DNA of 64,000 nucleotides from positions 8,182 through 72,181 of the forward strand of contig CALLPT010000177.1 of assembly GCA_938015575.1 (NCBI GenBank), read 5' to 3'. The position numbers were made by a program, and so were the translations under genes. This DNA is from an uncultured Acidimicrobiales bacterium. GTDB taxonomy: Bacteria; Actinomycetota; Acidimicrobiia; Acidimicrobiales; UBA10347. Shown one piece after another: positions 1 through 64,000 of this stretch; positions within the stretch are counted from its first letter, which is position 1; each line of letters begins with the position of its first letter. Below the pieces are notes generated by a model that was given only the letters and a program-made list of their open reading frames with translations, was not told the origin of the DNA and searched no databases.

Positions 1-1630
1 ATGTGCGCCCCGCTCGGCGCAACGGAATGACCGTGGGACCGGCCGGCGCCGCAGGAGTCGGCGGGGCTGGTCGAGGTGAGGCCGACTCGGAGGCGGTGCC
101 TGCCGTCGACACATCGTCAGCCGCTGGCACGACCGGGAGCGAAGCGCTTCCAGCCAAGGGTTCGGCCGGGACGATCACGTCGACCGGCTCAGCGCTGGGA
201 AGCGACATCAGGATCCCGGCCACTGGTGTGATCTCACCCGGCATCATCCATGGCGGTTCCCGATCATGACCGCGGCTGTCCTCGTCGATCGACTCGATGA
301 GCGGTTCTTCGTCGAGCAACGACACCATGTCGACCGCCTCGGTCCGGGGACCAGCTTCGAGACTGAGTTCAAGATCCTGTTGCGGATCCTTTGCGATGTC
401 GCCGGTGAGCTCATCGGGCAGTTGGACCGGATCCGAAGCCGAGTCCTCGGCTGGCTCGGGCGTCGCAACGGCCTCGACCAGCCGCTCGCGGGCAATGCTG
501 GCCACGGCCTCGGTACGACTGGCGGCAGCATCGGCCCAGTGTGCGGCAGCGATCCGATGACGCCCGTCGGCGATCGCGAGATCACCCAACAGCAACGATG
601 CCTTGTCGGCCCAATACCCGGGATGCAGGCCTCGCACCGTTCCGAGCATCGTCGCCGCCGGCTCACCCATGTCGTGGGACAGATACACCTCGCCCAGGCG
701 ATAGGCGGCCCGCGCTCGGGTCTCACCGGAACCGCTGCCCGCGAGTTCTTCGAGCACGTCGATCGCGTCGTTCACTCGGCCCAGATCAATCTGGATCGAC
801 GTCATTCGGAACTGCTCTGCGACGCCAAAGCCCTCGACAGCCAACTGGTCAGGAGCCAACTCGTCGAGCAACGATTCGGCCTCGTCGAAGCGAGCGAGCC
901 GCACCATGAGTTCGATCCGATCGAGCGCCACGGCCGGGTCCACGGCGACCCCGAGCCCCGCTTCTTCGAGCAGTTGTTGGGCTTCGTCGTCGTGACCAAC
1001 GGCGCGCAACACTTCGACGAGGGACAAGATGGCTTGTTCACGGATGGTCGAGTCGGCCGCGTCGGTTGCTGCCCGATACGCCCGTTCGGCACGCTCGAGG
1101 TTACCCGCGGCCTGGGCGACGTCGCCGAGGCCGAGCATGGACTCGGCCAACAGGGGGCTCGCTGGATCTTGTTCCATCAAGCGGTCGGCGTGGCGGGCCA
1201 ACGCAGCCATCGCGCGTTCTTGCTGGTCGTCGTGATGCAGCGCGCGGGCGCGAGCCATCGTCGCCAGCCCCGCGTAGGGCGCAACACCATGGGCCTCGAC
1301 CGCCTCGAAGCGCTCCACCGCATCGTCGTACAAGCCGAGGTGTTCGTGCAGCAGTCCAAGATTGAACAAGGCACGAGCTGCCGGCGCGGTTTGACCAGAG
1401 ACGATCGCTTGTTGCCACGCAGCCAGCGCTCCACTGATGTCGCCGTCGAGGAACCGACAACCGCCGAGATCGACGAACGAGGACGCTCGCGCTGCAGGGC
1501 CGACTGCCGCGGCCAACTCCTGGGCACACGCGACGGCGTCGCCAGATCCCAGGCCGTGGCGCTCCAATTGATCAGTGACGACCGTAGCGAGCGCCGGAGG
1601 CCCCCACCGGACTACCCGATCAGCTCCCAT
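1..1630 (-). CDS. TPR-repeat protein, partial (C-terminal part lies beyond the left edge)
   Basis: Manual reverse-strand translation from ATG 1630-1628 gives MGADRVVRWGPPALATVVTDQLERHGLG...ALFNLGLLHEHLGLYDDAVERFEAV...LGDVAQAAGNLERAERAYRAA...LLGDLAIADGRHRIAAAHW, i.e. repeated TPR-like helix pairs. The frame stayed open in the stretches I translated, down to position 2. It has no stop in the window, which would explain its absence from the ORF track. The + ORF 266..1645 is its antisense shadow. Confidence 0.75.
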   Translation of the reverse strand, partial: MGADRVVRWGPPALATVVTDQLERHGLGSGDAVACAQELAAAVGPAARASSFVDLGGCRFLDGDISGALAAWQQAIVSGQTAPAARALFNLGLLHEHLGLYDDAVERFEAVEAHGVAPYAGLATMARARALHHDDQQERAMAALARHADRLMEQDPASPLLAESMLGLGDVAQAAGNLERAERAYRAATDAADSTIREQAILSLVEVLRAVGHDDEAQQLLEEAGLGVAVDPAVALDRIELMVRLARFDEAESLLDELAPDQLAVEGFGVAEQFRMTSIQIDLGRVNDAIDVLEELAGSGSGETRARAAYRLGEVYLSHDMGEPAATMLGTVRGLHPGYWADKASLLLGDLAIADGRHRIAAAHWADAAASRTEAVASIARERLVEAVATPEPAEDSASDPVQLPDELTGDIAKDPQQDLELSLEAGPRTEAVDMVSLLDEEPLIESIDEDSRGHDREPPWMMPGEITPVAGILMSLPSAEPVDVIVPAEPLAGSASLPVVPAADDVSTAGTASESASPRPAPPTPAAPAGPTVIPLRRAGRT

Positions 1631-1750
1631 CGCCGCCCAATCTAGCCACCGCCCACCTGACGGATCGACGACACTGAGGCGATGAGCGACCGAGCGCCGC
1701 AATGCGGGCCCGCCAGCGGTACCGCCGAGACACGCCAGTAGGGTGCGCCC

Positions 1751-2992
1751 GTGCAGCTGACGGCATCCCTCCCTGAGCCGTCGACCGAGCGAGTCGCCGT
1801 CCACCTACGGAAATCGGCGATCCGCGAGATTCGTTCCGGCCACCCCTGGGTCTGGGATGGATCCATCGAACGTCAGTCCAAACCTGGCGCGCCGGGAGAC
1901 ATCGCCGTGATCTTCGATCACAAACGCGACTTTGCCGCCATCGGGCTTCTCGACCCCGGCAGCCCGATCAGCATCCGTGTGCTTCATCACGGCAAGCCGC
2001 TCCAGATCGACGACGCCTTCTTCGCCGAGCGCATACTCACCGCCGTCAGTCGGCGCCAGCCCCTCATCGATGACCCGGAAACAAGCGGCTACCGCCTGGT
2101 GCATGGTGAGAACGACCACCTACCTGGACTCGTCGTCGACCGCTACGCCGACAGCCTGGTTGTACGACTCGATACCACCGCGTGGCTGCCCCACCTGCGA
2201 AGGGTGCTGGCCCCGCTCATCGAGCTCACCGAACCAGAACGCATCGTCCTGCGGGCCAGCCGCCGCATCTCGAGCTCGCTCCCGGCGGATCTCTACGACG
2301 GGGCGACCCTGCTCGGCAACCCTGCGACCGAGGCGATTAGCTTCCGCGAGAACGGACTCATCTTCGAGGCCGACATCGAGCGGGGCCAGAAGACGGGCCA
2401 CTTCCTCGATCAACGAGCCAATCGGCTGCTGGTCGGCGAACGCTGTCGCGACGCCGACGTGCTCGACGTGTTCTGCAACACCGGCGGCTTCTCGGTGCAT
2501 GCAGCCGCAGGCGGGGCGCGAAGCGTGCACAGCATCGACCTGAGCCCACACGCAATCGAGGCAACGTCGCGACACATGGAGCTCAATCGCAGCGAGCGCG
2601 GTTTCGACACCGAGCACACCACGGCAGTCGCCGATGCATTCAACGCGCTCGAATCGCTGGTCGACCGGCGAGCGCGGTTCGATGTCGCCATCGTCGATCC
2701 CCCGTCCTTTGCACCCAATGCGGCGTCGGTTCCGAGCGCTCGGCGCGCCTACCGGCGTTTGACTGCGCTGGCGATTCAACTGCTCGGCTCCGGTGGCACC
2801 TTGTTTCAGGCTTCGTGTTCGAGCCGTATCGACGCAATCGACTTTCATGATCTGATCGCGGATGAACTCGACATGGCCGGTTACAAGGCCACCGACGAGG
2901 TGCGCACCGCGCACACGATCGACCACCCGATCGCGTTTGCCGAAGGCGCCTACCTGAAAGCAACGCTCGCCGACATCACCCGACGCGGCTGA
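1751..2992 (+). CDS. rlmI: class I SAM-dependent rRNA m5C methyltransferase, RlmI/RlmK-like (PUA-like N-terminus plus MTase)
   Basis: Motifs RSGHPWVW, RLVHGENDHLPGLVVDRY, GQKTGHFLDQRANR, VLDVFCNTGGFSV, IVDPPSFA are typical of the RlmI family. Confidence 0.8.
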   Translation: MQLTASLPEPSTERVAVHLRKSAIREIRSGHPWVWDGSIERQSKPGAPGDIAVIFDHKRDFAAIGLLDPGSPISIRVLHHGKPLQIDDAFFAERILTAVSRRQPLIDDPETSGYRLVHGENDHLPGLVVDRYADSLVVRLDTTAWLPHLRRVLAPLIELTEPERIVLRASRRISSSLPADLYDGATLLGNPATEAISFRENGLIFEADIERGQKTGHFLDQRANRLLVGERCRDADVLDVFCNTGGFSVHAAAGGARSVHSIDLSPHAIEATSRHMELNRSERGFDTEHTTAVADAFNALESLVDRRARFDVAIVDPPSFAPNAASVPSARRAYRRLTALAIQLLGSGGTLFQASCSSRIDAIDFHDLIADELDMAGYKATDEVRTAHTIDHPIAFAEGAYLKATLADITRRG

Positions 2993-3052
2993 CCCGACAC
3001 TCGATCGGCGGGGGTCCTTGCAACCGCCCCTTGGGGCTGTAAGCGTTGCAGG

Positions 3053-3598
3053 GTGTCCGACACCGAAAATCAGTGGCCGAACGGCGACGGCGAGTCCCCC
3101 CGTCCCGCAGTAAGCCGCACTGTCCTTGGCGTGTTGCTCGCGCTGCTCGTCCTTGCCGTCGTCGTTGCGCTCTGGGCGCTCCTCACCGGTGGCGACGACA
3201 ATGTCGCCGACGATGTCGAAGTCACGACGGCTGCCGTGCCGACGGCGCTGCCGATTCCCACCTCGACTCCTGCGCCAACGGGAATCCCCGAAGACGCACC
3301 GACACCGACTCCCACCCCAGTGCCGACCGCACTCCCCGAAGGCTTCGAAGCGTGTGGCGACAGCCGTGCCCCGCTCCTGTCAGCGACCTACATCGTGGAC
3401 ACGCTGTCGACCCCGTTGAACCAACGCGCCGAACCCGCGGTCGACGGCGCACTGATGGGCACGTTCGAACCCGCCCAATCAGGACTCGTGTTCACCGGAG
3501 ACTGCGTCGTCAACCTGAGCGATGGGTACGTGTGGTGGGAGATCAACAACGGCACCGATGACGTCTGGATCGCCAGCAGCTTCGTCACCCCGAACTAG
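3053..3598 (+). CDS. membrane-anchored protein with Pro/Thr-rich linker and SH3b-like C-terminal domain
   Basis: N-terminal TM helix (VLGVLLALLVLAVVVALWALL), TPAPT/PTPTPTPVPT linker, and a C-terminal beta-rich module ending GYVWWEINNGTDDVWIASSFV. No closer family recognised. Confidence 0.55.
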   Translation: MSDTENQWPNGDGESPRPAVSRTVLGVLLALLVLAVVVALWALLTGGDDNVADDVEVTTAAVPTALPIPTSTPAPTGIPEDAPTPTPTPVPTALPEGFEACGDSRAPLLSATYIVDTLSTPLNQRAEPAVDGALMGTFEPAQSGLVFTGDCVVNLSDGYVWWEINNGTDDVWIASSFVTPN

Positions 3599-3668
3599 CT
3601 GAACCGGCCGCGGCTCCAGGCGACACTTCGATGCGCACCGACCTTCGACCGCGCCATAACGTCGAAGC

Positions 3669-4826
3669 GTGAGCATCGATTGGAACGCCGCTAACCCCTT
3701 CTTCACCGAGGACCATCGCGCCTACGCGCAGACGGTTCGCACCTTTACCCAGAACGAGATCGTGCCGAACGTCGATGCGTGGGAGCGCGACGGCTATGTC
3801 GATCGAGACCTGTACCGAACGGCCGGCGCGATCGGCCTGTTCGGTGATGGCTTCGAAGCGGAGTACGGAGGCCACGGCCAACGCGATGCCCTGCTTCGTT
3901 ACGTGATCATGGACGAACTCTCCCAAGCCGGATCCGGTGGCGTCGTCGCGTCGGTCCTGTCGAACTACATCGGCCTGCCACCGATCCAACGGTTCGGTTC
4001 CGACGAACTCAAGGCTCGCGTCATCGCACCCTGCCAAACCGGCGAGGCCATCGCCGCGTTGGCCATCACCGAACCGTCGGGCGGTAGCGATGTGGCCCGA
4101 ATCAAAACGACCGCACGCCGAGACGGTGACGAGTTCGTCGTCAACGGGTCCAAGACTTTCATCACGTCGGGCATGCGGGCCGACTTCTACACGGTCGCGG
4201 TTCGCACCGGCACCGAAGGACCGGCAGGCATTTCTTTGCTCCTGATCGAAGCCGATCGCGCCGGTTTCGAGCGGACTCCGCTCGAGAAGATGGGCTGGCT
4301 GTCGAGCGACACGGCGACCCTCTATTTCGACGACGTCCGCGTGCCCGTCACCAACCTGATCGGCGAAGAGAACACCGGGTTCTCTGCGATCGTGAACAAC
4401 TTCAACGCCGAACGCATCGACATGGCCGTGCAGTCCACGAGCTTCGCTCGCGTGTGCTTCGACGAAGCCCTGCACTGGGCGAGGGAGCGCGAGACGTTCG
4501 GCAAGCGCCTCGCCGATCATCAGGTGATCCGCCACAAGCTCGTCGAGATGGATCGCCGAATCAGGGCCGGCGAGGCGTGGAACCAGTTGCTCGCCTGGCG
4601 CTTGAACCAGGGCGACGACCCCGTTGCCGAGATTGCCGAAGCCAAGGTCGCCGCGACCACAACCTTTGAGTTCTGTGCCCGCGAGGCCGCCCAGATCCTG
4701 GGCGGCGCGAGCTTCCTGCGAGGCAGTGTCGTCGAACGGCTCTACCGCGAGGTACGAGTACAAGCCATTGGCGGCGGATCCGAAGAGATCATGCGCGACC
4801 TGGCTTCACGTCAACTCGGCCTCTGA
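3669..4826 (+). CDS. acyl-CoA dehydrogenase
   Basis: ALAITEPSGGSDVA, FVVNGSKTFITSG and the C-terminal IGGGSEEIMRDLASRQL are canonical ACAD motifs. GTG start. Confidence 0.9.
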   Translation: MSIDWNAANPFFTEDHRAYAQTVRTFTQNEIVPNVDAWERDGYVDRDLYRTAGAIGLFGDGFEAEYGGHGQRDALLRYVIMDELSQAGSGGVVASVLSNYIGLPPIQRFGSDELKARVIAPCQTGEAIAALAITEPSGGSDVARIKTTARRDGDEFVVNGSKTFITSGMRADFYTVAVRTGTEGPAGISLLLIEADRAGFERTPLEKMGWLSSDTATLYFDDVRVPVTNLIGEENTGFSAIVNNFNAERIDMAVQSTSFARVCFDEALHWARERETFGKRLADHQVIRHKLVEMDRRIRAGEAWNQLLAWRLNQGDDPVAEIAEAKVAATTTFEFCAREAAQILGGASFLRGSVVERLYREVRVQAIGGGSEEIMRDLASRQLGL

Positions 4827-4860
4827 TCGCCGCGGGACACTCGCACCAACTCGAAACCGA

Positions 4861-6291
4861 CTACCAGTCGTCGTCGTTGTCCCAGTCGTCATCGGCCCGA
4901 GCTGGAGACCCCGGCGGCGCGTCGGCGGCGCTCGCCGTGTCGGGTCGGGGCGGATCACCGGCATCGTCGGGCACGACCGCCGATGCCACGACCCGCGGTA
5001 CGGCCTGGGCCGCGTCGGCAGGCCGTGTGCTCTCGGCCGAAGCGACCGCCTCGATCTGTGGGGTTTCACCGGTCGGCACAAGTTCGGGTGGAAGTTGGGT
5101 AACCGGCACCGTCGGTTGGCCCGCGTACTGGGGTGCTGCCATGCCGGGTTGGGCGAACGGCCCGACCGGATATTGCTGGTAAGGATTCGGCGCGTAGGGC
5201 TGACCCGGATACGGCTGACCCCAGCCCGGTGCCGCGGGATAGCCATACGGCGGATACCCGACGGGGACGGCCGCGGCGACGGGAACCTGTTGAGGTTGCG
5301 GGGTCGGCTGCTGCGGTTCGGGGGTGCCGCGGCGACGACGGACCGAATGCGATCCTCGCTCGTCGGTCACGTGGCCATACACCCAGTCGTCGGGCCAGAT
5401 CAGCTTTGCGATGCCACCAACGACGGCAAGTACCGCGCCGATGACCATGACTCGGAACATGACACTGACCAGTGGGCCGAGGTTGGCCGCGTACGTCGCC
5501 ACCACCGGGCCGGCCGAGCTTCCGCTGCTGGTGAGCAGGGGCACCAGTGCTCGCACGATGTAGACGACCACGACGACGACCAGTGCGAGCCCGATCATGC
5601 CCATGCCGAATTGGATGACCCGCGACGGACGCCGCTCGGCGACGGCAACGGCACCGACCAGCGACAGGACCGCGAGCGCAAAGGTCAAACCTCGCCAGCT
5701 CGGCCCGTTCTCGACGAACCACCAAGCGGCGTTGACCGTGGTCTCACGATCGGCCACGGCGTAGATCCCATAGCTATCCGGGACCGCGTTTTGCGTGATC
5801 TCGGCCGTACGAGGATCGCCAGCAAGTGCTTCGTAGATCGACGGATACAGCCGGCGAGCATCGAAGTAGACCTGGCCAGTGTCACGCAGAAGCGCTGCAT
5901 CGGGAAGCTCGGCGGCACGAATGACCTGTGCCTGGACCGAGCCGAGCTGCTCGGTGAACATCTGGCGGTAGACGTCGCTGTCGAAGGCATCGAGCAAGAT
6001 CTCTTCGATGGCCTGATCGCGTTCGATCTGGGCATCGGTGACCGGCGACGCCTCGTCGACGACCTCGTCGTCGGCGCCGTCTTCGTCGGCTGGGTCGTCG
6101 GGCGCGGTCAGGTCCTCGCCCTCGGCCAACGCAATGATCTCGGTCCGGAATCCATCGAACAGCCGCTCGCGAACATCAGCGTTGTCGGCCAGCGTCTCGG
6201 TGTTGGCCAAGAAGTTTTCAGGGGTGTGGAAGTGATCGTCGACGTACCGAAATACTCCGGCAAACAATGCTGCGAGCACACCGATCGCCAC
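4861..6291 (-). CDS. integral membrane protein with long P/Q/Y/G-rich low-complexity C-terminal tail
   Basis: 476-aa ORF with several TM helices in the middle (LTFALAVLSLVGAVAVA, MIGLALVVVVVVYIV, VMVIGAVLAVVGGIA). The tail is GYPPYGYPAAPGWGQPYPGQPYAPNPYQQYP...DDDWDNDDDW. The + ORF 4624..6387 is judged a shadow. Confidence 0.6.
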   Translation of the reverse strand: MAIGVLAALFAGVFRYVDDHFHTPENFLANTETLADNADVRERLFDGFRTEIIALAEGEDLTAPDDPADEDGADDEVVDEASPVTDAQIERDQAIEEILLDAFDSDVYRQMFTEQLGSVQAQVIRAAELPDAALLRDTGQVYFDARRLYPSIYEALAGDPRTAEITQNAVPDSYGIYAVADRETTVNAAWWFVENGPSWRGLTFALAVLSLVGAVAVAERRPSRVIQFGMGMIGLALVVVVVVYIVRALVPLLTSSGSSAGPVVATYAANLGPLVSVMFRVMVIGAVLAVVGGIAKLIWPDDWVYGHVTDERGSHSVRRRRGTPEPQQPTPQPQQVPVAAAVPVGYPPYGYPAAPGWGQPYPGQPYAPNPYQQYPVGPFAQPGMAAPQYAGQPTVPVTQLPPELVPTGETPQIEAVASAESTRPADAAQAVPRVVASAVVPDDAGDPPRPDTASAADAPPGSPARADDDWDNDDDW

Positions 6292-6463
6292 GAGACCACT
6301 TGCTGCTACGCGTCGAATCGCACTTCTCCCCGTGCTGGGCCACTCGATCAGCAGCCAACTGGTTCCACACTAATGCTTCGATGCTGAATCCGCTTTCAGC
6401 CTGGGGAGCGATCCCTACCGACGCGCGCTGCACCAGGGCCGGGGAAAGACCGATGCCTGGGGA

Positions 6464-6673
6464 TCAGAACAAGCCGCGGAGGCCGAGAATCAGCATCACC
6501 ACAATCGCCACGGCCATGAGCCCCGCGACAAGTGCGGCGATACCGAAGCCCCAATCGGGTTTACGCATGGATGCAGCGTACGCGCTCGCCAACCAGTCGT
6601 TCGCGGTCGCCGCGACGCTGCTGCCGTTCGCAAGAGTTTGGCAAGAATGCTGCGGTCCCCCGCTTGTCGCCAA
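6464..6673 (-). CDS. possible small single-TM protein (alternative start ATG 6568 gives 34 aa)
   Basis: The C-terminal part [34 protein letters not shown] is a clean TM helix. No convincing SD, so weak. Confidence 0.25.
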
Positions 6674-6696
6674 CCCCTTCTCCTACGATTTCGGAT

Positions 6697-7389
6697 GTGA
6701 CGACGTCGGCCCCGACCATCTTGATCGCCGAGGACGACCGTGCCGTTCGCGATGCGCTCGAGCGAGCGTTGCAGTTCGAGGGCTACACGGTTCATGCCGC
6801 GCCGAATGGTGCACAGGCGCTCGACCTCTTCGCCGAAAGCGAGCCCGACGCGATCATCCTCGACGTGATGATGCCTGGCCTTGATGGCCTGACCGTCTGT
6901 CGTCGGCTTCGCGACAAAGGTGTGCGCACCCCGGTTCTCATGCTGACCGCACGTCACGAGGTTTCTGATCGGGTCGCCGGACTCGATGCCGGGGCCGACG
7001 ACTATCTGGTCAAGCCGTACTCGCTCGACGAGTTGTTCGCGCGCATTCGGTCCCTGCTGCGCCGCAACGGCGTCACCGGCGACGACAGCCAGACCTTTGT
7101 GCTCGACGACCTGCGGATGGATCTCGCAGCTCGGCGGGTGACGCGCAACGGGGTCGAGATCACGCTGACCAAGACCGAGTTCGACCTGTTGGAACTTCTG
7201 CTGCACAACGTCGACATCGTCTTGAGTCGCGACCTGATCTATGAACGCATCTGGGGCTACGACTTCGAGACCGGGTCCAAGTCACTCGACGTTTACATCG
7301 GCTACCTGCGCCGCAAGCTCGAAGCCGATGGCGCCACGCGGCTCATCCACACGGTGCGCGGCGTCGGCTACGTCGCCCGCTCCCACTGA
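6697..7389 (+). CDS. OmpR/PhoB-family response regulator (MprA-like)
   Basis: In-frame GTG at 6697 gives 230 aa. The receiver has ILIAEDD...[11 protein letters not shown]...[43 protein letters not shown], followed by a winged-helix output (IHTVRGVGY). The listed start 6532 adds an implausible Arg/Ser-rich extension. Confidence 0.9.
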
Positions 7390-7393
7390 CACC

Positions 7394-8848
7394 ATGAGCT
7401 TGCGCTCACGCCTCGCGCTGCTCATCGCGGCGACGGTCCTACTGGCGTCTGCGCTCGGCGGCATCGGCGTCGCGCTGTCGTCGCGATCGGTCGGACTCGA
7501 GGGGGTCGACGCTCGGCTGTATGACGATGTGGCGCCCTTGGATACCGAAAACCCCCGGCTCGGGGGCCAGCTGCGTGCCCTGCTCGAACTGCGCCGCCTC
7601 ACGTGCGCCGCGGAACCCGAGACCTTGGCCGACACGACCGAACCCGCCGTCGGCTCTGGCCCCCGCCTGCCGCGTGGCGAGCGCTTTGCCGCGTTCATCT
7701 CTGACTTCTCGTCTTCGATGCAGGTCATTCGCAACGACGGCGTCGTCGAGTCGGCGTGCCGGGTCCTCCCGATCGACAGCACCGAAGCGGCGATCGCCGA
7801 GGCCGGCACTGGCGAGTCGATTCGTACCGTCACCGTCGACGACGAACGGTTCCGGGTGCTGACGACCGGCTTCGGTGACCTCGGCGCCGTGCAGGTCGCC
7901 CGAAGCGTCGAGTTGACCGAGAGCACCTTGCGGGGGTTGTTCGTCCGCATCGTCGGGTTTGGCATCGTCGGTGCACTCATCGCGGGTTTGCTCGGCTGGT
8001 ATTTCACTCGTCGAGCAACAGAGCCAATCGAGCAACTCAGCGATGCCGCAAACCGAGTCGCCTCGACCCAGGACCTCGGCGAGCGCATCTCCGTTGATGG
8101 CACCGGAGAGATCTCGACACTCGCGTCGAGCTTCAACACGATGCTCGAATCGCTGGACACCTCGCGCGAACAGCAACGCCGCCTGGTCCAAGATGCCAGC
8201 CATGAGCTGCGTACGCCGCTCACGTCGATGCGCACCAACCTGGAGCTTCTTCAACGCCATCCCGATGTCGAACCGGAGCTGCGAGGTCGAATCCTCGACG
8301 ACATCGGCGACGAGCTTGCCGAGCTGAGCGAACTCACTGCCGAGCTCGTCGACTCGGCGACCGAGATCCGCGACGACCTCGGCCAGCGAATGACGGTCGA
8401 CCTGGGCGACATCGTCGCCGACTGTGTCGAGCGAGCGAGACGGCGACATCGACGACCGGTTGAGCTCGAGACCGCCACCGGCGAGTCGGTAGTACTTGCG
8501 GATCCGGCCCTGCTCGCGCGTGCCATCACCAACCTGATCAACAACGCGGCCAAGTTCTCCGAGCCGCCGTCGACGATTCGTGTCGTGCACGCGGGCACCA
8601 GCGTCCTGGTCCTCGACGAAGGCCCTGGCGTCAGCGACACGGATCTCACGCGCATCTTCGACCGCTTCTATCGGGCCGACGAAGCGCGGACCGCTCCCGG
8701 CTCCGGACTCGGGCTGGCCATCGTCAAACAAGTCGTCGAGGGCCACGACGGCACGTTGCATGCCACCAACCGTTCTGGTGGCGGGTTCGAAGTCGGGTTC
8801 TCGCTACCCGCGGCTCGCGCCGCAGCCAACCCCGCGACAGGGCGCTAG
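7394..8848 (+). CDS. sensor histidine kinase (2 TM, HAMP, HisKA, HATPase_c; MprB-like)
   Basis: ATG 7394 lies 5 nt after the regulator stop. H-box is ASHELRTPLTSMRTNLELL, N box INNAAKFS, G boxes DEGPGV and GSGLGLAIV. The listed start 7241 overlaps the regulator gene. Confidence 0.9.
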   Translation: MSLRSRLALLIAATVLLASALGGIGVALSSRSVGLEGVDARLYDDVAPLDTENPRLGGQLRALLELRRLTCAAEPETLADTTEPAVGSGPRLPRGERFAAFISDFSSSMQVIRNDGVVESACRVLPIDSTEAAIAEAGTGESIRTVTVDDERFRVLTTGFGDLGAVQVARSVELTESTLRGLFVRIVGFGIVGALIAGLLGWYFTRRATEPIEQLSDAANRVASTQDLGERISVDGTGEISTLASSFNTMLESLDTSREQQRRLVQDASHELRTPLTSMRTNLELLQRHPDVEPELRGRILDDIGDELAELSELTAELVDSATEIRDDLGQRMTVDLGDIVADCVERARRRHRRPVELETATGESVVLADPALLARAITNLINNAAKFSEPPSTIRVVHAGTSVLVLDEGPGVSDTDLTRIFDRFYRADEARTAPGSGLGLAIVKQVVEGHDGTLHATNRSGGGFEVGFSLPAARAAANPATGR

Positions 8849-9451
8849 CCAGCGCTGGTTCATCATCTCGACGCAATCTGGCATCGCAGCGAGCATCTCG
8901 GCCGTTGCGCACAGTGGCAGGCCGACGACGTTGGACCAACAACCGTCGATCTTGTCCATGAATGGCGCAGCTCGGCCTTGGAGTTCAAGTGCGCCGGCCT
9001 TGTCGGCGGCGGCACCGGTCGCGACATACGCCCGGATTTCTTCGATGCCAAGCCGGCGGAGTCGCACCGACGTCGTCATGGTCCGGCGCATCGGATCCTC
9101 GCCAACCTTGCCGGCACAGACCGCCGAGACGATCGTCAGCTCTTGACCCGACAGGCGCCGCAAGGTCGCTTCGGCATCGGGGCGCGAAGTGGGCTTCCCC
9201 AGCACGGCTCCCCCGCCCGCGACCAGCGTGTCCGCGGTCAACAGTGCGCGGCCATAGTGCGTGGCGTCGTCGAACGCCTCGAATTTGGCAACCGAGGTTC
9301 GTTCGACGCTCGCGTGCACATTTCCGTCAACCAATCCGGCTTCGTCGACGGGGGCAACGAGGACTTCGAAAGCCACCTCGAGTTGCGCCAGCAGGTCGCG
9401 TCGCCGCGGCGACCCCGATCCGAGGATGAGCGCCGGAACGGGCTCAGCCAC
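8804..9451 (-). CDS. maf: Maf-like nucleoside triphosphate pyrophosphatase
   Basis: LILGSGSPRRRDLLAQL, LLTADTLV and KAGALELQG...VVGLPL are Maf family motifs. Its 3' end overlaps the kinase 3' end by 45 nt (convergent). Confidence 0.85.
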   Translation of the reverse strand: MAEPVPALILGSGSPRRRDLLAQLEVAFEVLVAPVDEAGLVDGNVHASVERTSVAKFEAFDDATHYGRALLTADTLVAGGGAVLGKPTSRPDAEATLRRLSGQELTIVSAVCAGKVGEDPMRRTMTTSVRLRRLGIEEIRAYVATGAAADKAGALELQGRAAPFMDKIDGCWSNVVGLPLCATAEMLAAMPDCVEMMNQRWLAPCRGVGCGASRG

Positions 9452-10649
9452 CGCTCACGACGGATTCGGCGCCACGCGAGAGCGGCTCTTCGGACTCGCG
9501 GCTCTCGAGCCAACCCTCGGGCAGATGCACGGGGCGCGGTCCGCCGGTGTGGCTGCGCGGCTGGCGCAGCACATCGGTCGGGAACTCGAGGTCGGGGGGA
9601 ACGGCCGCACAGAGCTCTTCGAGCTCGGCCAACGTCGAGACGCGGGCGAAACGATTCCGCAGCTCGCCGCCGACCGGGAACCCCATCAGGTACCAGAGCG
9701 CATGCTTGCGGAACTGGCGCAGCGAGTCTTCGTCGTCGTACCAATCGACGAGCATGTGCGCATGCTCGAGCATCATGGCGCTCACCGCGGCGAAGTCCGG
9801 GAGCGCCGGGAGAGGCTCGGCGTCGAAGGCCGCGGCGAGGGCCCCGAACAGCCACGGCCGCCCGAGGCATCCGCGGCCGATCACGACACCGTCACATCCG
9901 GTCTCTCGCATCATGGCGAGCGCGTCGGATGGTTCCCAGATGTCGCCGTTGCCGAGCACCGGGATCGAGGTCACGGCCTGCTTGAGTTCAGCGATGGCCT
10001 CCCACCGGGCCGTTCCTGAGTAGAGCTGTTCCGCCGTGCGGGCGTGCAGCGCGATCGCCGAAACACCCTCGTCTTCGGCGATGCGGCCGGTCTCGATGAA
10101 GGTGAGGACATCGTCGTCGACCCCCATGCGGAACTTGATCGTGACCGGAACATCACCCGCAGCCTGGACGGCTTCGTGGACGATGCGACGCAACAACCGA
10201 TGCCGCACCGGAAGCGCCGCTCCGCCACCGTGGCGGGTGACCTTGGGGACCGGACAGCCGAAGTTCATGTCGACATGCTCGACGCCATCTTCGGCAACGA
10301 GGCGCCGGACGGTCTCGCCGATCTCCTCGGGCACCGTGCCGTAGAGCTGGATACTGCGGGGGTACTCGTCGGCGGCGAACTCGGCCAGCTTGAGCGTCTT
10401 GCGGTCGCGCTCAAGCCAGGCCCGCGCCGTGATCATCTGATTGACATAGATGCCGGCGCCGAAGCGGCGACACAACGAGCGGAAGGGCACATCGGTCACC
10501 CCAGCCATTGGCGCCAAGACAACCGGAGGCCAGATGGACAGCTTCTTGAGTTCAAGTGCTCGGAACTCGCCAGGACGTGCGGCAGCGGGCCGAAGGCCGG
10601 CCGGTTCGACGGCCGTCTGTTCCACGGGTGACTCGACGATCGCAGTCAT
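9444..10649 (-). CDS. dus: tRNA-dihydrouridine synthase
   Basis: VLAPMAGVTDVPFRSLCRRFGAG, VEHVDMNFGCPVPKV, AIALHARTAEQLYSG, VLGNGDIW. Overlaps the maf start by 8 nt. Confidence 0.9.
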   Translation of the reverse strand: MTAIVESPVEQTAVEPAGLRPAAARPGEFRALELKKLSIWPPVVLAPMAGVTDVPFRSLCRRFGAGIYVNQMITARAWLERDRKTLKLAEFAADEYPRSIQLYGTVPEEIGETVRRLVAEDGVEHVDMNFGCPVPKVTRHGGGAALPVRHRLLRRIVHEAVQAAGDVPVTIKFRMGVDDDVLTFIETGRIAEDEGVSAIALHARTAEQLYSGTARWEAIAELKQAVTSIPVLGNGDIWEPSDALAMMRETGCDGVVIGRGCLGRPWLFGALAAAFDAEPLPALPDFAAVSAMMLEHAHMLVDWYDDEDSLRQFRKHALWYLMGFPVGGELRNRFARVSTLAELEELCAAVPPDLEFPTDVLRQPRSHTGGPRPVHLPEGWLESRESEEPLSRGAESVVSGG

Positions 10650-10703
10650 GGCTCTAGCTTTGCGCCTCCACAGACGAATCCCACCCCAATAACATCGCCA
10701 TCG

Positions 10704-13157
10704 ATGTCACAAGACTCAGGCGACGACCCGATCCCCGACCTCGTGGAGTCCGGTCCGACCGCGGCGGAACCCATTGACGGCGACGAACCGATCGACGCGG
10801 CCGGCAACACCGACCCTGACGCTGCGCCCATTCGGTTCGGTTTGGCTGCCGAGGGCGTCGTTCCCCTGCTCCTCGCAGCATCATCAATCTTGGCGGTCTT
10901 CAGCGGCCAACGCCCCACCGACAACCCACTCGCGGACTTTGTCCTGACGGCTGGGTTCGGCGCACTCGTTCCGTGGCTCGCCGGCAGTGTTCATCGGAGC
11001 CAGCTCATCGGACTCGCGGCCGTGCTTGCGTTCTTCTTCAGCGGGTTCCAGCTACCCGCGGTCGTGCTTGGTGGTCTCGCCCTCGTCGGCGCGGTGCCAC
11101 TCAATGAACGCGAGCGGTTCGACGCGTCGAGCGCCACGATTCTGCAGACGGTCGTCGGTGGCCTGGTCACCCACGCCGCCTTGCACCTGCCCAACATTCG
11201 CTATGTGGGAACCGCATCCTTGGTGGCCGCCATCTGTGTCGCCCCAATCGTGTTCGGCGGATTCCGAGGGCTGGCTGATGGTCAACGTCGCGACGTCGCA
11301 AAGATCGCGATGTGGATCGCCGGCTTTGCTGCGGTGGCGACGGTGCTGACGGGTATCGCCGCGCTGACCGCTCGAGGCGCGGTCGAGAACGGCATCGAAC
11401 AGGCCGAAGACGGCATCGACGCGCTCGAAGCCGGCGACCAAGAAACTGCGGTCGAGCTGCTCGAAGCCGCCCAGGCAAACTTCGACACCGCCACCGGACG
11501 TCTGGGCGGCGTACTTGCGCTCCCGTCACGGGTCGTGCCCATCGTCGCTCAGCACAGCCGGGCGTTGGAGACCGCGGCGAGCCAGGGCCAAAACCTGGCC
11601 GCAGCTGCGGTGCAGACCGTGACGACAGCCGATGTCGACCAGATCCGAGGCAGCAACGGCGCCATCGACCTCGGCGTCGTCGACGACGTCAACAGCGAGC
11701 TGGCCAACGCCAACCAAGTCCTGCAGAACGCCCAGGCAGCGATCCGGCGCGTCCGGTCACCGTGGCTGATCCCCTTCCTCGATGATCGGCTCGAGTCGGT
11801 CGAAGTCGAGCTTCAAGATGTCGTCGGGGACATCGACCTTGCCAACCACGCCACCGCCGTGATGCCGGCGATCCTTGGAGCCGACGGCACGCGCACCTAT
11901 CTCGTGCTGTTCGTGCAGCCCGCCGAGTCGCGAGAGTTCGGCGGGTTCGTGGGTGCCTACGGCCTCCTCGAAGCGACCGACGGGAAACTGTCGCTGCTCG
12001 AATCGGGCTCGATCGACACCGAATTCGGCACCGGCGAGGCGCTGTTCACGCAAGCGGGGCTCTTTCCCGAGGCCTACTTCGACAAGCGGCCGTACATCTT
12101 CCCTCAGAACCTGACCGGCGTCGCCGACCTACGGACCATCGCCGACGCCGCCAAGGATCTCGCTCCGCAGTGGCGCGAAGACCCTGACTTCACCCTCCAC
12201 GGCGTGATGACGATCGATCCGATCGCGCTCGGCGGGTTCCTCGAGCTCACGGGCCCAATCGCGGTCGCTGGCCGCGATGAACCAATCGACAGTACGAACG
12301 TCGCCGACTTCTTGCTGCGCGAGCAGTACCTCGAGTTCGACGGCGAGGCACGCGATGTACGCCAAGACGCGCTGCGAGATCTGGCGGGAACGGCATTCGC
12401 CGAGCTGCTGTCCATCGAGATACCGGGCCCCGAGCGCCTCGGCGCCATCTTCGGCCCGCTGGCCCGCAGCGACCGGCTGACCTTTACGACCTTCGACGAT
12501 TTCGAAAACGCCTTCCTGAGTCGAGTGCTTCTCGACGCCAACCTGCCGAACGTCAGCGAACAGGTCGAGATGATCGGCTGGTACCACGAGAGCGGGATCG
12601 CTGGAAAGATCGACGCCTACACCGATCGCGACCTTGCCTACGACGTCACCGTCGACCCAGCGACCGGCGAAACTGCGGGCACCCTCCGTGTGACGTATCG
12701 CAACAATGCACCGGCGACAGCCGGAAGTTACGTGCTCGGCCACATCGCCCGTGACGGCCTCGACGGCACACCGCTCACGACTGGCACAAATTTCGTCAAC
12801 GTCGCGCTCTACACCCGCGCTGATGTTGGTGGTGCCACCGTCGACGAGGAGCCACTCAAGCTCGAAGAACCGAAGCCTTCTCTGAGCTACGAGCATCACC
12901 GGTCTGCTATCGAGGTGCCGTTGAGCGCCGAACGAATCATCAAGGTTGAGATTGAGGGTCAGGTCGCGCCAGGCCGATACGACCTGCTCGTTGCGGCCCA
13001 GGCGCTCGCTGTCGTGGGCGACTTCTCGGTGACCGTTCGGCCGACCGAGGGCTGGAATGTCGTCGCTGATGACGTTGCGGCCGACGGTTCGTGGACCGTG
13101 GGCGGACCGCTCGACTTCCACCAGGCGATTTCTGTGCAGTTTGTTGCCGATGAGTGA
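10704..13157 (+). CDS. polytopic membrane protein with DUF4012-type extracytoplasmic domain
   Basis: N-terminal multi-TM region, then YLVLFVQPAESREFGGFVGAYGLLEATDGKLSLLESGSI, which resembles the DUF4012 core motif (YLVLFQN..E.R.tGG..G). Confidence 0.75.
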   Translation: MSQDSGDDPIPDLVESGPTAAEPIDGDEPIDAAGNTDPDAAPIRFGLAAEGVVPLLLAASSILAVFSGQRPTDNPLADFVLTAGFGALVPWLAGSVHRSQLIGLAAVLAFFFSGFQLPAVVLGGLALVGAVPLNERERFDASSATILQTVVGGLVTHAALHLPNIRYVGTASLVAAICVAPIVFGGFRGLADGQRRDVAKIAMWIAGFAAVATVLTGIAALTARGAVENGIEQAEDGIDALEAGDQETAVELLEAAQANFDTATGRLGGVLALPSRVVPIVAQHSRALETAASQGQNLAAAAVQTVTTADVDQIRGSNGAIDLGVVDDVNSELANANQVLQNAQAAIRRVRSPWLIPFLDDRLESVEVELQDVVGDIDLANHATAVMPAILGADGTRTYLVLFVQPAESREFGGFVGAYGLLEATDGKLSLLESGSIDTEFGTGEALFTQAGLFPEAYFDKRPYIFPQNLTGVADLRTIADAAKDLAPQWREDPDFTLHGVMTIDPIALGGFLELTGPIAVAGRDEPIDSTNVADFLLREQYLEFDGEARDVRQDALRDLAGTAFAELLSIEIPGPERLGAIFGPLARSDRLTFTTFDDFENAFLSRVLLDANLPNVSEQVEMIGWYHESGIAGKIDAYTDRDLAYDVTVDPATGETAGTLRVTYRNNAPATAGSYVLGHIARDGLDGTPLTTGTNFVNVALYTRADVGGATVDEEPLKLEEPKPSLSYEHHRSAIEVPLSAERIIKVEIEGQVAPGRYDLLVAAQALAVVGDFSVTVRPTEGWNVVADDVAADGSWTVGGPLDFHQAISVQFVADE

Positions 13158-13171
13158 CGTGTTGCGAGGTC

Positions 13172-13186
13172 GCGACAAATTGTCGC
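13172..13186. promoter_or_regulatory. perfect 7-1-7 palindrome GCGACAA-a-TTGTCGC immediately upstream of the -35 element
   Basis: Read directly. The loop is too short for an RNA hairpin, so it is more likely a dimeric protein-binding site than a terminator for the DUF4012 gene. Confidence 0.35.
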
Positions 13187-13192
13187 AATGAG

Positions 13193-13220
13193 TTGACGTG
13201 TCACCTCATTTGTCTATACT
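13193..13220 (+). promoter_or_regulatory. housekeeping-sigma-like promoter TTGACG - 16 nt - TATACT
   Basis: -35 at 13193-13198 and -10 at 13215-13220. It lies about 70 nt upstream of the LAXTG-protein ATG, which has a GGGAGG Shine-Dalgarno. Confidence 0.55.
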
Positions 13221-13292
13221 GGCCCTCTGCACAGCGCATACGCGCACACCTTTGGAATCGAAGAGCCGAAGGGCTCTCGGGAGGAACCAATA

Positions 13293-13670
13293 ATGATTCG
13301 TAAGATGCTGGCAGCTGCAACTGCAGTCGCCATGATCCTGGTCGGTGTTCTGTCGCTGAACGCCGGCGCTAACAACAACTGCGGTGGGTACTACTTCGGT
13401 GGCGCTGACAACACCTGCGCCGACGCAGTGGCTTACGGTGGCCCGTTCACCAACCACCCTGCAGCTCCGACCGGCCCATACGGCTGGGGTAGCCTCAATG
13501 TTGTCGCTGGCGCTGCTAGCGGTGGCACGGGTGGCGGCGATGCTGGTGCGGCTCTTGCCCACACCGGTAGCGAAAGCACCGTTATCGCTTACGTCGGTAC
13601 CGGCATGATCGCCTTCGGCGCCGTTGCACTCGGCAGCCGTCGCAAGTTCTTCCAAGGTGCGCTCGACTGA
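13293..13670 (+). CDS. small secreted Gly/Ala/Tyr-rich protein with LAHTG (LAXTG, sortase-E-type) cell-wall sorting signal
   Basis: Signal peptide MIRKMLAAATAVAMILVGVLSLNAGA. The C-terminus is LAHTG + hydrophobic VIAYVGTGMIAFGAVALG + SRRK. Strong SD (gggaggaaccaataATG). Confidence 0.75.
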   Translation: MIRKMLAAATAVAMILVGVLSLNAGANNNCGGYYFGGADNTCADAVAYGGPFTNHPAAPTGPYGWGSLNVVAGAASGGTGGGDAGAALAHTGSESTVIAYVGTGMIAFGAVALGSRRKFFQGALD

Positions 13671-13710
13671 GCGTGTGCGCATGACGTAACTCGATTACGT
13701 CGATCTTCAA

Positions 13711-13760
13711 GAAACCCTCGGCGGTGACGACGGTCACCAACGAGGGTTTCTTGCTGTTTT
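13711..13760 (+). terminator. Rho-independent terminator after the LAXTG-protein gene
   Basis: Stem AAACCCTCG...CGAGGGTTT (13712-13720 / 13741-13749) with an inner GGTGAC/GTCACC stem, followed by CTTGCTGTTTT. Confidence 0.7.
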
Positions 13761-13783
13761 GGCCCTGTGTTTTGACAGGTTCC

Positions 13784-13828
13784 AACTCCCTGGTCCGCTT
13801 TCCGAGCGCGCCAGGGAGTTTTCGTTTT
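13784..13828 (+). terminator. second stem-loop with U-run (tandem terminator or structured RNA)
   Basis: AACTCCCTGG (13784-13793) pairs with CCAGGGAGTT (13811-13820), followed by TTCGTTTT. Confidence 0.55.
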
Positions 13829-14151
13829 GGCCTCCGCCTGCACATCGCAGAGCCCGGAGGCAAACGCTGGCAAACCAGGAGCCGGTTTTTTGCCGAGGAG
13901 TCACCCACCGTCGATGACGCCGGGGGAGGCGATTTGTGGCGATGCTTGACAAAAAGCACACCGACAGGCAGGCGCTCCTCGGTAGCTACCCAATCGGCGA
14001 CGCACCCGTGGTTCATGAGCGCCGGTGACGGATGTCACATCCTGCGTAGGTCGTGTTCCCTGAGGATCACGGGCCATTCAAGCCCAATGCGCATCGCTAC
14101 GCTGGGCCCGCATTCGTGCGCCAAGCGGTGGCGTGCTGACAAGGACACCAC

Positions 14152-14421
14152 ATGATCTTCGGTGAGAACCTACTTGCGCTTCTCGTGCTGGCCATCGGCG
14201 GAGCGCTGGCCGTGGGCAACCTGCTCGCCCTGGTGCGACCGAGAGTCCCCCAGCACGGCGACGACGACACCGTGCTTGAACGACCCCCGCTCGGGCGTTC
14301 GCTCGCCATGATCGCGTTTGGCACCATCGCTGCGATTTGGGCAATCGCCAGTCTCGTCACCGCCGACGAGGACCCTGTCGAACAGTCTGCGACCTTCGCA
14401 AGTACCTCGATCGATCACTGA
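14152..14421 (+). CDS. small two-TM membrane protein
   Basis: 89 aa with two hydrophobic helices (LLALLVLAIGGALAVGNLLAL; LAMIAFGTIAAIWAIASLV). AAGGA lies 8 nt upstream of the ATG. Confidence 0.5.
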   Translation: MIFGENLLALLVLAIGGALAVGNLLALVRPRVPQHGDDDTVLERPPLGRSLAMIAFGTIAAIWAIASLVTADEDPVEQSATFASTSIDH

Positions 14422-14520
14422 GCCCGGAAGACTGAGCCCGGATCGCTGAGCCCCGATTACCGTCGATCGGACCCGACCAGATCAGTTCCGTTCGGTTCGG
14501 TCCCGTTCAGTTCAGTTGTT
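14418..14520. repeat. short tandem repeats in the convergent gap (14-nt unit x3, then GTTCN pentamer run)
   Basis: CTGAGCCCGGA occurs at 14418 and 14432, with a variant CTGAGCCCC at 14446 (14-nt period). At 14485-14520 there is AGTTCC GTTCG GTTCG GTCCC GTTCA GTTCA GTTGT, overlapping the dnaB stop. Confidence 0.5.
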
Positions 14521-15885
14521 GCGGGCCATGTTGGCGAAGCGCGTGTAGTGCGGCAGCCAGGCGAGTCGAACCGTACCGATCGGCCCAGCGCGGTGCTTGG
14601 CGATGATGACCTCGGCCTGGCCCATGTCCGCCGAGTCCGGGTTGTAGACATCGTCTCGGTAGAGGAACATCACGACGTCGGCGTCTTGCTCGATCGCGCC
14701 CGACTCACGAAGATCAGCGAGCATCGGCCGCTTATCCGTGCGCTGCTCAAGACCACGAGAAAGCTGCGAGAGCGCGATCACCGGACATTCGAGTTCACGA
14801 GCCAGAATCTTGAGGCCACGGCTGATCTCGGAGACCTCGACCTGGCGGTTCTCTGCAGAACCACGCCCGGTCATGAGCTGGAGGTAGTCGATCACGACCA
14901 GGCCGAGATCACCGACCTTGCTCTTGAGCCGGCGGGCCTTAGCCCGAATGTCCATCACCGTGATGTTCGGATCGTCGTCGATCCACAGCTGGGCATCGCC
15001 AAGGCGACCCATTGCCTGGGCGAGCTTGGTCCAGTCATCGTCTTTGAGCCGGCCATTGCGAATATTGGTCGCGTCGACCTTGGCCTCGGAACACAAGAGT
15101 CGTTTGGACAGCTCGAGCTTGCTCATTTCCAATGAGAACAGCAGAACGGGACGCTGCTCGACCATCGCCGCGTGCGCCACCATGCCGAGCGCGAAGCTGG
15201 TCTTGCCCATGGCAGGACGGGCGCCAACGACGATCAGGTTGCTCGGCTGCAGACCGGCGGTAAGTCGGTCCAGATCGACGAAACCGGTCGGGGTACCCGT
15301 GATTGCATCGCCCCGGTCGTAGAGGGCCTCGATGTCGTCGAGCGTTTCGCCCAGCAGATCGTGCATGTACGCCATCGAGTCCGAGACCCGACCTTGCGCG
15401 ACGTTGAAGACCAGCGTTTCCGCCTCGTCGACTGCTTTGGTGACATCGTCGGGTTGGGCGTAGCCGATCTCGGCGATGTCGTGCGCGGTCGTGATCAACT
15501 TCCGCAGGACCGCATGGTCATAGACGATCCGCGCGTAGTGGGCGGCGTTGGTCGCCGCAGGTGTGCCTGCCGACAAGGCCATCAGCGCGCCGGTACCTGC
15601 GACCGACGCGTCGACGCCGTCGCGAGCAAGCTCGTCGGCGACCGTGACCACATCGACAGCCTCGCCGCGCTCATAGAGCGACCGAATGGCCTCGAAGATC
15701 GACTGGTGTACCGGCTTATAGAAGTTGGCGCCCTCGACGATCTGCGATGCATCGACAATGGCATCGGTCGTGAGCAGCATCGCGCCCAAAAGCGAGGCTT
15801 CGGCTTCGATATTGTGCGGCGGAACGCGGGCGCTCAGCGGCGCGTTCGTCGTCGGCGCATTCGTCGTGTCACTCACAGGTGTCAT
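14512..15885 (-). CDS. dnaB: replicative DNA helicase DnaB
   Basis: PPHNIEAEASLLGAMLL, Walker A GARPAMGKTSFAL, VVIDYLQLM, ALSQLSR, IIAKHRAGPIG. 457 aa with no intein-sized insertion. Confidence 0.97.
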   Translation of the reverse strand: MTPVSDTTNAPTTNAPLSARVPPHNIEAEASLLGAMLLTTDAIVDASQIVEGANFYKPVHQSIFEAIRSLYERGEAVDVVTVADELARDGVDASVAGTGALMALSAGTPAATNAAHYARIVYDHAVLRKLITTAHDIAEIGYAQPDDVTKAVDEAETLVFNVAQGRVSDSMAYMHDLLGETLDDIEALYDRGDAITGTPTGFVDLDRLTAGLQPSNLIVVGARPAMGKTSFALGMVAHAAMVEQRPVLLFSLEMSKLELSKRLLCSEAKVDATNIRNGRLKDDDWTKLAQAMGRLGDAQLWIDDDPNITVMDIRAKARRLKSKVGDLGLVVIDYLQLMTGRGSAENRQVEVSEISRGLKILARELECPVIALSQLSRGLEQRTDKRPMLADLRESGAIEQDADVVMFLYRDDVYNPDSADMGQAEVIIAKHRAGPIGTVRLAWLPHYTRFANMARNN

Positions 15886-15932
15886 CCCCCAATTGCCAGC
15901 ACCTCAGCATGTCGCGTCGTGGCGCGTTCTCC

Positions 15933-16016
15933 AGTGGACAACCCTCGGGAAATTGCTGATATGACGGGGATTTGGGTGTGGGAAACATGGGGACAACTCC
16001 GCACCTCTGTGGGCAA
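15933..16016 (-). promoter_or_regulatory. cluster of DnaA-box-like 9-mers upstream of dnaB
   Basis: On the dnaB-sense strand: TTGCCCACA (16016-16008), TTGTCCCCA (15996-15988), TTGTCCACT (15941-15933), each one mismatch from TTGTCCACA. There is also a 2-mismatch TTTCCCACA (15985-15977). All share one orientation. Confidence 0.45.
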
Positions 16017-16127
16017 CCCATGCCAAGTGTTACCGATCCGGCATGTTGGTGAGCGGACTCCCCCATCTTGACCACCGGGTGTGACAGCCCGGCGCAGCCG
16101 CCATGAACGAAAACGTCAAGACGACCG

Positions 16128-16184
16128 CATCAAAAAACGGCCGCGCCAAAACGACAAGGGCCGCCTCGGGACGAGGCGGCCCTT
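16128..16184 (-). terminator. Rho-independent terminator downstream of rplI
   Basis: On the minus strand, AAGGGCCGCCTCG-tcc-CGAGGCGGCCCTT is followed by GTCGTTTTGGCGCGGCCGTTTTTTGATG. It lies 29 nt after the rplI stop. Confidence 0.7.
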
Positions 16185-16212
16185 GTTCGAATGTAGAGGT
16201 GGTTTGGTTTGG

Positions 16213-16662
16213 CTACGCCTCTTCGGCGATCACCGACACGCTGATGGCCATATTGACATCAGGATGCAGGTTGATGGTCACCGAGTGATCCCCGAGGTCC
16301 TTGATTGGCTCCTCGAGCTGCACAGAGCGACGATCGATCTCGACGCCGGCATGAGCAGCTGCACCGACAATTTCGGTCACGCCAACCGAACCGAAGAGCT
16401 TGCCCTCGTCGCTGGCGCGAGCCGCGATCACCATCGGCACCGAGCCGAGACGGTTGGCGAGCTCTTGGGCAGCCGCACGGCTCTTGGCATCGCGCTGGGC
16501 CTCGACCCGACGCATGGCCTCGGCCTCGCGTTCGACCCCTGGGGTCGCGCGCATGGCGAGACCCTTCGGGATCAGGTAGTTGCGGCCGTAGCCATCGGCG
16601 ACATCAACAATGTCGCCGCGCTTGCCAACGCCATCAACGGCGTTACGAAGTACAACCTTCAT
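16213..16662 (-). CDS. rplI: 50S ribosomal protein L9
   Basis: [36 protein letters not shown]. The ATG shares one nucleotide with the rpsR TGA (TGATGA). Confidence 0.95.
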   Translation of the reverse strand: MKVVLRNAVDGVGKRGDIVDVADGYGRNYLIPKGLAMRATPGVEREAEAMRRVEAQRDAKSRAAAQELANRLGSVPMVIAARASDEGKLFGSVGVTEIVGAAAHAGVEIDRRSVQLEEPIKDLGDHSVTINLHPDVNMAISVSVIAEEA

Positions 16663-17105
16663 CACTCGTCTCCAGCTTCGTCCGTGCCAGCGTCGCCGGC
16701 ATCGACGGTTTCGGCCTCGGTGGCCTCGCCGTCAAGTACGTCTTCGCCATCACCATTCGGTCCTGGCGGCGGGCCGCTCGGACGTGGTGCCGGACCGTCG
16801 GCGCGGTTGCCACGGTCATCACGGCGGTTGCCACCACGCTGCGAAGTCACGCGGTTCGTGTATGGCACGAGTGCCATTTCACGGGCGTTCTTGATCGCAC
16901 GTGCGATCTCACGCTGCTGCTGGGTGTCGTTGCCGGTGACGCGACGAGCGCGGATCTTGGCCCGGTCCGACATGAAGCGGCGGAGAAGGTTGACGTCTTT
17001 GTAATCGACGTACTCGATCTTTTCCTGGGTGAGGACCGAGATCTTCTTCTTGCCACGACGCTGGTTGTCGCGTGGCTTGGGGGAACGATTTGGTTTGCGG
17101 GCCAT
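16662..17105 (-). CDS. rpsR: 30S ribosomal protein S18 with a ~65-aa Pro/Gly/acidic C-terminal extension
   Basis: Start [21 protein letters not shown] at 17105 (ATGA overlap with the ssb stop). The core is [29 protein letters not shown]...[13 protein letters not shown], followed by ...[44 protein letters not shown]. Confidence 0.9.
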
Positions 17106-17593
17106 CAGAACGGCTCCTCGTCGTAGTTGTAGTTCGGGGCTGGGGCAGGGGCTGGTGCGGGGTTGCTCTGGACGGGCTGGCTTGCGCCACCACCGCCACC
17201 GAAGCCTCCGCCGCCTCCGCCACCGAAGTTGTCGTCGCGGGGGTTGCGGGTGACCTCGACGGAGGCCCAACGCAGACTTGGTGACACGTCGTCGGCCTTG
17301 ATTTCGACCTTGGAGCGACGTTCACCCTGGGGGGTTTCCCAAGAGCGCTGCTCGAGTTCGCCGCTGACGACGACTCGGGTGCCCTTGGTCAGCGATGCGG
17401 CGACGTTCTCTGCGAGCGTGCCCCAGCAGGAGACGTCGAAGTACGAGACTTCTTCGACCTGTTCGCCGTTGCGCTGGTAGCGCTTGTTCCACGCAACACC
17501 GAAGTTGCAGACTGACGCGCCGTTGGGCGTGTAGCGCAGCTCGGGATCGCGGGTGATGTTGCCAACGATGCTGACGGTATTTCCAAATGCCAT
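17105..17593 (-). CDS. ssb: single-stranded DNA-binding protein
   Basis: OB-fold N-terminus ([19 protein letters not shown]), Gly-rich linker and acidic tip DEEPF. Confidence 0.95.
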
Positions 17594-17606
17594 GGGGTGC
17601 TTCCTC

Positions 17607-17933
17607 TCAGGATGCGCCGATCAGGCCGCGCTTTTCGGCCTCGCTATCGGGCAGGCGAATGAGCTTGTGGCGAACGACGTCGTCCGCGAGCCGGAGGTTC
17701 CGGTCGAGGTCGCCGATGAACGAACCGTTCTCGGAGACGAGTTCGAGGACGAGGTAGTAACCCTCGGCCTTGTGATTGATCTCGTAGGCAAACTTGCGTC
17801 GGCCCCACCAATCGTTCTTTTCGATCGTGGCGCCGTATTCGGTTGCGGAACCCGCAACTCGGCTCGACGCCTTGGCAGCACTCGAATCATCGAGATCGCC
17901 ATCAAAAATGACCATCAGTTCATACGCTCGCAT
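17607..17933 (-). CDS. rpsF: 30S ribosomal protein S6
   Basis: MRAYELMVIFDGDLDD...WGRRKFAYEINHKAEGYYLVL. Strong SD (AGAGGGAGGTGCTC-ATG). The listed start 18008 adds 25 unlikely residues. Confidence 0.93.
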   Translation of the reverse strand: MRAYELMVIFDGDLDDSSAAKASSRVAGSATEYGATIEKNDWWGRRKFAYEINHKAEGYYLVLELVSENGSFIGDLDRNLRLADDVVRHKLIRLPDSEAEKRGLIGAS

Positions 17934-18152
17934 GGAGCACCTCCCTCTGGACCTGCGGAGCAGGGCTGTGGACTTCACAGCAGGGTGTTTGCAACTGTTC
18001 AATTGCAACGCAGCACGATAGCGGCGCCCAATGGCTGAACCTCATGAGACCAGTCCTCATGAGACGAGTATCCCATGGGCCTATGACAGGCGCTCGCGTA
18101 CACGCTGAGCAGGTCAACGTGAATACAGAGTCGGGCCGTCGTGACAGACGGC

Positions 18153-19016
18153 TCAATCGGCCGTGGGGCCGGAACCGTAGAGGCCGAGGGCTTCGGCTTC
18201 TTCGTCTTTCATGTGGTAGCTCTCGTCGTCGTTCGGGAACGCCTTGGTCCGCACGTCGTCGACATAGGCATTGAGCGCAGCGATGCCGTCATCTTTGAGC
18301 GATGCGTAGACCCGCACGAACTTTGGCACGAAGTCGTCTTGCAAGCCGAGCATGTCGTGGAAGACCAGCACTTGGCCATCACAGCCCGGCCCAGCGCCGA
18401 TACCGACCGTGGGGATGTCGATCGATTCGGTGACGAGATCGGCGACGCGGCGAGGCACCCCTTCGAGCACGATCGAGAAGCACCCGGCGGCCTGGAGGGC
18501 CTTGGCTTCGTCGACGAGCGCCAGCGCGGCCTCGGTGCTCTTTCCCTGCACCTTGAAGCCACCCATCGCATGCACCGACTGCGGGGTCAGACCGATGTGG
18601 CCCATCACCGGCATTTCGGCCGCGATCAGGGCCTCGATCATGGGAAGCCGCTGGATGCCGCCCTCGAGCTTGATGGCACCCGCGCCGGCACGGATCAGGC
18701 GGGCGGCGTTACGTACGGTCTCTTCGACCGACACGTGGTAGCTCATCCACGGCAAGTCACCGACGATGAGCTGCTTGGGCTTGGCGCGTGCAACCGCTGC
18801 CGTGTGGTGCACCATGTCGTCCATGGTCACCGAGAGCGTGTCCTCGTAACCGAGCACGACCATGGCGAGCGAGTCGCCGACCAGGATCATGTCCGCGTCG
18901 GTCGCGTCGACCATGCGGGCCGAGGGATAGTCATACGCGGTGACCATCACGAGTGGATCGGCTCCGGTCGCGACCTTTCGGGACGCGAGCGCGGGCGCAG
19001 TGCGACGCTTGGCCAT
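18153..19016 (-). CDS. panB: 3-methyl-2-oxobutanoate hydroxymethyltransferase
   Basis: LVMVTAYDYPSARM, ILVGDSLAMVVLGY, GAIKLEGG, PVMGHIGLTPQS. SD AAGGAG. Confidence 0.95.
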   Translation of the reverse strand: MAKRRTAPALASRKVATGADPLVMVTAYDYPSARMVDATDADMILVGDSLAMVVLGYEDTLSVTMDDMVHHTAAVARAKPKQLIVGDLPWMSYHVSVEETVRNAARLIRAGAGAIKLEGGIQRLPMIEALIAAEMPVMGHIGLTPQSVHAMGGFKVQGKSTEAALALVDEAKALQAAGCFSIVLEGVPRRVADLVTESIDIPTVGIGAGPGCDGQVLVFHDMLGLQDDFVPKFVRVYASLKDDGIAALNAYVDDVRTKAFPNDDESYHMKDEEAEALGLYGSGPTAD

Positions 19017-19155
19017 AGTGGCTCCTTACAACTGAGAACATACCGTCCGGCGCCTGGGGCTGCCGGCAGCGACTCCATCAAAGCACGTTCTTCCAACCGC
19101 CACAAGGGTCGCTCCATTCCCGCGGAGCGCAGCGTCTCGTGCGATCCGGCGCCAC

Positions 19156-21588
19156 CTAGATGAAGCTGATGCGCACCTCGTGCGGGATCAGGATTCCCGT
19201 GCCGGGCAACTGTGCCTGCCAAACGGCATCGAGATCGACGCCGGCCATGTCCTGCGTGTCGACGACGATCGAATGCGCCAGGCCTGGACCGATCGCCACG
19301 CTCGGACCGCTCGTCTGGGTTATCGACGTACCGACCACCTGAATCTGTACCGAACCATCGAGATCGAACTGGGCCTGCGAGGCGCCGGTCAAACCGGTCG
19401 AGCTCAGATGCGCCAACGTCGCGCCAGCACCGGTCAGGTTCGGGTCCTCGGTCCAGATCCGCAGCAGCCAGTCGCGGTCCGCATCGACACCGCCGGTTTC
19501 GACGACGTGCAGGCTCGACATGGACACCTGCGGCAGGTCATAGCCGAGGCGCACCGCGTCGACGGTCGGTGAAACGCCGGCGGTCGCCGTGGTCAGCTCG
19601 AGCCGCACGACGTAGTACGCATCTCCGAAGTCCCACACGTAGGGAATCGGATTCTCGCCCGCACCGAAGCTGGTGCCCGTGGTGCCGTCAGGGCCCACGA
19701 ACGGAGCGGCCAGCGCAAGTGCCGGTGTCGCGCCTCGAGCAACCTGCATCGTCACGTTGGTGCCAACCGGAAGATCGACGAGATCGGCGCTCAACAGGCC
19801 GAACACGTTGCTACCCGAAATCAGTGTGTCGATCACCGGGCTCGTCCACGTACCGACCAACACGCCTGCGGGCAACGCTTCGATCGGCAGCGCCGACACG
19901 ATCGGATCGCTGTTGCTGAACGCCCAGGCGGACTTCATACCCAACAGGTTGGTCTCGTCCTGGTTGCGGCTGTCTTCGTAATAGGCGAAGAACGCTTCGC
20001 CCCCGGTGCTGCGGATCTCCGTGCCTTGGGCGGCGGCGCCCCAGATGGCATGGCCGGGGAAGCCGGGGCTGATCGGCGTGCAGGAGAGCGGTGCGCCGCC
20101 GACCTCGATCGTGATGGCGACCGGGCACGAAAAGGCGACGTAGTCCGCGTCGGACGGCAGGAAGTACACGCTGTCGAGCAAGGTCTCGGGAAGGAACGCG
20201 GTCGACTCCCAACCGTCGCGGTCGGCTTGCTGGATCCCGCCCGTCGCGGTCACGACATTGGTGACTCGCATGGCCGTCCCGTCGCCGTCGGTATCGCTGC
20301 CCTGGTTGAGCGAGTCGAGGCCACCGGCGCCAGCCGACACCGTGGTGATGGATCCATCGTCCATCCAGACATCGGCACTGCCACCGCCGTCAAAGGCGAA
20401 CAGCGCATTGCGGCTTCGCACGCCATACAGGTCGTCGCCGGGGAAGTACGGGGGCACAACCTGCGAGTCCGAGAACGAGTTTCGATTTGCGGTGTGGGTC
20501 ACGATGACGGGAACACCGTTGGTGGAGCGGATCACGCCGGAGCGGTTGTTGCTGATGTCCACGGTGGGCGTCGCGGCGACGGCTCCGACCGTGCCGGTCC
20601 ATGCCAGCGTGGTGCCGTCATAGATGTCGACGATCGCGTTGGCGTCGGTGGGCGAGACGAGCGTCCACTGGTTGACCGAACGGTTGGTCGGGAACACCAT
20701 GTCGGTCCCGGCAAAGCTGATCGGCACGATCGAGTCCATGCCTTCGCCGCGTCCGCGTCCGCCGAGCGGGCCGGTGGAGAGAATTTGGGTGTCTTCGGTG
20801 ATGCCGAAGAACGGCTGGACGTCGCCGGCGTTGAGCGTGGCCGTCACGGCGCCGACGGTCACCGTGTTGTTGTCGACATAGCTGACGATGTCGACGGTGC
20901 CGTCGTTGCCGCCGCTTCCGTCCAGGCGCCACCATGCGGGAAAGTACAGCTCGCGTTGCGAGGAGTACGAGAAGACGTCGGCCTCTGACGAAACCGATGC
21001 CGCGGTGGCGTTGTCAAAGTAGAGGCAGAACTGGGTCGTGGCGAAGGCCGCAAGATCGAGCTGGACCCACACGGTCGTCTCGGTCGTACCGACGCCGGAC
21101 TCGACGAAGAGCGCGAGCTCGGTGACGTCGTCGTCGGCGATGGCCCGATAGTCAGCACCATCGGGTTGGACCAGGCCTGCGGCCAGATCGGCGGTCGAGT
21201 CGAACACGATCCGGACCTGATGCTCAACGAGCAGTGCGTCGCCGTTGATGATGTCGAAGCAGCGCCGATGACCCCAGTCGGTGTCCCACCAATCGATCGG
21301 GGCGCCCGAGGCGAGCTGGAGGAGCGTGCCGCTCCCATCGATCTCGGTGTCGTCGTAGGTGCCGAGATCGAACTCGGCTTGGAGGTCGAAGTTTGCTTCG
21401 TCGCCTTGGTGATAGGCGTAGAACTCAGGACCCGCAGACGCAGCGGCAACGCTGCCCTCCATGTGATTCTGGATGAAGATGCGGGCGAACGCGACCTGGG
21501 GAATCAGCAGGACGGTGAGAAAAAGGGCGAAGCCCACCACCGGCAGGTGCCGGTGGTGAGCTTCCTTGCGACGCATGAGCGTGCCCAT
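19156..21588 (-). CDS. large secreted protein: signal peptide, conserved N-terminal strand motif, DUF2341/LamG-like domain, long beta-rich region
   Basis: Start moved to ATG 21588 (SD AGGGGA 8 nt upstream), 31 nt after the upstream stop. Signal peptide is MGTLMRRKEAHHRHLPVVGFALFLTVLLIPQVAFA. DWWDTDWGHRRCFDIING...DGADYRAI...TVWVQLD...FCLYFDN resembles the DUF2341 signature (W..W.yRr.i.i...dG.DiRF...vWVk...iy.YYgN). Confidence 0.7.
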   Translation of the reverse strand: MGTLMRRKEAHHRHLPVVGFALFLTVLLIPQVAFARIFIQNHMEGSVAAASAGPEFYAYHQGDEANFDLQAEFDLGTYDDTEIDGSGTLLQLASGAPIDWWDTDWGHRRCFDIINGDALLVEHQVRIVFDSTADLAAGLVQPDGADYRAIADDDVTELALFVESGVGTTETTVWVQLDLAAFATTQFCLYFDNATAASVSSEADVFSYSSQRELYFPAWWRLDGSGGNDGTVDIVSYVDNNTVTVGAVTATLNAGDVQPFFGITEDTQILSTGPLGGRGRGEGMDSIVPISFAGTDMVFPTNRSVNQWTLVSPTDANAIVDIYDGTTLAWTGTVGAVAATPTVDISNNRSGVIRSTNGVPVIVTHTANRNSFSDSQVVPPYFPGDDLYGVRSRNALFAFDGGGSADVWMDDGSITTVSAGAGGLDSLNQGSDTDGDGTAMRVTNVVTATGGIQQADRDGWESTAFLPETLLDSVYFLPSDADYVAFSCPVAITIEVGGAPLSCTPISPGFPGHAIWGAAAQGTEIRSTGGEAFFAYYEDSRNQDETNLLGMKSAWAFSNSDPIVSALPIEALPAGVLVGTWTSPVIDTLISGSNVFGLLSADLVDLPVGTNVTMQVARGATPALALAAPFVGPDGTTGTSFGAGENPIPYVWDFGDAYYVVRLELTTATAGVSPTVDAVRLGYDLPQVSMSSLHVVETGGVDADRDWLLRIWTEDPNLTGAGATLAHLSSTGLTGASQAQFDLDGSVQIQVVGTSITQTSGPSVAIGPGLAHSIVVDTQDMAGVDLDAVWQAQLPGTGILIPHEVRISFI

Positions 21589-21619
21589 TATCTGTCCCCT
21601 GCGAATCCAGGTCAGTCGG

Positions 21620-22273
21620 TTAGTTGATGGTCGCCTGTGCGACCCAGTTGACGGTTGCGGTGCCTGCGGTAAAGGCAACGTCGGAGCTCACGACGAACGC
21701 GCCCTGAACTTCAGCGCCCGGAGCGACGGTGATCACACCGGTCGAGTCGACGAAGGCACCAGCGGTGGTACCGGCCGGAACGATGATGTAGTCGTCGTTC
21801 CAGTCGCCACCGACACCGTCGAGGTTCGGGTCGACGGCAGCAGGTGCGGCAATGTTCGAGATCCAGATCTCGGCGGCGAGGTTGGTCCAGTCGCCGGCAA
21901 CCGCGTTGGTGGTCAGGACAACGTCGATTGGCTCGAGGCAGTTGTTCTCGTAGCGGACCACGTCGGTGTAGATGACACGGTCACCGGTCATGCCGTTGAC
22001 GGTGATCTTCTCTTCGAGCAGGTCGACGCCATCGACAGCGATGGTGTTGGCGCCCGAGGCATCGAAGCTTGCTTGTGAGCTGTTCAGCGGGTCAGAGCCG
22101 GTGGTCTTGACGAAGCAGGGCGGGGCAGCCGTGATGTCGGCTTCCATGAAGTTCTGCACGATGATCGACGCGCCGGCAGGTGCGGCGACCATGAGCAGGG
22201 CAACGATGATCGCTGCACTTCGACGGGTGAACTTGAGAGCGGCGAGTCGGCTCTTCTTCTGGGGGGTCTCCAT
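21620..22273 (-). CDS. small secreted beta-rich protein (217-aa precursor), possible TasA/camelysin-like fibre subunit
   Basis: Start moved to ATG 22273 (SD AAGGAG 8 nt upstream). Signal peptide is METPQKKSRLAALKFTRRSAAIIVALLMVAAPAGA. The mature part starts SIIVQNFMEADITAAPPCF and ends TATVNWVAQATIN. Confidence 0.65.
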   Translation of the reverse strand: METPQKKSRLAALKFTRRSAAIIVALLMVAAPAGASIIVQNFMEADITAAPPCFVKTTGSDPLNSSQASFDASGANTIAVDGVDLLEEKITVNGMTGDRVIYTDVVRYENNCLEPIDVVLTTNAVAGDWTNLAAEIWISNIAAPAAVDPNLDGVGGDWNDDYIIVPAGTTAGAFVDSTGVITVAPGAEVQGAFVVSSDVAFTAGTATVNWVAQATIN

Positions 22274-22305
22274 GCGAGTGTCTCCTTGGGGTAACGCAGG
22301 GGTGG

Positions 22306-22899
22306 TCACGGCTGGGCCGAGATCTTTGGGAACGAACGGCGAGCGTTCGCATTGGTGGGCTCCTCGTCTGCTCGCTCACCCGGGTACTCGATGAACCCGA
22401 GGAACAGCACGGCGGCGACGCCGAGGAAAAGCAGGATCCGGACCAGCCAGCTGGTCGGGATCAGGTGGTCGGCATCGAAGCGCCGGTACCACTCGAGGAA
22501 GGTGAGCAATGCCGACATCGGGATGGCGGCAGCCGCAGCCCAGACCCGCATCGGGTGGTGATGCTTGCGGCGAGCGAAGTGGGCTACGACCCAGGCAACG
22601 GCGATCAGGGCGACGATGGCCGTCGACCAAGCAGCGACGGTACGGAACTGGGCGGCCGAGGTCTGGAGTCCCGCGTAGGGAATGAAGCCGAAGATGAGGC
22701 GGCTGCGCATCTCGACGCCCCAGAGGGCAACGATGCCCCATGCGGCTACGAGCTTGGCGATGACGAGCAGCAGTGCCGTCTGACTGATCTTGTCGACGAG
22801 CTCGCCCCACGGGAACTCAGCCTCGTCGTCGTCAATGGCGCGGGAATCAACGGCCTCGAGGCCGTCACCGGCACCGTTGGTCGTCGCCCCAGCGTTCAC
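22306..22899 (-). CDS. polytopic membrane protein (about 5 TM) with acidic N-terminus, first gene of the envelope operon
   Basis: 197-aa ORF with a GTG start. TM helices include ALLLVIAKLVAAWGIVALW and WLVRILLFLGVAAVLFLGF, and there is a His-rich loop RRKHHHPMR. No family recognised. Confidence 0.6.
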   Translation of the reverse strand: MNAGATTNGAGDGLEAVDSRAIDDDEAEFPWGELVDKISQTALLLVIAKLVAAWGIVALWGVEMRSRLIFGFIPYAGLQTSAAQFRTVAAWSTAIVALIAVAWVVAHFARRKHHHPMRVWAAAAAIPMSALLTFLEWYRRFDADHLIPTSWLVRILLFLGVAAVLFLGFIEYPGERADEEPTNANARRSFPKISAQP

Positions 22900-22912
22900 A
22901 CGAATGCCATCG

Positions 22913-22926
22913 GAGACGATCGTCTC
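22913..22926. promoter_or_regulatory. perfect 14-bp palindrome GAGACGATCGTCTC just upstream of the operon start codon
   Basis: Read directly. It extends to GGAGACGATCGTCTCC and lies 14-27 nt upstream of the GTG at 22899. Confidence 0.35.
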
Positions 22927-23045
22927 GAACTGAGTGTTCCGGGTTACCCGGCCTACCCGAGTGATCCACGAGCCCTACCCCATGTAGGGCACCATTGCTC
23001 GCGTGGGTGACGTCGTGTTACCCAGGCGTCACAACGGGCGGACGC

Positions 23046-23474
23046 CTACCGCTCGAGGTCCTCGGTCTCTTGCACGTCGCCCGGTTCGGACTGCAGTGCC
23101 GATCGACGAACGAGGTGGTTCCATGAGCATTCCTGGCAGACCTCGACGACGTAGGCGACGTGGCGCCCCGGACGACGCGCCAGCCTGGCCAGTTCGCCCC
23201 GCAGCGTGATACATCGACCATGGCTCGGCAAGCGTGGCCCGAACACATAGGTCACATGCACCAAGGTGCCCTCGCGCTCACACACAGGACAGCTGCCCGG
23301 TGTGGGAGTCCCGACTTGGCCCGCAGCTCGCACCAGTTCGGGATGCGCGTCGGTTACCTCGCTGTAGCTGAGCTCGCCCGACCGATACGAGTTGATGGTC
23401 GACGCGCGGGACAACCGGTAGTCGACATGGCCCTGGTCGGACCCGCGATCACCCGTAGGCACCCGGAAGACCAT
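23046..23474 (-). CDS. DUF5318-like small Cys-rich protein (actinobacterial, Rv0049-type)
   Basis: SYSEVTDAHPELVRAAGQVG...CPVCEREGTLVHVTYVFG...VVEVCQECSWNHL. The family assignment is from memory. The start is uncertain (ATG 23474 gives 142 aa; the listed start is 23555). Confidence 0.6.
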   Translation of the reverse strand: MVFRVPTGDRGSDQGHVDYRLSRASTINSYRSGELSYSEVTDAHPELVRAAGQVGTPTPGSCPVCEREGTLVHVTYVFGPRLPSHGRCITLRGELARLARRPGRHVAYVVEVCQECSWNHLVRRSALQSEPGDVQETEDLER

Positions 23475-23778
23475 CAGGCCACTGTAGGTCCGCCCCTGCC
23501 GTCGTGGGGAAGCAGCCGAGCGGCGACCGCGCAGTCGGACGGTGACGCAGGTCACCTGACTTGTGCGAATTCACGCACAGACCATCGTCGCGCCTTGGGG
23601 CAGAGTGAACGTCAGATGGACGACGAACGACCTTCGACCAGGGGGACATGACGAACGAGATCTGAACCTATCTCGTGGCGGGAGCCGATCACGGTGGCGG
23701 GTTCAGTGGGGACCGACCGACGGCGGGGCAGACAATGTGGGCGGCTACTTCGGTGGCCAGACGATGCGGCGGGCATCG

Positions 23779-25062
23779 TCAAGTGTCTGTGCGTCGGTCG
23801 GACCACCACATCTCGAGGAGCGTGGCCTGTGTGGCAACCGGAAGCGGACCTTTGTCGAAAAAGGCCTGTTGCAACACGGCCACGGCCTCACCCACGATCG
23901 GGCCAGCGTCGACGCCGAGCAGGTCCATGACAGTCGCGCCGTCGAGCAAAACAGGAGCCGCAAGGTCCTCGATTTCGTTCAGTGCCGCAACCGCATCGCC
24001 GAAGGCTCGAACGCCGGGCGCATCGCTCGGGTCCGCGACCGCAATCGCGACCGTCACCGCATCGGCCGGACGTTTCGACCCAGCGAACCATCGACGCAGG
24101 CTCGGAGCCTGGACGTCGCTCACATCGATCTGACGGGCGCTGGTCGCCAGATCGATGATCATGCGGTGATCGTCGCGGCTGAGCCGAAGCGGCTCCAGGC
24201 GGTGCTCGAGGTCGGTATCGGTCTGGGTGGCCACGGTCAGAAAGGCGGCCAGACGGAGCTGCCAGACGTTCTCGGCGACTCGACTCGCTGCATGCGCCGC
24301 GGCGCGGAGACGGTCGACGCTCGGCGCGCCCGCGTCGGGTTCATTCCACGTCAACAACACGTGCGCGAGTCCGGTCTCGACAAGAAAGCGCAGGCCTCGT
24401 TCGGGCTCGGGAAGTCCGAAGAGCCGCTCCAGCTCATCACCGATGCGTTCGATCGCGACGATCCGAAGGCGTTCGCGTAGGTCGGTCGCCGCCTGGGCAA
24501 GTTCGGGAGACGGATGTAGGTCGAAACGCGAGGCGAATCGTGCCGCTCGGAGCATGCGCAATGGGTCATCACTGAACGAGATCTCGGGCGCGAGCGGCGT
24601 GCGCAGCAGCCCCGCCTGCAGATCGGCCGCGCCGGTCCATGGGTCGACGAGTTCGCCGCTGGGCACTTCGATCGCCATTGCGTTGACGGTGAAGTCGCGC
24701 CGAGACAAGTCGACGGCGATGTCGTTGCCAAAGGTCACCTGGGGTTTGCGTGAGTCCGAGGCGTAGCTCTCCGCTCGATGCGTGGTGATCTCAATAGCTC
24801 GACCCTGGAACCGAAGGCCGATCGTGCCAAAGCGTTCCCCTTGGGTCCAGAGTGCGTCGGCAAGATCGGCAACCAGCTCCTTGATGACGGACGGGTCCGC
24901 ATCGGTCGTGAGATCGACGTCGCTGCTGTCGCTCAACTCGTGATCGAGCCACTGATCGCGAACGATGCCGCCGACCAGGTAGAGCCGGTGGCCCGCCTGC
25001 ACAAACCGCTGCGCGAGCGGTTCGACGAGGGCAACAACGTCAGGAAGATGGGTGAAGGTCAC
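23779..25062 (-). CDS. cca: CCA tRNA nucleotidyltransferase (poly(A) polymerase/CCA-adding family)
   Basis: LYLVGGIVRDQWL, DVDLTT, GTIGL...EITTHRAE, RRDFTVNAMA, followed by a C-terminal helical region. Confidence 0.9.
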   Translation of the reverse strand: MTFTHLPDVVALVEPLAQRFVQAGHRLYLVGGIVRDQWLDHELSDSSDVDLTTDADPSVIKELVADLADALWTQGERFGTIGLRFQGRAIEITTHRAESYASDSRKPQVTFGNDIAVDLSRRDFTVNAMAIEVPSGELVDPWTGAADLQAGLLRTPLAPEISFSDDPLRMLRAARFASRFDLHPSPELAQAATDLRERLRIVAIERIGDELERLFGLPEPERGLRFLVETGLAHVLLTWNEPDAGAPSVDRLRAAAHAASRVAENVWQLRLAAFLTVATQTDTDLEHRLEPLRLSRDDHRMIIDLATSARQIDVSDVQAPSLRRWFAGSKRPADAVTVAIAVADPSDAPGVRAFGDAVAALNEIEDLAAPVLLDGATVMDLLGVDAGPIVGEAVAVLQQAFFDKGPLPVATQATLLEMWWSDRRTDT

Positions 25063-25067
25063 CTGGC

Positions 25068-26075
25068 TCAGCCGAACGACGCGTGGTGCGCGATGACGCG
25101 ATCGATGACCGCAGCGCCGGGACCACCGTTCGACGCGGCTTCGGTCGCGAACCGTTGCCCAACGAGTGCCGACATGACGGCTGCCGACGTTTCGGTGAGC
25201 GCGTCGAGGTCGTAGCCGCCTTCGAGGAACACGACACGTCGCCCCGGCGGCGCGACCTGGATGACACGCGACGTCAACGAGGCAAAGTCGCCGGCGGTCA
25301 ACCCCATGGCGGTGATCGGGTCGGCCCGATGCGCGTCGAAGCCGGCCGACACCAGCAGCCAGGTCGGTTTGAAGGCTTCGATGGTCGGGGCTACCGCTCG
25401 GTCCCAGGCTTGGAGATACACGTCACCCGTCGCGCCCGGCGGTAGCGGAATGTTGAGCGTCGTACCTGCACCTGCACCCGTGCCGCTCTCGGACACATCG
25501 CCGGTGCCGGGGTAGCAGGGCCACTGGTGGAAGGACACGAACAGGACGCTCGGATCGTCGTAGAAGATCTCTTGCGTACCGTTTCCGTGATGTGCGTCGT
25601 AGTCGACGATCACTACTCGCTCGCCTGCGTCGGTCAGCGCCCGTGCGGCGACGGCCACATTGTTGAAGAGGCAGAAGCCCATCGATTGCCGGGTCGTCGC
25701 ATGGTGCCCGGGAGGACGTACCGCGCAGAACGCCGTATCGACCTCGCCGCCGCGGAGCCGGGCAATGGCTTCGAGTCCTGCCCCGGCCGCCAGGCGGGCC
25801 GCGTCGAACGAGGCGGCCGACGCGACGGTGTCGCCGTCAATGTGGCCTCCGCCGGTGTCAGCGAGCTCTTCGACCAGCGCCACAACGTCGCCGTGGTGTA
25901 CCTGCGTAATGGTCTCGATCGGGGCGAGTGGAGCGTCGACGAGCGTGACGGCGTCGGATAGCTCAGCGCGCGCAAGTCCTTCGGCAATGGCGCCCAAACG
26001 GGCCGGACGCTCCGGATGTCCCGGGCCGGTCAGATGCTCGAGACAGTGCTGGTGGGACACGAACAACAGGCTCAC
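25068..26075 (-). CDS. histone deacetylase-family (class II / AcuC-like) deacetylase
   Basis: HPERPARL, FCAVRPPGHHA, VVIVDYDAHHGNGTQEIF, SAGFDAH, EGGYDL. Confidence 0.9.
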   Translation of the reverse strand: MSLLFVSHQHCLEHLTGPGHPERPARLGAIAEGLARAELSDAVTLVDAPLAPIETITQVHHGDVVALVEELADTGGGHIDGDTVASAASFDAARLAAGAGLEAIARLRGGEVDTAFCAVRPPGHHATTRQSMGFCLFNNVAVAARALTDAGERVVIVDYDAHHGNGTQEIFYDDPSVLFVSFHQWPCYPGTGDVSESGTGAGAGTTLNIPLPPGATGDVYLQAWDRAVAPTIEAFKPTWLLVSAGFDAHRADPITAMGLTAGDFASLTSRVIQVAPPGRRVVFLEGGYDLDALTETSAAVMSALVGQRFATEAASNGGPGAAVIDRVIAHHASFG

Positions 26076-26103
26076 AGCGAAATCCTAGGTTGACCGAACC
26101 ACG

Positions 26104-26862
26104 GTGCTCTCGGGGATTGAGGTAAAACACACCGTGGCCTTCACGCGACGGATGGTGCACCATGGCCGAGACCGGGTGCAGATCGGCTCTTGGAAATCTC
26201 GCGACGACACGGCCAACCTGGTCCCGTTTCCCGAGCGACATGCCTTGCCGATCGAAGCCATCGACTACGCCTTGACGACGATTGCGGAACAGGGCTTCAC
26301 GGCGACCTACACCGCGGCGATGACGCCGACCCAGGCCGAACCGTTCTTCCAGGCCGGCTTCGAACTTGTCGAAGAACTCCACTTGCTGCGATGCGCCCTC
26401 AGCGAGACGGTGGCGAGGCCAGAACGCGGCGAGAAGTCGCGGCTACGCCGCGGCCGCCGGCTCGACTACCCCGAGGTGCTCACCCTCGATGCGCTGGCCT
26501 TCGACGACTTCTGGCAGTTCGACCGTGCCAGCTTGGCGGACTCGATGCGGGCGACACCGCGGCATCGGTTCCAGGTCACGCGCACCGAACCCGTTACGGG
26601 CTATCACGTGACCGGGCTCGCCGGTTCAAACGCGTACGTGCAACGTGTCGCAGTGCATCCCGAGGCCCAAGGGCAAGGGTGGGGACGAGCCCTGGTCGAG
26701 GACTCATTGCGATGGGCATGGAAGAACGGTGCTCGCACCGCCCATGTGAACACGCAGTTGACCAATGAGCGAGCGGTCGCCCTGTATGAGCGCACCGGGT
26801 TTGTGCTCGCCGACGAACGGTTGCAGGTCCTCTACCGAACGGTTGACGCCGACCCGGCCTAG
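26104..26862 (+). CDS. GNAT-family N-acetyltransferase
   Basis: YVQRVAVHPEAQGQGWGRALVEDSLRWAWKNGARTAHVNTQLTNERAVALYERTGF is the acetyl-CoA-binding motif A/B region. The start is uncertain (GTG 26104, GTG 26134 or ATG 26152). Confidence 0.8.
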   Translation: MLSGIEVKHTVAFTRRMVHHGRDRVQIGSWKSRDDTANLVPFPERHALPIEAIDYALTTIAEQGFTATYTAAMTPTQAEPFFQAGFELVEELHLLRCALSETVARPERGEKSRLRRGRRLDYPEVLTLDALAFDDFWQFDRASLADSMRATPRHRFQVTRTEPVTGYHVTGLAGSNAYVQRVAVHPEAQGQGWGRALVEDSLRWAWKNGARTAHVNTQLTNERAVALYERTGFVLADERLQVLYRTVDADPA

Positions 26863-26907
26863 CGGCGAGTCGCCCGGCGCCAATCGTGCGGCGCTAATCG
26901 TGTCGGG

Positions 26908-27384
26908 CTAGTCGAGGTCGCGGCGAGCGAAGAACTGCGCGATCGCGAAGCCGGCCACGATCGCCGCGCCGATCGCGAGCACGACTCGTCCGTCCGACGA
27001 GAGCGCGTTCGGCAGCGCAATCAACACGATGGCCGCGATCACGAAGACCACATTGACCCGCAGGACAAGATCGACTTCGCGGCGGCGAGAGATCCGCCGG
27101 TTGGCGAAGAGCGTGACCACGAACGACCACAGCAATACGACGACACCGAACACGACGATGATCCAGCCGGCAATGCCGAGCCAATCGGACATGAACGAAC
27201 CGGTGAGGGTAAGGACCAGTCCAACGATGTTGCAGAAGGCGGCGTCGAGTCCGAGCGCGAAATTCGCGAAACGAGTCGACGGCTCTTCGGGGGCTCGGGA
27301 AAATGACGGCGTGGTCACGGGTCCAAAGCGTACGGGCTGGCCAGCGACCCCGACGTCGTCATCGCCCCAATCTCGGACCCGCAT
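26908..27384 (-). CDS. membrane protein (4 TM), unknown function
   Basis: Start trimmed to ATG 27384 because the listed ORF (to 27666) overlaps the upstream GGDEF gene and is Arg/Gly junk. The remainder has clean TM helices (FALGLDAAFCNIVGLVLTL, IAGWIIVVFGVVVLLWSFVV, VVFVIAAIVLIAL, LAIGAAIVAGFAIA). Confidence 0.55.
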   Translation of the reverse strand: MRVRDWGDDDVGVAGQPVRFGPVTTPSFSRAPEEPSTRFANFALGLDAAFCNIVGLVLTLTGSFMSDWLGIAGWIIVVFGVVVLLWSFVVTLFANRRISRRREVDLVLRVNVVFVIAAIVLIALPNALSSDGRVVLAIGAAIVAGFAIAQFFARRDLD

Positions 27385-27431
27385 GCCCAACGCAACAGGA
27401 CAGTTGCGGGTGTCGGAGCAACGCAGCGGGG

Positions 27432-28718
27432 TTAGTCGACCTCGGCGGCGACGACGAGCCGCGCCTTGCCCTCGGCCTTGGCCTGCATGAGCGCGCGATC
27501 GGCCCGATCGAGCAGGTCTGGACCGGCGCTGCGACGAGTGCCGACCACGATGCCCACGCTGGCGCCACCCGGCACCCGCACCCCATCGATGTCGTAGCTG
27601 CGGTTGAGGGCCTCGAGAACCCGGTCCGCGATGACCGGCGCCGAGTCGGGACGAATCCACCGGCACAGAACCGCGAACTCGTCTCCCCCCAGCCGGGCCA
27701 CCACATCACCTTTGCTCACCGCATGTCGAAGCCGTTCACCGACCAGTTGCAACACTCGGTCGCCCATGGCGTGACCCCAGAAGTCGTTGATGTCTTTGAA
27801 CCGATCGAGGTCGATGTACATGACCGCAACCGACTCGTTGTGCTGCACCGGAAACTCGTTCATGAACGCTCGACGATTGGCGAGACCCGTCAACGGATCC
27901 GTGTTCGCTCGGGCGGCGAGCGATGCCTGAGCGCGGCCCCGGGTCAAGGCCAGTGCGGCCAGATCGATGAGGGGGGCAACGACGACCGAAAGGAAGGCGA
28001 CTTCGGGCGGCGGGCCCCATCCCCAGAAGCCAAACGCACCGAGCATCTCACCCCCGCTCGTCACGGGAAACACATGGGCCCAGTCGCAGTTGCCGAGCGC
28101 AACCGATGTCCCAAGGGGTCCGAGCTCACCATCGCCAGGAACCAGATTGTCGACGACGTCAGCGCCGGTCCCCAGGTCGCCAATCGTGCGGCGTTCCCGC
28201 TCGGCGGTCCACCAAATGACCTGGGCGCCGTCGATGCCATTGAAGGTATGGCACGCATCGACGAGCACCCGCACCGCTGATTGATCATCGGCGGATTCGG
28301 CGATGGAGCGCAGTGCTTCGGTCGTTGCGAACCGAGTCGTGACATCGACCAGCGCGACGACGAAATACCAATCGCCGTCCGGTGTGCGTACCCAGCGTCC
28401 GGTCGCCTCGAACGGCACGCTGCGAGTCGGAGTCACCACACGAAGCGGGATGACGACATTGGTGAGACGGCTCGACTGGTCACCGTCGATCGCGTTGACG
28501 GCAAAGGTCGTGGCCACGCGATCCAGGTCGTCGGCGTGCACCAACTCAACCACGGAACGCCCAACCGGTGCGACTCCCACCGCGGCAGCCGACGGGCTCG
28601 CCCAGCGGACGATCATGTCGCTATCGAGGACGACGGTGATGACGCTCGACTCCCTGAGCAGCGAGGTGATCGCGAGATCACGCAGGGCATCCGGTTCCCG
28701 ATCACCACGCCGCGCCAC
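27432..28718 (-). CDS. diguanylate cyclase with PAS and GAF-like sensor region
   Basis: DPLTGLANRRAF, YIDLDRFKDINDFWGHAMGD, RLGGDEFAVL. The residue 3 positions before the conserved Asp upstream of GGDEF is S (SKGD), so there is no canonical RxxD I-site. Confidence 0.9.
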   Translation of the reverse strand: MARRGDREPDALRDLAITSLLRESSVITVVLDSDMIVRWASPSAAAVGVAPVGRSVVELVHADDLDRVATTFAVNAIDGDQSSRLTNVVIPLRVVTPTRSVPFEATGRWVRTPDGDWYFVVALVDVTTRFATTEALRSIAESADDQSAVRVLVDACHTFNGIDGAQVIWWTAERERRTIGDLGTGADVVDNLVPGDGELGPLGTSVALGNCDWAHVFPVTSGGEMLGAFGFWGWGPPPEVAFLSVVVAPLIDLAALALTRGRAQASLAARANTDPLTGLANRRAFMNEFPVQHNESVAVMYIDLDRFKDINDFWGHAMGDRVLQLVGERLRHAVSKGDVVARLGGDEFAVLCRWIRPDSAPVIADRVLEALNRSYDIDGVRVPGGASVGIVVGTRRSAGPDLLDRADRALMQAKAEGKARLVVAAEVD

Positions 28719-28974
28719 AGGCTCGACAGTACGGATGGGGTTCGAGTCTGGCGAGCAATAGTTGCGCGGCGATGGGTCCCAGACCCCACGAGCGCGACGT
28801 TTCGTTACCGACCCGACACGTCTGCACGATCGCCTGCATCGTCACCTCATGTGCGGGTCGAGGAACGCCTGGTCGCGTCCTCGAGCGGAGAAGTCGCGAA
28901 GATGCTGGCAGAACGGTCCGTGCTTCGATAGACATAGGGGCTGATCCGACATCAGGTCGATCAAGGAGGGTCCC

Positions 28975-30105
28975 ATGTCCAGAGCATTCAAGCTCGCGCT
29001 TGCGTCGTTGGTGGCGCTGGCACTGTTTGCCACCGGTTGTGGTGGTGACGACGGCGATGACACCAAAGCCGCATTCGTGATGGTTGCACCCATCGGCGAT
29101 GCCGGCTGGAACTTCATGCACAACCAGGGTCGCCTGGGTGCGCAAGAGGAGACCGGTGTCGAAACCGCATTCGTCGAATCAATCCCTGAAGGCGGTGCCG
29201 AATTCGACAACGCCGTTCAGCAGTTCATCGACGATGGCTACAACGTCATCATCACCACGTCGTTCGGTTACATGGACGCCACGGAGCAGTTCGCGAACGA
29301 CAACCCCGATGTGATCTTCGAGCACGTCTCGGGCTTCAAGATGAACGACACGAACTTCGGCAACACGTTCGGCCGTATGTACCAGCCGCGCTACATCGCC
29401 GGCATGGCCGCAGGCGCAGCAACCGAGTCGGACCGCATCGGCTACGTCGCTGCGTTCCCGATCCCCGAGGTCATCCGCGGTATCAACGCATTCGCACTCG
29501 GCGTTGCCCGCACCAACCCCGACGCTGTCGTCGAAGTTGCCTGGACCAGCACCTGGTTCGATCCTGGTGTCGAAGGCAACACGGCCCAGGCGCTGATCGA
29601 CGCCGGCGCTGACGTGCTCACGATGCACCAGGATTCGACCGCCACGGGTCAGGCCATCACCGACGCCGGTGGCACGTTCATCGGTTACCACTCGGACATG
29701 TCCGAGCAGGTCGACGGCTACCTGACCGCCCCGGTGTGGGACTGGACACCTCGTTACTCCCAGATCATCGAAGACGCCAAGAACGGCACCTACACGCCCG
29801 AGGCGTGGTGGGGTGGCATGGCTGACGGTGTCGTCGACATTGACATTCCCGACAGCTCGCCGGTGGCCGGCGAGATGAAAGAAGTCAAGCAGCAGATCCT
29901 CGATGGTGAATTCGATGTGTTCGACCAGGGCAGCGTTGTTGCCCAGGACGGCACGGTCATCTTCCAGGACGGCGTGATCGTGAACGGTTTCCCGAATGCA
30001 TTCGCACCTGACGTGATGGTCGGTGAACCGGGCGCAGCGATCGACGACTTCATCCTGCTCGACATGAACTTCTTCGTCGAGAACGTCGAAGGCTCACTCG
30101 GCTAA
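28975..30105 (+). CDS. BMP-family (PnrA-like) ABC substrate-binding lipoprotein, probably nucleoside-binding
   Basis: Lipobox ALFATGC. PIGDAGWNFMHNQG, IITTSFGYMD and IGYVAAFPIPEVIRGINAFALG are typical of the Bmp family. Perfect SD AAGGAGGG. Confidence 0.9.
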   Translation: MSRAFKLALASLVALALFATGCGGDDGDDTKAAFVMVAPIGDAGWNFMHNQGRLGAQEETGVETAFVESIPEGGAEFDNAVQQFIDDGYNVIITTSFGYMDATEQFANDNPDVIFEHVSGFKMNDTNFGNTFGRMYQPRYIAGMAAGAATESDRIGYVAAFPIPEVIRGINAFALGVARTNPDAVVEVAWTSTWFDPGVEGNTAQALIDAGADVLTMHQDSTATGQAITDAGGTFIGYHSDMSEQVDGYLTAPVWDWTPRYSQIIEDAKNGTYTPEAWWGGMADGVVDIDIPDSSPVAGEMKEVKQQILDGEFDVFDQGSVVAQDGTVIFQDGVIVNGFPNAFAPDVMVGEPGAAIDDFILLDMNFFVENVEGSLG

Positions 30106-30226
30106 CGAAACGTTCACAAGCGCCACATAGGCGCATGTGGTGAACTTGTGGCCGGACTACCCCTGGGGTGGTCCGGCCACGATCGCGTTCGGGGCATACT
30201 CGCGACATGGGGGAACGAGGGGAACG

Positions 30227-31756
30227 TTGGTAGCGCCTGCGCAAGGTCAAGCTGTTGAGCTGGACAACATCTGGAAGCGCTTTCCCGGTGTTATTGCCAA
30301 TGCGGGCGCTTCGCTTCGGGTCAAGCATGGCTCGGTTCATGCGGTGCTCGGGGAAAACGGCGCCGGCAAGACGACCCTGATGAACGTGCTTGCCGGGGTG
30401 TATCGCCCCGACGAAGGCACGCTGAAACTTCATGGCGAGGACCAGTCATTCGCCGCACCAGCTGACGCCATCGCTGCTGGCGTCGGCATGGTCCACCAAG
30501 AGTTCCGGCTCGTACCAACCTTCTCGGTAACCGAGAATGTCGTGCTCGGGGCTGCACCCCGAGTACTGAACCGCTCGGCCCTCGAGGACCAAGTAGCGGC
30601 GCTTGCCGAGCGTTTCGGGTTGGCCACCGACCCTCGCCGCGAGGTCTGGCAACTCTCCATGGGTGAGCGCCAGCGAGTCGAGATCCTCAAGGCCTTGTGG
30701 CGTGATGCCCGAGTGCTGATCCTCGATGAGCCGACCGCCGTGCTCACCCCAGTCGAAGCCGAAGAGCTCGGACGCATCACCGCCGCCATGGCGGCCGACG
30801 GACGCAGCATCATCTTCATCAGCCACAAGCTCGACGAGGTGACCGCCTTCTGCGACGAAGCGACGGTGCTTCGGGGCGGTGAGACGGTCGCTGGGAACTT
30901 GGCGGTGAGCGATCTCGACGCCGGGCGCCTGGGCGAGCTCATGGTGGGCGAAGCCACCGCCGTGTCGCAGCGACGGGTCCGTACCACCCAACCCGGCGCC
31001 TCCGCCCTCGACGTCACCGAGCTTCGGGTGGTCGACCTGCATGGTCGCCACATCGTCGACGGCGTGTCCTTGTCCATCGCGTCGGGCGAGGTGCTCGGCA
31101 TCGCCGGCATCGCCGGCAATGGACAACGGCCGCTGGCCGACGCGCTGGCCGGGCTCATCCCGAGTACCGGTTCCGTCCAGTCCGGCATCCACGACCTGAG
31201 TTCAGCGTCGCCAAATGAGCGCCACCGGCGCGGGCTCAGCTATGTGCCCGAGGACCGCATCGGTGTCGGGCTGGCGCCGCGTCTGAGCGTGGCGGACAAC
31301 GCGATCATGCGGACCTATCGCACCGACGCCCAGGGCTTGCTCATCGACCAGGACAAGTCCGTTGCCCACGCCAAGGACTTGGTCGAGCGGTTCAACGTCA
31401 AGATCGCCGACCTGCACTCCCCCATCGCCGGGCTCTCCGGAGGGAACCTCCAACGCCTGCTCGTCGGTCGTGAAGTCGATGGCAACCCGACGGTGCTCAT
31501 CGCGGCCCAGCCGACCCGCGGCCTCGACGTGCAAGGCGTCGCCGCCATCCAACGGGTTCTTCTCGAACAGGCCGAAGCGGGCGTTGCCATCCTGCTCATC
31601 AGCGAGGACCTCGACGAACTCCTGGCCCTGAGCGACCGCCTGGCGGTCATGCACGAAGGCAAGATCGTCGCCGAGTTCGATCCCGACAAGACAACCAGAG
31701 GCGACGTTGGTGTCGCCATGACCGGCGCGGTGCACGCCGAAGGGGCGAGCGCATGA
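30227..31756 (+). CDS. ABC transporter ATP-binding protein with duplicated NBD
   Basis: Walker A GENGAGKTT, signature LSMGERQRVEI and LSGGNLQRLLV, Walker B ILDEPT. The TTG 30227 start is preceded by GGGGAACGAGGGGAAC. The listed GTG 30137 is also possible. Confidence 0.9.
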   Translation: MVAPAQGQAVELDNIWKRFPGVIANAGASLRVKHGSVHAVLGENGAGKTTLMNVLAGVYRPDEGTLKLHGEDQSFAAPADAIAAGVGMVHQEFRLVPTFSVTENVVLGAAPRVLNRSALEDQVAALAERFGLATDPRREVWQLSMGERQRVEILKALWRDARVLILDEPTAVLTPVEAEELGRITAAMAADGRSIIFISHKLDEVTAFCDEATVLRGGETVAGNLAVSDLDAGRLGELMVGEATAVSQRRVRTTQPGASALDVTELRVVDLHGRHIVDGVSLSIASGEVLGIAGIAGNGQRPLADALAGLIPSTGSVQSGIHDLSSASPNERHRRGLSYVPEDRIGVGLAPRLSVADNAIMRTYRTDAQGLLIDQDKSVAHAKDLVERFNVKIADLHSPIAGLSGGNLQRLLVGREVDGNPTVLIAAQPTRGLDVQGVAAIQRVLLEQAEAGVAILLISEDLDELLALSDRLAVMHEGKIVAEFDPDKTTRGDVGVAMTGAVHAEGASA

Positions 31757-32841
31757 GGAACCTGCGCCTGGTGCGCCGAGAGACCCCACTTGCAGGAGGC
31801 CAGTTTCGGGCCGTGCTCGTCGGAGTCGTCATCGCCTTGCTCGTCGGGGTGATCCTCTTGTTGGCGACGGGCAACAACCCGGTGAGCACCTATCTGCGCA
31901 TGCTCGACGGCGCGTTTGGCTCGCCACGGGCCTGGTCCAACACGCTGACCCGGGCGGTGCCACTCGGGCTTGCGGGGCTCGCCGTCGCGGTTGCCGGATC
32001 GATGGGGCTTTGGAACATCGGGGCCGAGGGTCAGATCATTGCGGGTGCGATCGGGGCAGCGTGGGTTGCTCGCCTCGCTCCCGACCTGGCCGGACCACTG
32101 CTCATTCCATTGATGCTGTTGGGTGCGGTCCTCGGTGGTGCCGTGCTCGCCCTCGGCCCAGCCCTGGCGCGGGCCCGGCTCGGGGTCAGCGAGATCATCA
32201 CAACGCTCATGCTCAACGAGGTCGCGATCCGGATCGTGCGGTACCTCGTCAATGGCCCGTGGAAGGATCCCGAGGGCAACAACTTCCCCATCGCGCCCGA
32301 GATTCCCGACCAGGCCAAGCTTCCCGGCCTGTTCGAGCGCGCGAACATCGGCGTGCTCATCGCCGCGGTCGTCGTCGGCCTGTTCGGCTGGCTCGTGTCG
32401 CGCAGCGCGTGGGGTTACGAACTGCGCATCGCCGGATCTTCTGAGCGCACCGCCGAATACGTCGGCATCTCGCTGCGCACCAAAATCCTGACCGTGCTGG
32501 TGATGTCCGGCATGTTCGCCGGGCTCGCCGGCGGTATCGAGCTCACCGGATCGGCAAGCCGATTGGTCGAAGGGGTCGCGGGCGGTTGGGGCTTCGCCGG
32601 CATCATCGTCGCCGCGCTGGCTCTCATGCGCCCCTCAGGTGTCGCGGCGGTCGCCGTGGCCTTTGGCGCCGTGCAGATCGGCGGGCTTTCGATCCAGACC
32701 CAGGGTGTGCCTGCGGCCATCGCGGACATTCTCCAGGCCCTCATCCTGTTCGGGGCCCTCGCCGCAGCCGTGTTCGGCAACTACAAGTTGGTGCGCGGTG
32801 AACCCGCGACGACGCTCGACACTGCTGGGGGTGCCGCATGA
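31753..32841 (+). CDS. ABC transporter permease
   Basis: 362-aa polytopic protein. 4-nt overlap with the ATPase gene. Typical of BMP-associated permeases. Confidence 0.85.
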   Translation: MRNLRLVRRETPLAGGQFRAVLVGVVIALLVGVILLLATGNNPVSTYLRMLDGAFGSPRAWSNTLTRAVPLGLAGLAVAVAGSMGLWNIGAEGQIIAGAIGAAWVARLAPDLAGPLLIPLMLLGAVLGGAVLALGPALARARLGVSEIITTLMLNEVAIRIVRYLVNGPWKDPEGNNFPIAPEIPDQAKLPGLFERANIGVLIAAVVVGLFGWLVSRSAWGYELRIAGSSERTAEYVGISLRTKILTVLVMSGMFAGLAGGIELTGSASRLVEGVAGGWGFAGIIVAALALMRPSGVAAVAVAFGAVQIGGLSIQTQGVPAAIADILQALILFGALAAAVFGNYKLVRGEPATTLDTAGGAA

Positions 32842-33770
32842 ACGAGCAAACCCTGATCGGGCTTGTCATCGCCATCATCGAGTTCGGCACGCTTCTCTAC
32901 TTGGCCGCGCTCGGTGAGCTCATCGCCGAAAAGGCCGGCGTGCTCAACCTGGGCGTCGAAGGCATGATGGCCTTCGGCGGCATGGCGGCATTCTGGGCCG
33001 GCGTCGAGACGGGCAACCCGTGGATCGCGCTCGTCGTCGCCGCGATCGCCGGCACCGCGCTGGCTGCGGTACACGCGGTGATCTCGGTGGTGTTGGGCGC
33101 AGACCAAGTGGTGAGTGGTTTGGCGCTCACGATCCTGGGCTTGGCCATGGCCGCGTTCTTGGGAAAGGACCTGGTGTCGAAGCCGGTCGGCACCCAGTTC
33201 CGCGAACTGGATCTGGGCCCGCTCTCAGATATCCCATGGATCGGCGAAACCTTGTTCTCGATGTCGGCGCTCAGCTGGCTTGCGCTTGCCCTTGGCGTAG
33301 CGACGTGGTTTGTGTTCACCCGCACGAGCACGGGGTTGGCGCTGCGCGCCGTCGGCGAGTCTGCGGCGACCGCCGACGCAGCCGGTCTCCCCGTCGTTCG
33401 CACTCGGGTGATCGCCGTCATGATCGGAGGGGCGCTTGCGGGCATGTCCGGCGCCTACCTCACCTTGCTGCTGGCGCCAGGCTGGAGCGAAGGCACGACC
33501 GCAGGCCGCGGCTGGATTGCCGTCGCGTTGGTGATCTTCGGCGCCTGGCGACCCGGGCGCGTACTGATCGGCGCGTTGCTGTTCGGCGGCCTGATTGCGC
33601 TCGAGCCGCGGTTGCAGACCTTTGGCGTCGAGATCAGCCCGATCCTGCTGAGCATGCTGCCGTATCTCTTGACGATCGGCGTGCTGATCCTGCTGTCGAT
33701 CCGTTCACGAAATCGCCCGAGCGCCGCACCTGCCGCGATCGGTCAGACCTGGCGCCGCGAAGAGCGCTGA
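32838..33770 (+). CDS. ABC transporter permease
   Basis: 310-aa polytopic protein. 4-nt overlap with the upstream permease. Confidence 0.85.
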   Translation: MNEQTLIGLVIAIIEFGTLLYLAALGELIAEKAGVLNLGVEGMMAFGGMAAFWAGVETGNPWIALVVAAIAGTALAAVHAVISVVLGADQVVSGLALTILGLAMAAFLGKDLVSKPVGTQFRELDLGPLSDIPWIGETLFSMSALSWLALALGVATWFVFTRTSTGLALRAVGESAATADAAGLPVVRTRVIAVMIGGALAGMSGAYLTLLLAPGWSEGTTAGRGWIAVALVIFGAWRPGRVLIGALLFGGLIALEPRLQTFGVEISPILLSMLPYLLTIGVLILLSIRSRNRPSAAPAAIGQTWRREER

Positions 33771-33898
33771 CTTCCGCCGGTGTTCTCGTCGAGCACTGAC
33801 GTTCCGAACTCACCGATCCAAGACCCGCTTCCCGGGATGCAGATCGGTGAGCGCGGTGGTCGCCAGCGCGATGGGACGAGATAGGTAGCCTGCGGGCC

Positions 33899-35299
33899 AT
33901 GGTCCAGGTCACCGAACTCGCCGCTCGCCCAACAGGCGGGGTCCTCATCGAGAACGCTGCCGTGTTGACGGTCGACGACTCGTTCACGATCCATGACCCT
34001 GGCTGGGTCCATTTCGTCGATGACCGCATCGCCGGTCTTGGTGAGGGCGCAGCCCCCGACGATGTTCGATCGACCGCCGCAGAAGTTGTCGACGGCACGG
34101 GGCACGCGCTGATGCCCGGAATGACCAACGGTCACACCCACCTTTTCCAGACGTTCTTCCGGGGTCTCGCCGACGACAAGCCTCTTCTGCAATGGCTTCG
34201 CGATTGCATTTGGCCAGGCGCCGTGCACCTCGACGCCGATGCCGCCTACCTCGCCGGGCTCGTCGGCATGATCGAGAATCTCCGGACCGGCGCGACTGCA
34301 ATCCTCGACCACCAGTACGTCCACGTCGATCCTTCGATCGACGACGCGATTTGTCGGGCTGCCGACGAGAGCGGCGTGCGCTACCTCCTCGCCCGCGGCT
34401 GGGCGGATCGCAACTATCCCGAAATCATGTGCGAGACGCCAGACCAAGTGCTGTCCCACACGGAGACGTTGCGAACCCAATGGCACGGCCACGACAACGA
34501 TCGAATTCGCATCGAACTCGCCCCGCTACTGCCGTGGGGTTGCACCGCCGACGCGATGCGCGAGACGGTGGCCAAGACCCGCGAGTGGGGCGCCGGCACC
34601 CACATCCATTGCGCCGAAACCGACGAAGAAGTCCAGCTCAACCTGGAGGAACGGGGCATGCGCCACGTCGAGTGGCTCCACGACATTGGTGTGCTCGGGC
34701 CCGATTTTCAACTCGCACACAGCGTGTGGCTCGACGACGGAGAACTCGACCTGATTGCCGAGGCGGGCGCTTCGGTCGTGAGCTGCCCAGTGAGCAATAT
34801 GTACCTGGCGTCGGGCGTGCCTCGCATCCTCGACATGCGGGCGCGTGGCATCAACATCGCGTTAGCCAGCGACGGCCCGGGCAGTAACAACCGCCAAGAC
34901 ATGTTCGAGGTCCTCAAGTCGACGGTGCTGTTGCAAAAAGTCCATCACCTCGATGCGATGGCGTTGCAACCCGAGGACAGCCTCGAGATGGCCTGTCGCG
35001 GTGGTGCAACGACCTTTGGCACCGGCGACGACACCGGCGTACTTGCCGTAGGACGCAAGGCTGACATCGTCATGGTCGACCTGCGTTCGATCTTCATCGC
35101 CCCCGTACACCGGGTTCCCTCCGCGCTGGTCTTCAATGCCAGCCCGGCTGATGTGTCCGATGTCTGGGTGGACGGACGCCGTTGCGTCGCCCAGGGCCGC
35201 TCGACCATCGTCGACGAGACCGCCCTGCTCGAAGAGGCGACCGCCGCCGCCGCCCGCGTCTTCGCCAAGGCAGGGGTCGAGAGTCGCCTGACGCGATGA
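33899..35299 (+). CDS. amidohydrolase-superfamily deaminase/chlorohydrolase-like enzyme (MtaD/SsnA/guanine-deaminase group)
   Basis: ALMPGMTNGHTHLFQTFFRG, HIHCAET, LAHSVWL, IALASDGPGSNN (metal-binding HxH...H...H...D pattern). Confidence 0.8.
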   Translation: MVQVTELAARPTGGVLIENAAVLTVDDSFTIHDPGWVHFVDDRIAGLGEGAAPDDVRSTAAEVVDGTGHALMPGMTNGHTHLFQTFFRGLADDKPLLQWLRDCIWPGAVHLDADAAYLAGLVGMIENLRTGATAILDHQYVHVDPSIDDAICRAADESGVRYLLARGWADRNYPEIMCETPDQVLSHTETLRTQWHGHDNDRIRIELAPLLPWGCTADAMRETVAKTREWGAGTHIHCAETDEEVQLNLEERGMRHVEWLHDIGVLGPDFQLAHSVWLDDGELDLIAEAGASVVSCPVSNMYLASGVPRILDMRARGINIALASDGPGSNNRQDMFEVLKSTVLLQKVHHLDAMALQPEDSLEMACRGGATTFGTGDDTGVLAVGRKADIVMVDLRSIFIAPVHRVPSALVFNASPADVSDVWVDGRRCVAQGRSTIVDETALLEEATAAAARVFAKAGVESRLTR

Positions 35300-35775
35300 G
35301 CGAAGCCGGCCCGCTGCGCATCCACGAAGCGACGGTGCAACCCGACTGGATCGACTACAACGGTCACGTCAACGACGGGTACTACGTCGTGGGGTTCACC
35401 AAGGCAACCGACGCGGTACAGGATCTGGTCGGCCTCGACCAGACCTATCGAGAGACGAGCGGCTGCTCGATCTACACGGTCGAGGCTCATCTGCTCTACC
35501 AGCGCGAAGTGCCGCCCGAGACGCCGCTGGCATTCGAGAGTTGGGTGCTCGGCGTCGACGAGAAGCGACTGCACCTGTTCCATCGCATGTTGCATGCCGA
35601 TGATGGCTGGTGTGCGGCAACCCATGAACTCATGTTGTTGCACGTCGACACGGTGAACGGCGGTGTGGCACCGATGCCAAAGACCATCGTCGACCAGCTG
35701 GCCGAACTCCGTGATGCACACGCCACACTTCCCGTACCTGCCGAAGTCGGTTCCACCTTCCGCCCTATCACCTAA
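35296..35775 (+). CDS. 4HBT/hotdog-fold acyl-CoA thioesterase
   Basis: ATG 35296 forms an ATGA overlap with the amidohydrolase stop. VQPDWIDYNGHVNDGYYVVGF...YTVEAHLLYQREV is typical of YbgC-like hotdog thioesterases. Confidence 0.75.
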   Translation: MSEAGPLRIHEATVQPDWIDYNGHVNDGYYVVGFTKATDAVQDLVGLDQTYRETSGCSIYTVEAHLLYQREVPPETPLAFESWVLGVDEKRLHLFHRMLHADDGWCAATHELMLLHVDTVNGGVAPMPKTIVDQLAELRDAHATLPVPAEVGSTFRPIT

Positions 35776-35776
35776 C

Positions 35777-35851
35777 GGCGCAACGGTGCCTGACACCTGT
35801 GACGGTCATCGGCGTAACGAGGCGTAACGGTGTCTGACACCTGTGACGGTC
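35777..35851. repeat. tandem 44-nt-period repeat carrying the palindrome GGTG(C/T)CTGACACC
   Basis: AACGGTGCCTGACACCTGTGACGGTC (35782-35807) and AACGGTGTCTGACACCTGTGACGGTC (35826-35851) differ at one base. GGCG[CT]AACG occurs three times (35777, 35811, 35821). It sits in a convergent gap. Confidence 0.7.
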
Positions 35852-35887
35852 GGGCTGGGTTGCGGGTGTCGGAGAAGCGCAACCGAA

Positions 35888-36721
35888 CTAGGCGACGAGG
35901 CTGGTGAGAAAGTCGATGGCCCGCTGGGTCCAAGTTGCCAGTTCATCGGCGGTCGAGTGGATCGCCACCTCGGCGTTTGGCAAGGTCGATCCGAGCTGTT
36001 CCGCGGTCGACACCGGATGACCGGTGTCGCCGGTCCAGGCAAGTACCAAGGCCGGCATCGCGAGCGTCGCGAGCTGATCGAGGCCAGGAAGATCCGCGTA
36101 CCCGGCACCTCGAAAGTTGGCGGCCAACCGCTCAGGTGTCGTGGAACGCATCGCCGCTGCCCGACGGGCGCGGTACTCGTCGCTGCCGACGAACGGGTCG
36201 GGCGGCGCCAACGACGCCGACGCTGCGATGATCGGCTCGACACCCTTGGCTTCGACAACCGACGCCATCTGTTCATAAACGCTGACCTGAGCCGCTCGTT
36301 CTTCCCAGCCGGTCGGCGGGATCACAAGCAGCAACCCTTGGACACGATCACCGAGCTCGAGGGCAGCATGAAGCGCCGTACCTGTACCCATCGAGGCTCC
36401 GCCGAGGATGACTTCGCCGATTCCCAGATAGTCGATCAGCTCGATTTGGTCCTTGGCCAGTTCAGCCCAGCTCCCCCGCTCCGGTTCCGCCAACGGCGAT
36501 GACCTGCCGTGACCCCTGGCGTCGTAGCGGACAACCGTGGCATGTTCTCGCACTCGGTGGAGGTCGACGATCGGATCCCGGTCCTCGTCAGCGCGGCTGC
36601 TGGTGAGCCCGTGCCCCCAGATCAGTGGCGGGGCTTTGGGTGCACCGCCGCTGTCCCAATCGATCGTGGCTCCCCGGACTTTCAATGCCATCGCAAAAGT
36701 GTGGCACCAGCCCAGCACCAT
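35888..36721 (-). CDS. alpha/beta-fold hydrolase
   Basis: Oxyanion region LIWGHGLTSS and nucleophile elbow GASMG. Start may be ATG 36691 (MALKVRG...). Confidence 0.8.
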   Translation of the reverse strand: MVLGWCHTFAMALKVRGATIDWDSGGAPKAPPLIWGHGLTSSRADEDRDPIVDLHRVREHATVVRYDARGHGRSSPLAEPERGSWAELAKDQIELIDYLGIGEVILGGASMGTGTALHAALELGDRVQGLLLVIPPTGWEERAAQVSVYEQMASVVEAKGVEPIIAASASLAPPDPFVGSDEYRARRAAAMRSTTPERLAANFRGAGYADLPGLDQLATLAMPALVLAWTGDTGHPVSTAEQLGSTLPNAEVAIHSTADELATWTQRAIDFLTSLVA

Positions 36722-36780
36722 CTGACAGGACTTGTCGTCATTTGGTCGGGGCTGCGCCCCAGTCCAGTAGTTTCGCGTTT

Positions 36781-37521
36781 GTGGCGATTTCGCTTACGCC
36801 GATCGGCGACCTGGCATCGGCACTGCAGCTCCGAGACCGAGAACTCGTGTCGATCGTCGGCGGTGGAGGCAAGACGACCACGCTGTTCGCCTTGGGAACA
36901 CAGCTGTCGGGTCGGGTCGTGCTGACCACGACGACCAAGATGGGTTCGGAACGCGACGAGGGCGTCCCGGTGCTGATCGCACCGAGCGACGACGACCTCG
37001 ACCGCCACTTCACCAACTCGTCAAGGGCTCTGGTTTGGTCCGATCGAAGCGGCCACCGTGCCGACGGTGTGTCGCCGACCGACTGTGACCGTTGGTTCCG
37101 CACAGGTCTCGCCGACCATGTCGTGATCGAGGCAGACGGGTCTCGGCGCAAACCGTTCAAGGCGCCGTATGACTACGAGCCGGTGATCGCGTCGCAAACG
37201 ACAACACTCATTGCCTGCATTGGCGCTCACGCGCTCGGTCAGCCGATCATCGATTCCTGTCACCGTGCCGACGCGGTCGTGGACATCGTGGGCGGCACAA
37301 CCGAGGATCCTCTCACTCCCGAGTCCGCGGCCCAGGTACTCCTGGACCCCGCCGGATCTCGAAAAGGGTTGCCACAAGGAGCGGGGTACGCCGTGCTCAT
37401 CCACCGGGTCGACCGCGACGACGATCGGGTCGAACGGGGCTTGGTCGAGCGACTCGTTTCGGCGATCGGATCCGACGTGCCGGTTTTCTGCATCGCCACG
37501 GTGGCCGGCCCAGCCCGCTGA
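36781..37521 (+). CDS. yqeC: YqeC-like selenium-dependent molybdenum hydroxylase accessory protein
   Basis: In-frame GTG 36781 gives 246 aa. LQLRDRELVSIVGGGGKTTTLFAL...VLTTTTKM...IEADGSRRKPFKAP matches my memory of the YqeC (TIGR03172) pattern. Confidence 0.7.
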   Translation: MAISLTPIGDLASALQLRDRELVSIVGGGGKTTTLFALGTQLSGRVVLTTTTKMGSERDEGVPVLIAPSDDDLDRHFTNSSRALVWSDRSGHRADGVSPTDCDRWFRTGLADHVVIEADGSRRKPFKAPYDYEPVIASQTTTLIACIGAHALGQPIIDSCHRADAVVDIVGGTTEDPLTPESAAQVLLDPAGSRKGLPQGAGYAVLIHRVDRDDDRVERGLVERLVSAIGSDVPVFCIATVAGPAR

Positions 37522-37992
37522 TCAGTCTTGGCGCAATCGCTCGATGATGCGTTCGAAGACGTCGGCAACGATCTCGTGCTCGTCAGTCCCGACCAGATCG
37601 ATCAAGGCCTCGCGGACGTCACGCACATGGTGCGGGGCGGTCGCCTGAAGCGCGGCGAAACCCTCGTCGGTCAGACAGGCGAAGGTGCCACGGCGATCTT
37701 CGGGGCACTTCTCGCGGCTCACATAGCCGCGCTTGGCCAATCGGTCGACCCGCTGCGTCAAGCGGCTCTGTGAATGCACGAGGCGCTGCGACAGGTCACT
37801 CATCCGCAACCGCCGCTCGGGTGTCTCGGAGAGATGGACAAGCACCTCGTAGTCCTCGATGGCGAGATCGGCGGCAGTCTTGAGGCCCTCATTGAGTCGA
37901 CGATCGATGAGATTGACGGCCCGTAGATAGGCGCGCCAGGTCCGCATTTCGGCGTCGTTGAGCCAGGGCGGCTCGGCTGCGGCGGAAGTCAC
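37522..37992 (-). CDS. MarR-family transcriptional regulator
   Basis: Winged-helix core RMSDLSQRLVHSQSRLTQRVDRLAKRGYVSREKCPEDRRGTFACLTDEG. Two Cys residues flank the wing. Confidence 0.85.
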   Translation of the reverse strand: MTSAAAEPPWLNDAEMRTWRAYLRAVNLIDRRLNEGLKTAADLAIEDYEVLVHLSETPERRLRMSDLSQRLVHSQSRLTQRVDRLAKRGYVSREKCPEDRRGTFACLTDEGFAALQATAPHHVRDVREALIDLVGTDEHEIVADVFERIIERLRQD

Positions 37993-38024
37993 AGTCTTGA
38001 GACTAGTCCATGGGGTTGCATTAA

Positions 38025-38058
38025 TTCAAGATTGAAGTAATAATCATTCAACCTTGAA
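38025..38058. promoter_or_regulatory. two 12-bp palindromes TTCAAnnTTGAA in the AT-rich MarR/azoR divergent region (candidate MarR operators)
   Basis: TTCAAGATTGAA (38025-38036) and TTCAACCTTGAA (38047-38058), with centres 22 bp apart. This is one of the most AT-rich stretches I noticed in the window. Confidence 0.55.
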
Positions 38059-38097
38059 CTATCTGGCCTGCTGGCCCGAACACCTGGAGCAACCACG

Positions 38098-38685
38098 ATG
38101 ACCACTGTCTTGCACATCGCAGCCTCGACTCGAGGAACGGAGTCCGCCACTGGGCTTCTTGCCGGCGAGCTGATCGAACGTCTCACCGGTCCTGACACCA
38201 CCGTGATCGAGCGACGCCTGGTTGACGGCGGCGTCCCACAACTGTCGGTCGCGGCCACGGCCAATCTGACGACCGCGCCGACCGATCGAGCCCCCGCCTC
38301 CGCAGAGGTTCTCGCGGCAGGTGACCAACTCATCGCCGAGCTCGATGCCGCCGACATCGTTGTGATCGGCGCGCCGATCTACAACTTCGGCCCGCCGTCG
38401 GCACTCAAAGCCTGGGCCGACCTGGTCGCCCGCGCCGGCGTCACGTTCACTTATACCGAGACCGGGCCCGCCGGCCTGTTGCGTGACCGTCCCGTCTACA
38501 TCGTTTCGGCGAGCGGTGGAACGCCCATCGGAAGCGAGATCGACTTCGGTACCACCTGGCTTCGGATGTTCCTGAACTTCCTCGGGATCACCAACGTCAC
38601 GGTGATCGGCGCCGATGGCCTGGCCATGGATCCCGAAACCGGGCTCGCGAAGGCACGCGACCAGATCGCGCTGGTGAACGCGTGA
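38098..38685 (+). CDS. azoR: FMN-dependent NADH-azoreductase
   Basis: VLHIAASTRG...S, IVVIGAPIYNFGPPSALKAWADLVARAGVTF, YIVSASGG. Confidence 0.88.
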   Translation: MTTVLHIAASTRGTESATGLLAGELIERLTGPDTTVIERRLVDGGVPQLSVAATANLTTAPTDRAPASAEVLAAGDQLIAELDAADIVVIGAPIYNFGPPSALKAWADLVARAGVTFTYTETGPAGLLRDRPVYIVSASGGTPIGSEIDFGTTWLRMFLNFLGITNVTVIGADGLAMDPETGLAKARDQIALVNA

Positions 38686-39416
38686 TGGCGACCCTCGAAG
38701 TACCCACCCGACGCATCCATCGAGCCAACGAACGGTTCCATACCAACCTCGGCTGGCTGGACAGCCGCCATAGTTTCAGCTTCGGCCACCACCACGACCC
38801 GACCAACACCGGGCATGGCTTGCTCATCGTCTCGAACGACGACCGAGTCGAAGCCGGCCAAGGGTTCGGCACCCATGGGCACCGAGACATGGAAATCGTG
38901 ACATGGGTACTGTCGGGGGCACTCGAGCACCGCGACTCCCAAGGCAACCATGGCGTGCTCCATCCCGGACTCGCCCAACGCATGTCCGCAGGCACAGGCA
39001 TTCAACACTCCGAGATGAACGCAAGAGCGACCGAACCCGTGCACTTTGTGCAGATGTGGGTGGTGCCCGATCAGGCTGGTTACGCACCCGGCTACGAACA
39101 ACGCGACGTCAACCTCGACCTCGCTTCCGGTGAGCTCGTTCCCGTCGTCTCGGGCCGCGGTCACGAAGGGGCTGTCTCGCTCAACCAACCCGACGCCGTC
39201 ATGTGGGTCGCTCGCCTCGATGCCGAGGCCAACATCCAACTCCCCGATGCCCCGTTCGTACATGTCTTCGTCGCCCGCGGAAGTGCAGTTCTCGGCGACG
39301 AGCACCTGGCCGAGGGCGATGCGTGCCGTCTTACCGACGCCGGCACGCTCGCCCTCCGGGCCAGCGACGCGAGCGAGATCATCGTGTGGGAATCTGGTAG
39401 CGAGGTGAACCGATGA
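38682..39416 (+). CDS. pirin-family protein
   Basis: GWLDSRHSFSFGHHHDP, GFGTHGHRDMEIVTWVLSGALEHRDS (cupin metal ligands). 4-nt overlap with azoR. Confidence 0.88.
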   Translation: MMATLEVPTRRIHRANERFHTNLGWLDSRHSFSFGHHHDPTNTGHGLLIVSNDDRVEAGQGFGTHGHRDMEIVTWVLSGALEHRDSQGNHGVLHPGLAQRMSAGTGIQHSEMNARATEPVHFVQMWVVPDQAGYAPGYEQRDVNLDLASGELVPVVSGRGHEGAVSLNQPDAVMWVARLDAEANIQLPDAPFVHVFVARGSAVLGDEHLAEGDACRLTDAGTLALRASDASEIIVWESGSEVNR

Positions 39417-39907
39417 CCGAGACTGGCGAGACCATGGACCGCACAGATGAGTGGGCGGGCCTACGGGCCAAACATCTCCATACCGACCGGCCCCCGTCGA
39501 GCGCACAAGGCGTGCACCACTTCGCCTTGCTCTCGTCGAACGTCGAGGCGACGATCGACTTCTACCAAGGGGTCCTTGAGTTCCCGCTCACCGAGCTGTT
39601 CGAGAATCGGGACTATCCCGGCTCGACGCACTTCTTCTTCGATGTCGGCAATGGCAACGCCTTGGCCTTCTTCGACTTCCCCGGTCTCGGGCTCGAGAAA
39701 TACCAAGAAGTGTTGGGTGGATTTCACCATCTGGCGATCTCGGTGACCCCGGAGAAGCAGCAGCACCTGCGGGCCAAACTCGAAGCGGCGGGCATCGAGA
39801 TCGTGTTCGAGCACCAATCGTCGATCTACTTCAACGGCCCCGATGGCGAGCGCTTGGAGTTGCTCGCCGATGAGCTCGGGGAGATGTACGGCCAGACCGT
39901 CCTGTAG
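39413..39907 (+). CDS. VOC-family (glyoxalase/bleomycin-resistance/extradiol dioxygenase) protein
   Basis: VHHFALLSSNVEATIDFYQGVLEFPL...FHHLAISV...GPDGERLEL. 4-nt overlap with the pirin gene. Confidence 0.8.
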   Translation: MTETGETMDRTDEWAGLRAKHLHTDRPPSSAQGVHHFALLSSNVEATIDFYQGVLEFPLTELFENRDYPGSTHFFFDVGNGNALAFFDFPGLGLEKYQEVLGGFHHLAISVTPEKQQHLRAKLEAAGIEIVFEHQSSIYFNGPDGERLELLADELGEMYGQTVL

Positions 39908-39931
39908 GCGCTGGTCCCGGGCTGATGCTGG

Positions 39932-40477
39932 CTACTCGTCAGCTGCTCGGGGTTCGGCGGCGACCTCGAAGTCGAACGACAGTGTCTCGAGGTCGGTCAT
40001 CCGGATCGCAGTATCGAACACGTTCGATGTGCCCGGCTCGGTGAGCCCGCACCGGAAGATCTGGTCCTGGTCGAGGACGATGGCGACCTCGCCGCAGTCG
40101 AGCGCGTCGACGGTCAGACCAAAGTCGCCCTGCGCGTTCATCGAGTCGACCACGGTCGCGGCGATGGCGGTGAGCGCGTCGGGGCGAACGACGTTGGTCG
40201 TCGAGGCGACGATGTGGTCCTCTCGATCGATCAGGACTTCGATGTCGACCCGTGTCCCGTCGTGCAACGCGTTGCAGCCAAAGGTGGTCCCGACCGCTTC
40301 GGAAGCAGGCTCGTCACAGGCCGCGTCGGTGAGCGCCAGTCCCAGGTTGTCGGCAAGGTCACCCTCGATCAGCGCCACCGCCGAGTCACCGATCGAGTCG
40401 CCACCAAAGGAGCACGACGTAAACATGGTCAGGCTCAGCACGAGCCCGAGGATCGTGGCAGCCGCCTTGGGGGTCAT
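39932..40477 (-). CDS. lipoprotein with duplicated DUF4333-like Cys-containing modules
   Basis: Probable lipobox MFTSC. Two similar segments carry paired Cys (DAACDEP...FGCNAL / LDCGEV...FRCGL). Confidence 0.6.
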   Translation of the reverse strand: MTPKAAATILGLVLSLTMFTSCSFGGDSIGDSAVALIEGDLADNLGLALTDAACDEPASEAVGTTFGCNALHDGTRVDIEVLIDREDHIVASTTNVVRPDALTAIAATVVDSMNAQGDFGLTVDALDCGEVAIVLDQDQIFRCGLTEPGTSNVFDTAIRMTDLETLSFDFEVAAEPRAADE

Positions 40478-40583
40478 GAGCGTCCTTTCGACCGTTCGAG
40501 CTTAAGTCACCGAAGGCCCCCGTGGACCGAGCCCCGTCGTTTCGGTTTGGATTCAGAACCCGCAGCCTCCACGCTGGACAGCC

Positions 40584-41381
40584 GTGACCCACGCCTTCGA
40601 CGAAGAAACACGCATCGAACGAATCGACGATTCACGATTCGCGACGACGCTCACCGGCGAGTGGAACATCGGCGACAATCCGAACGGGGGCTACCTGTTG
40701 GCGCCGCTGCAGCGGGCGATGGCGACCGTCTCGGGACATCCTGATCCGCTCTCGGTCACTACGCACTACCTCCGTCCTGGCGAAGTCGGACCGGCAGAGA
40801 TCGAGGTCGAGCGCATCCGGACCGGGCGCACCATCGGCACCGTCCGCGGACGCCTGATCCAAAACGGCAAGACGAAGATCGAGTCGATCGCGGCGTTCAC
40901 GGATCTGACGGCTGGCGCCCATGTCGCGGACGTCTCGCTTCCCATGCCGGACATGCCTCCGCCCGAAGCCTGCCCGTCTCGCCAAGTCCTGACCCAGGGC
41001 GTGGATCTTCCGATCATCAATCGGGTCGATGTGCGGATCCATCCCGACCATGTGCTTGGGGCTTCCGGACGAGAACCCGTGATCCATGGCTGGATCCGCT
41101 TCCACGACGAACGGCCAGTCGACGCGGCCGCGCTCACCCTGTTCGCCGACGCATTCCCGCCCCCGCTGTTTGCGCTCGTCGGTCGGATCGGGTGGGTCCC
41201 AACCATCGAACTCACCGTGCAGTTGCGCAGGCGTCCGGTCGATGGTTGGATCCTCGGGTCGTTCCGCACGAGCGATATTGCGGCAACGCGCACGATCGAG
41301 GATGGCTTGCTGTGGGACCAGAGCGGTCAGCTGGTCGCCATGGCACGCCAGGTCGGGCTGGTTTTGAACTCGGGCGCCTAG
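40584..41381 (+). CDS. acyl-CoA thioesterase II-like (double hotdog) protein
   Basis: WNIGDNPNGGYLLAPL, VTTHYLRPG, RTGRTIGTVRGRLIQNG, IELTVQLRR. The pattern resembles TesB-like thioesterases. Confidence 0.7.
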   Translation: MTHAFDEETRIERIDDSRFATTLTGEWNIGDNPNGGYLLAPLQRAMATVSGHPDPLSVTTHYLRPGEVGPAEIEVERIRTGRTIGTVRGRLIQNGKTKIESIAAFTDLTAGAHVADVSLPMPDMPPPEACPSRQVLTQGVDLPIINRVDVRIHPDHVLGASGREPVIHGWIRFHDERPVDAAALTLFADAFPPPLFALVGRIGWVPTIELTVQLRRRPVDGWILGSFRTSDIAATRTIEDGLLWDQSGQLVAMARQVGLVLNSGA

Positions 41382-41422
41382 TTTCCAGCAGCCACGAGGG
41401 CTCGGCTGGCGGGGCGGGTCGC

Positions 41423-41920
41423 TTAGGTCAGCATCGCGGTGACGATCGCCATCGCGATGACCGCAGGCAAGAATCCGATGATCGCCGTGATCACGGCCTG
41501 GGTCGTGGTCATCTCGGCGGCCTGGCGCATGCCGACGATGATGGCGACGAGGCTCCAGATCGCACCTACGAAGCCGAGGAATGGAATGATGCCAAGCACT
41601 CGAGGGGCATACGCGTAGCCCGTGGTCCGCAGCATCTCGCCGGTATCGGTGGTCGTCACGTTGAAGACCTTTTGGGCAACAAAGGCAGACAGCCAGGCCC
41701 AGATGAACCAACCGATCAGCAGAATCGCGATGGTGGCAATGAAGCCCCACAGGCCGTTGACGAAAAGGCTTCCGAGCGCGCCGATGAGCGAGGAGACCAC
41801 GACGACGACACCGGCCTCGGGCGTCGCCGACGTATCAGCTTCGGCAGCCTCGAAGGTGTTGACATCGAGTCGAGAGACACCGATGGATCGTTGCAATGCG
41901 CGTGCGGGGATGACAGCCAT
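41423..41920 (-). CDS. Yip1-domain membrane protein
   Basis: 165 aa with 4-5 TM helices and the typical layout (soluble N-terminus, then LIGALGSLF...WAWLSAFVAQKVF...GYAYAPRVLGIIPFLG). Confidence 0.65.
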   Translation of the reverse strand: MAVIPARALQRSIGVSRLDVNTFEAAEADTSATPEAGVVVVVSSLIGALGSLFVNGLWGFIATIAILLIGWFIWAWLSAFVAQKVFNVTTTDTGEMLRTTGYAYAPRVLGIIPFLGFVGAIWSLVAIIVGMRQAAEMTTTQAVITAIIGFLPAVIAMAIVTAMLT

Positions 41921-41952
41921 GGCGTCACCCTAGATCGATCGCGTCGACCCCG

Positions 41953-43584
41953 TCAGCGAACCGAGGTTCCGTTCTTCTCCCGGTACATGCTTCGGTCCGC
42001 CGCGTGGATCAATGCGTCGACCGAGCGAACACCTCGGACATCGGTCGCGAGTCCGCAGCTGGTGGTACATCGCACCGTGTGGCCATCGACGTGAATCTCT
42101 GCCGCGACGGCTTCGCGCAGGCGCTGGCCGAGTTCGACTGCTTGTGAGGCGTCGGTGTCCCGACACAGGACGAGGAACTCATCGCCACCGAGGCGACCCA
42201 ATTCGTCGCGCGGCCCGAGCTCGTCTTGCAGACGAGCCGCAATCACCGCGAGCACGCGGTCGCCGATGCGGTGCCCGTACTCGTCGTTCAGGTGTTTGAA
42301 GTTGTTCAGATCCAAGAACGCGACTGTGGTCGCGGTCCCCGTTGAGCGAGCCTCGGCCTGCATCTGCTCGAGCGCTTCGAGGATGGCTCGGCGGTTCAAG
42401 ATGCCCGTCAGCGCATCGGTCGCCGCCCGCTCCGCAAGCTCACAGGCTTGTTTCCAACGATCGGTGATGTCCTCGATCGAAACGAGTACGCCGGCCTCGC
42501 GGCTGCCGAGGGAGCGCACACGGGTGTGGCAGCGGCGCTCGGTTCCATCGGGTCGGAAGATCGACCCTTCGACATCGGAATCCGTTCCCTGCAGAGCGCG
42601 TTCAAACGCCTCGTAGAGCCCGCGTCGGTCCTCGCGCGGCACCTGATCCAGGAAGGCAATCGGCGAGGCCTTGGTGCCAGCAATGGCCGCCAGATGGTTG
42701 TTCGCAAACAAGACCTCGCCCTGCGAGGACAGATGCACGATCCCGTGAGGCATCGATTCGGTCAGGTAGCTGAGAAGCTGCTCGCGTTGGTAGAGCGCGT
42801 CGGATGCGGCCATCGATTCACTGATGTCAAGCATCTCGCACCGGACAAAGCCCTCGGTGTCGAGCAGATTCGTCGTCGTGATCTCGAACCAGACCCAACG
42901 CTCGCCGTCCTTGTGGCGATAGCGGCAGCGGCGGCGACTGACCGCGCCAGGTGCGGCCAGGGTCTCGGCCCATGAAAGGACCGATTCGGTCTGATCGTCG
43001 GGGTGCACGAAGTCGATACGGGGCCGCGACAGAAATTCGTCGACCGACCAACCCAGGAGGCGCTCGATTGCTGGATCGGCGGTAAGGGTGTGGCCCAGGT
43101 CGGACGAGGTATGAACCAACAGTCGCGGCGGCGGGGCGGGGCGGACGGTGGGATGCTCGGCAGCCGCCCCGGGCACGATGACCGCGATGAACGTGCCGAC
43201 TTCTTCGCGTAGATCCCAGAGCGAGAGTGCATGCGGCTCGGGGCTTGCGGCGGTTTGCACCGTGCACTCTGCGAATCCGCTTCGCCAGCAACGGGCGAAC
43301 GCGGACAACGTTGTGCGGCGATCGTCGGCACCGAGCAGCTCCATCGATGCGATCGAGTTCGTCGGACCCGCTGCATCGGTCCGATACTCGCCGAGCAGTC
43401 CCGCAAGTTGAGGCGGAAGCGCACCCCATCGGAGGCCGTCGGTGCCGAGCGAGAGACCGCGGGCTCGTGGCTGGCTCGCGACGAAGTCGACCAGGTCATG
43501 CAGTTGTGGTCGTGTCGTGGGCCTGAGGCCGACCGAGCCTTGGTCGACCGAGGCTGCGCTGGCGTGCCCCATAGTGGGGACCAT
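41953..43584 (-). CDS. diguanylate cyclase with tandem PAS domains
   Basis: DALTGILNRRAI, FLDLNNFKHLNDEYGHRIGD, RLGGDEFLVL. No RxxD I-site (GPRD). Start uncertain (ATG 43584 or 43572; listed 43671). Confidence 0.88.
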   Translation of the reverse strand: MVPTMGHASAASVDQGSVGLRPTTRPQLHDLVDFVASQPRARGLSLGTDGLRWGALPPQLAGLLGEYRTDAAGPTNSIASMELLGADDRRTTLSAFARCWRSGFAECTVQTAASPEPHALSLWDLREEVGTFIAVIVPGAAAEHPTVRPAPPPRLLVHTSSDLGHTLTADPAIERLLGWSVDEFLSRPRIDFVHPDDQTESVLSWAETLAAPGAVSRRRCRYRHKDGERWVWFEITTTNLLDTEGFVRCEMLDISESMAASDALYQREQLLSYLTESMPHGIVHLSSQGEVLFANNHLAAIAGTKASPIAFLDQVPREDRRGLYEAFERALQGTDSDVEGSIFRPDGTERRCHTRVRSLGSREAGVLVSIEDITDRWKQACELAERAATDALTGILNRRAILEALEQMQAEARSTGTATTVAFLDLNNFKHLNDEYGHRIGDRVLAVIAARLQDELGPRDELGRLGGDEFLVLCRDTDASQAVELGQRLREAVAAEIHVDGHTVRCTTSCGLATDVRGVRSVDALIHAADRSMYREKNGTSVR

Positions 43585-43700
43585 AATTGGGTACGACGCC
43601 CGTCGCGGCGGAAGGGGCCATTTGACCCGGGAAGACGGACTGGGTGACCTATATGGGCGACACTTTGGCACCGAGACGTGTCATGCAGTGAACTCACAGC

Positions 43701-44525
43701 ATGCGATTCGGCTTCGTCCTTCCAAACAACTGGGGCATCGACGATGTCGGTGCGATCGGTGACCTTGCCGTCGAGGCCGAAGACCTCGGCCTCGACTCGG
43801 TGTGGGTGAACCATCACATCGTGAATGCCGGCTACATCGCCGAGCGTCTCGACGATCGCCCCTACCACGATGCGCTCACGCTGTTGACCTGGGTTGCGGC
43901 ACAAACCAGCCAGGTGCAGCTCGGCACCTCGGTGCTCGTCATGCCGTATCTGCATCCGATGGCGACGGCGAAATCACTGGCCACGCTCGACCAGCTGTCT
44001 GGTGGTCGGGTGATCGCCGGCCTCGGCGTCGGCTCGTTGCCCGAGGAGAACGAGATCCTCGGCGTCGAGTACGACCGGCGAGGCGAGTTCGGCAACCAGT
44101 TCATCGAGGTCATGCGCGCCTTGTGGGCTGACGGGCCAGCCGCGTTCGATGGCGAGTTCTGGTCCGCGTCTGACGTCATCGCCGCGCCGAAGCCGGCTCA
44201 GCAGCAGCTACCGATCTGGATCGGTGGAAGTGGCGGGCCAGCGCAACGGCGCGCGGTCGCGTACGGCGACGGCTGGCATCCGATGTGCTCCGTCGACGGG
44301 CTGGCACAACGCATGGAACGCTTCCGGCCGATGCTCGAAGACGCGGGACGCTCCCGCGCCGAGATGGTCGTTGCGCCCCGCGTCGATGTCAGCGAGGTCG
44401 CCGACGCCGCTGCCGTCACCGCTTGGGCAAACGCCGGCGCCGATGAGTTGATCGTGTCCGCCAGCGGCGGTGACATCGAAACGCATCGCGCTGCCATGCG
44501 GCACGTCGCCGACCTGGCCAAGTAG
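43701..44525 (+). CDS. LLM-class (luciferase-like) flavin/F420-dependent oxidoreductase
   Basis: MRFGFVLPN, LGLDSVWVNHH, SGGRVIAGLGVGSL, LPIWIGGSG. Confidence 0.85.
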   Translation: MRFGFVLPNNWGIDDVGAIGDLAVEAEDLGLDSVWVNHHIVNAGYIAERLDDRPYHDALTLLTWVAAQTSQVQLGTSVLVMPYLHPMATAKSLATLDQLSGGRVIAGLGVGSLPEENEILGVEYDRRGEFGNQFIEVMRALWADGPAAFDGEFWSASDVIAAPKPAQQQLPIWIGGSGGPAQRRAVAYGDGWHPMCSVDGLAQRMERFRPMLEDAGRSRAEMVVAPRVDVSEVADAAAVTAWANAGADELIVSASGGDIETHRAAMRHVADLAK

Positions 44526-44534
44526 GCAGTCGCG

Positions 44535-44562
44535 GAGCTGCGGTGTCTGACACCCGCAGCTC
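44535..44562. terminator. GC-rich hairpin built on the palindrome GGTGTCTGACACC in a convergent gap (candidate bidirectional terminator or REP-like element)
   Basis: GAGCTGCGGTGTC-t-GACACCCGCAGCTC with one bulged C. It shares its 13-nt core with the repeat at 35829-35841. No U-run on either side. Confidence 0.45.
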
Positions 44563-44625
44563 ACGTCGGTTGGGGGCGTCGGACAACGGCAACTTCTTCA
44601 CGGGCGGACATCGCACCGTTGGCCT

Positions 44626-45507
44626 TTAGTCGGGGCGAGTGCCCCAGGCGATCTCGACGAGCAAGCCGCAGTGGTCGCTGGCTTGCACGCCCGTCAACGG
44701 TTCGTGGGCAACCACCTTGGCGGACAGCACCCGTCCGGCATCGCCCGCTCGCAGGAACGGATCGCCGACGAATACGTAGTCGATGCGCTTGCGGTGCACA
44801 TTGAGCGAAGCGGCAAGCTCGTGGGTTCGCCAGTCCTGGGTCAACCCGGGACCGCCGTCGCCCGCGGTCGCCCAGGCGTCTTGCCAATACACGGTGCGTC
44901 CGCCGAGCTGGGTGTAGCCCTTGAGAAACCGGATCTCGTCGCTCTCCGGTTCGGCATTGAAGTCGCCAGTGAGAATCGCCGGCATGTGCTCGCGCGGATT
45001 CGGCGGGTCGACAAACGAATCCCGATCGCCACGTAGCTCGGTGACGTGATCCTGGATCGCTTGCACCTGGACCTGGCGATGCCGGCCATGGCTTGGTGCA
45101 GCCGCCAGGTGGGTCGTGAACAGATCAAGCCCCGCGGTCCGCGCGTGCAGAAGTTCCCACGGCATGCCGGTCAGGTAGAAGTCTTCCGGCTCCGGCGCCA
45201 ACGGCAGACGAAACGTCGTGTGTTCATCGATCGGCCAGCGACTCAAGATCGCCGACCCGAAGCGCATGTTCGGCTTCTCGCGTTCGGTCCACGCAACCGC
45301 ATGTCCACCAAAGACGAACTCGTAGTGATCCTGGGCATGGTCGGCCAGCCAGCGGGCAGTGTTGTCTTCGCCAATGTCCTGCCACACTTCTTGCAGACAG
45401 ATCACATCGGGACCGAGCTTGTCGATCCAGGCAACGATCTCGTGACGCCGTTCGGCCCAGCCCGCCTCGAAGAGTGACCCGATGTTCAACGTGAGCACGC
45501 GGAGCAC
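44626..45507 (-). CDS. endonuclease/exonuclease/phosphatase (EEP) family protein
   Basis: In-frame GTG 45507 gives VLRVLTLNIGS...DVICLQEV...ILTGDFN...SDHCGLLVEI. The listed start 45618 overlaps the divergent molybdoenzyme gene. Confidence 0.8.
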   Translation of the reverse strand: MLRVLTLNIGSLFEAGWAERRHEIVAWIDKLGPDVICLQEVWQDIGEDNTARWLADHAQDHYEFVFGGHAVAWTEREKPNMRFGSAILSRWPIDEHTTFRLPLAPEPEDFYLTGMPWELLHARTAGLDLFTTHLAAAPSHGRHRQVQVQAIQDHVTELRGDRDSFVDPPNPREHMPAILTGDFNAEPESDEIRFLKGYTQLGGRTVYWQDAWATAGDGGPGLTQDWRTHELAASLNVHRKRIDYVFVGDPFLRAGDAGRVLSAKVVAHEPLTGVQASDHCGLLVEIAWGTRPD

Positions 45508-45587
45508 CGTTGCAGCATATGGGACCTGGCCCGCAGGCGCAGGCGACCGCCCGTTGACGTCCGAGTCATCGGTTTCACTAGCTTGAG

Positions 45588-47867
45588 GTGATGACCGACA
45601 CCGCTGCCAACGACACAAACGAATGGCACAAGAGCGTCTGCATTCTGTGCTCAGCCAACTGTGGCGTCGAGTTGAAGCTCGACGGTCGCGAGATCGTGCG
45701 CGTCCGCGGCAACAAGGCGCACGTCGCCAGCGAGGGTTACACCTGCGAAAAAGCGCTGCGCCTGAACCACTATCAGAACGGCATGCGGCGCCTCACCTCG
45801 CCGATGCGTCGCGAGGCCGATGGCAGCTACACCGAGGTGGACTGGGACACCGCAATCACCGAGGTCGCCGCGGGGCTTCAGGCGATCGGGGCCGAACACG
45901 GCCAAGACAAGCTCATGTACTACGGCGGCGGTGGCCAGGGGAACCATCTCGTCGGCGTCTACGGATCCGGTCTTCGCCGCGCGCTCGGCATCAAGCATCG
46001 GTCCAATGCGCTCGCGCAGGAGAAGACGGGCGAGGCCTATGTCGAAGGACGGTTGACGGGCGCACACACCCACGGCGACTTCCACCACGCCGAAGTCTCG
46101 ATCTTCTTAGGTAAGAACCCCTGGCACAGCCACGGCTTCGATCAGGCCCGCCGGGTCCTCAAAGAAATCAACAACGACGACAACCGCTCCATGATCGTGA
46201 TCGACCCGCGTCGTTCCGAGACGGCTGACCTCGCCGACTATCACTTGGCGCTCAAGCCCGGGACCGACGCGTTCTGCATTGCGGCGATCCTGGCGACGTT
46301 GGTGCAAGAGGACCTGATCAAACGAGCCTGGTTGAAGGAGCACGCCAACGGCACCGAACGCATCCTCGAGGTGCTGGCCGACATCGACATCGCCGACTAC
46401 GCCGGCCGAGCCGGCCTGACCGAAGATGACGTCCGAGCCGCCGCGCGCCGCATCGGGCGAGCCCAAAGCGTGTCGATCTACGAAGACCTGGGCATCGAGA
46501 TGGCGCCCAACTCGACCCTGGTGTCGTATCTCCAACGACTGATCTGGATCCTCATGGGTTCGTTCAACATTCCGGGCGGCACGACCACGCATTCGGGCAT
46601 GGCGCCACTGTTCAACTACAAGGCGACCGGCAGCGAACCCGCGGCACCGATCACCGGGAACATGGTCATCAGCGGTCTCGTGGCGTGCAATGACATTCCC
46701 GACATGGTGCTGACCGATCACCCGGACCGGATCCGCGCCATGTTCATCGAAAGCGCGAATCCGGTGCATTCGCTCGCGGACAGCGCCAAGTTCCGCGAGG
46801 CGATGCGTCACCTTGAATTCTCCGTCGTGCTCGACGTCGCCATGACCGAGACGGCCCGCGAGGCCAGCTACGTGCTCCCTTGTTCGTCTCAATATGAAAA
46901 GGCCGAGGCAACGTTCTTTGGCGCGAGCTTTCCGGACAACCACTTCACCGTGCGCGCACCGATCATGGAGCCGCTCGAGGGCACGCTTCCCGAGAGCGAG
47001 ATCCACAGCCGACTCTTGCGCGAGATGGGCATGCTCGACGACGACCTGCTGGACACCTTGCGGGCCGCGGCCCAAGACGGACTCAAGGCCTACGGGGCTG
47101 CGCTGATGGAAGCGGGGGCCGCACATCCGAACCTGTTGGCCATTGCCCCGGTGATTCTGTACGAGACACTCGGCAAGTCTCTGCCCGACGGGCTCGCCGA
47201 CGCCGCTCCGCTCTGGTTCTCCTGCCAACAGCTCGCGTTGCGATACACCAGCGCGGTCAAGGCGGCGGGCTTCGACGACATCGCCGACGAGGACCTCGGC
47301 GACGCCGTCTTCGAAGCAGTGATCGCCGGCCGCGATGGCGTCACCGTGACCCGCCATACCTATGAACAGGGATGGGCGATGATGGGCACCGCCGATGGCA
47401 AGGTCAATGCCGACATTCCCGAACTCATCGACGATCTCGTCGCGCTGGCCGACAAGCCCGCCGACTATCGCAGCGATGAGTTCCCGTTCATCCTTTCTGC
47501 GGGCGAACGTCGAGCCTTCACCGCCAACACGATCATGCGCGACTCGAGCTGGCGCAAGAAGGACCCCGACGGCGCACTGCGACTCAGCCCCGCCGATGCC
47601 GCCGCGCTCGGGGTCGACAACGGAGACAAGATCCGCATCACCACCAAGGGTGGTTCGGCGGTTGCCCCTGTCGAGGTCAACGACTCGATGCAGGACGGCC
47701 ACATCTCGATCCCGAATGGGATGGGCTTGTACGCCGAGGCCGACGGTGACAGCGAGGTCGTGGGCGTGCCCCCCAACGAGCTGACAACGCTCGACTGGAA
47801 AGACGCCTATGCGGGCACCCCGTGGCACAAGCACGTGCCTGCCAAGCTGGAACCCGTCGCGTCGTAG
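45588..47867 (+). CDS. molybdopterin (bis-MGD) oxidoreductase, formate-dehydrogenase-like MopB family
   Basis: N-terminal 4Fe-4S motif CILCSANCGV...C(EKA), internal MopB blocks and a C-terminal MGD-binding barrel (IRITTKGGSAVAPVEVNDSMQDGHISIPNG). Confidence 0.85.
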   Translation: MMTDTAANDTNEWHKSVCILCSANCGVELKLDGREIVRVRGNKAHVASEGYTCEKALRLNHYQNGMRRLTSPMRREADGSYTEVDWDTAITEVAAGLQAIGAEHGQDKLMYYGGGGQGNHLVGVYGSGLRRALGIKHRSNALAQEKTGEAYVEGRLTGAHTHGDFHHAEVSIFLGKNPWHSHGFDQARRVLKEINNDDNRSMIVIDPRRSETADLADYHLALKPGTDAFCIAAILATLVQEDLIKRAWLKEHANGTERILEVLADIDIADYAGRAGLTEDDVRAAARRIGRAQSVSIYEDLGIEMAPNSTLVSYLQRLIWILMGSFNIPGGTTTHSGMAPLFNYKATGSEPAAPITGNMVISGLVACNDIPDMVLTDHPDRIRAMFIESANPVHSLADSAKFREAMRHLEFSVVLDVAMTETAREASYVLPCSSQYEKAEATFFGASFPDNHFTVRAPIMEPLEGTLPESEIHSRLLREMGMLDDDLLDTLRAAAQDGLKAYGAALMEAGAAHPNLLAIAPVILYETLGKSLPDGLADAAPLWFSCQQLALRYTSAVKAAGFDDIADEDLGDAVFEAVIAGRDGVTVTRHTYEQGWAMMGTADGKVNADIPELIDDLVALADKPADYRSDEFPFILSAGERRAFTANTIMRDSSWRKKDPDGALRLSPADAAALGVDNGDKIRITTKGGSAVAPVEVNDSMQDGHISIPNGMGLYAEADGDSEVVGVPPNELTTLDWKDAYAGTPWHKHVPAKLEPVAS

Positions 47868-47981
47868 TCCCCGACCGATGAGCCGAAGACCACCGCCGGA
47901 CACCACCGTCCGTGGTCGCCGAAAGCACGCAGGGCAATCAGCCCATTCTCAGGCAGTGTCCGAGGCCCTACGATCGCAGTC

Positions 47982-50900
47982 ATGATCCGCCGGTTGCTCG
48001 CGCTCGTGCTTATCGCGGCGCTGCTTCCGTTGTTCATCGCCCGCCCGGCCCACGCGCAACTCCCGAACGGCGTCGTGATCAGCGAGATCCACTACCACCC
48101 TCAGGCGGTCGGCGACGCATTTCCCGACTACGACGACCGCGAGGACACCGAGTTCATCGAGGTCGTGAACCTTGGCGCCAGCGCCGCCTCGGTTGGCGGC
48201 TGGTGTCTCAGCGATGCGATCGACTTCTGTTTCCCGGCCGGAACAAGCCTCGCCCCTCAGGACCCCTTCGTCGTCGCCCGCGACGCGGCCATCTTCGAAG
48301 CTGCCTATGGAACAGCGCCCGACGGTGTGTACGGAGGCCGGCTTTCCAACAGTGGTGAGTCGGTACGTCTGGTCGATGGGGCGCTCAGCACCGTCACCCA
48401 GGTCATCTGGCAGACAACGAACCCGTGGCCGGTGACGCCCGACGGCGATGGGCCAAGCCTGGAACTGATCTCGGTTGGCGGCCAGAACACGAGCCCGGCG
48501 AACTGGGCCGCGTCGTCAGTTCTCAACGGCACGCCTGGCACGATCCCGAGCTTGTCGGGCCAGTCACCGCCGTTGGTGGTCTCTCACACCGCGCCTTCTC
48601 CGGCGGTTGCCGGATCGCCGATTTCACTCACCGCAACCGCGATCAACGCGTCGTCGGTCGCCGTCATCTACGACGTCGACTTTGGCGCGAACACCACCAT
48701 TGCCATGACCCAGAACGGCGGCCAATGGCAGGTGCAGCTTCCGGCGATCAGCACCGGTGAGCTCTTGCGGTTCCGCTTCGAGGCAACCGGACCGGGTGGC
48801 ACCACCACAAGCCCGCGCGTCGATGATTCGATCACCTGGTGGGCAACCGCCGTCCCGACCAACCCAGTGTCGAGCGTGCCGACCCTTGATGTGCACATCG
48901 CCGACAGCGACTGGAACGACATCGAGGACCGGACCTGCGGATGCATGGCCGTCGTGGTCCACGACGGCCGGGTCTGGACCGATGTCGAAATGCGACGCGC
49001 TGGCTACACCAGCATCAACAACGCCAAAGGGCACTACCGACTCGACTTCCCTGACGGGCATCCGTTCGTGGCATCGTGGCTCGTCGGTTCTTCTGACGAG
49101 CTGACCCTCGACATGGGCTGGCCCAACATCGGCATCATCCGTGAACAGCTCAGCTGGAACTTCATGGTCGATCTCGGGTTCCCACAGATCCAGAACCAGC
49201 ACGTGCGCATGAGCCGCAACGGCAGCTTCCACGGCCTGTACCTGCTGCGCGACGAACAAGACGGCGACTGGCGAGAGCGCAACGGGTTCGACAACGGCGC
49301 CTTTTACAAGTTCGAAAACGGTTTCGACAGCGCCGGTTGGGCAGGCGGCTGGGAGAAGAAAGAAGCACTCGACCAACCCGACACCGACCTCTCGACGTTC
49401 CGAACATGCCTGGACGAACGAGGTACGGCGCTGCGGAGCTGCCTGCTCGACCAGGCCGACGTGCCCCAGCTCGTGCACGAGTTGGCTTCGATGATGGTGA
49501 TTCGCCAGATCGATCAGCGAGAGTTCAACTGGTTCCTGTGGCGTAACGACAGCCAGGGCGGATTGTGGCGCTTGCTCCCCGAGGACCTGGACCGCACCTG
49601 GGGTAGTACACCCACCAACCCGGGTACCGATTCGTACCGCGTCTACGAGCGGTGCATGGGGCTCGACAACACGCCCGGCAACGAGGTCTGCCGCGGCGTG
49701 CTCTCGGTGCCCGAGTTCGAGGACATGTACAACCGGCGCATCCGCACACTCGTCGATGAGCACCTGAGCGACCCGAAATGGCCGGCCGAGGTTGCCGCGA
49801 CCGCGAGCTATATCACGGCCGACTGGAACGACGACGAAGACCGCTGGAACCGGACCTCGGCATCGATGGCAACGATCTCGTCTGAACTGCAGGGCTGGAT
49901 CTCGGACTATGCGGCTCACCTGCGCAGCGGCGGCCACGACGGCAAAGTGCCTGCGCAGCAGAGCGCAACACCGTCGATCAATGTGGTCGAGTTGCGCGCC
50001 GACCAGGGCGACGGCGTCACCTGGTTGCTCCTTCAGAACCCGTCGACGACCGAGTCGGTCGATGTCTCGGGCTGGGAATTCAACGGGCTCGCCACGATCA
50101 CCAACGGTGCCGTCATCCTTCCCGGCGCCACGATTGCGGTCACGAACAACATCGATGCGTTCCTGGTCGAGAACCCCGGCTTTACCGGCGTACGCGCGCA
50201 GCTCGATGGCACAGTTGCGGGCGAAACCCAGCTGCTGCGCCGCGACGGTTCCCTGGTCACCAGCCTGGGCGATCCAGCCCCGAACCCGCTCGTGCTCAAC
50301 GAGTGGAATGCGGTGAGCTCATCGAACATCCTGGCCGTGGCCGATCCCGCTTTTGGGCCGGTTGCCGGCAACGGCGGTGACTGGTTCGAACTCGTCGTGG
50401 TCGAAGACCGACTCGACATCCGAGGCTGGAAGCTCGTTCTGTCCGACAACGACGGAGCCGGACCGGCGGTGCGCGACGAGTTCGTGTTTACCAACGCGAC
50501 GGAGTTGGCCGAGCTCGAAAGCGGTCTGATCATCACGGTCAGCGAGGACCGGCCCGACGATCTCGACTACTCCCCCGTCGACGGTGATTGGCACATCAAC
50601 TTCCAGGCCAATGGCCTTGATGCGGGACAGTTCTTCACCGCTACATCCCAAGAGAACTTCGACACGAACCACCACGACTGGCAGCTCGCGATCTACGACG
50701 CGGCCGGGCAGCTTGTCTTCGGACCTGCGGGCGAGGGCATCGGCGATCTCACCGGCGTCAACAGTGCTGAGATCGGCGAACTCGAAACCGACCCCGGTCT
50801 CGGGGTGAATCGTCTCGTGGATTATGGCGACGGCGACGGGTCGACCTATGGCCAGGCGAATGTCACTGCGGGAACTGCGCAGGATTTCAGCGCGATTGCC

Positions 50901-51149
50901 TGGCCGTACCGCCGCGGCGACGTCAATTGCGACGCCAACATGGACATCGTCGACGCGCTCTTGATCGCCCAGGTGACGGTCGGCAACCGAAGCGATGTAC
51001 CTCGATGCCCGATCGCCAATGTCATCACCGAGGCCCATACCGGGGTCGGCGACCTGAACTTCGACGGACGCACTGACATCGTCGATGCGCTTCTGATCTC
51101 ACAGTGCGCTGTGGGGATTCGGGCCGCCGGCTTCTGCCCAGAACCGTGA
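47982..51149 (+). CDS. secreted multidomain protein: lamin-tail domain (LTD), Ig-like region, CotH kinase-like domain, two further LTDs, C-terminal dockerin
   Basis: Signal peptide ...FIARPAHA. LTD: VVISEIHYHP...EFIEVVNLG...GGWCLSD. CotH-like: HYRLDFPDGHPF...HVRMSRNGSFHGLYLLRDEQDGDW. LTDs: VVELRADQG...WLLLQNPS...VSGWEF and LVLNEWNAV...GDWFELVV...GWKLVLSDND. Dockerin repeats: GDVNCDANMDIVDALLIAQ and GDLNFDGRTDIVDALLISQ. Confidence 0.8.
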   Translation: MIRRLLALVLIAALLPLFIARPAHAQLPNGVVISEIHYHPQAVGDAFPDYDDREDTEFIEVVNLGASAASVGGWCLSDAIDFCFPAGTSLAPQDPFVVARDAAIFEAAYGTAPDGVYGGRLSNSGESVRLVDGALSTVTQVIWQTTNPWPVTPDGDGPSLELISVGGQNTSPANWAASSVLNGTPGTIPSLSGQSPPLVVSHTAPSPAVAGSPISLTATAINASSVAVIYDVDFGANTTIAMTQNGGQWQVQLPAISTGELLRFRFEATGPGGTTTSPRVDDSITWWATAVPTNPVSSVPTLDVHIADSDWNDIEDRTCGCMAVVVHDGRVWTDVEMRRAGYTSINNAKGHYRLDFPDGHPFVASWLVGSSDELTLDMGWPNIGIIREQLSWNFMVDLGFPQIQNQHVRMSRNGSFHGLYLLRDEQDGDWRERNGFDNGAFYKFENGFDSAGWAGGWEKKEALDQPDTDLSTFRTCLDERGTALRSCLLDQADVPQLVHELASMMVIRQIDQREFNWFLWRNDSQGGLWRLLPEDLDRTWGSTPTNPGTDSYRVYERCMGLDNTPGNEVCRGVLSVPEFEDMYNRRIRTLVDEHLSDPKWPAEVAATASYITADWNDDEDRWNRTSASMATISSELQGWISDYAAHLRSGGHDGKVPAQQSATPSINVVELRADQGDGVTWLLLQNPSTTESVDVSGWEFNGLATITNGAVILPGATIAVTNNIDAFLVENPGFTGVRAQLDGTVAGETQLLRRDGSLVTSLGDPAPNPLVLNEWNAVSSSNILAVADPAFGPVAGNGGDWFELVVVEDRLDIRGWKLVLSDNDGAGPAVRDEFVFTNATELAELESGLIITVSEDRPDDLDYSPVDGDWHINFQANGLDAGQFFTATSQENFDTNHHDWQLAIYDAAGQLVFGPAGEGIGDLTGVNSAEIGELETDPGLGVNRLVDYGDGDGSTYGQANVTAGTAQDFSAIAWPYRRGDVNCDANMDIVDALLIAQVTVGNRSDVPRCPIANVITEAHTGVGDLNFDGRTDIVDALLISQCAVGIRAAGFCPEP

Positions 51150-51949
51150 GCGACAAAACCGCAATCCGGGCGCTCGTCGTCGACGACACGATCGTGAACC
51201 GGACCGTATTGGTCTCGCAATTGCAGCGCTTCGGAATCGAAGCGGCCACGTGCACCAATGGCGCCGAGGCACTCGAAGCCCTGCACGCGGCCCTGGATGA
51301 CCCCGCGCCCTTCGACCTGGTGCTGATGGATTGGCACATGCCCGAGGTCGATGGACTCGAAGCACTCGTTCGACATCGCACCTACGCATTCGAACTCGGC
51401 ATCGAACCGACGCCGATCGTGATGGTGACCGCCGACGCGAGTGACGATGCGCGCCAACGGTGCCTCGAAGCCGGTGCGGCAGATTTTTTGGCCAAGCCCG
51501 TGAGTCTCGCCACGTTGCGAAGCTCCCTTGTGGATGTGCTCGGCGAGCCGCGCATGGGTCCAGACCCAGCGGCAGAGGCCACCGCAGCAAAAGCCGACGT
51601 TTCCCTCGTCAATCGACAAGTCATCGACCAGATGATCGAAGACCTCGGCGGAACCGATGCGGTTGCATTGGTCATTGACGCGTTCATCACCGACGCCGAC
51701 GAACGACTCGAGGCCGTCACCGCCGGCCAAGCTGGCGGTGCCACGACCGAGGCGCAACGAGCAAGCCACACGCTCAAATCGACGGCGGCGCTGCTCGGTG
51801 CAAACGAACTGTCGAGTGCGGCCAGGCGTTTCGAATCCCAATTCGACCTGAATGAACGCCCAAGCGATGACGAGCTGGCGGCCTTTACGTCACTGTTCCG
51901 CTCAACGTTGGTTGAGCTCCGTGCGATGCGAGCGTCTTTCGCCAACTAG
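51146..51949 (+). CDS. response-regulator receiver fused to an HPt phosphotransfer domain (REC-HPt)
   Basis: GTG 51146 forms a GTGA overlap with the CotH-protein stop. REC: ALVVDD...LVLMDWHMPEVDG...MVTADAS...FLAKP. HPt: AQRASHTLKSTAALLGANEL. Confidence 0.85.
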   Translation: MSDKTAIRALVVDDTIVNRTVLVSQLQRFGIEAATCTNGAEALEALHAALDDPAPFDLVLMDWHMPEVDGLEALVRHRTYAFELGIEPTPIVMVTADASDDARQRCLEAGAADFLAKPVSLATLRSSLVDVLGEPRMGPDPAAEATAAKADVSLVNRQVIDQMIEDLGGTDAVALVIDAFITDADERLEAVTAGQAGGATTEAQRASHTLKSTAALLGANELSSAARRFESQFDLNERPSDDELAAFTSLFRSTLVELRAMRASFAN

Positions 51950-52076
51950 GCAGCGTCGAATCTGACGACGTACGCGACGCTGAGGCAAACGGACTAGGTC
52001 GCGCAGCAGTTTGGGTAAATCCCTCAAATCGAAGACTGGGGTATCACATTGCCCGCTCGTGGGTCGATAGGCATGC

Positions 52077-53288
52077 GTGAAATCAGCGTTTGAGACACCT
52101 CGGCGGGTCGGCGTCATCACCGCCTTTCCCCCCGGCCGGAACAGCCTGAACGAATTCGGCTTCCATCTCGTCAGCCATCTGGCTCAGAACGAGGACCTCG
52201 ATCGGGTCGTCGTCTTCGCCGACGAGACCGACCAAGGCGCTCCGATGCAGATCGAGGGCACCGAGTCGGTGGTCAGTTGGAAGTTCAACTCACTCACGAA
52301 TCCGATCCGCCTTTACCGGGCAATTCGTCGCGCCCGAGTCGACGCGGTGATCGTCAACCTGCAGTTCGCCACGTTCGGCGACACGAAGATCGCCGGCGGC
52401 CTCGGCCTGCTCGTGCCGATGCTGCTGGCTAAGACCGGGATCCCGACCGGCGTGATCCTCCACAACCTCGTCGAGAACGTGGACATGGAAGACGCCGGCT
52501 TTGCCGACAACAAGTGGATTGCCCGGCTGATGAACTTCGCCGGCGAGACCCTGACTCGCACGATCCTGCAGGCTGACTATGTGGCGTTGACCATCCCTCG
52601 CTATGTCGAGCTGTTGCAAGAGAAGTACGCAGCGACCAACGCGTTGTTGACGCCCCACGGCAGCTTCGAGGAAATCACCGAGCCCAAGTTCGGCATGCCC
52701 GACGGACCTCGCAAGATCCTTGCGTTCGGCAAATTTGGCACCTACAAGACAGTCGACGTGTTGGTCGACGCCTACCGGCAGCTGCTCGAGCGTGGCTACG
52801 ACGACGTCGAACTTGTCATTGCCGGTACCGACAGCCCGAACTCGCCCGGTTACCTCGCAGGGGTCCAAGAGAACTGCAAGGACCTCCCGAACGTCGTGTT
52901 CACCGGCTACGTCGAAGAAGAAGATGTCGCCGGCCTCTTCGAGTCGGCTGCCGTAACCGCCTTTCCGTACACGAGCACGACCGGCTCATCGGGCGTCCTC
53001 CACCAGGCCGGCTCCTATGGCCGCGCTGCGGTGCTGCCCGCCATCGGTGACTTTGCCGAGGTCATCGAAGAAGAAGGATTCGTCGGCCTGTACTTCGAGC
53101 CCGCCAATGCGACCAGCCTCGCCGACGCACTGGCAAAGATGCTCGACGACGACGTGCTCGTCACCGAGCATGGCCGCCGGAACTTCCTTGCGTCCACGGG
53201 TATCCCCATGTCCGAGGTCATCGACTGGCACCTGCTGCACCTGGGTGTGGCGATGACCAGTCGCATCCAAACCACCCAAGCGGGTTGA
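52077..53288 (+). CDS. glycosyltransferase, GT4 (GT-B, Glycos_transf_1) family
   Basis: RVGVITAFPP...SLNEFG at the N-terminus. The C-terminal half has FTGYVEEEDV...FESAAVTAFPYTSTTGSSGVLHQAGSYGRAAV (E-x7-E-like region). Confidence 0.8.
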   Translation: MKSAFETPRRVGVITAFPPGRNSLNEFGFHLVSHLAQNEDLDRVVVFADETDQGAPMQIEGTESVVSWKFNSLTNPIRLYRAIRRARVDAVIVNLQFATFGDTKIAGGLGLLVPMLLAKTGIPTGVILHNLVENVDMEDAGFADNKWIARLMNFAGETLTRTILQADYVALTIPRYVELLQEKYAATNALLTPHGSFEEITEPKFGMPDGPRKILAFGKFGTYKTVDVLVDAYRQLLERGYDDVELVIAGTDSPNSPGYLAGVQENCKDLPNVVFTGYVEEEDVAGLFESAAVTAFPYTSTTGSSGVLHQAGSYGRAAVLPAIGDFAEVIEEEGFVGLYFEPANATSLADALAKMLDDDVLVTEHGRRNFLASTGIPMSEVIDWHLLHLGVAMTSRIQTTQAG

Positions 53289-53292
53289 TCCC

Positions 53293-54609
53293 GTGAGCAA
53301 CGTGCAGACCCCGGTGTCAGCCGCAGGTGACGAACCGTCGTCGACCGCGGCGGACAACAAAGCTCTTGTCGCTGGCGGCTCCGTACTTGCCCTTGCCATG
53401 TTTGCCGCAAACGGCGGCAACTATCTGCTCAACGTCTTTCTTGGCCGCTGGCTCACGCCACCCGAGTTCGCCGATGCCAACTTGATGGTCACCCTCATGT
53501 TGCTGGTCACTGCCATCGCCGTGAGCCTGCAGCTCATTGCCGCGCGCTTCGCCGGCATCCACGCGGTCTCCGGCACACAGGCCGACACCCGGGCCATGGC
53601 CAGGAGCCTCGAACGTTGGGCCGCGGTCGGAGGTGTCGGCTTTGCCCTGCTCCTCGGCCTCGGTGCCCCAATGTGGGCCGATCTGTTCAACGTCGAGTCG
53701 GCATGGCCATTCATCATCCTGGGCCTCGGCATGCCCGCCTATCTGGTTCAAGCCGTCGGCCGAGGTGTGCTCCAGGGCCAGCTCCAGTTCCGAGCGCTGG
53801 CCGGCACCTTCGTCAAAGAGATGCTGGTCCGAGTGGTGTTGGGCATTGGCCTGGTCGCGATCGGGTTCGGCGTCGTCGGGGCGACAGCCGCACTGACCGC
53901 GTCGTTCATCGCAACCTGGCTCGCGGTGAAGATGGCGCTCGATTGGTCCGGCGACGACAAGGTCCGGGCCCCCATCAGCCGCGAAGTGCTCGCCTATGCC
54001 GGCCCGGTCGGTGTGCTCCTGCTCGGGCAGATCATCATCAACAACGGCGACGTGCTCATCTCGAAACAGGGCCTTGAGCCGACTGAAGCAGGCATCTACG
54101 CCGCGGTCGCGCTCGTCGGTCGAGCCGTGTTCTTCCTCTCCTGGTCGGTGGCAACAACGATCTTCCCTGCGGCAGCCCAACGAGACGAAGCGGGCGAAGA
54201 ATCGAATGGATTGCTCTATGCCGGCCTCGCCGCCGTCGCCGTGCTCGGCGTATGCGCCGTCATCGGGGCGCGCCTGCTTGGCGGCACCGTGCTCGGTCGA
54301 GTGTTTGGCGAGGAATACGCCGGGGTCTCGAACCAGCTCGCGTTGTATGCGCTCGCTACTGCCGTCTTTGCGATGGCAAACCTCATCGTCTCGCACTACC
54401 TGGCGCTCGGCCACCTGCGAGAGGCGCTCATCATGCTTGCGGGCGGCGCGGTGCAAACCACCCTGCTGCTGCTGGCCGATCGCACCATTGACGATCTCAT
54501 CCGAGCGCAGGTCATCGCGATGTTCATTCTGTTCGCCGCCATCTTCGCCAGCCATGGAGCACGCACGCTCCGTCTTGCCCCACTCGTTCGAGGAGCAGCA
54601 CCATCATGA
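53293..54609 (+). CDS. MOP/Wzx-like polysaccharide or lipid-linked oligosaccharide flippase
   Basis: 438 aa, about 12-14 TM helices, positioned between two glycosyltransferase genes. 4-nt gap and overlaps on both sides. Confidence 0.65.
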   Translation: MSNVQTPVSAAGDEPSSTAADNKALVAGGSVLALAMFAANGGNYLLNVFLGRWLTPPEFADANLMVTLMLLVTAIAVSLQLIAARFAGIHAVSGTQADTRAMARSLERWAAVGGVGFALLLGLGAPMWADLFNVESAWPFIILGLGMPAYLVQAVGRGVLQGQLQFRALAGTFVKEMLVRVVLGIGLVAIGFGVVGATAALTASFIATWLAVKMALDWSGDDKVRAPISREVLAYAGPVGVLLLGQIIINNGDVLISKQGLEPTEAGIYAAVALVGRAVFFLSWSVATTIFPAAAQRDEAGEESNGLLYAGLAAVAVLGVCAVIGARLLGGTVLGRVFGEEYAGVSNQLALYALATAVFAMANLIVSHYLALGHLREALIMLAGGAVQTTLLLLADRTIDDLIRAQVIAMFILFAAIFASHGARTLRLAPLVRGAAPS

Positions 54610-55433
54610 TCTCCAGCGATCTTCCCGCGTACCGCGCCTGGGCAGACACACCCCTCACGGAGAGGCCGAAGTACTCGGTTGTCATCCCGGCCTATAACGA
54701 GTCGGAACGCATCTTGCCGACGATCGGCGCCATTGCCGTACACATGAGTTCTCTCGGAGAACCATGGGAGCTCATCGTCGCCGATGACGGTTCGACCGAT
54801 GAGACCGTCGAGCTGCTGCAAGGCCTTGGGCTGGCAAATCTCAAGGTGCTCGTCGCCCAGCAGAACGGTGGCAAGGGCAGTGCTGTCCGCCGCGGCATGT
54901 TCGCCGCCGAAGGCGATGTCCTTCTCTTTGCCGATGCCGACCAAAGCACGCCCATTGAGCAGTTCGCCGATCTCCTCAGTGCGATCGAATCCGGCCACGA
55001 CGTCGCGATTGGATCCCGAGCGGCCGAAGGCGCCGAGGTCACCAACAAGTCTCTGGTCCGCAAGATCTTTAGCAAGGGCTTGAACTTGCTCGTTCGCTAT
55101 GGGTTCGGCGTGCCATTCGCAGACACCCAATGCGGCTTCAAGATGTTCACCGCCGAGGCAGCCGAGATGTTGTTCACGCACCAGATCGTCGACCAGTTCT
55201 CGTTCGACCTCGAGATCCTGTACCTCGCACAAAACCGATTCGATCTGACCGTGGCCGAGGTTCCGGTCGAATGGATCGATGCGCCGGGATCGACGGTCGA
55301 CGCGACCAAGGTCGCCGTCGAGTTCCTTCGAGACATGGCCCACATCAAGTGGAACGACCTGCGCGGCCGCTATGCCAGCGCAAACCACGAGTGGCCCAAG
55401 CCAGCGTCGAGCACTGCGGCGCTGGCCTCGTAA
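54606..55433 (+). CDS. glycosyltransferase family 2, polyprenyl/dolichyl-phosphate hexosyltransferase-like
   Basis: YSVVIPAYNESERI, IVADDGSTDET, NGGKGSAVRRGM, FADADQSTP (DxD), DTQCGFKMF. Confidence 0.85.
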   Translation: MISSDLPAYRAWADTPLTERPKYSVVIPAYNESERILPTIGAIAVHMSSLGEPWELIVADDGSTDETVELLQGLGLANLKVLVAQQNGGKGSAVRRGMFAAEGDVLLFADADQSTPIEQFADLLSAIESGHDVAIGSRAAEGAEVTNKSLVRKIFSKGLNLLVRYGFGVPFADTQCGFKMFTAEAAEMLFTHQIVDQFSFDLEILYLAQNRFDLTVAEVPVEWIDAPGSTVDATKVAVEFLRDMAHIKWNDLRGRYASANHEWPKPASSTAALAS

Positions 55434-55481
55434 GCCCCTTCCGCCTCAGCCCCTGACCCGACCACCCAATCGAGGAATCCA

Positions 55482-55808
55482 ATGCGACTCGTAACCGAAG
55501 CACCCACAACCGAACAGCCAGCGCTGGTACTCGACGGTCGATTCGATGCATTCGAGACCGAAAAGTTCCGCGCCGCTTGTGACGAGCTACTGGCGCACGG
55601 CGCCAACAGCTTGTCGGTCGACCTGAGCGATGTCATCTTCATCGACTCATCAGGACTCGCCGAATTGGTCCGGGCGATGAAACACTGCCGCCAGAGCGGA
55701 GGCGAGCTCGTCATCGTCTCGCCGTCCGACCCGGTCCGGGTCATCTTCGAACTCACCCGCCTCGACGCAGCGTTCACGATTCAGGACGCAAGCGTCCAAG
55801 CATCCTGA
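55482..55808 (+). CDS. STAS-domain anti-sigma-factor-antagonist-like protein (copy 1)
   Basis: 108 aa. VIFIDSSGLAELV carries the conserved phosphorylatable Ser position (DSSGL). SD GAGGAA. Confidence 0.85.
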   Translation: MRLVTEAPTTEQPALVLDGRFDAFETEKFRAACDELLAHGANSLSVDLSDVIFIDSSGLAELVRAMKHCRQSGGELVIVSPSDPVRVIFELTRLDAAFTIQDASVQAS

Positions 55809-56962
55809 TGGCGGTATCGACCGAAGTCGGACGGCCCGGAGCGGCCGTCGACTCACTGACTTCAGCACTGATCGACGCGAACGACCGACTCCTCGGTCTG
55901 CTCGCCTTGATCACCGACGAAGCGCCCGGATCGCTGGACAACGACGTCCTGATCACGGCGATCGTCGATCGCGCTGCCCCGATTCTCAAACTCGACCGCG
56001 TGACGGTCAACGGGGCGGCCGATTACGAATGGGGCTCGGACGTCGACGATGCCAAGGGATCGTGGACCTCTACCCATGCCATCCCTGAGCAGGGCGACGT
56101 TGACATCACGTTCAAGCGCCGCGGGTCCCGGTTCAACACCGGCGACACCAAATTGCTCAGTGCCGTCGCCAAGCTGATGAGCAACGCGATCACGACCGCG
56201 CGGATGCACCGTGCGGCGATGGACCAGGCAATGATGGCAAAGGAGCATGCGACCGCAGCTCGTATCACCGCAGCCGCACTTCCGGATCCGGAGCGCATAC
56301 CGCAGATCGACGGGTTGAGCTGCTTCGCCAACTTGGTGCCAGCTCGCACAACCGGTGGTGACCTGTACGCGTGGCGCGAGATCGACGGCAAGCTGTGGTT
56401 CGCGCTGGGCGACGTTTCCGGCAAAGGCTTGCCAGCCGCGGTACAGATGTCGACGATTACGAGCGCTCTCGACGCCGGCTTCCGCCAGCACCACACCGAT
56501 GGCCCCGAAGAAGTCATCGCCGCAGTTGGGCGCTGGGTCCACCATCGACTCTCCGAGTCGGGCATGTTCGTGACGCTCGCCGTTGGCAGCTTCGATCCGC
56601 ACACACGGACCCTCTGCATTGCGAACAGCGGCCACAGCCCGATCGTGTATCGCCGCAACGCCAAGTGCAGACGCATCGACGCGACGGCACCTCCGGTCGG
56701 GGTAATCGAGGGCATCCCTACGATCGAGACCGTGATCCAGGTGGAACAGGACGATCTCTTGGTGCTCGCCACGGACGGCTTCACCGAACAGGACAATCTC
56801 GCCGGCGAGATGTACGGCGAAGATCGCTTCGATGACACGATCGCCCATGCGGTCGGCAGTGCACCCGAAGTAGGTACGTTCCTGCTGAACGAACTCGCCG
56901 CACACGGCATCGACTGCGAACAGTCCGACGACCGCACGCTCATGGTGCTGCACTTCTCATGA
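55808..56962 (+). CDS. PP2C-type (SpoIIE/RsbU-like) serine phosphatase with GAF-like N-terminal domain
   Basis: TGATG overlap with STAS-1. GGDLYAW...FALGDVSGKGLPAA...LVLATDGFTE...SDDRTLMVLHF. Confidence 0.85.
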   Translation: MAVSTEVGRPGAAVDSLTSALIDANDRLLGLLALITDEAPGSLDNDVLITAIVDRAAPILKLDRVTVNGAADYEWGSDVDDAKGSWTSTHAIPEQGDVDITFKRRGSRFNTGDTKLLSAVAKLMSNAITTARMHRAAMDQAMMAKEHATAARITAAALPDPERIPQIDGLSCFANLVPARTTGGDLYAWREIDGKLWFALGDVSGKGLPAAVQMSTITSALDAGFRQHHTDGPEEVIAAVGRWVHHRLSESGMFVTLAVGSFDPHTRTLCIANSGHSPIVYRRNAKCRRIDATAPPVGVIEGIPTIETVIQVEQDDLLVLATDGFTEQDNLAGEMYGEDRFDDTIAHAVGSAPEVGTFLLNELAAHGIDCEQSDDRTLMVLHFS

Positions 56963-57372
56963 TGACGACCGCGCTGCTCACGCTCAAGGCCGACTATGAG
57001 TCGATGCGCGCGATTGGGCCGTGGCTCGAGGAACAGGTGCAGGCGATCGGCGCCGATCACCTCGCCGGCCGGGTGAGCGAGTTCGAGCTCGCCGTGCACG
57101 AGCTGGCTGTGAACATCGTCGACCACGCCTTTGACGACGAGACCCGCGCCGGCGCGACCTTCGACATCACCATGCATTGCAACGACGACAAGGCCCTGGT
57201 TGTCAACTTCGTCGACCGCGGCATCGCGTACGACTCGGCGGACAAGCCCGTGGTCGGCGACGAGCCGACCATCCGTGGCTATGGCCTCTTCATCGTCGAA
57301 CAGCTCGCTACTTCCATCGACTACGCACGCCGCGACGACGCCAACTACTGGACGCTCGTCTTCGGTGGCTGA
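56959..57372 (+). CDS. RsbW/SpoIIAB-like anti-sigma serine kinase (HATPase_c_2)
   Basis: ATGA overlap with the phosphatase. ELAVHELAVNIVDHAF (N box), VDRGIAYD, GYGLFIVEQLATSIDY. Confidence 0.8.
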   Translation: MMTTALLTLKADYESMRAIGPWLEEQVQAIGADHLAGRVSEFELAVHELAVNIVDHAFDDETRAGATFDITMHCNDDKALVVNFVDRGIAYDSADKPVVGDEPTIRGYGLFIVEQLATSIDYARRDDANYWTLVFGG

Positions 57373-57427
57373 GCGAACCGTCTCGAAAACCCTCAAACCC
57401 CCGTCATTCCAACCGATAGGAGTCACT

Positions 57428-57766
57428 ATGAGCCTCCCAACGTCGTCCTTCGACATTCGAATCAACACGATCACGATCGATGGTCGCCTCGACGCAATGC
57501 GTGCAGTTGACCTGCGCGAGGAGATTGACGAGACGATCGAAAGCGGCGTTGTCCGTCTGATCGTCGACCTCAGCCGCGCGGACTTCGTCGACAGTGCCGG
57601 CCTTGCCGCGCTCGCCAAGGGGATGAAGGATTGCCGTGGTGCCGGGGGCGATCTTCGCGTCGTTGCAGCCCAGAACCCCGACGCAGCTCGCGTGTTCCAG
57701 CTCACCCGCTTCGACCAGGTGTTCCGCATGGCGGACTCGGCCGAGGATCTCGTCGCGACGTGGTAG
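57428..57766 (+). CDS. STAS-domain anti-sigma-factor-antagonist-like protein (copy 2)
   Basis: ATG 57428 is preceded by TAGGAGTCACT. DFVDSAGLAALAKG carries the conserved Ser (DSAGL). The listed longer ORF (57131) overlaps the kinase gene. Confidence 0.85.
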   Translation: MSLPTSSFDIRINTITIDGRLDAMRAVDLREEIDETIESGVVRLIVDLSRADFVDSAGLAALAKGMKDCRGAGGDLRVVAAQNPDAARVFQLTRFDQVFRMADSAEDLVATW

Positions 57767-58140
57767 TCCTGGTCGTCGACGACGATCCGGTCAGCCGGCT
57801 TGTCGCTGAACACATTTTGCGTAGCGGCGACCACACCGTTATCGGAGCCGAGAGCGCCGAAGAGGCTCGCGAGGTACTCGAGGCCAACGGTAACGACGTG
57901 CAGCTCATCGTGTGCGACTACAACATGCCCGGAGCATCGGGCCTCGACCTGCTCGAAGAGATCCATCGCGATGCGGTGGTGACCCCATGCCCGCCGTTCG
58001 TGCTGATCACCGGTGTGGGCGAAGAAGACGAGCTCGATGACGAACGAGCATCACAAGTGTCGGGCTACTTGACCAAGCCTGTGCAATCGGGCGAACTGAT
58101 CGCCTTGGCGAGCGAGCTCGCTGCCACTCCCGTCGACTGA
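57760..58140 (+). CDS. stand-alone response-regulator receiver domain protein
   Basis: GTG 57760 overlaps the STAS-2 3' end by 7 nt. VLVVDDD...LIVCDYNMPGASG...VLITG...YLTKP contains all the receiver signature residues. Confidence 0.8.
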   Translation: MVVLVVDDDPVSRLVAEHILRSGDHTVIGAESAEEAREVLEANGNDVQLIVCDYNMPGASGLDLLEEIHRDAVVTPCPPFVLITGVGEEDELDDERASQVSGYLTKPVQSGELIALASELAATPVD

Positions 58141-58154
58141 CCACACCGTCGGTG

Positions 58155-58194
58155 TTGCCACTGGCGGTTGCTTTTCCTGCTAATTGTACGTACA
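58155..58194 (+). promoter_or_regulatory. candidate promoter (TTGCCA - 17/18 nt - TGCTAAT) followed by palindrome TGTACGTACA
   Basis: AT-rich island between the REC and SulP genes. -35 at 58155-58160, -10 around 58178-58184, and a 10-bp perfect palindrome at 58185-58194. Confidence 0.4.
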
Positions 58195-58203
58195 TTTGTA
58201 TGT

Positions 58204-59463
58204 ATGAACTTCGCCGCCCCTCCAACGCTCGGCGCTGACATGCAGGCGGGCGTGACGGTTGCTGCGCTACTGGTCCCTCAGGCCATTGCCTATGCGTTGC
58301 TCGCCGGGCTTCCCCCGCAGGTCGGCCTGGCCGCCGCAACCATCCCCCTTCTCGCCTACGCCGCGCTCGGAAGGTCTGCCCACCTAGCGGTCGGGCCCGT
58401 CGCCCTCGTGTCTCTGCTCACCGCTACTGGGCTGGCCGACAGCGGTGCCGAAGATCTCATCGCTGCGGCCGGCATGCTCGCCATCCTGGTCGCCGCGATC
58501 CACGGCGTCGTCGCCGTAGTTGGCCTCGGTCGCCTCGCCAATCAGATCGCACCGGGCGCAATGAGCGGGTTCACGAGCGCCGCAGCACTTCTGATCGGCT
58601 TCGCTCAGCTGGCCAACCTGACCGGAACTTCGCTCGACCGGGCGAGCACCGTGGGTGCTCACTTGACCAACATCCCCCAGGCGATCGCCGATGTCGACGG
58701 AGCCACCGCCGCACTCTCCATTGCTTCGATCGCCGCGCTCATCGCACTACGACGCACACGTCTTCCTGGAGCGCTCTTGCTGGTCTTGGTTGCGACGGGG
58801 CTCTCCGCGGTGCTCGGCTCCGAGCTTTGGGCCAGCGTCGGCGAGATCCCCCGAGCGCTACCGACGCCGCGCTGGTCGGGATTCGACCTGGCGCTCGCCA
58901 TCGACCTGGCGCCGACCGCGGTGATGATCACACTCATCGGCTCCCTCGAGTCGTTCGCCGTGATCGGACGCTATGCACGCCCTGGCGACGAACTCACACC
59001 CAACCGAGAGCTCGCCGCCCTCGGCGCAGCCAACCTGGCGGCGGGCCTCGTCGGCGGTTACCCGGTGACGGGTGGCCTCTCACGCACGGCCGTGAACGCC
59101 TCGGCCGGAGCCCAGACCCGACTCGCCGGGGCCATCACGGCCATCGGCGTGCTCGTGACTACTGCGTTCTTCACGCCGTTGCTTTCCTCGCTACCAAAGG
59201 CAGCCCTGGGCGCCATCATCGTCGTCGCCGTCGTCGGCATGATCGACATCGATGGCGGGGTGGCCCACTTGCGGGGCGCCACCTGGCTGCCGTTCGCCGT
59301 GAGCTTGCTCGCCACTGCCGTCTTCGGGGTCAAGGTCGGACTCGTCGCCATCGTGGTCGTATCCGTCGTCTGGAACCGCACTGCCCGGCGGGACCGCGCT
59401 GAGCGACCGGGCGACGATGACAGCTCGGCTCCTCTGTCATATCCAACACATACAAAGGCATAG
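58204..59463 (+). CDS. SulP-family anion transporter lacking the usual C-terminal STAS domain
   Basis: ATG 58204 gives 419 aa. GVTVAALLVPQAIAYALLAGLPPQVGL...LAVGPVALVSLL is the SulP signature. The ORF ends about 35 aa after the last TM helix. Confidence 0.85.
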   Translation: MNFAAPPTLGADMQAGVTVAALLVPQAIAYALLAGLPPQVGLAAATIPLLAYAALGRSAHLAVGPVALVSLLTATGLADSGAEDLIAAAGMLAILVAAIHGVVAVVGLGRLANQIAPGAMSGFTSAAALLIGFAQLANLTGTSLDRASTVGAHLTNIPQAIADVDGATAALSIASIAALIALRRTRLPGALLLVLVATGLSAVLGSELWASVGEIPRALPTPRWSGFDLALAIDLAPTAVMITLIGSLESFAVIGRYARPGDELTPNRELAALGAANLAAGLVGGYPVTGGLSRTAVNASAGAQTRLAGAITAIGVLVTTAFFTPLLSSLPKAALGAIIVVAVVGMIDIDGGVAHLRGATWLPFAVSLLATAVFGVKVGLVAIVVVSVVWNRTARRDRAERPGDDDSSAPLSYPTHTKA

Positions 59464-59470
59464 TTGCATC

Positions 59471-59944
59471 ATGATCGACCTGTTCCCCGATCGACTCCCG
59501 TGGTGGATCGCCGGACCCGCGCTCGGTGTCCTGATCGTCGTGCTGTTCGTCGTCGCGAATCAGCCCCTCGGCGCGAGCGGCGCCTACGTACAAACCAGCG
59601 GTTTCCTGCGCCGCCGCGATGGCGTCGCCATGTGGCGAGTCTGGTATTTCGTCGGCATGTTTGCCGGCGGTTTCCTCGTCACGCAGGTGCTCCGCTCCGG
59701 CCGTGAGCTTCGCACCGGCTACGACGCGCTGCGAGACGCCTTCCCCCTCGGGATCGTGGTGCCGATGGTCTTCGCCGGAGCAATCCTGCTTGGGTACGGG
59801 GCTGGCTTGGCCGGAGGGTGCACGTCGGGCCACGGCCTGTGCGGCACCGCTCAACGCTCACGAGCAAGCGTCGCGGTCACCGCGACCTTCATGGCGACCG
59901 CCATTGCAACGACCGCCGTGTTGCAGATCGTGACCCCGCTGTGA
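59471..59944 (+). CDS. YeeE/YedE-family sulfur-compound transporter component (half-size)
   Basis: PLGASGAY and GLAGGCTSGHGLCG motifs. 157 aa from ATG 59471. Confidence 0.8.
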   Translation: MIDLFPDRLPWWIAGPALGVLIVVLFVVANQPLGASGAYVQTSGFLRRRDGVAMWRVWYFVGMFAGGFLVTQVLRSGRELRTGYDALRDAFPLGIVVPMVFAGAILLGYGAGLAGGCTSGHGLCGTAQRSRASVAVTATFMATAIATTAVLQIVTPL

Positions 59945-59976
59945 TCGCGCCAGAGGGTACGAAGAAGCATCGCCGC

Positions 59977-60414
59977 ATGAACATGATCGGGCTCGTCAGC
60001 GGGCTTCTGTTTGGCGGAATCCTGGCCGGCGCCAACCTGCACGAGTTCGACTCGATTCACAACTTCCTTCGACTCGACGACCTCTACATCGCCTGGTTTA
60101 TGGGCTCGGCCATCGCCGTATCAGCTCCGATGCTCTGGTGGCTTGAGCGTCGCGGGGTCGAGACACCGCTCGGCGGACGACTCGCCCTGTCCCGGTCGCT
60201 GCCCGAAGCTCGCCATTTCAAGGGCGGCGCAATCTTCGGACTCGGTTGGGCAATCGCCGGCACCTGCCCAGCACCTGCGCTGGTCATGGTGTCGTCGGGC
60301 GCGCTGCTCGGGCTCGTCGCCATCGCCGGCATCTTCGTCGGTTTGCATCTTCGGGAGCGCCAGGCCCTGCGCGAGCTCGTGGACTTGACCGAGCAAGTAC
60401 CCGCGCACCGCTGA
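59977..60414 (+). CDS. YeeE/YedE-family partner (second half, DUF6691-like)
   Basis: MNMIGLVSGLLFGGIL...GGAIFGLGWAIAGTCPAPALV. 145 aa from ATG 59977. Confidence 0.75.
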   Translation: MNMIGLVSGLLFGGILAGANLHEFDSIHNFLRLDDLYIAWFMGSAIAVSAPMLWWLERRGVETPLGGRLALSRSLPEARHFKGGAIFGLGWAIAGTCPAPALVMVSSGALLGLVAIAGIFVGLHLRERQALRELVDLTEQVPAHR

Positions 60415-60434
60415 CGCACCACTACGGTCTCGTC

Positions 60435-61325
60435 GTGACCAAGGATCTCAAGTTCGGATGGCTGTCACCGGTCATCGGTAACCGTTGGAGCGATCATCAG
60501 CCGATCGTGATGTACCAAGAGCGCAACGTGCTTCCGCAGGCGCTCCCCCACTTCGATTCGCTGTGGATCGCCGACCACTTCTATGGCTTCGATGCCAAGA
60601 CCGACCCATTCCTCGAGGCCTGGACGACGCTGACCTGGATGGCCGCGAAGTTCCCTGACGTGATGCTCTGCCATCACGTGCTCGGTGTCGGGTACCGACC
60701 GCCGGCCCTCACGGCCAAGATGGCGGCAACGCTGCAGGTGCTTTCGGACAACCGTTTCATCCTGGGCATCGGGGCTGGCTGGCGTGGCGACGAGTACGAG
60801 GCCTACGGCTACGACTTCCCCAAGCCGTCGGTTCGTTTTGCCCAACTCGACGAGATGCTGCAGATCTGCAAGCTCATGTGGACCGAAGACGAGCCATCGT
60901 TCTCAGGCGAGCACTACTCGATCGACGGCGCCTCGGCCCCGCCCCTGCCGAGCGTGGTGCCGCCGATCTGCATCGGGGCAAGCGGCGAGAAGATCGGCCT
61001 GCCGCTTGCGGGCCGCCACGCCGACATCTGGAACGGCTTCGCCCGAGGCGAGGGCGACTGGAAGGACATCTGGCGTCGAAAGCTCGACATCGTGATGACC
61101 TCGGCGACCGACGCCGGACGCGATCCGCATCAGATCGATGTGTCGACGACGCTCGAGCGCTCGCTGCCCGAAGACGATGCAGCCGCCGAGCAGCTGCTCG
61201 AAGAACTGTCGGTTTGGGTCGAGCTGGGCGCCAATTACTTCGTGATGGACTTCGGCCATCCGCCGACCGCCGAGCACGTCCCCCGTTTCGTCGAACAGGT
61301 CATGACGCCGCTTCGCAACGCATAA
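60435..61325 (+). CDS. LLM-class flavin-dependent oxidoreductase
   Basis: GTG 60435 gives 296 aa. FDSLWIADHF, SDNRFILGIGAGW, PPICIGASGEK. Confidence 0.8.
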   Translation: MTKDLKFGWLSPVIGNRWSDHQPIVMYQERNVLPQALPHFDSLWIADHFYGFDAKTDPFLEAWTTLTWMAAKFPDVMLCHHVLGVGYRPPALTAKMAATLQVLSDNRFILGIGAGWRGDEYEAYGYDFPKPSVRFAQLDEMLQICKLMWTEDEPSFSGEHYSIDGASAPPLPSVVPPICIGASGEKIGLPLAGRHADIWNGFARGEGDWKDIWRRKLDIVMTSATDAGRDPHQIDVSTTLERSLPEDDAAAEQLLEELSVWVELGANYFVMDFGHPPTAEHVPRFVEQVMTPLRNA

Positions 61326-61381
61326 CCAGCCAGTCGGCGCCAGCCGAGACTCGGTTAGTAAGCGAAGCGAACGGCGGCGAC

Positions 61382-61405
61382 GGGACCCTCACGAATGAGG
61401 GTCCC
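61382..61405 (+). terminator. stem-loop GGGACCCTCA-cgaa-TGAGGGTCCC downstream of the LLM gene
   Basis: Perfect 10-bp stem. The downstream T-run is weak (GGTATTTGGTTGTGTTGTG). Confidence 0.45.
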
Positions 61406-61470
61406 GCTGTGGCGCTGGTATTTGGTTGTGTTGTGCGCTGATGGATCAGCGCGCGAGCCGTGTCCCCGGC

Positions 61471-61644
61471 TCACTCATCGAGTGGTATCCACTCGAGATC
61501 TAGTTGGTGCTCGTCGCTGCGGCGCTGGCTGACGCCGAGTGCAAGCAGGCCACCAATGACCACGAGCAACATGGCGAGCATGAGAACCCCAAGGGGGTCC
61601 GAGCTGGCCGAAGCTTGTTCGGTGGTGGCGGTGAGGAGCATCAT
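61471..61644 (-). CDS. possible 57-aa single-TM protein
   Basis: ATG 61644 is preceded by GGAGTCCTTGAC. Sequence MMLLTATTEQASASSDPLGVLMLAMLLVVIGGLLALGVSQRRSDEHQLDLEWIPLDE. It is the only credible part of the listed 280-aa antisense ORF. Confidence 0.3.
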   Translation of the reverse strand: MMLLTATTEQASASSDPLGVLMLAMLLVVIGGLLALGVSQRRSDEHQLDLEWIPLDE

Positions 61645-61807
61645 GTCAAGGACTCCGTCGGCGTCCAGGGGTCCGTTTGGAGTAGTCCCTGCGGATATGG
61701 GACAGATGGCCTGGGCCGGCCGAATCTGGCCCTGCCCTTCTGCGCCAGCTGCGAGAAAAATCTCGACTCCGGGAACCAACCCCCGGTTCGAACACGTCTC
61801 AACCACC

Positions 61808-63655
61808 ATGACGCACACCTCTGCCTCCCAATCCAGCCGCCTGCGCCAACTGCTCATTGCTCTGTTGGCGCTCGCGCTCCTTGCCACGGCCTGCGGCGGT
61901 GCCGGCGAGGACCGCGCCGACAGCGTGACCGACGCAGCCTCTGACGCAGCCGACGCGGCCGAAGACGCAGTCGAGGACTCCGCCGCGGCCGTGATGCCAA
62001 CGACGCCGCCGCTCGCGTTCGAGTCCGATGATGCGATGGACGAAGAAGATGCCATAGCCGAAGAGGCCGGCGCGGTCGAGGACCGTGCCGGCGAGGCGAT
62101 GGACGAAGAAGAGGCCATGGACGACGACGAGGCCTCCTCCTCGTTTGCCCCCCAGCCCACATCGGTGTCCCAAGGTGGCCTCGACAGCGAAGCGGCGACC
62201 GATGCCGAGGCTCCCGAAGACGACGGCGATGCCGAGGGCCTGTTCGTCGATCCCGAGATCGAACCGATCCGACCCGAACCAACCCCGGACCGACTCGAGG
62301 ACAATCGGTTCACCGACTACGGCTATCGCCGCTTCATCGACGCCGACCAGGATCCTTTCTCGACCTTTGCCCTCGACGTCGACACCGGGAGCTACACGGT
62401 CGTACGCCGCTGGTTGAACGAGGGAGTCATGCCACCGCCCGAAGCCGTACGGGTGGAAGAGTTCATCAACTGGTTCGACTATGACTACGACGTGCCTCGC
62501 CGTGGCCTCGAGGTCACCGTCGACGGCGGCCCGTCGCCCTTCGACGACGAGAACATTCTGGTGCGAGTCGGGGTGCAGGCCGAGGTCGTCGCCGACAACG
62601 AACGTCCGCCGGTATCGCTGACCTTCATCGTCGACACGAGTGGCTCGATGGATCGTGATGACCGACTGGGCCTGGTCCGCGAGTCGCTGCACACGCTCGT
62701 CGATGAGCTCGACGATGACGACCGGGTTGCCATCGTCGTCTACTCGAACGACTCGGGTGTCCTGCTCGAGCCGACCGAGGTCCGCAACGAGGGCCGCATC
62801 CACGACGCGATCGACAGCCTGCGTCCCGGCGGCTCGACGAACCTCGAGTCCGGCCTGCGTGAGGGTTACCAGCTCGCCGCCGAGGCGTTCCGTTCCGACG
62901 GCATCAACCGAGTGATCATCGCCAGCGACGGTGTCGCCAACGCCGGCATCACCGACGAGCGCGAGCTCAGCCGCTACATCCGGGGCTATGCCGACGAAGG
63001 CATCCAGCTCGTGACCGTCGGCTATGGCATGGGCAACTTCAACGACACGATGATGGAGCAGCTCGCCGACAATGGTGACGGGTTCTACGCCTATGTCGAT
63101 TCGGCTGACGAGGCCGAGCGGCTGTTCGAAGACGAACTGACCTCGACGCTCGTGACCGCCGCGATCGACGCCAAGATCCAGGTCGAGTTCGATCCCGATG
63201 TTGTCGACGAGTACCGCCTGATTGGTTTCGAGAACCGGGGCGTACGCGACAGCGACTTCCGTAACGATGCCGTCGATGCGGGTGAGCTCGGCGCCGGCCA
63301 CCAGGTGACGGCGATGTACGAGGTAACGCTGCGTCGAGGCGTGACGCTCGACGATCGGGGCGACATCGGCGAAGTGTTCCTGCGCTGGGAAGACCCTCAG
63401 ACTCGTGAGGTCATCGAGATCGACGAAGACATCGACCTCCGCGACATTGAACAGAACTGGGCTGACACATCGGTGGACTTCCAACTCGCCACGGTGGTTA
63501 CGGCGTTCGGCGAGGTCATGCGAGACAATCCCTACGCCGACGACGTCAACCTGTCGAACATCCACGTCGAGGCCGGGCGCGTTGCCGACAAGATCAATGC
63601 CGACAAGGTCGATGAGCTGGTGGAGCTGCTCGAGATCGCCCGCCGGGTGTACTGA
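61808..63655 (+). CDS. YfbK-like von Willebrand factor A domain lipoprotein with acidic N-terminal region
   Basis: ATG 61808. Probable lipobox LLATAC. DPFSTFALDVDTGSY, MPPPEAVRVEEFINWFDY, and MIDAS IVDTSGSMD...GGSTNL...ASDGVAN. Confidence 0.85.
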   Translation: MTHTSASQSSRLRQLLIALLALALLATACGGAGEDRADSVTDAASDAADAAEDAVEDSAAAVMPTTPPLAFESDDAMDEEDAIAEEAGAVEDRAGEAMDEEEAMDDDEASSSFAPQPTSVSQGGLDSEAATDAEAPEDDGDAEGLFVDPEIEPIRPEPTPDRLEDNRFTDYGYRRFIDADQDPFSTFALDVDTGSYTVVRRWLNEGVMPPPEAVRVEEFINWFDYDYDVPRRGLEVTVDGGPSPFDDENILVRVGVQAEVVADNERPPVSLTFIVDTSGSMDRDDRLGLVRESLHTLVDELDDDDRVAIVVYSNDSGVLLEPTEVRNEGRIHDAIDSLRPGGSTNLESGLREGYQLAAEAFRSDGINRVIIASDGVANAGITDERELSRYIRGYADEGIQLVTVGYGMGNFNDTMMEQLADNGDGFYAYVDSADEAERLFEDELTSTLVTAAIDAKIQVEFDPDVVDEYRLIGFENRGVRDSDFRNDAVDAGELGAGHQVTAMYEVTLRRGVTLDDRGDIGEVFLRWEDPQTREVIEIDEDIDLRDIEQNWADTSVDFQLATVVTAFGEVMRDNPYADDVNLSNIHVEAGRVADKINADKVDELVELLEIARRVY

Positions 63656-63658
63656 CCG

Positions 63659-64000
63659 TTAGCGCAGCAGCGCTTCGAGGGCGATCTGCTCGGCTCGCGC
63701 CACGACCTGAGGGCCGATCTCGCGGTTCGTCCTCGGGTACCCCTTGGCCAATGCGACGACGTCGCTCGTGGGCTCAACCACGACCACGTCGACGCCGTCG
63801 GAGCGCAGCTGCGCTACTTCGTCATCGAGTTGGCGGCGACTCCGCAGCCGCACGAGGCCACGTCCGGGTTGCGTCATGGTCGACGAGATGATCGCCCGGC
63901 GCAGACCTCGACCAACGAGCAGGTCAGCATTGGTGGCCGACGCCACGGCCCCGTCGACGAAACGTTCCGCTCCGATCGGGCGAGGGGCGAACATTGCCGG
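63659..64000 (-). CDS. patatin-like phospholipase, partial (N-terminal part beyond the right edge)
   Basis: The frame is open to the window edge. FVDGAVASATNADLL resembles the patatin catalytic-Asp DG[GA] block. Confidence 0.5.
   Translation of the reverse strand, partial: PAMFAPRPIGAERFVDGAVASATNADLLVGRGLRRAIISSTMTQPGRGLVRLRSRRQLDDEVAQLRSDGVDVVVVEPTSDVVALAKGYPRTNREIGPQVVARAEQIALEALLR

What the first reader, a model, noticed from the sequence alone, without database searches (positions are those of the whole stretch)
47982..51949. Secreted LTD-CotH-LTD-LTD-dockerin protein translationally coupled to a cytoplasmic REC-HPt protein
The 1055-aa protein has a clear signal peptide, three lamin-tail domains, a CotH domain (the CotH family is known to adopt an atypical protein-kinase fold) and a C-terminal two-repeat dockerin. 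No cohesin partner is in the window. Its stop codon overlaps (GTGA) the start of a signal-peptide-less REC-HPt phosphorelay protein. Tight coupling of an extracellular kinase-like or adhesin-like protein with an intracellular phosphotransfer protein is not a pairing I know from described systems. Together with the downstream partner-switch genes it suggests one regulon linking a surface structure to Ser/Thr and His-Asp signalling.
Basis: partly seen in the sequence, partly recalled or inferred. Interest (0 to 1): 0.6.

Follow-up and report, generated by a model that had tools for sequence, protein, structure and literature searches.

The report
Secreted CotH kinase beside phosphorelay gene
A secreted CotH-type kinase-like protein and a small signalling protein really do overlap by four bases here, but they are neighbours only in one narrow group of marine actinobacteria, so the pairing looks like an accident of gene order and not a new signalling system.

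Summary
Both genes are real. ORF 47982-51149 encodes a 1055-aa secreted protein: signal peptide, LTD, CBM56-like domain, CotH (catalytic Asp/Asn/Asp kept), LTD, an unclassified beta domain, a linker and a two-repeat dockerin. Only two LTDs could be verified. ORF 51146-51949 encodes an intact REC-HPt protein whose GTG start overlaps the CotH stop (GTGA).

The pairing is not a conserved unit. The order CotH-(REC)HPt-GT4 is found only where the CotH ortholog is at least about 67% identical. Within that clade the junction ranges from a 4-nt overlap to a 72-nt gap, and one genome has lost the REC domain. CotH orthologs at 61% identity or below, and 74 other CotH loci, have no REC or HPt gene within 10 kb.

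The downstream block GT4-flippase-GT2-STAS-PP2C-RsbW-like kinase-STAS-REC is conserved as far as Actinoplanes without CotH. In related Acidimicrobiia a hybrid histidine kinase sits upstream of that block. Its C-terminal REC-HPt half is 43% identical to the window protein.

The REC-HPt protein therefore most likely belongs to the glycan/partner-switch module, in the manner of HptB-HsbR-HsbA, and CotH is a lineage-specific neighbour. Both are new members of known kinds, and interest is low to moderate.

The parts
47982..51149 (+). Gene for a 1055-aa secreted multidomain CotH-family protein
   Evidence: ORF. Pfam CotH, LTD, CBM_56 and Dockerin_1. Seventeen full-length orthologs at 45-90% identity. 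AF2 model with mean pLDDT 72.
47982..48056 (+). Signal peptide (aa 1-25, predicted cleavage AHA|Q)
   Evidence: Read from the sequence. The A-x-A|Q motif is conserved in the ortholog alignment. No dedicated predictor was run.
48063..48407 (+). Lamin-tail domain 1 (aa 28-142)
   Evidence: Pfam PF00932, E 1.5e-12, 48.3 bits on the fragment.
48624..48788 (+). CBM56-like Ig/beta-sandwich domain (aa 215-269)
   Evidence: Pfam PF22184, 27.7-30.8 bits against a cut-off of 27. Foldseek hit to BhCBM56 5t7a, TM 0.74. Profile hit at E 0.0068.
49002..49907 (+). CotH atypical-kinase domain (aa 341-642) with K349, D511, N516 and D535
   Evidence: Pfam PF08757, E 1.4e-25. PDB 5jd9 by phmmer at 4.5e-07 and by profile at 1.5e-14. 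Foldseek E 1.8e-15, TM 0.70. The residues are invariant in 17 orthologs.
49956..50270 (+). Lamin-tail domain 2 (aa 659-763), divergent
   Evidence: Pfam LTD 29.9 bits (below the cut-off of 34.3), E 8e-07. hhalign to LTD1 gives probability 89.9%, E 1.7e-06. pLDDT is 87-96.
50280..50729 (+). Unclassified beta-rich domain (aa 767-916) with the NEWNAV...GNGGDWFEL motif.
   Evidence: No Pfam family. hhalign to LTD1 and LTD2 is not significant. It is the most widely conserved stretch in distant relatives, at 43-54% identity. pLDDT is 47-77.
50730..50882 (+). Predicted disordered linker (aa 917-967)
   Evidence: pLDDT is below 50 over aa 917-967.
50916..51146 (+). Dockerin-like module with two F-hand Ca2+-binding repeats and four conserved Cys (aa 979-1055)
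   Evidence: Pfam PF00404, 29.3 bits on the isolated C-terminus and 21.0 bits on the whole protein. All four PDB hits are dockerins. Profile hit to Doc8 at E 0.0026. C983, C1009, C1042 and C1052 are nearly invariant.
51146..51949 (+). Gene for a 267-aa cytoplasmic REC-HPt phosphotransfer protein. REC is aa 10-127 (nt 51173-51526) and HPt is aa 177-258 (nt 51674-51919). The GTG start overlaps the CotH stop as GTGA.
   Evidence: Sequence. Pfam. Identical database protein P0121. It is 43% identical over aa 8-266 to the C-terminal half of the hybrid HK in L167. His208 and the REC active-site residues are conserved. NCBIfam best hits are the C-termini of hybrid kinases.
52077..55433 (+). Glycan genes: GT4 glycosyltransferase (52077-53288), Wzx-like flippase (53293-54609), and a GT2 polyprenyl-phosphate-sugar-synthase-like enzyme (54606-55433)
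   Evidence: Pfam. NCBIfam relates the GT2 to ArnC, AglJ and PpgS. These genes are 81-95% identical in relatives. The order is conserved to Actinoplanes.
55482..58140 (+). Partner-switch genes: STAS (55482-55808), PP2C/SpoIIE phosphatase (55808-56962), RsbW-like HATPase_c_2 kinase (56959-57372), STAS (about 57434-57766), and a stand-alone REC (57760-58140)
   Evidence: Pfam. NCBIfam relates them to anti-sigma antagonists, SiaA and RsbW. The same order occurs in L001, L160, L167, L168 and L169.
58145..58178 (+). Terminator-like hairpin with a U-rich tail directly after the last gene of the module
   Evidence: Found by the scan. Folding gives -15.9 kcal/mol, z -1.98. The number of such sites in the region is not above chance.

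Best explanation
Two separate units lie side by side.

(1) The 1055-aa protein is a Sec-exported CotH-family atypical kinase. It is probably held at the cell surface or in a complex through its Ca2+-binding dockerin. Its substrate-binding modules are two LTDs and a CBM56-like domain. It is one of several paralogous LTD...dockerin exoproteins in marine Acidimicrobiia. The kinase residues are intact, so it most likely phosphorylates an extracellular protein or glycan. That step is inferred.

(2) The REC-HPt protein is the phosphorelay input of the deeply conserved downstream module (GT4, flippase, GT2, then STAS, PP2C, RsbW-like kinase, STAS, REC). It corresponds to the C-terminal half of a hybrid histidine kinase that occupies this position in related genomes. 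It most likely receives phosphate on its REC Asp from a kinase encoded elsewhere. It then passes the phosphate via His208 to the stand-alone REC at 57760-58140, which tunes the Ser-phosphorylation partner switch and so the surface-glycan output, in the manner of HptB-HsbR-HsbA. These phosphotransfer steps are inferred.

The 4-nt overlap reflects operon compaction after a rearrangement in one genus-level clade. It probably means co-transcription in this organism, but it is not a conserved functional pairing.
For: - Adjacency is confined to close relatives. The order CotH-(REC)HPt-GT4 appears in the window, L162, L160/161, the P0125 contig, L164/165, L166 and L001.
- Adjacency is lost in L163 (61%), L003, L004/5 and L084-L089.
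- None of 74 other CotH-domain loci has a REC or HPt homolog within 10 kb.
- The junction varies: 4-nt overlap (window, L162), 13 nt (L164/5), 30 nt (L001), 49 nt (L160), 72 nt (L166).
- L001 has an HPt-only protein without REC.
- The 8-gene module is conserved without CotH in L167, L168 and Actinoplanes L169. In L167 and L168 it is preceded by a hybrid HK (HisKA-HATPase-REC-HPt), an H-NOX protein and a second HK.
- The window REC-HPt is 43% identical end to end to the C-terminus of the L167 hybrid HK. That is as close as it is to the CotH-adjacent ortholog in L166, at 45%.
- NCBIfam best hits for REC-HPt are the C-termini of hybrid kinases.
- REC-HPt is under purifying selection but is the least constrained gene of the locus. 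Its dN/dS is 0.18-0.19, against 0.035-0.05 for GT4 and Wzx.
- CotH identity and active-site conservation are shown.
- Dockerin-bearing CotH and LTD-CotH proteins are already known in C. thermocellum (PMC6083626).
- An HPt protein feeding a PP2C/kinase/STAS partner switch is documented for HptB-HsbR-HsbA (PMC5085249).
Against: - Within the clade the two genes are always on the same strand and close together, and no terminator was detected between them. CotH may therefore be co-expressed with the module, and a lineage-specific functional link cannot be excluded.
- The direction of the evolutionary change was not polarised by a phylogeny. It could be truncation of a hybrid kinase, or fusion of a free REC-HPt to a kinase in the other lineages.
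- No remnant of a kinase core was found upstream of REC-HPt.
- The cognate kinase, the phosphotransfer route and the CotH substrate are all inferred.
- ATP supply outside the cell is an unsolved problem for any secreted kinase.
Confidence: 0.7

Rival explanations
1. In this clade CotH has been recruited into the operon of the glycan/partner-switch module and works with it. One version is that CotH phosphorylates or binds the surface glycan or glycoprotein that the GT4/Wzx/GT2 genes build. This is essentially the first reader's 'one regulon' idea.
For: - The genes share a strand and are spaced by at most 72 nt in about seven related contigs.
- No terminator-like site lies between CotH and REC-HPt, and a terminator-like hairpin appears only after the last module gene.
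- The CBM56-like domain hints at glycan binding.
- The kinase residues are intact.
Against: - The related contigs represent one evolutionary event (one narrow clade).
- CotH orthologs at 61% identity or below sit in unrelated neighbourhoods.
- The module is conserved as far as Actinoplanes without CotH.
- A 127-nt, less GC-rich gap precedes GT4 and could hold the module's own promoter.
- In 74 other CotH loci GT2 homologs are only sporadic (three loci) and none has a REC or HPt gene within 10 kb.
Confidence: 0.2
2. The REC-HPt gene is a decaying remnant of a truncated hybrid histidine kinase and no longer signals. Its overlap with CotH is then meaningless.
For: - It has the lowest amino-acid identity between relatives (40-68%, against 78-95% for its neighbours).
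- It has the highest dN/dS of the locus.
- Its GC3 is lower, 0.71 against 0.77-0.88 for most neighbouring genes.
- REC is lost in L001, and N-terminal extensions vary among relatives.
Against: - dN/dS of about 0.18 still indicates purifying selection.
- The ORF is intact in all relatives.
- The phospho-acceptor Asp, the acidic pocket, Thr, Lys and the HPt His are conserved.
Confidence: 0.08

Closest known systems
Bacillus CotH spore-coat Ser/Thr kinase (PDB 5JD9/5JDA; B. subtilis CotH D228Q and D251A are inactive, PMC7821199)
   Same: Both match Pfam PF08757 and share the fold (Foldseek E 1.8e-15, TM 0.70). The D-x4-N...D active-site residues are conserved with the same 23-residue spacing between the two Asp.
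   Different: The Bacillus enzyme is a single-domain protein of about 360 aa that acts in the mother-cell cytoplasm on coat proteins. This protein is 1055 aa, Sec-exported, and flanked by LTD, CBM56-like and dockerin modules. Sequence identity in the domain is only about 18%.
Clostridium thermocellum cellulosomal CotH proteins Cthe_0239 (LTD, LTD, Fn3, CotH, dockerin) and Cthe_0044/CseP (CotH, dockerin) (PMC6083626)
   Same: These are secreted proteins that combine LTD, CotH and a type I dockerin. The function of their CotH modules is also unknown.
   Different: The domain order differs. The organism is an anaerobic cellulolytic Firmicute with known cohesin scaffoldins. Here no cohesin was found in the window, and the dockerin carries four conserved Cys.
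Pseudomonas aeruginosa HptB-HsbR-HsbA phosphorelay/partner-switch (PMC5085249, PMC6482189) and the SiaABCD system
   Same: An HPt protein is encoded with a PP2C phosphatase, an RsbW-like Ser kinase, STAS antagonist(s) and a receiver domain. Those systems control biofilm and surface behaviour.
   Different: In Pseudomonas the REC, PP2C and kinase domains are fused in one protein (HsbR) and HptB is HPt only. Here they are separate proteins, HPt is fused to a REC, there are two STAS proteins, and the block is joined to GT4/flippase/GT2 genes. The phosphotransfer itself is untested.
C-terminal REC-HPt portion of hybrid/unorthodox sensor kinases (TorS, BarA, ArcB type; the hybrid HKs of loci L167 and L168)
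   Same: The window protein aligns end to end at 43% identity with L167 residues 250-512, with conserved Asp and His. The hybrid HK sits in the same position upstream of the same GT4 module.
   Different: The window protein lacks HisKA and HATPase domains, and also lacks the adjacent H-NOX and second kinase genes.

Membership tests
CotH kinase family (PF08757) | Profile match above the curated cut-off | tested here: met
   90.9 bits against 23.8, E 1.4e-25, aa 341-642 covering profile positions 5-317 of 322.
CotH kinase family (PF08757) | Atypical kinase fold as in B. cereus CotH | tested here: met
   AF2 model has pLDDT of about 80-96 over most of this domain. Foldseek top hits are 5jd9 and 5jda, E 1.8e-15, TM 0.70 normalised to the target, 377 aligned columns.
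CotH kinase family (PF08757) | Catalytic Asp, Asn and metal-binding Asp (B. subtilis D228 and D251) | tested here: met
   D511, N516 and D535 align with D224, N229 and D247 of the 5jd9 chain and are invariant in 17 orthologs. Equivalence to B. subtilis D228 and D251 rests on the identical 23-residue spacing and is inferred. The mutant data come from PMC7821199.
CotH kinase family (PF08757) | Protein kinase activity | not testable with these tools
   This needs an in vitro assay.
Type I dockerin (PF00404) | Profile match above the cut-off | tested here: inconclusive
   21.0 bits on the whole protein (cut-off 22.9) and 29.3 bits on the isolated C-terminal 95 aa. An ortholog profile hits R. flavefaciens Doc8 at E 0.0026.
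Type I dockerin (PF00404) | Two duplicated F-hand Ca2+-binding loops, each followed by a helix | tested here: met
   The loops are DVNCDANMDIVD + ALLIAQ and DLNFDGRTDIVD + ALLISQ. Helices at aa 989-999 and 1033-1043 appear in the model.
Type I dockerin (PF00404) | A cohesin partner in the genome | tested here: not met
   No Pfam Cohesin hit in about 50 window ORFs. The rest of the genome could not be searched.
Lamin-tail domain (PF00932), three copies as claimed | Three regions matching the LTD profile | tested here: not met
   LTD1 scores 48.3 bits. LTD2 scores 29.9 bits (below the cut-off), but hhalign relates it to LTD1 at 89.9% probability. Region aa 767-916 has no Pfam hit, and hhalign gives E 0.03-0.07 with probability below 2%.
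His-Asp phosphorelay REC-HPt protein | REC and HPt profiles with the phospho-acceptor Asp and His | tested here: met
   PF00072 at E 4.8e-23 and PF01627 at E 3.5e-11. The DD pocket, Asp in LMDWHMP, Thr, Lys, and His208 in HTLKS are conserved.
   Adjacency is present only where CotH is at least about 67% identical. It is absent at 61% and below and in 74 other CotH loci.
   The overlap is kept only in L162. Elsewhere there are gaps of 13-72 nt. A 4-nt overlap occurs in 8 of 38 same-strand pairs in the window.
HptB-HsbR-HsbA-type phosphorelay-controlled partner switch | HPt, receiver, PP2C phosphatase, RsbW-like kinase and STAS antagonist encoded together | tested here: met
   All components are present at 51146-58140. 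The block is conserved in L001, L160 and L167-L169. The domains are on separate proteins, not fused as in HsbR.
HptB-HsbR-HsbA-type phosphorelay-controlled partner switch | Phosphotransfer from HPt to the receiver that controls phosphatase/kinase balance | not testable with these tools
   This needs biochemical phosphotransfer profiling.

The most novel reading that the evidence does not exclude
In this Acidimicrobiia clade the surface-tethered CotH enzyme has been captured by the operon of a conserved surface-glycan module. It would act as an extracellular glycan or glycoprotein kinase on that module's product, a bacterial counterpart of the secretory-pathway kinases FAM20B and POMK. Its expression would be tied to a His-Asp/partner-switch circuit.
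Probability: 0.07. Interest if true: 0.75.

Novelty: new member of a known kind. Interest (0 to 1): 0.27.

Why it matters
If the pairing were functional, it would link an extracellular kinase-like enzyme to cytoplasmic His-Asp signalling, which has not been described. The comparative evidence argues against that, so the locus is mostly of annotation value.

- It shows that a stop/start overlap alone is weak evidence for function in this genome.
- It assigns the orphan REC-HPt protein to a widely conserved actinobacterial module that joins glycan synthesis to a partner switch. I found no description of that module in the literature searched.
- It adds marine Acidimicrobiia to the organisms that carry families of dockerin-bearing LTD/CotH exoproteins with no evident cohesin. 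The biochemical role of these proteins remains open.

Tried and rejected
- Rfam scan of 44000-59000 for riboswitches or leaders near either gene found nothing credible.
- The promoter/terminator scan found counts at chance level. Only the hairpin after 58140 is well placed.
- Folding of the 3' flank of REC-HPt and of the CotH 5' region was no better than shuffled sequence.
- I looked for kinase-core remnants or homology in the N-terminal extensions of the REC-HPt orthologs and found none.
- I tested whether the 1030-aa neighbour of CotH in L004 is related to the 1086-aa membrane protein that travels with the module. It is not.
- I looked for H-NOX, the second HK or the 1086-aa protein in the window, L160 and L001. 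They are absent.
- hhalign of aa 767-916 against LTD1, LTD2 and the Ig domain was not significant.
- NCBIfam has no model for the CotH protein.
- Literature searches for a characterised secreted bacterial LTD-CotH protein, or for the GT/partner-switch module in Actinobacteria, found nothing specific.
- dS is close to saturation (about 1), so the dN/dS values are only rough.

Full report
**What is in the sequence**

ORF 47982-51149 (+) encodes 1055 aa, and ORF 51146-51949 (+) encodes 267 aa. The sequence at 51146-51149 is GTGA, so the GTG start of the second gene overlaps the TGA stop of the first. The only other candidate start is a GTG at 51104. The 51146 start is supported in two ways. An identical 267-aa protein is already in the public collection, on a 72.8-kb NCBI contig (P0121). 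The closest relative has ATGA at the same position (L162). The window is about 64% GC, and the nearest genomes are marine Acidimicrobiia MAGs of the Acidimicrobiaceae/Ilumatobacteraceae type.

**The large protein**

- Its N-terminus (MIRRLLALVLIAALLPLFIARPAHA|Q) has the features of a Sec signal peptide.
- Pfam finds LTD at aa 28-142, a CBM56-like domain at aa 215-269, CotH at aa 341-642 (E 1.4e-25), a second and weaker LTD at about aa 659-763, and a dockerin at aa 979-1040.
- A profile built from 17 full-length orthologs hits three solved structures: B. cereus CotH 5JD9 (1.5e-14), an R. flavefaciens type I dockerin (0.0026) and BhCBM56 (0.0068).
- An AlphaFold2 model has mean pLDDT 72, with the CotH region mostly between about 80 and 96. 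Its best PDB matches are 5JD9/5JDA (Foldseek E 1.8e-15, TM 0.70) and CBM56 (TM 0.74).
- D511, N516 and D535 align with the D-x4-N...D residues of 5JD9 and are invariant in all orthologs. The two Asp have the same 23-residue spacing as B. subtilis D228 and D251, whose mutation inactivates CotH (PMC7821199).
- The dockerin has two canonical 12-residue Ca2+-binding loops and four conserved Cys.
- The 'third LTD' (aa 767-916) could not be verified. It has no Pfam hit and no significant hhalign match to LTD1 or LTD2. It does share the 'xNExx...DWFEL...GW' pattern with LTDs and is the part most conserved across phyla.
- The verified architecture is SP-LTD-CBM56-like-CotH-LTD-beta domain-linker-dockerin.
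- Dockerin-bearing CotH and LTD-CotH proteins are already known from the C. thermocellum cellulosome (Cthe_0044/CseP and Cthe_0239; PMC6083626).

**The small protein**

It is an intact REC-HPt protein. The acidic pocket, the Asp in LMDWHMP, Thr, Lys, and His208 in HTLKS are all present. It has no hydrophobic N-terminus.

**Is the pairing conserved?**

I examined the neighbourhoods of CotH orthologs across the identity range.

| CotH identity | Locus | Downstream of CotH |
|---|---|---|
| 90% | L162 | REC-HPt, ATGA overlap |
| 80% | L160/161 and the P0125 contig | REC-HPt, 49-nt gap, N-terminal extension of about 55 aa |
| about 67-71% (partial) | L164/165 | REC-HPt, 13-nt gap |
| about 69% (partial) | L166 | REC-HPt, 72-nt gap |
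| 67% | L001 (GCA_039028435.1) | 202-aa protein with HPt but no REC, 30-nt gap |
| 61% | L163 | convergent, unrelated gene |
| 49-56% | L003, L004/5, L084-L089 | ECF sigma factor or other unrelated genes; no REC, HPt, GT or STAS homolog within 10 kb |

Among 74 further loci that encode a CotH domain (Acidimicrobiia paralogs, Planctomycetota, Acidobacteriota and others), none has a REC or HPt homolog within 10 kb. The adjacency is therefore one event in a narrow clade, and the overlap is not even stable within that clade. Four-nucleotide overlaps are common in this genome: 8 of 38 same-strand neighbour pairs in the window have one.

**Where REC-HPt belongs**

- The eight genes downstream are GT4, a Wzx-like flippase, a GT2 resembling polyprenyl-phosphate sugar synthases, STAS, a PP2C phosphatase, an RsbW-like HATPase_c_2 kinase, a second STAS and a stand-alone REC. 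They span 52077-58140.
- These genes are 74-95% identical between the window and its relatives, whereas REC-HPt is only 40-68% identical.
- Using GT4 as an anchor, the same eight-gene block in the same order was found in two other Acidimicrobiia contigs (L167, L168) and in Actinoplanes (L169), each time without CotH.
- In L167 and L168 the genes immediately upstream of GT4 are a hybrid histidine kinase (HisKA-HATPase-REC-HPt), an H-NOX protein and a second kinase. In Actinoplanes other two-component genes occupy that position.
- The window REC-HPt aligns end to end (aa 8-266) at 43% identity with the C-terminal REC-HPt half of the L167 hybrid kinase. That is about as close as it is to the CotH-adjacent ortholog in L166, at 45%.
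- NCBIfam's best hits for REC-HPt are likewise the C-termini of hybrid kinases.
- The simplest reading is that REC-HPt is the phosphorelay input element of the glycan/partner-switch module. In the window's clade the kinase core, the H-NOX gene and the second kinase are missing, and CotH sits where they would be. Whether this was truncation or the reverse (fusion in the other lineages) was not polarised.
- REC-HPt is still under purifying selection (dN/dS about 0.18) but is the least constrained gene of the locus, and its GC3 is lower than that of most of its neighbours.

**How it most likely works**

What is shown is the domain content, the conserved catalytic and phospho-acceptor residues, the conserved module, and the phyletic pattern of adjacency. 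The following steps are inferred.

- An unidentified kinase phosphorylates the REC Asp of the 267-aa protein.
- His208 relays the phosphate to the stand-alone REC at 57760-58140.
- That REC biases the PP2C/RsbW-like pair acting on the STAS proteins, and so controls the surface-glycan genes or their products.
- This resembles HptB-HsbR-HsbA in P. aeruginosa, where phospho-HptB switches HsbR from kinase to phosphatase acting on the STAS protein HsbA (PMC5085249).
- Separately, the CotH protein is exported, is tethered through its dockerin to an unknown partner, binds a polymer through its LTD and CBM56-like modules, and phosphorylates an extracellular substrate.
- The source of ATP outside the cell is an open problem for this last step.

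**Transcription**

No terminator-like element lies between CotH and REC-HPt. A 127-nt, less GC-rich gap precedes GT4. A hairpin with a U-rich tail follows the last module gene at 58145-58178. Co-transcription of CotH with REC-HPt is therefore plausible in this organism, but the available tools cannot decide it.

**Verdict**

HPt plus the partner-switch genes do form a conserved unit, but the CotH/REC-HPt 'coupling' is a lineage-specific juxtaposition. Both proteins are new members of known kinds. The residual novel possibility is that CotH was recruited to act on the glycan made next door, and I rate that at about 7%.

Noticed in passing
window 52077-58140; L167 9001-15016; L168 9001-15331; L169 9001-15248: An eight-gene block (GT4, Wzx-like flippase, GT2, STAS, PP2C, HATPase_c_2, STAS, REC) keeps the same order from marine Acidimicrobiia to Actinoplanes. 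GT4 is 65-95% identical across these loci. Two-component genes always lie upstream but vary. I found no description of this module in the literature searched.
   Followed up: partly
L167 5911-8944; L168 5189-8860: In related Acidimicrobiia the module is preceded by a hybrid HK (HisKA-HATPase-REC-HPt), an H-NOX (HNOB) protein and a second HK. This suggests a gas (NO/O2) input that is missing in the window's clade.
   Followed up: partly
L167 782-4042; L168 1619-4906 (-); L169 17340-19194: A polytopic membrane protein of about 1086-1173 aa with no Pfam hit travels with the module in three distant genomes, at 49-61% identity. It is absent from the window, L160 and L001. It could be a GT-C-like glycosyltransferase, but this was not tested.
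   Followed up: partly
L035, L042, L064, L065, L113, L114, L115 (ORFs ending near locus position 10900, or 14180 in L115): Each Acidimicrobiia genome encodes several paralogous secreted proteins of about 800-1170 aa; several of those examined have LTD-like N-termini. They share the C-terminal cassette of the window protein (aa about 765-1055), including a Cys-bearing double F-hand dockerin. No cohesin was seen.
   Followed up: partly
window 50280-50729 (aa 767-916): This beta-rich domain carries the motif NEWNAV...GNGGDWFEL. It is the most conserved part of the protein across phyla (43-54% identity in Planctomycetota, Acidobacteriota and Deltaproteobacteria), yet it matches no Pfam family.
   Followed up: partly
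L003 13260-14250; L084 5521-6104; L087 13261-14251: In the 54-56% identical CotH orthologs the gene directly downstream is an ECF sigma factor, followed (in L003 and L087; the L084 contig ends first) by a small ORF of 111-135 aa with no Pfam hit (a candidate anti-sigma factor, untested). A different regulator is thus juxtaposed to CotH in another clade.
   Followed up: no
proteins P0018 and P0262 (both on a 48,783-bp contig): A contig labelled as the sea spider Nymphon striatum carries a 68%-identical CotH fragment and a 650-aa 'putative histidine kinase 1' that joins REC-HPt to GT4. This is probably bacterial contamination with a eukaryote-style gene model merging two genes.
   Followed up: no
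window 51146-51949: REC-HPt has lower third-position GC (0.71, and 0.67 in the HPt half) than most of its neighbours (0.77-0.88; the first STAS gene is 0.72). It also has the highest dN/dS of the locus (0.18-0.19).
   Followed up: yes
window 27432-28718 (-), 41953-43671 (-), 7241-8848 (+): The window also encodes two GGDEF diguanylate cyclases (one with PAS-PAS) and a HAMP-HisKA-HATPase kinase. A REC-like match lies just upstream of that kinase, at about 6718-7074.
   Followed up: no
window 44626-45618 (-); L160 6658-7539 (-); L169 15245-17343: An endonuclease/exonuclease/phosphatase-family gene lies near the module in the window and L160, and two copies lie directly after it in Actinoplanes. 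This may be a loose association.
   Followed up: no

Follow-up and report, generated by a model that had tools for sequence, protein, structure and literature searches.

Partner switches that work without a sigma factor and are tied to polysaccharide loci have already been described (PMC8256260; PMC13555669). In Vibrio fischeri, unphosphorylated SypA is the output of SypE at the syp polysaccharide locus (PMC8256260), and NO acts through HnoX-HahK as an input to the syp switch (PMC12369376). In Anabaena PCC 7120, the STAS domain of a fused STAS-glycosyltransferase is the target of HenR and Alr3423 (PMC13555669; bioRxiv 10.64898/2026.04.08.717354). Here, we analysed a 64-kb stretch of DNA (hereafter the window) that carries genes for two STAS proteins (STAS1 and STAS2), a SpoIIE/RsbU-type Ser phosphatase (PP2C), an RsbW/SpoIIAB-type Ser kinase and a stand-alone receiver (REC). 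The initial annotation had implied that such a module lacking a sigma factor is unusual; given the published precedents, it is less so than implied. Judged by analogy, the module of the window may best be regarded as a variant of the sigma-less partner switches already known from polysaccharide loci.

The HnoX-HahK/SypF(Hpt)-SypE-SypA system of V. fischeri follows a like logic, in which a sensor-less kinase controlled by NO/H-NOX and an Hpt relay feed a receiver (PMC8256260, PMC12369376, PMC4517449). As we propose below for the window, the receiver determines how an RsbW-like kinase and a PP2C phosphatase are balanced, with Ser56 of a single-domain STAS protein as their substrate. SypA is likewise a STAS output for a polysaccharide locus, has no known sigma partner, and belongs to a module encoded inside the glycan locus. 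SypE unites kinase, REC and PP2C, in that order, in one polypeptide, whereas these parts are encoded by three separate genes in the window. Furthermore, the window has two STAS paralogues, a phosphatase whose N-domain is probably a reduced GAF-like one, and a glycan cassette of three genes instead of the 18 of syp, and its complete relatives have H-NOX and kinases in the same locus. No orthology to the Vibrio system was detectable beyond the shared domains.

In the HptB-HsbR-HsbA route of Pseudomonas aeruginosa, a PP2C and a kinase under receiver control take their input from an Hpt protein and act on a STAS protein, whose partners do not include a sigma factor of the kinase. HsbR unites REC, PP2C and kinase in one protein, and the single STAS protein has FlgM and a diguanylate cyclase as outputs. 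The PP2C-then-kinase order of the HsbR domains is the gene order of the window, which differs by its separate genes, its two STAS proteins and its co-encoded glycan pathway. HsbA is also mentioned in eLife (PMC8457831). In the Anabaena system, a partner-switch-like kinase-phosphatase pair, Alr3423 and HenR (REC-PP2C), likewise acts with receiver input directly on a polysaccharide enzyme, All4160, via STAS phosphorylation. There, the enzyme carries its STAS domain as a fusion and the genes are scattered, whereas here a free STAS protein is encoded beside a glycosyltransferase (GT2) in one operon.

Three further systems share parts of this inventory. The icfG cluster of Synechocystis PCC 6803 (Slr1856, Slr1859, IcfG/Slr1860, Slr1861) encodes two STAS phosphoproteins together with a single PP2C and a single RsbW-like kinase, and no sigma factor; one database homologue in our searches is labelled 'Protein IcfG' (P0012). 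In contrast to the window, the icfG cluster has no receiver, Hpt protein or adjacent glycan genes, and is linked to carbon metabolism. Rv1364c of Mycobacterium tuberculosis, also actinobacterial, has a sensor-PP2C-kinase-STAS order that mirrors the PP2C-kinase-STAS2 genes, but is one polypeptide with a PAS sensor and lacks a receiver, a second STAS and glycan genes; it has been reported to act in the SigF network. Finally, the RsbU/RsbV/RsbW-SigB and SpoIIE/SpoIIAA/SpoIIAB-SigF modules of Bacillus subtilis belong to the same three families and use the same phospho-Ser chemistry, but their co-encoded, kinase-held sigma factor has no counterpart in the window, and no related locus examined has an adjacent one.

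Layout of the eight-gene unit

A Pfam profile search found all five signalling genes, with the domains previously claimed for them, on the forward strand (Table 1).

Table 1. Coordinates of the module and neighbouring features in the window.
Feature	Position	Strand	Evidence
REC-Hpt phosphotransfer protein	51104-51949	+	Pfam Response_reg E 5.6e-23, Hpt E 2.8e-11
GT1, GT4-family (Glycos_transf_1) glycosyltransferase	52077-53288	+	Pfam Glyco_trans_1_4 E 6.5e-21
Wzx-like (MOP superfamily) lipid-linked glycan flippase	53293-54609	+	Pfam Polysacc_synt_3 E 2e-11
GT2, polyprenyl-phosphate glycosyltransferase-like	54606-55433	+	Pfam Glycos_transf_2 E 1.8e-27
STAS1	55482-55808	+	Pfam STAS E 1.3e-17
PP2C (SpoIIE/RsbU-type Ser phosphatase)	55808-56962	+	Pfam SpoIIE E 4.5e-40, residues 193-383
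Ser kinase, RsbW/SpoIIAB-type, GHKL ATPase fold	56959-57372	+	Pfam HATPase_c_2 (PF13581) E 9.3e-13
STAS2	57428-57766	+	Pfam STAS E 1.4e-15
Stand-alone receiver REC	57760-58140	+	Pfam Response_reg E 1.3e-19
Terminator-like hairpin, 10-bp stem, T-rich tail	58145-58178	+	Terminator scan
SulP transporter gene	58204-59463		Sulfate_transp core, directly after REC

The five genes had been read as an operon of their own, joined throughout by overlaps of 1-7 nt. Reading of the sequence upheld the overlaps at three junctions, STAS1/PP2C (TGATG, 1 nt), PP2C/kinase (ATGA, 4 nt) and STAS2/REC, where the GTG start of REC lies 7 nt within the 3' end of STAS2 and overlaps its stop codon. The kinase and STAS2 do not overlap: 55 nt (57373-57427) lie between them, and a GGAG box precedes the ATG at 57428. 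An alternative STAS2 start at the in-frame GTG at 57365 was rejected, as all orthologues begin at the aligned Met and gene callers give 112 aa. We also discarded an antisense ORF of 647 aa (56023-57966) as a high-GC shadow ORF without conservation. Moreover, the five genes do not stand alone. They make up the 3' portion of a conserved unit of eight genes with the order GT1-flippase-GT2-STAS1-PP2C-kinase-STAS2-REC, in which all genes are co-directional and the junctions range from -7 to +55 nt; within this conserved actinobacterial operon, the five genes would be the regulatory half. The sole intergenic terminator-like hairpin of the unit lies directly after REC and probably closes the operon before the inserted SulP gene begins, although only its position is suggestive since such sites are not more numerous in this region than expected by chance.

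The acceptor and catalytic residues of the five proteins are intact. Both STAS proteins, which share 38% identity, keep the phosphorylatable Ser as noted initially; this Ser56 (DSSGL in STAS1, DSAGL in STAS2) is invariant in 14 orthologues of each, as are the motifs DS[STA][GA]L across those of STAS1 and DSAGL across those of STAS2. STAS1 scored 66 bits against TIGR00377 and passed the cut-off of 53.45, and the STAS profile matched SpoIIAA, RsbV and RsfB. In REC, D7-D9, D53, T84 and K106 are conserved among orthologues. The N box (E48, N52, H56), G1 box (D86, G88) and G2 box (G107-Y-G109) of the kinase are invariant, and so are the metal-binding Asp residues D185, D202, D323, D374 and D375 of PP2C in 51 homologues.

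In the AlphaFold2 model of PP2C (pLDDT 88.7), the N-terminus folds into a small alpha-alpha-beta4 domain, from which a long connecting helix continues. No Pfam GAF model matched residues 1-190, but alignment with GAF-SpoIIE relatives using hhalign was colinear across the N-domain, with large deletions. The GAF-like sensor first assigned to PP2C is only partly borne out, and the N-domain is probably a reduced GAF-like fold. PP2C and kinase are fused in one related locus (L092) and in several database homologues, and no fusion of REC to either protein occurs in the loci seen.

Linkage of the module to glycan genes

Comparing gene neighbourhoods, as had been suggested, we found that GT2 and the glycan genes recur with the module across Actinomycetota. 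Nearly all related loci carry a GT1 orthologue, with scores of 580-800 bits, and the flippase is syntenic across loci and fused to GT2 in one of them (L012, 848 aa). GT2 passed the cut-off of the Pfam GT2 model, whereas the nearest NCBIfam models (ArnC, AglJ, PgfS and DPM-type) all scored under their cut-offs; its orthologues are annotated as 'dolichyl-phosphate beta-glucosyltransferase' in databases, and its best 120 homologues share 62-100% identity. Among the loci seeded with the phosphatase, a set that reaches down to 31-36% PP2C identity and spans 47% to 70% GC, 14 of 16 lineages have GT2 as the gene immediately before STAS1. Conversely, the module adjoins GT2 in 10 of the 13 loci seeded with GT2 orthologues (at least 53% identity, downstream DNA visible), among them the cultured Nakamurella sp. 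GG22 and a 'Cryobacterium' MAG, and is found beside none of the GT2 paralogues of 36-45% identity (0/69 loci).

Gene order varies across these loci while the gene set stays together. Three loci (L103, L106, L107) have the order GT2-GT1-STAS1-PP2C-STAS2-REC-flippase, with a kinase detected in L107 only; the switch thus sits between glycan genes in some genomes, and in L016 GT2 alone remains beside STAS1. This coupling is not obligatory, since three GT2 orthologue loci (L099, L100, L108) lack the module and, in one actinobacterial lineage (L014/L015), the module occurs in the absence of glycan genes. That lineage, the sole actinobacterial variant without the GT cassette, also lacks STAS1, whereas STAS2, the best-conserved signalling component, is present in all actinobacterial variants including L014/L015. 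STAS1 thus appears to travel with the glycan genes and STAS2 with the kinase, phosphatase and receiver, a pattern drawn from about one informative lineage. No STAS-GT2 fusion was found among the best 120 GT2 homologues, and the Synechocystis homologue of All4160, XssP, described as a priming glycosyltransferase (PMC8205485), is a sugar transferase of another type and so provides no Rosetta-stone fusion for STAS and GT2. Synteny is compatible with both post-translational and transcriptional control.

Three candidate outputs in cis had been named, the glycan cassette, the downstream SulP transporter and REC itself; synteny strongly favours the first. SulP indeed has the Sulfate_transp core and no STAS domain (Pfam, NCBIfam), as reported, and lies directly after REC, so that a free STAS protein of the module might supply the missing domain in trans and the switch regulate anion uptake. 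We consider this hardly credible, as the terminator-like hairpin separates REC from SulP, and SulP with two YeeE/YedE genes follows the module only in the closest lineage (the window, L001, L002 and L008, at least 86% PP2C identity). In L003 (78% identity) these genes are absent and a luciferase-like gene directly follows REC, and all more distant loci lack them after the module as well. From this distribution, SulP is a lineage-specific insertion.

Sigma factors and signalling proteins as possible alternative outputs

The statement that no sigma factor lies between 45 kb and the right edge of the window held from 43.7 kb onward, and the scanned ORFs of the whole window contain no Sigma70 domain. 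Furthermore, no group-3 sigma factor was found in 29 module-bearing loci (476 kb; within 7-10 kb of the module). ECF sigma factors occur within 10 kb of the module in two lineages only, at non-adjacent and inconsistent positions. An adjacent sigma factor, whose routine presence in orthologous operons had been named as a finding that would refute the initial reading, is missing in every related locus examined. Since the gene set recurs across Actinomycetota without a neighbouring sigma factor, direct control of surface-glycan synthesis is the most likely role of the switch, as in a few known bacterial systems.

The kinase might nonetheless hold a distal SigB/SigF-type sigma factor in trans, with the STAS proteins as its antagonists and the sigma factor driving the glycan operon or a stress regulon. 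In the PDB, the kinase profile finds its matches in RsbW, SpoIIAB and the RsbW domain of Rv1364c (the closest solved structure, E 1.4e-6), and these relatives include genuine anti-sigma factors, which counts against direct glycan control; the STAS matches to SpoIIAA, RsbV and RsfB point the same way. Actinobacteria have many orphan RsbW/RsbV paralogues acting on distal sigma factors, such as Streptomyces OsaC-SigB and the mycobacterial SigF regulators, and the visible part of this genome is about 64 kb only. However, the kinase scored 21.6 against the NCBIfam RsbW equivalog models, far under the cut-off of 145, and is therefore RsbW-like rather than an RsbW orthologue. Control of a sigma factor in trans also does not need the tight, reciprocal linkage to GT2 and, given that neither the 29 loci nor the scanned ORFs of the window yielded a group-3 sigma factor, we regard it as unlikely.

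The STAS output could also act on second-messenger or other signalling proteins (compare HsbA-HsbD, SiaC-SiaD and diguanylate cyclases) and affect the glycan indirectly via c-di-GMP. The PDB neighbours of PP2C are SiaA, Rv1364c, SpoIIE and RssB, SiaA being the best profile match, and two GGDEF proteins are encoded in the window (27432-28718 and 41953-43671, minus strand). In L007, a weak GGDEF gene lies 6 kb downstream of the module. Such an output is nevertheless improbable, because no GGDEF/EAL gene is consistently near the module in related loci and, in the window, 12 kb separate the module from the nearest such gene, which is on the other strand.

A proposed phosphorelay-driven switch and its input

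On balance, and with modest confidence, we favour a phosphorelay-driven partner switch that would gate the adjacent glycan pathway post-translationally, its output being something other than a sigma factor. The biosynthetic half of the operon (GT4 glycosyltransferase, Wzx-like flippase and GT2) would make and export a lipid-linked sugar or glycan, whose identity we infer, like the direction of regulation and all protein-protein contacts in this scheme. Asp53 of the stand-alone receiver would obtain its phosphate from a His-Asp phosphorelay that runs through an Hpt domain; this domain would belong here to the orphan REC-Hpt protein and, in relatives, to a hybrid kinase working together with a second kinase that has no sensor and with an H-NOX haem sensor. 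The receiver would tip the balance between PP2C and the RsbW-like kinase, which together would set Ser56 phosphorylation on both STAS paralogues. One STAS form, most likely unphosphorylated STAS1, would then bind GT2, the proposed target, or the GT2-flippase machinery and gate glycan synthesis after translation, while STAS2 would serve as the competing partner of the kinase.

We tentatively advance a broader and rather doubtful version, in which a dedicated switch with two STAS paralogues of divided labour would directly gate the first lipid-linked step of surface glycosylation across Actinomycetota, with NO/O2-responsive H-NOX in complete loci. STAS1 would be the enzyme-binding effector, and STAS2 would take the textbook place of the sigma factor as the alternative partner of the kinase. 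If true, a polyprenyl-phosphate glucose synthase and a flippase would make up the gated pathway, joined in relatives by a putative GT-C transferase.

On the input side, the REC-Hpt gene noted 3.5 kb upstream is present, and its product keeps the acceptor Asp, Thr and Lys as well as the Hpt His (HTLKS); its start codon is uncertain owing to overlap with the 3' end of a CotH gene. The comparison with the Hpt-fed HsbR/HsbA route was apt, as Hpt-bearing proteins with a conserved Hpt His flank the module in most loci, including the window. REC-Hpt corresponds, at 157 bits, to the C-terminal half of the L006 hybrid histidine kinase and, by this match, is a remnant of the relatives' hybrid kinase. 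Relatives have a hybrid HK-REC-Hpt, an H-NOX sensor and a second histidine kinase upstream of the module, whereas the window has REC-Hpt only and L003 retains the Hpt domain only. H-NOX with histidine kinase was found in at least seven lineages (L006, L010/L094, L011, L013, L093, L096, L098), and the YxSxR motif is kept in all six H-NOX sequences aligned; the H-NOX gene beside a sensor-less kinase is absent from the window. The reported lack of a histidine kinase in the locus holds for 43.7-64 kb, but reflects loss in this lineage.

Having lost the H-NOX sensor and both kinases, the module of this genome could be a decaying remnant without input. This is very improbable, since its eight genes are intact with every catalytic and acceptor residue, and sequence conservation extends to the close relatives L001, L002 and L008. 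As REC-Hpt keeps its Asp and His, a kinase encoded elsewhere could feed it. Elsewhere in the window, one OmpR-type pair lies at 6.5-8.8 kb.

Composition of the five-gene module

All five signalling genes proposed in the initial annotation were found to be present, with Pfam matches well above the curated cut-offs. Alignments of orthologues revealed that Ser56 is invariant in both STAS1 and STAS2, as are the N, G1 and G2 boxes of the kinase and the metal-binding aspartates of the PP2C phosphatase, and that the receiver keeps its DD / D53 / T84 / K106 set. STAS1 and STAS2 are paralogues sharing 38% identity. The overlaps described earlier between consecutive genes hold at three of the four junctions (TGATG, ATGA, and a GTG located 7 nt inside the 3' end of STAS2). 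The exception is the kinase-STAS2 junction, where direct reading of the DNA revealed that 55 nt separate the two genes, with a GGAG box 5' of the ATG. Starting STAS2 at the in-frame GTG at 57365 would create an overlap with the kinase gene, but this start was ruled out because the orthologues all begin at the aligned Met, and independent gene calls gave the same protein length.

Features of the locus in the window and of the gene trio found upstream of the module in relatives (L-numbers denote related loci carrying the module or homologues of the phosphatase or GT2)
Feature	Position	Strand	Remarks
CotH/LTD/CBM56/dockerin protein, secreted-type	47982-51149	+	about 1055 aa; Lamin-tail, CBM56, CotH-kinase and dockerin domains
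REC-Hpt protein	51104-51949	+	
GT4-family glycosyltransferase (GT1)	52077-53288	+	
Wzx-like flippase	53293-54609	+	
GT2, polyprenyl-phosphate glycosyltransferase-like	54606-55433	+	
STAS1	within 55482-58140	+	108 aa; Pfam match well above curated cut-off
PP2C phosphatase, SpoIIE-type	within 55482-58140	+	384 aa; catalytic domain residues 193-383; Pfam
Kinase, HATPase_c_2 (RsbW/SpoIIAB-type)	within 55482-58140	+	137 aa; Pfam
STAS2	within 55482-58140, ATG 57428	+	112 aa; Pfam
Stand-alone receiver REC	within 55482-58140	+	126 aa; Pfam
SulP without the usual C-terminal STAS domain, and two half-size YeeE/YedE (Sulf_transp / DUF6691) genes	58204-60414	+	
Upstream trio	L007 1173-6258		also in L005, L006, L093, L098, L011, L013, L105

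The GC content of the window is 63-67%. A 647-aa antisense ORF (56023-57966, minus strand) lying over four of the five genes was rejected as a GC shadow, given its atypical codon-position GC and its lack of conservation in orthologous loci; the maximum open stretch on the antisense strand of each orthologue ranges from 144 to 675 aa, following GC content.

Modelled with AlphaFold2 (pLDDT 88.7), the phosphatase comprises a small alpha-alpha-beta4 N-domain, a long helix and then the PP2C fold. This N-domain had been taken for a GAF-like sensor. It did not match the Pfam GAF models, yet profile-profile alignment with GAF-SpoIIE relatives was colinear with large deletions, and it is thus best described as reduced GAF-like. 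The nearest solved structures were SiaA, Rv1364c, SpoIIE and RssB for the phosphatase, and TM1442, SpoIIAA, RsbV and RsfB for the STAS proteins. The kinase gave no match in the PDB as a single-sequence query; a profile search alone returned the Rv1364c RsbW domain, RsbW and SpoIIAB.

Linkage of the switch to glycan genes

The module is preceded on the same strand by genes for a molybdopterin oxidoreductase, the CotH protein, REC-Hpt, the GT4-family enzyme, the flippase and GT2, in this order. From the GT4 gene to REC, eight co-directional genes are joined by junctions of -7 to +55 nt, and the sole terminator-like hairpin between genes (58145-58168) is located 3' of REC. Beyond it lie the SulP core, the two YeeE/YedE-type genes, a luciferase-like oxidoreductase and a VWA/YfbK protein. 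CotH-kinase/dockerin proteins also occur in relatives, at varying positions and strands (L003 2053-5250; L092 9077-12274, minus strand; L093 19681-21173, minus strand).

Full-length relatives of the phosphatase were drawn from Acidimicrobiales/Acidimicrobiia MAGs, and synteny was established from precomputed annotations and phmmer maps of the related loci. The block GT1-flippase-GT2-STAS1-PP2C-kinase-STAS2-REC, or its visible parts, recurred in these loci. In 14 of 16 distinct lineages GT2 was found directly 5' of STAS1, even where phosphatase identity falls to 31-36%, and module GC ranges from 47% to 70%. Rearranged versions were also observed. The phosphatase and kinase are fused in L092, and L012 carries a natural flippase-GT2 fusion (6997-9543, plus strand, 848 aa), which supports both enzymes working as a unit. 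In L016, from a low-GC (47%) Acidimicrobiales MAG, GT2, adjoining STAS1, is the only glycan gene kept beside the switch, with neither GT1 nor the flippase next to it; a PIN-domain gene (11618-12028, plus strand) lies between its kinase and STAS2. L014/L015 carry a hybrid HK-PP2C-kinase-STAS2-REC arrangement, with neither glycan genes nor STAS1, amid unrelated metabolic genes.

Searches seeded with GT2 led to the same association. GT2 is far more conserved than the signalling genes (62-100% identity among its top 120 homologues, which the sources name 'dolichyl-phosphate beta-glucosyltransferase'). STAS-PP2C-kinase-STAS-REC lies directly downstream of GT2 in all four GT2-seeded loci looked up, including those of the cultured Nakamurella sp. 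GG22 and of a MAG labelled Cryobacterium. In a GT2-seeded scan of metagenomes analysed with phmmer, the module was found at 10 of the 13 GT2 orthologue loci (at least 53% identity) with visible downstream DNA, these four included, and at 0 of 69 loci of GT2 paralogues at 36-45% identity. Furthermore, three loci (L103, L106 and L107) show the order GT2-GT1-STAS1-PP2C-STAS2-REC-flippase, placing the switch inside the glycan cassette; the kinase was detected in L107 alone. Reciprocal and tolerant of rearrangement, this linkage points to the glycan genes, GT2 foremost, as those that the switch serves. No STAS-GT2 fusion was found among the top 120 GT2 homologues, and the cyanobacterial STAS-glycosyltransferase was dropped as a parallel because its homologue XssP is described as a priming transferase (PMC8205485).

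The initial annotation had listed the STAS-less SulP as another candidate output, besides the glycan cassette and the REC protein itself. A SulP gene next to REC was confined to the window's own lineage (L001, L002 and L008); in L003 (78% identity) REC is directly followed by the luciferase-like and VWA genes. Since the trio is missing from L003 and confined to this lineage, SulP and the YeeE genes represent an insertion between REC and the luciferase-like gene; they look like a small sulfur-uptake islet. Unconserved with the module and located behind the terminator-like hairpin, SulP was rejected as the output.

Sigma factors and the input side

Kinases of the RsbW/SpoIIAB type have group-3 (SigB/SigF-type) sigma factors as their textbook targets, and the main rival explanation is that the switch acts on such a factor encoded elsewhere. 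The earlier observation that no sigma factor lies near the module was borne out, and a Pfam scan of the rest of the window, covering ORFs selected by GC3 and 100 aa or longer, found no Sigma70 domain either. A first screen of related loci seeded with E. coli FliA, RpoS and RpoE missed the Pfam-annotated ECF sigma factor of L094 and was replaced by ECF and group-3 HMMs run with filters off. No group-3 sigma factor was detected in the 476 kb of 29 module-bearing loci, with a model whose sole seeds were FliA and RpoS of E. coli. ECF sigma factors were confined to L010/L094, about 2.5 kb downstream and behind unrelated genes, and to L012 (opposite strand, about 5.6 kb downstream). The 11 loci with independent Pfam annotation gave the same result. 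We consider a distal SigB/SigF-type target unlikely, and the labels 'anti-sigma factor', 'anti-sigma antagonist' and 'RsbU' are not evidence of sigma regulation here.

No histidine kinase is encoded at the window locus, as first noted, and relatives do carry kinases there. In L006, L010/L094, L011, L013, L093, L096 (cut at a contig end) and L098, three genes just 5' of GT1 encode a hybrid kinase that lacks a sensor domain (HisKA-HATPase-REC-Hpt), an H-NOX protein and another kinase, likewise sensor-less. The YxSxR haem-binding motif and the conserved His were present in all six aligned H-NOX proteins. The REC-Hpt protein of the window matches the C-terminal half of the hybrid kinase (157 bits) and retains the Asp and His, and in L003 the Hpt domain alone is left. 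The missing kinase therefore reflects a lineage-specific reduction. With its annotated GTG start, REC-Hpt shares 46 nt with the 3' end of the CotH gene (51104-51149); the true start may be further downstream, since the receiver domain is not reached until about residue 22.

Many relatives carry a further upstream trio, absent from the window. Its largest product, a membrane protein of about 1086 aa, gave weak PMT_2 / PTPS_related matches (E 0.002-0.007) at the N-terminus, which suggest a GT-C transferase that could use the polyprenyl-phosphate sugar. The other two products are an Ig-like protein (Invasin_D3, about 418 aa) and one of about 190 aa that is membrane-anchored.

Proposed role and other genes of the window

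Sigma-less partner switches controlling polysaccharides are already known. Precedents are SypE/SypA of the Vibrio fischeri syp locus, where the target of SypA is unidentified, and HmpU/V/W of Nostoc (PMC8256260); NO/HnoX-HahK feeds into the syp locus through SypF (PMC12369376), and in Anabaena HenR/Alr3423 act on the STAS-glycosyltransferase All4160 (PMC13555669). Our literature search found no report of this actinobacterial GT2-switch locus. The system described here appears to be an uncharacterised version of the Syp/Hsb-type switches, from which it differs by its disaggregated parts and two STAS proteins, in a conserved actinobacterial glycan operon. The initial observation thus stands with two corrections, and its interpretation is supported in part and sharpened.

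From the observed parts list, residues and synteny, we infer all protein contacts of the following model. Phosphate would pass via Hpt to the stand-alone receiver, which would shift the balance between phosphatase and kinase and hence the level of Ser56 phosphorylation on STAS1 and STAS2. The STAS proteins would in turn gate GT2 or the flippase post-translationally, STAS1 acting as the enzyme-proximal effector and STAS2 as a competing partner of the kinase.

The direct target of free STAS outputs such as SypA has been unidentified for years, and the present locus leaves three candidate enzymes, all inherited together with the switch. The chief one is GT2, which adjoins STAS1 even when all else is rearranged. 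Phosphatase homologues were matched at the protein level in the cultured genera Actinoplanes, Microbacterium, Cellulomonas, Agreia, Rathayibacter and Actinokineospora. With the locus context verified in Nakamurella, and phosphatase homologues pointing to Actinoplanes, Microbacterium and Cellulomonas, the binding partner of the output STAS is directly testable in cultured genera. In uncultured marine Acidimicrobiia, the locus also places H-NOX signalling, studied mostly in Proteobacteria, beside a partner switch.

Among the other signalling genes of the window, the Pfam scan of ORFs located an OmpR-type two-component pair at 6.5-8.8 kb. Two GGDEF diguanylate cyclase genes (27432-28718 and 41953-43671, both minus strand, the second with PAS domains) are located upstream of the module at a distance of 12-28 kb and are unlinked to it in other genomes. 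An Exo_endo_phos gene (44626-45618, minus strand) and a DUF4012 gene (10704-13157, plus strand) have counterparts adjoining the module in Nakamurella sp. GG22 (L095; 11828-12832, directly 3' of REC, and 16670-16915), which may be a coincidence or a loose association. The window also contains a dnaB, rplI, ssb, rpsF cluster (14512-18008, minus strand), a grouping typical of actinobacterial chromosomes close to the origin.
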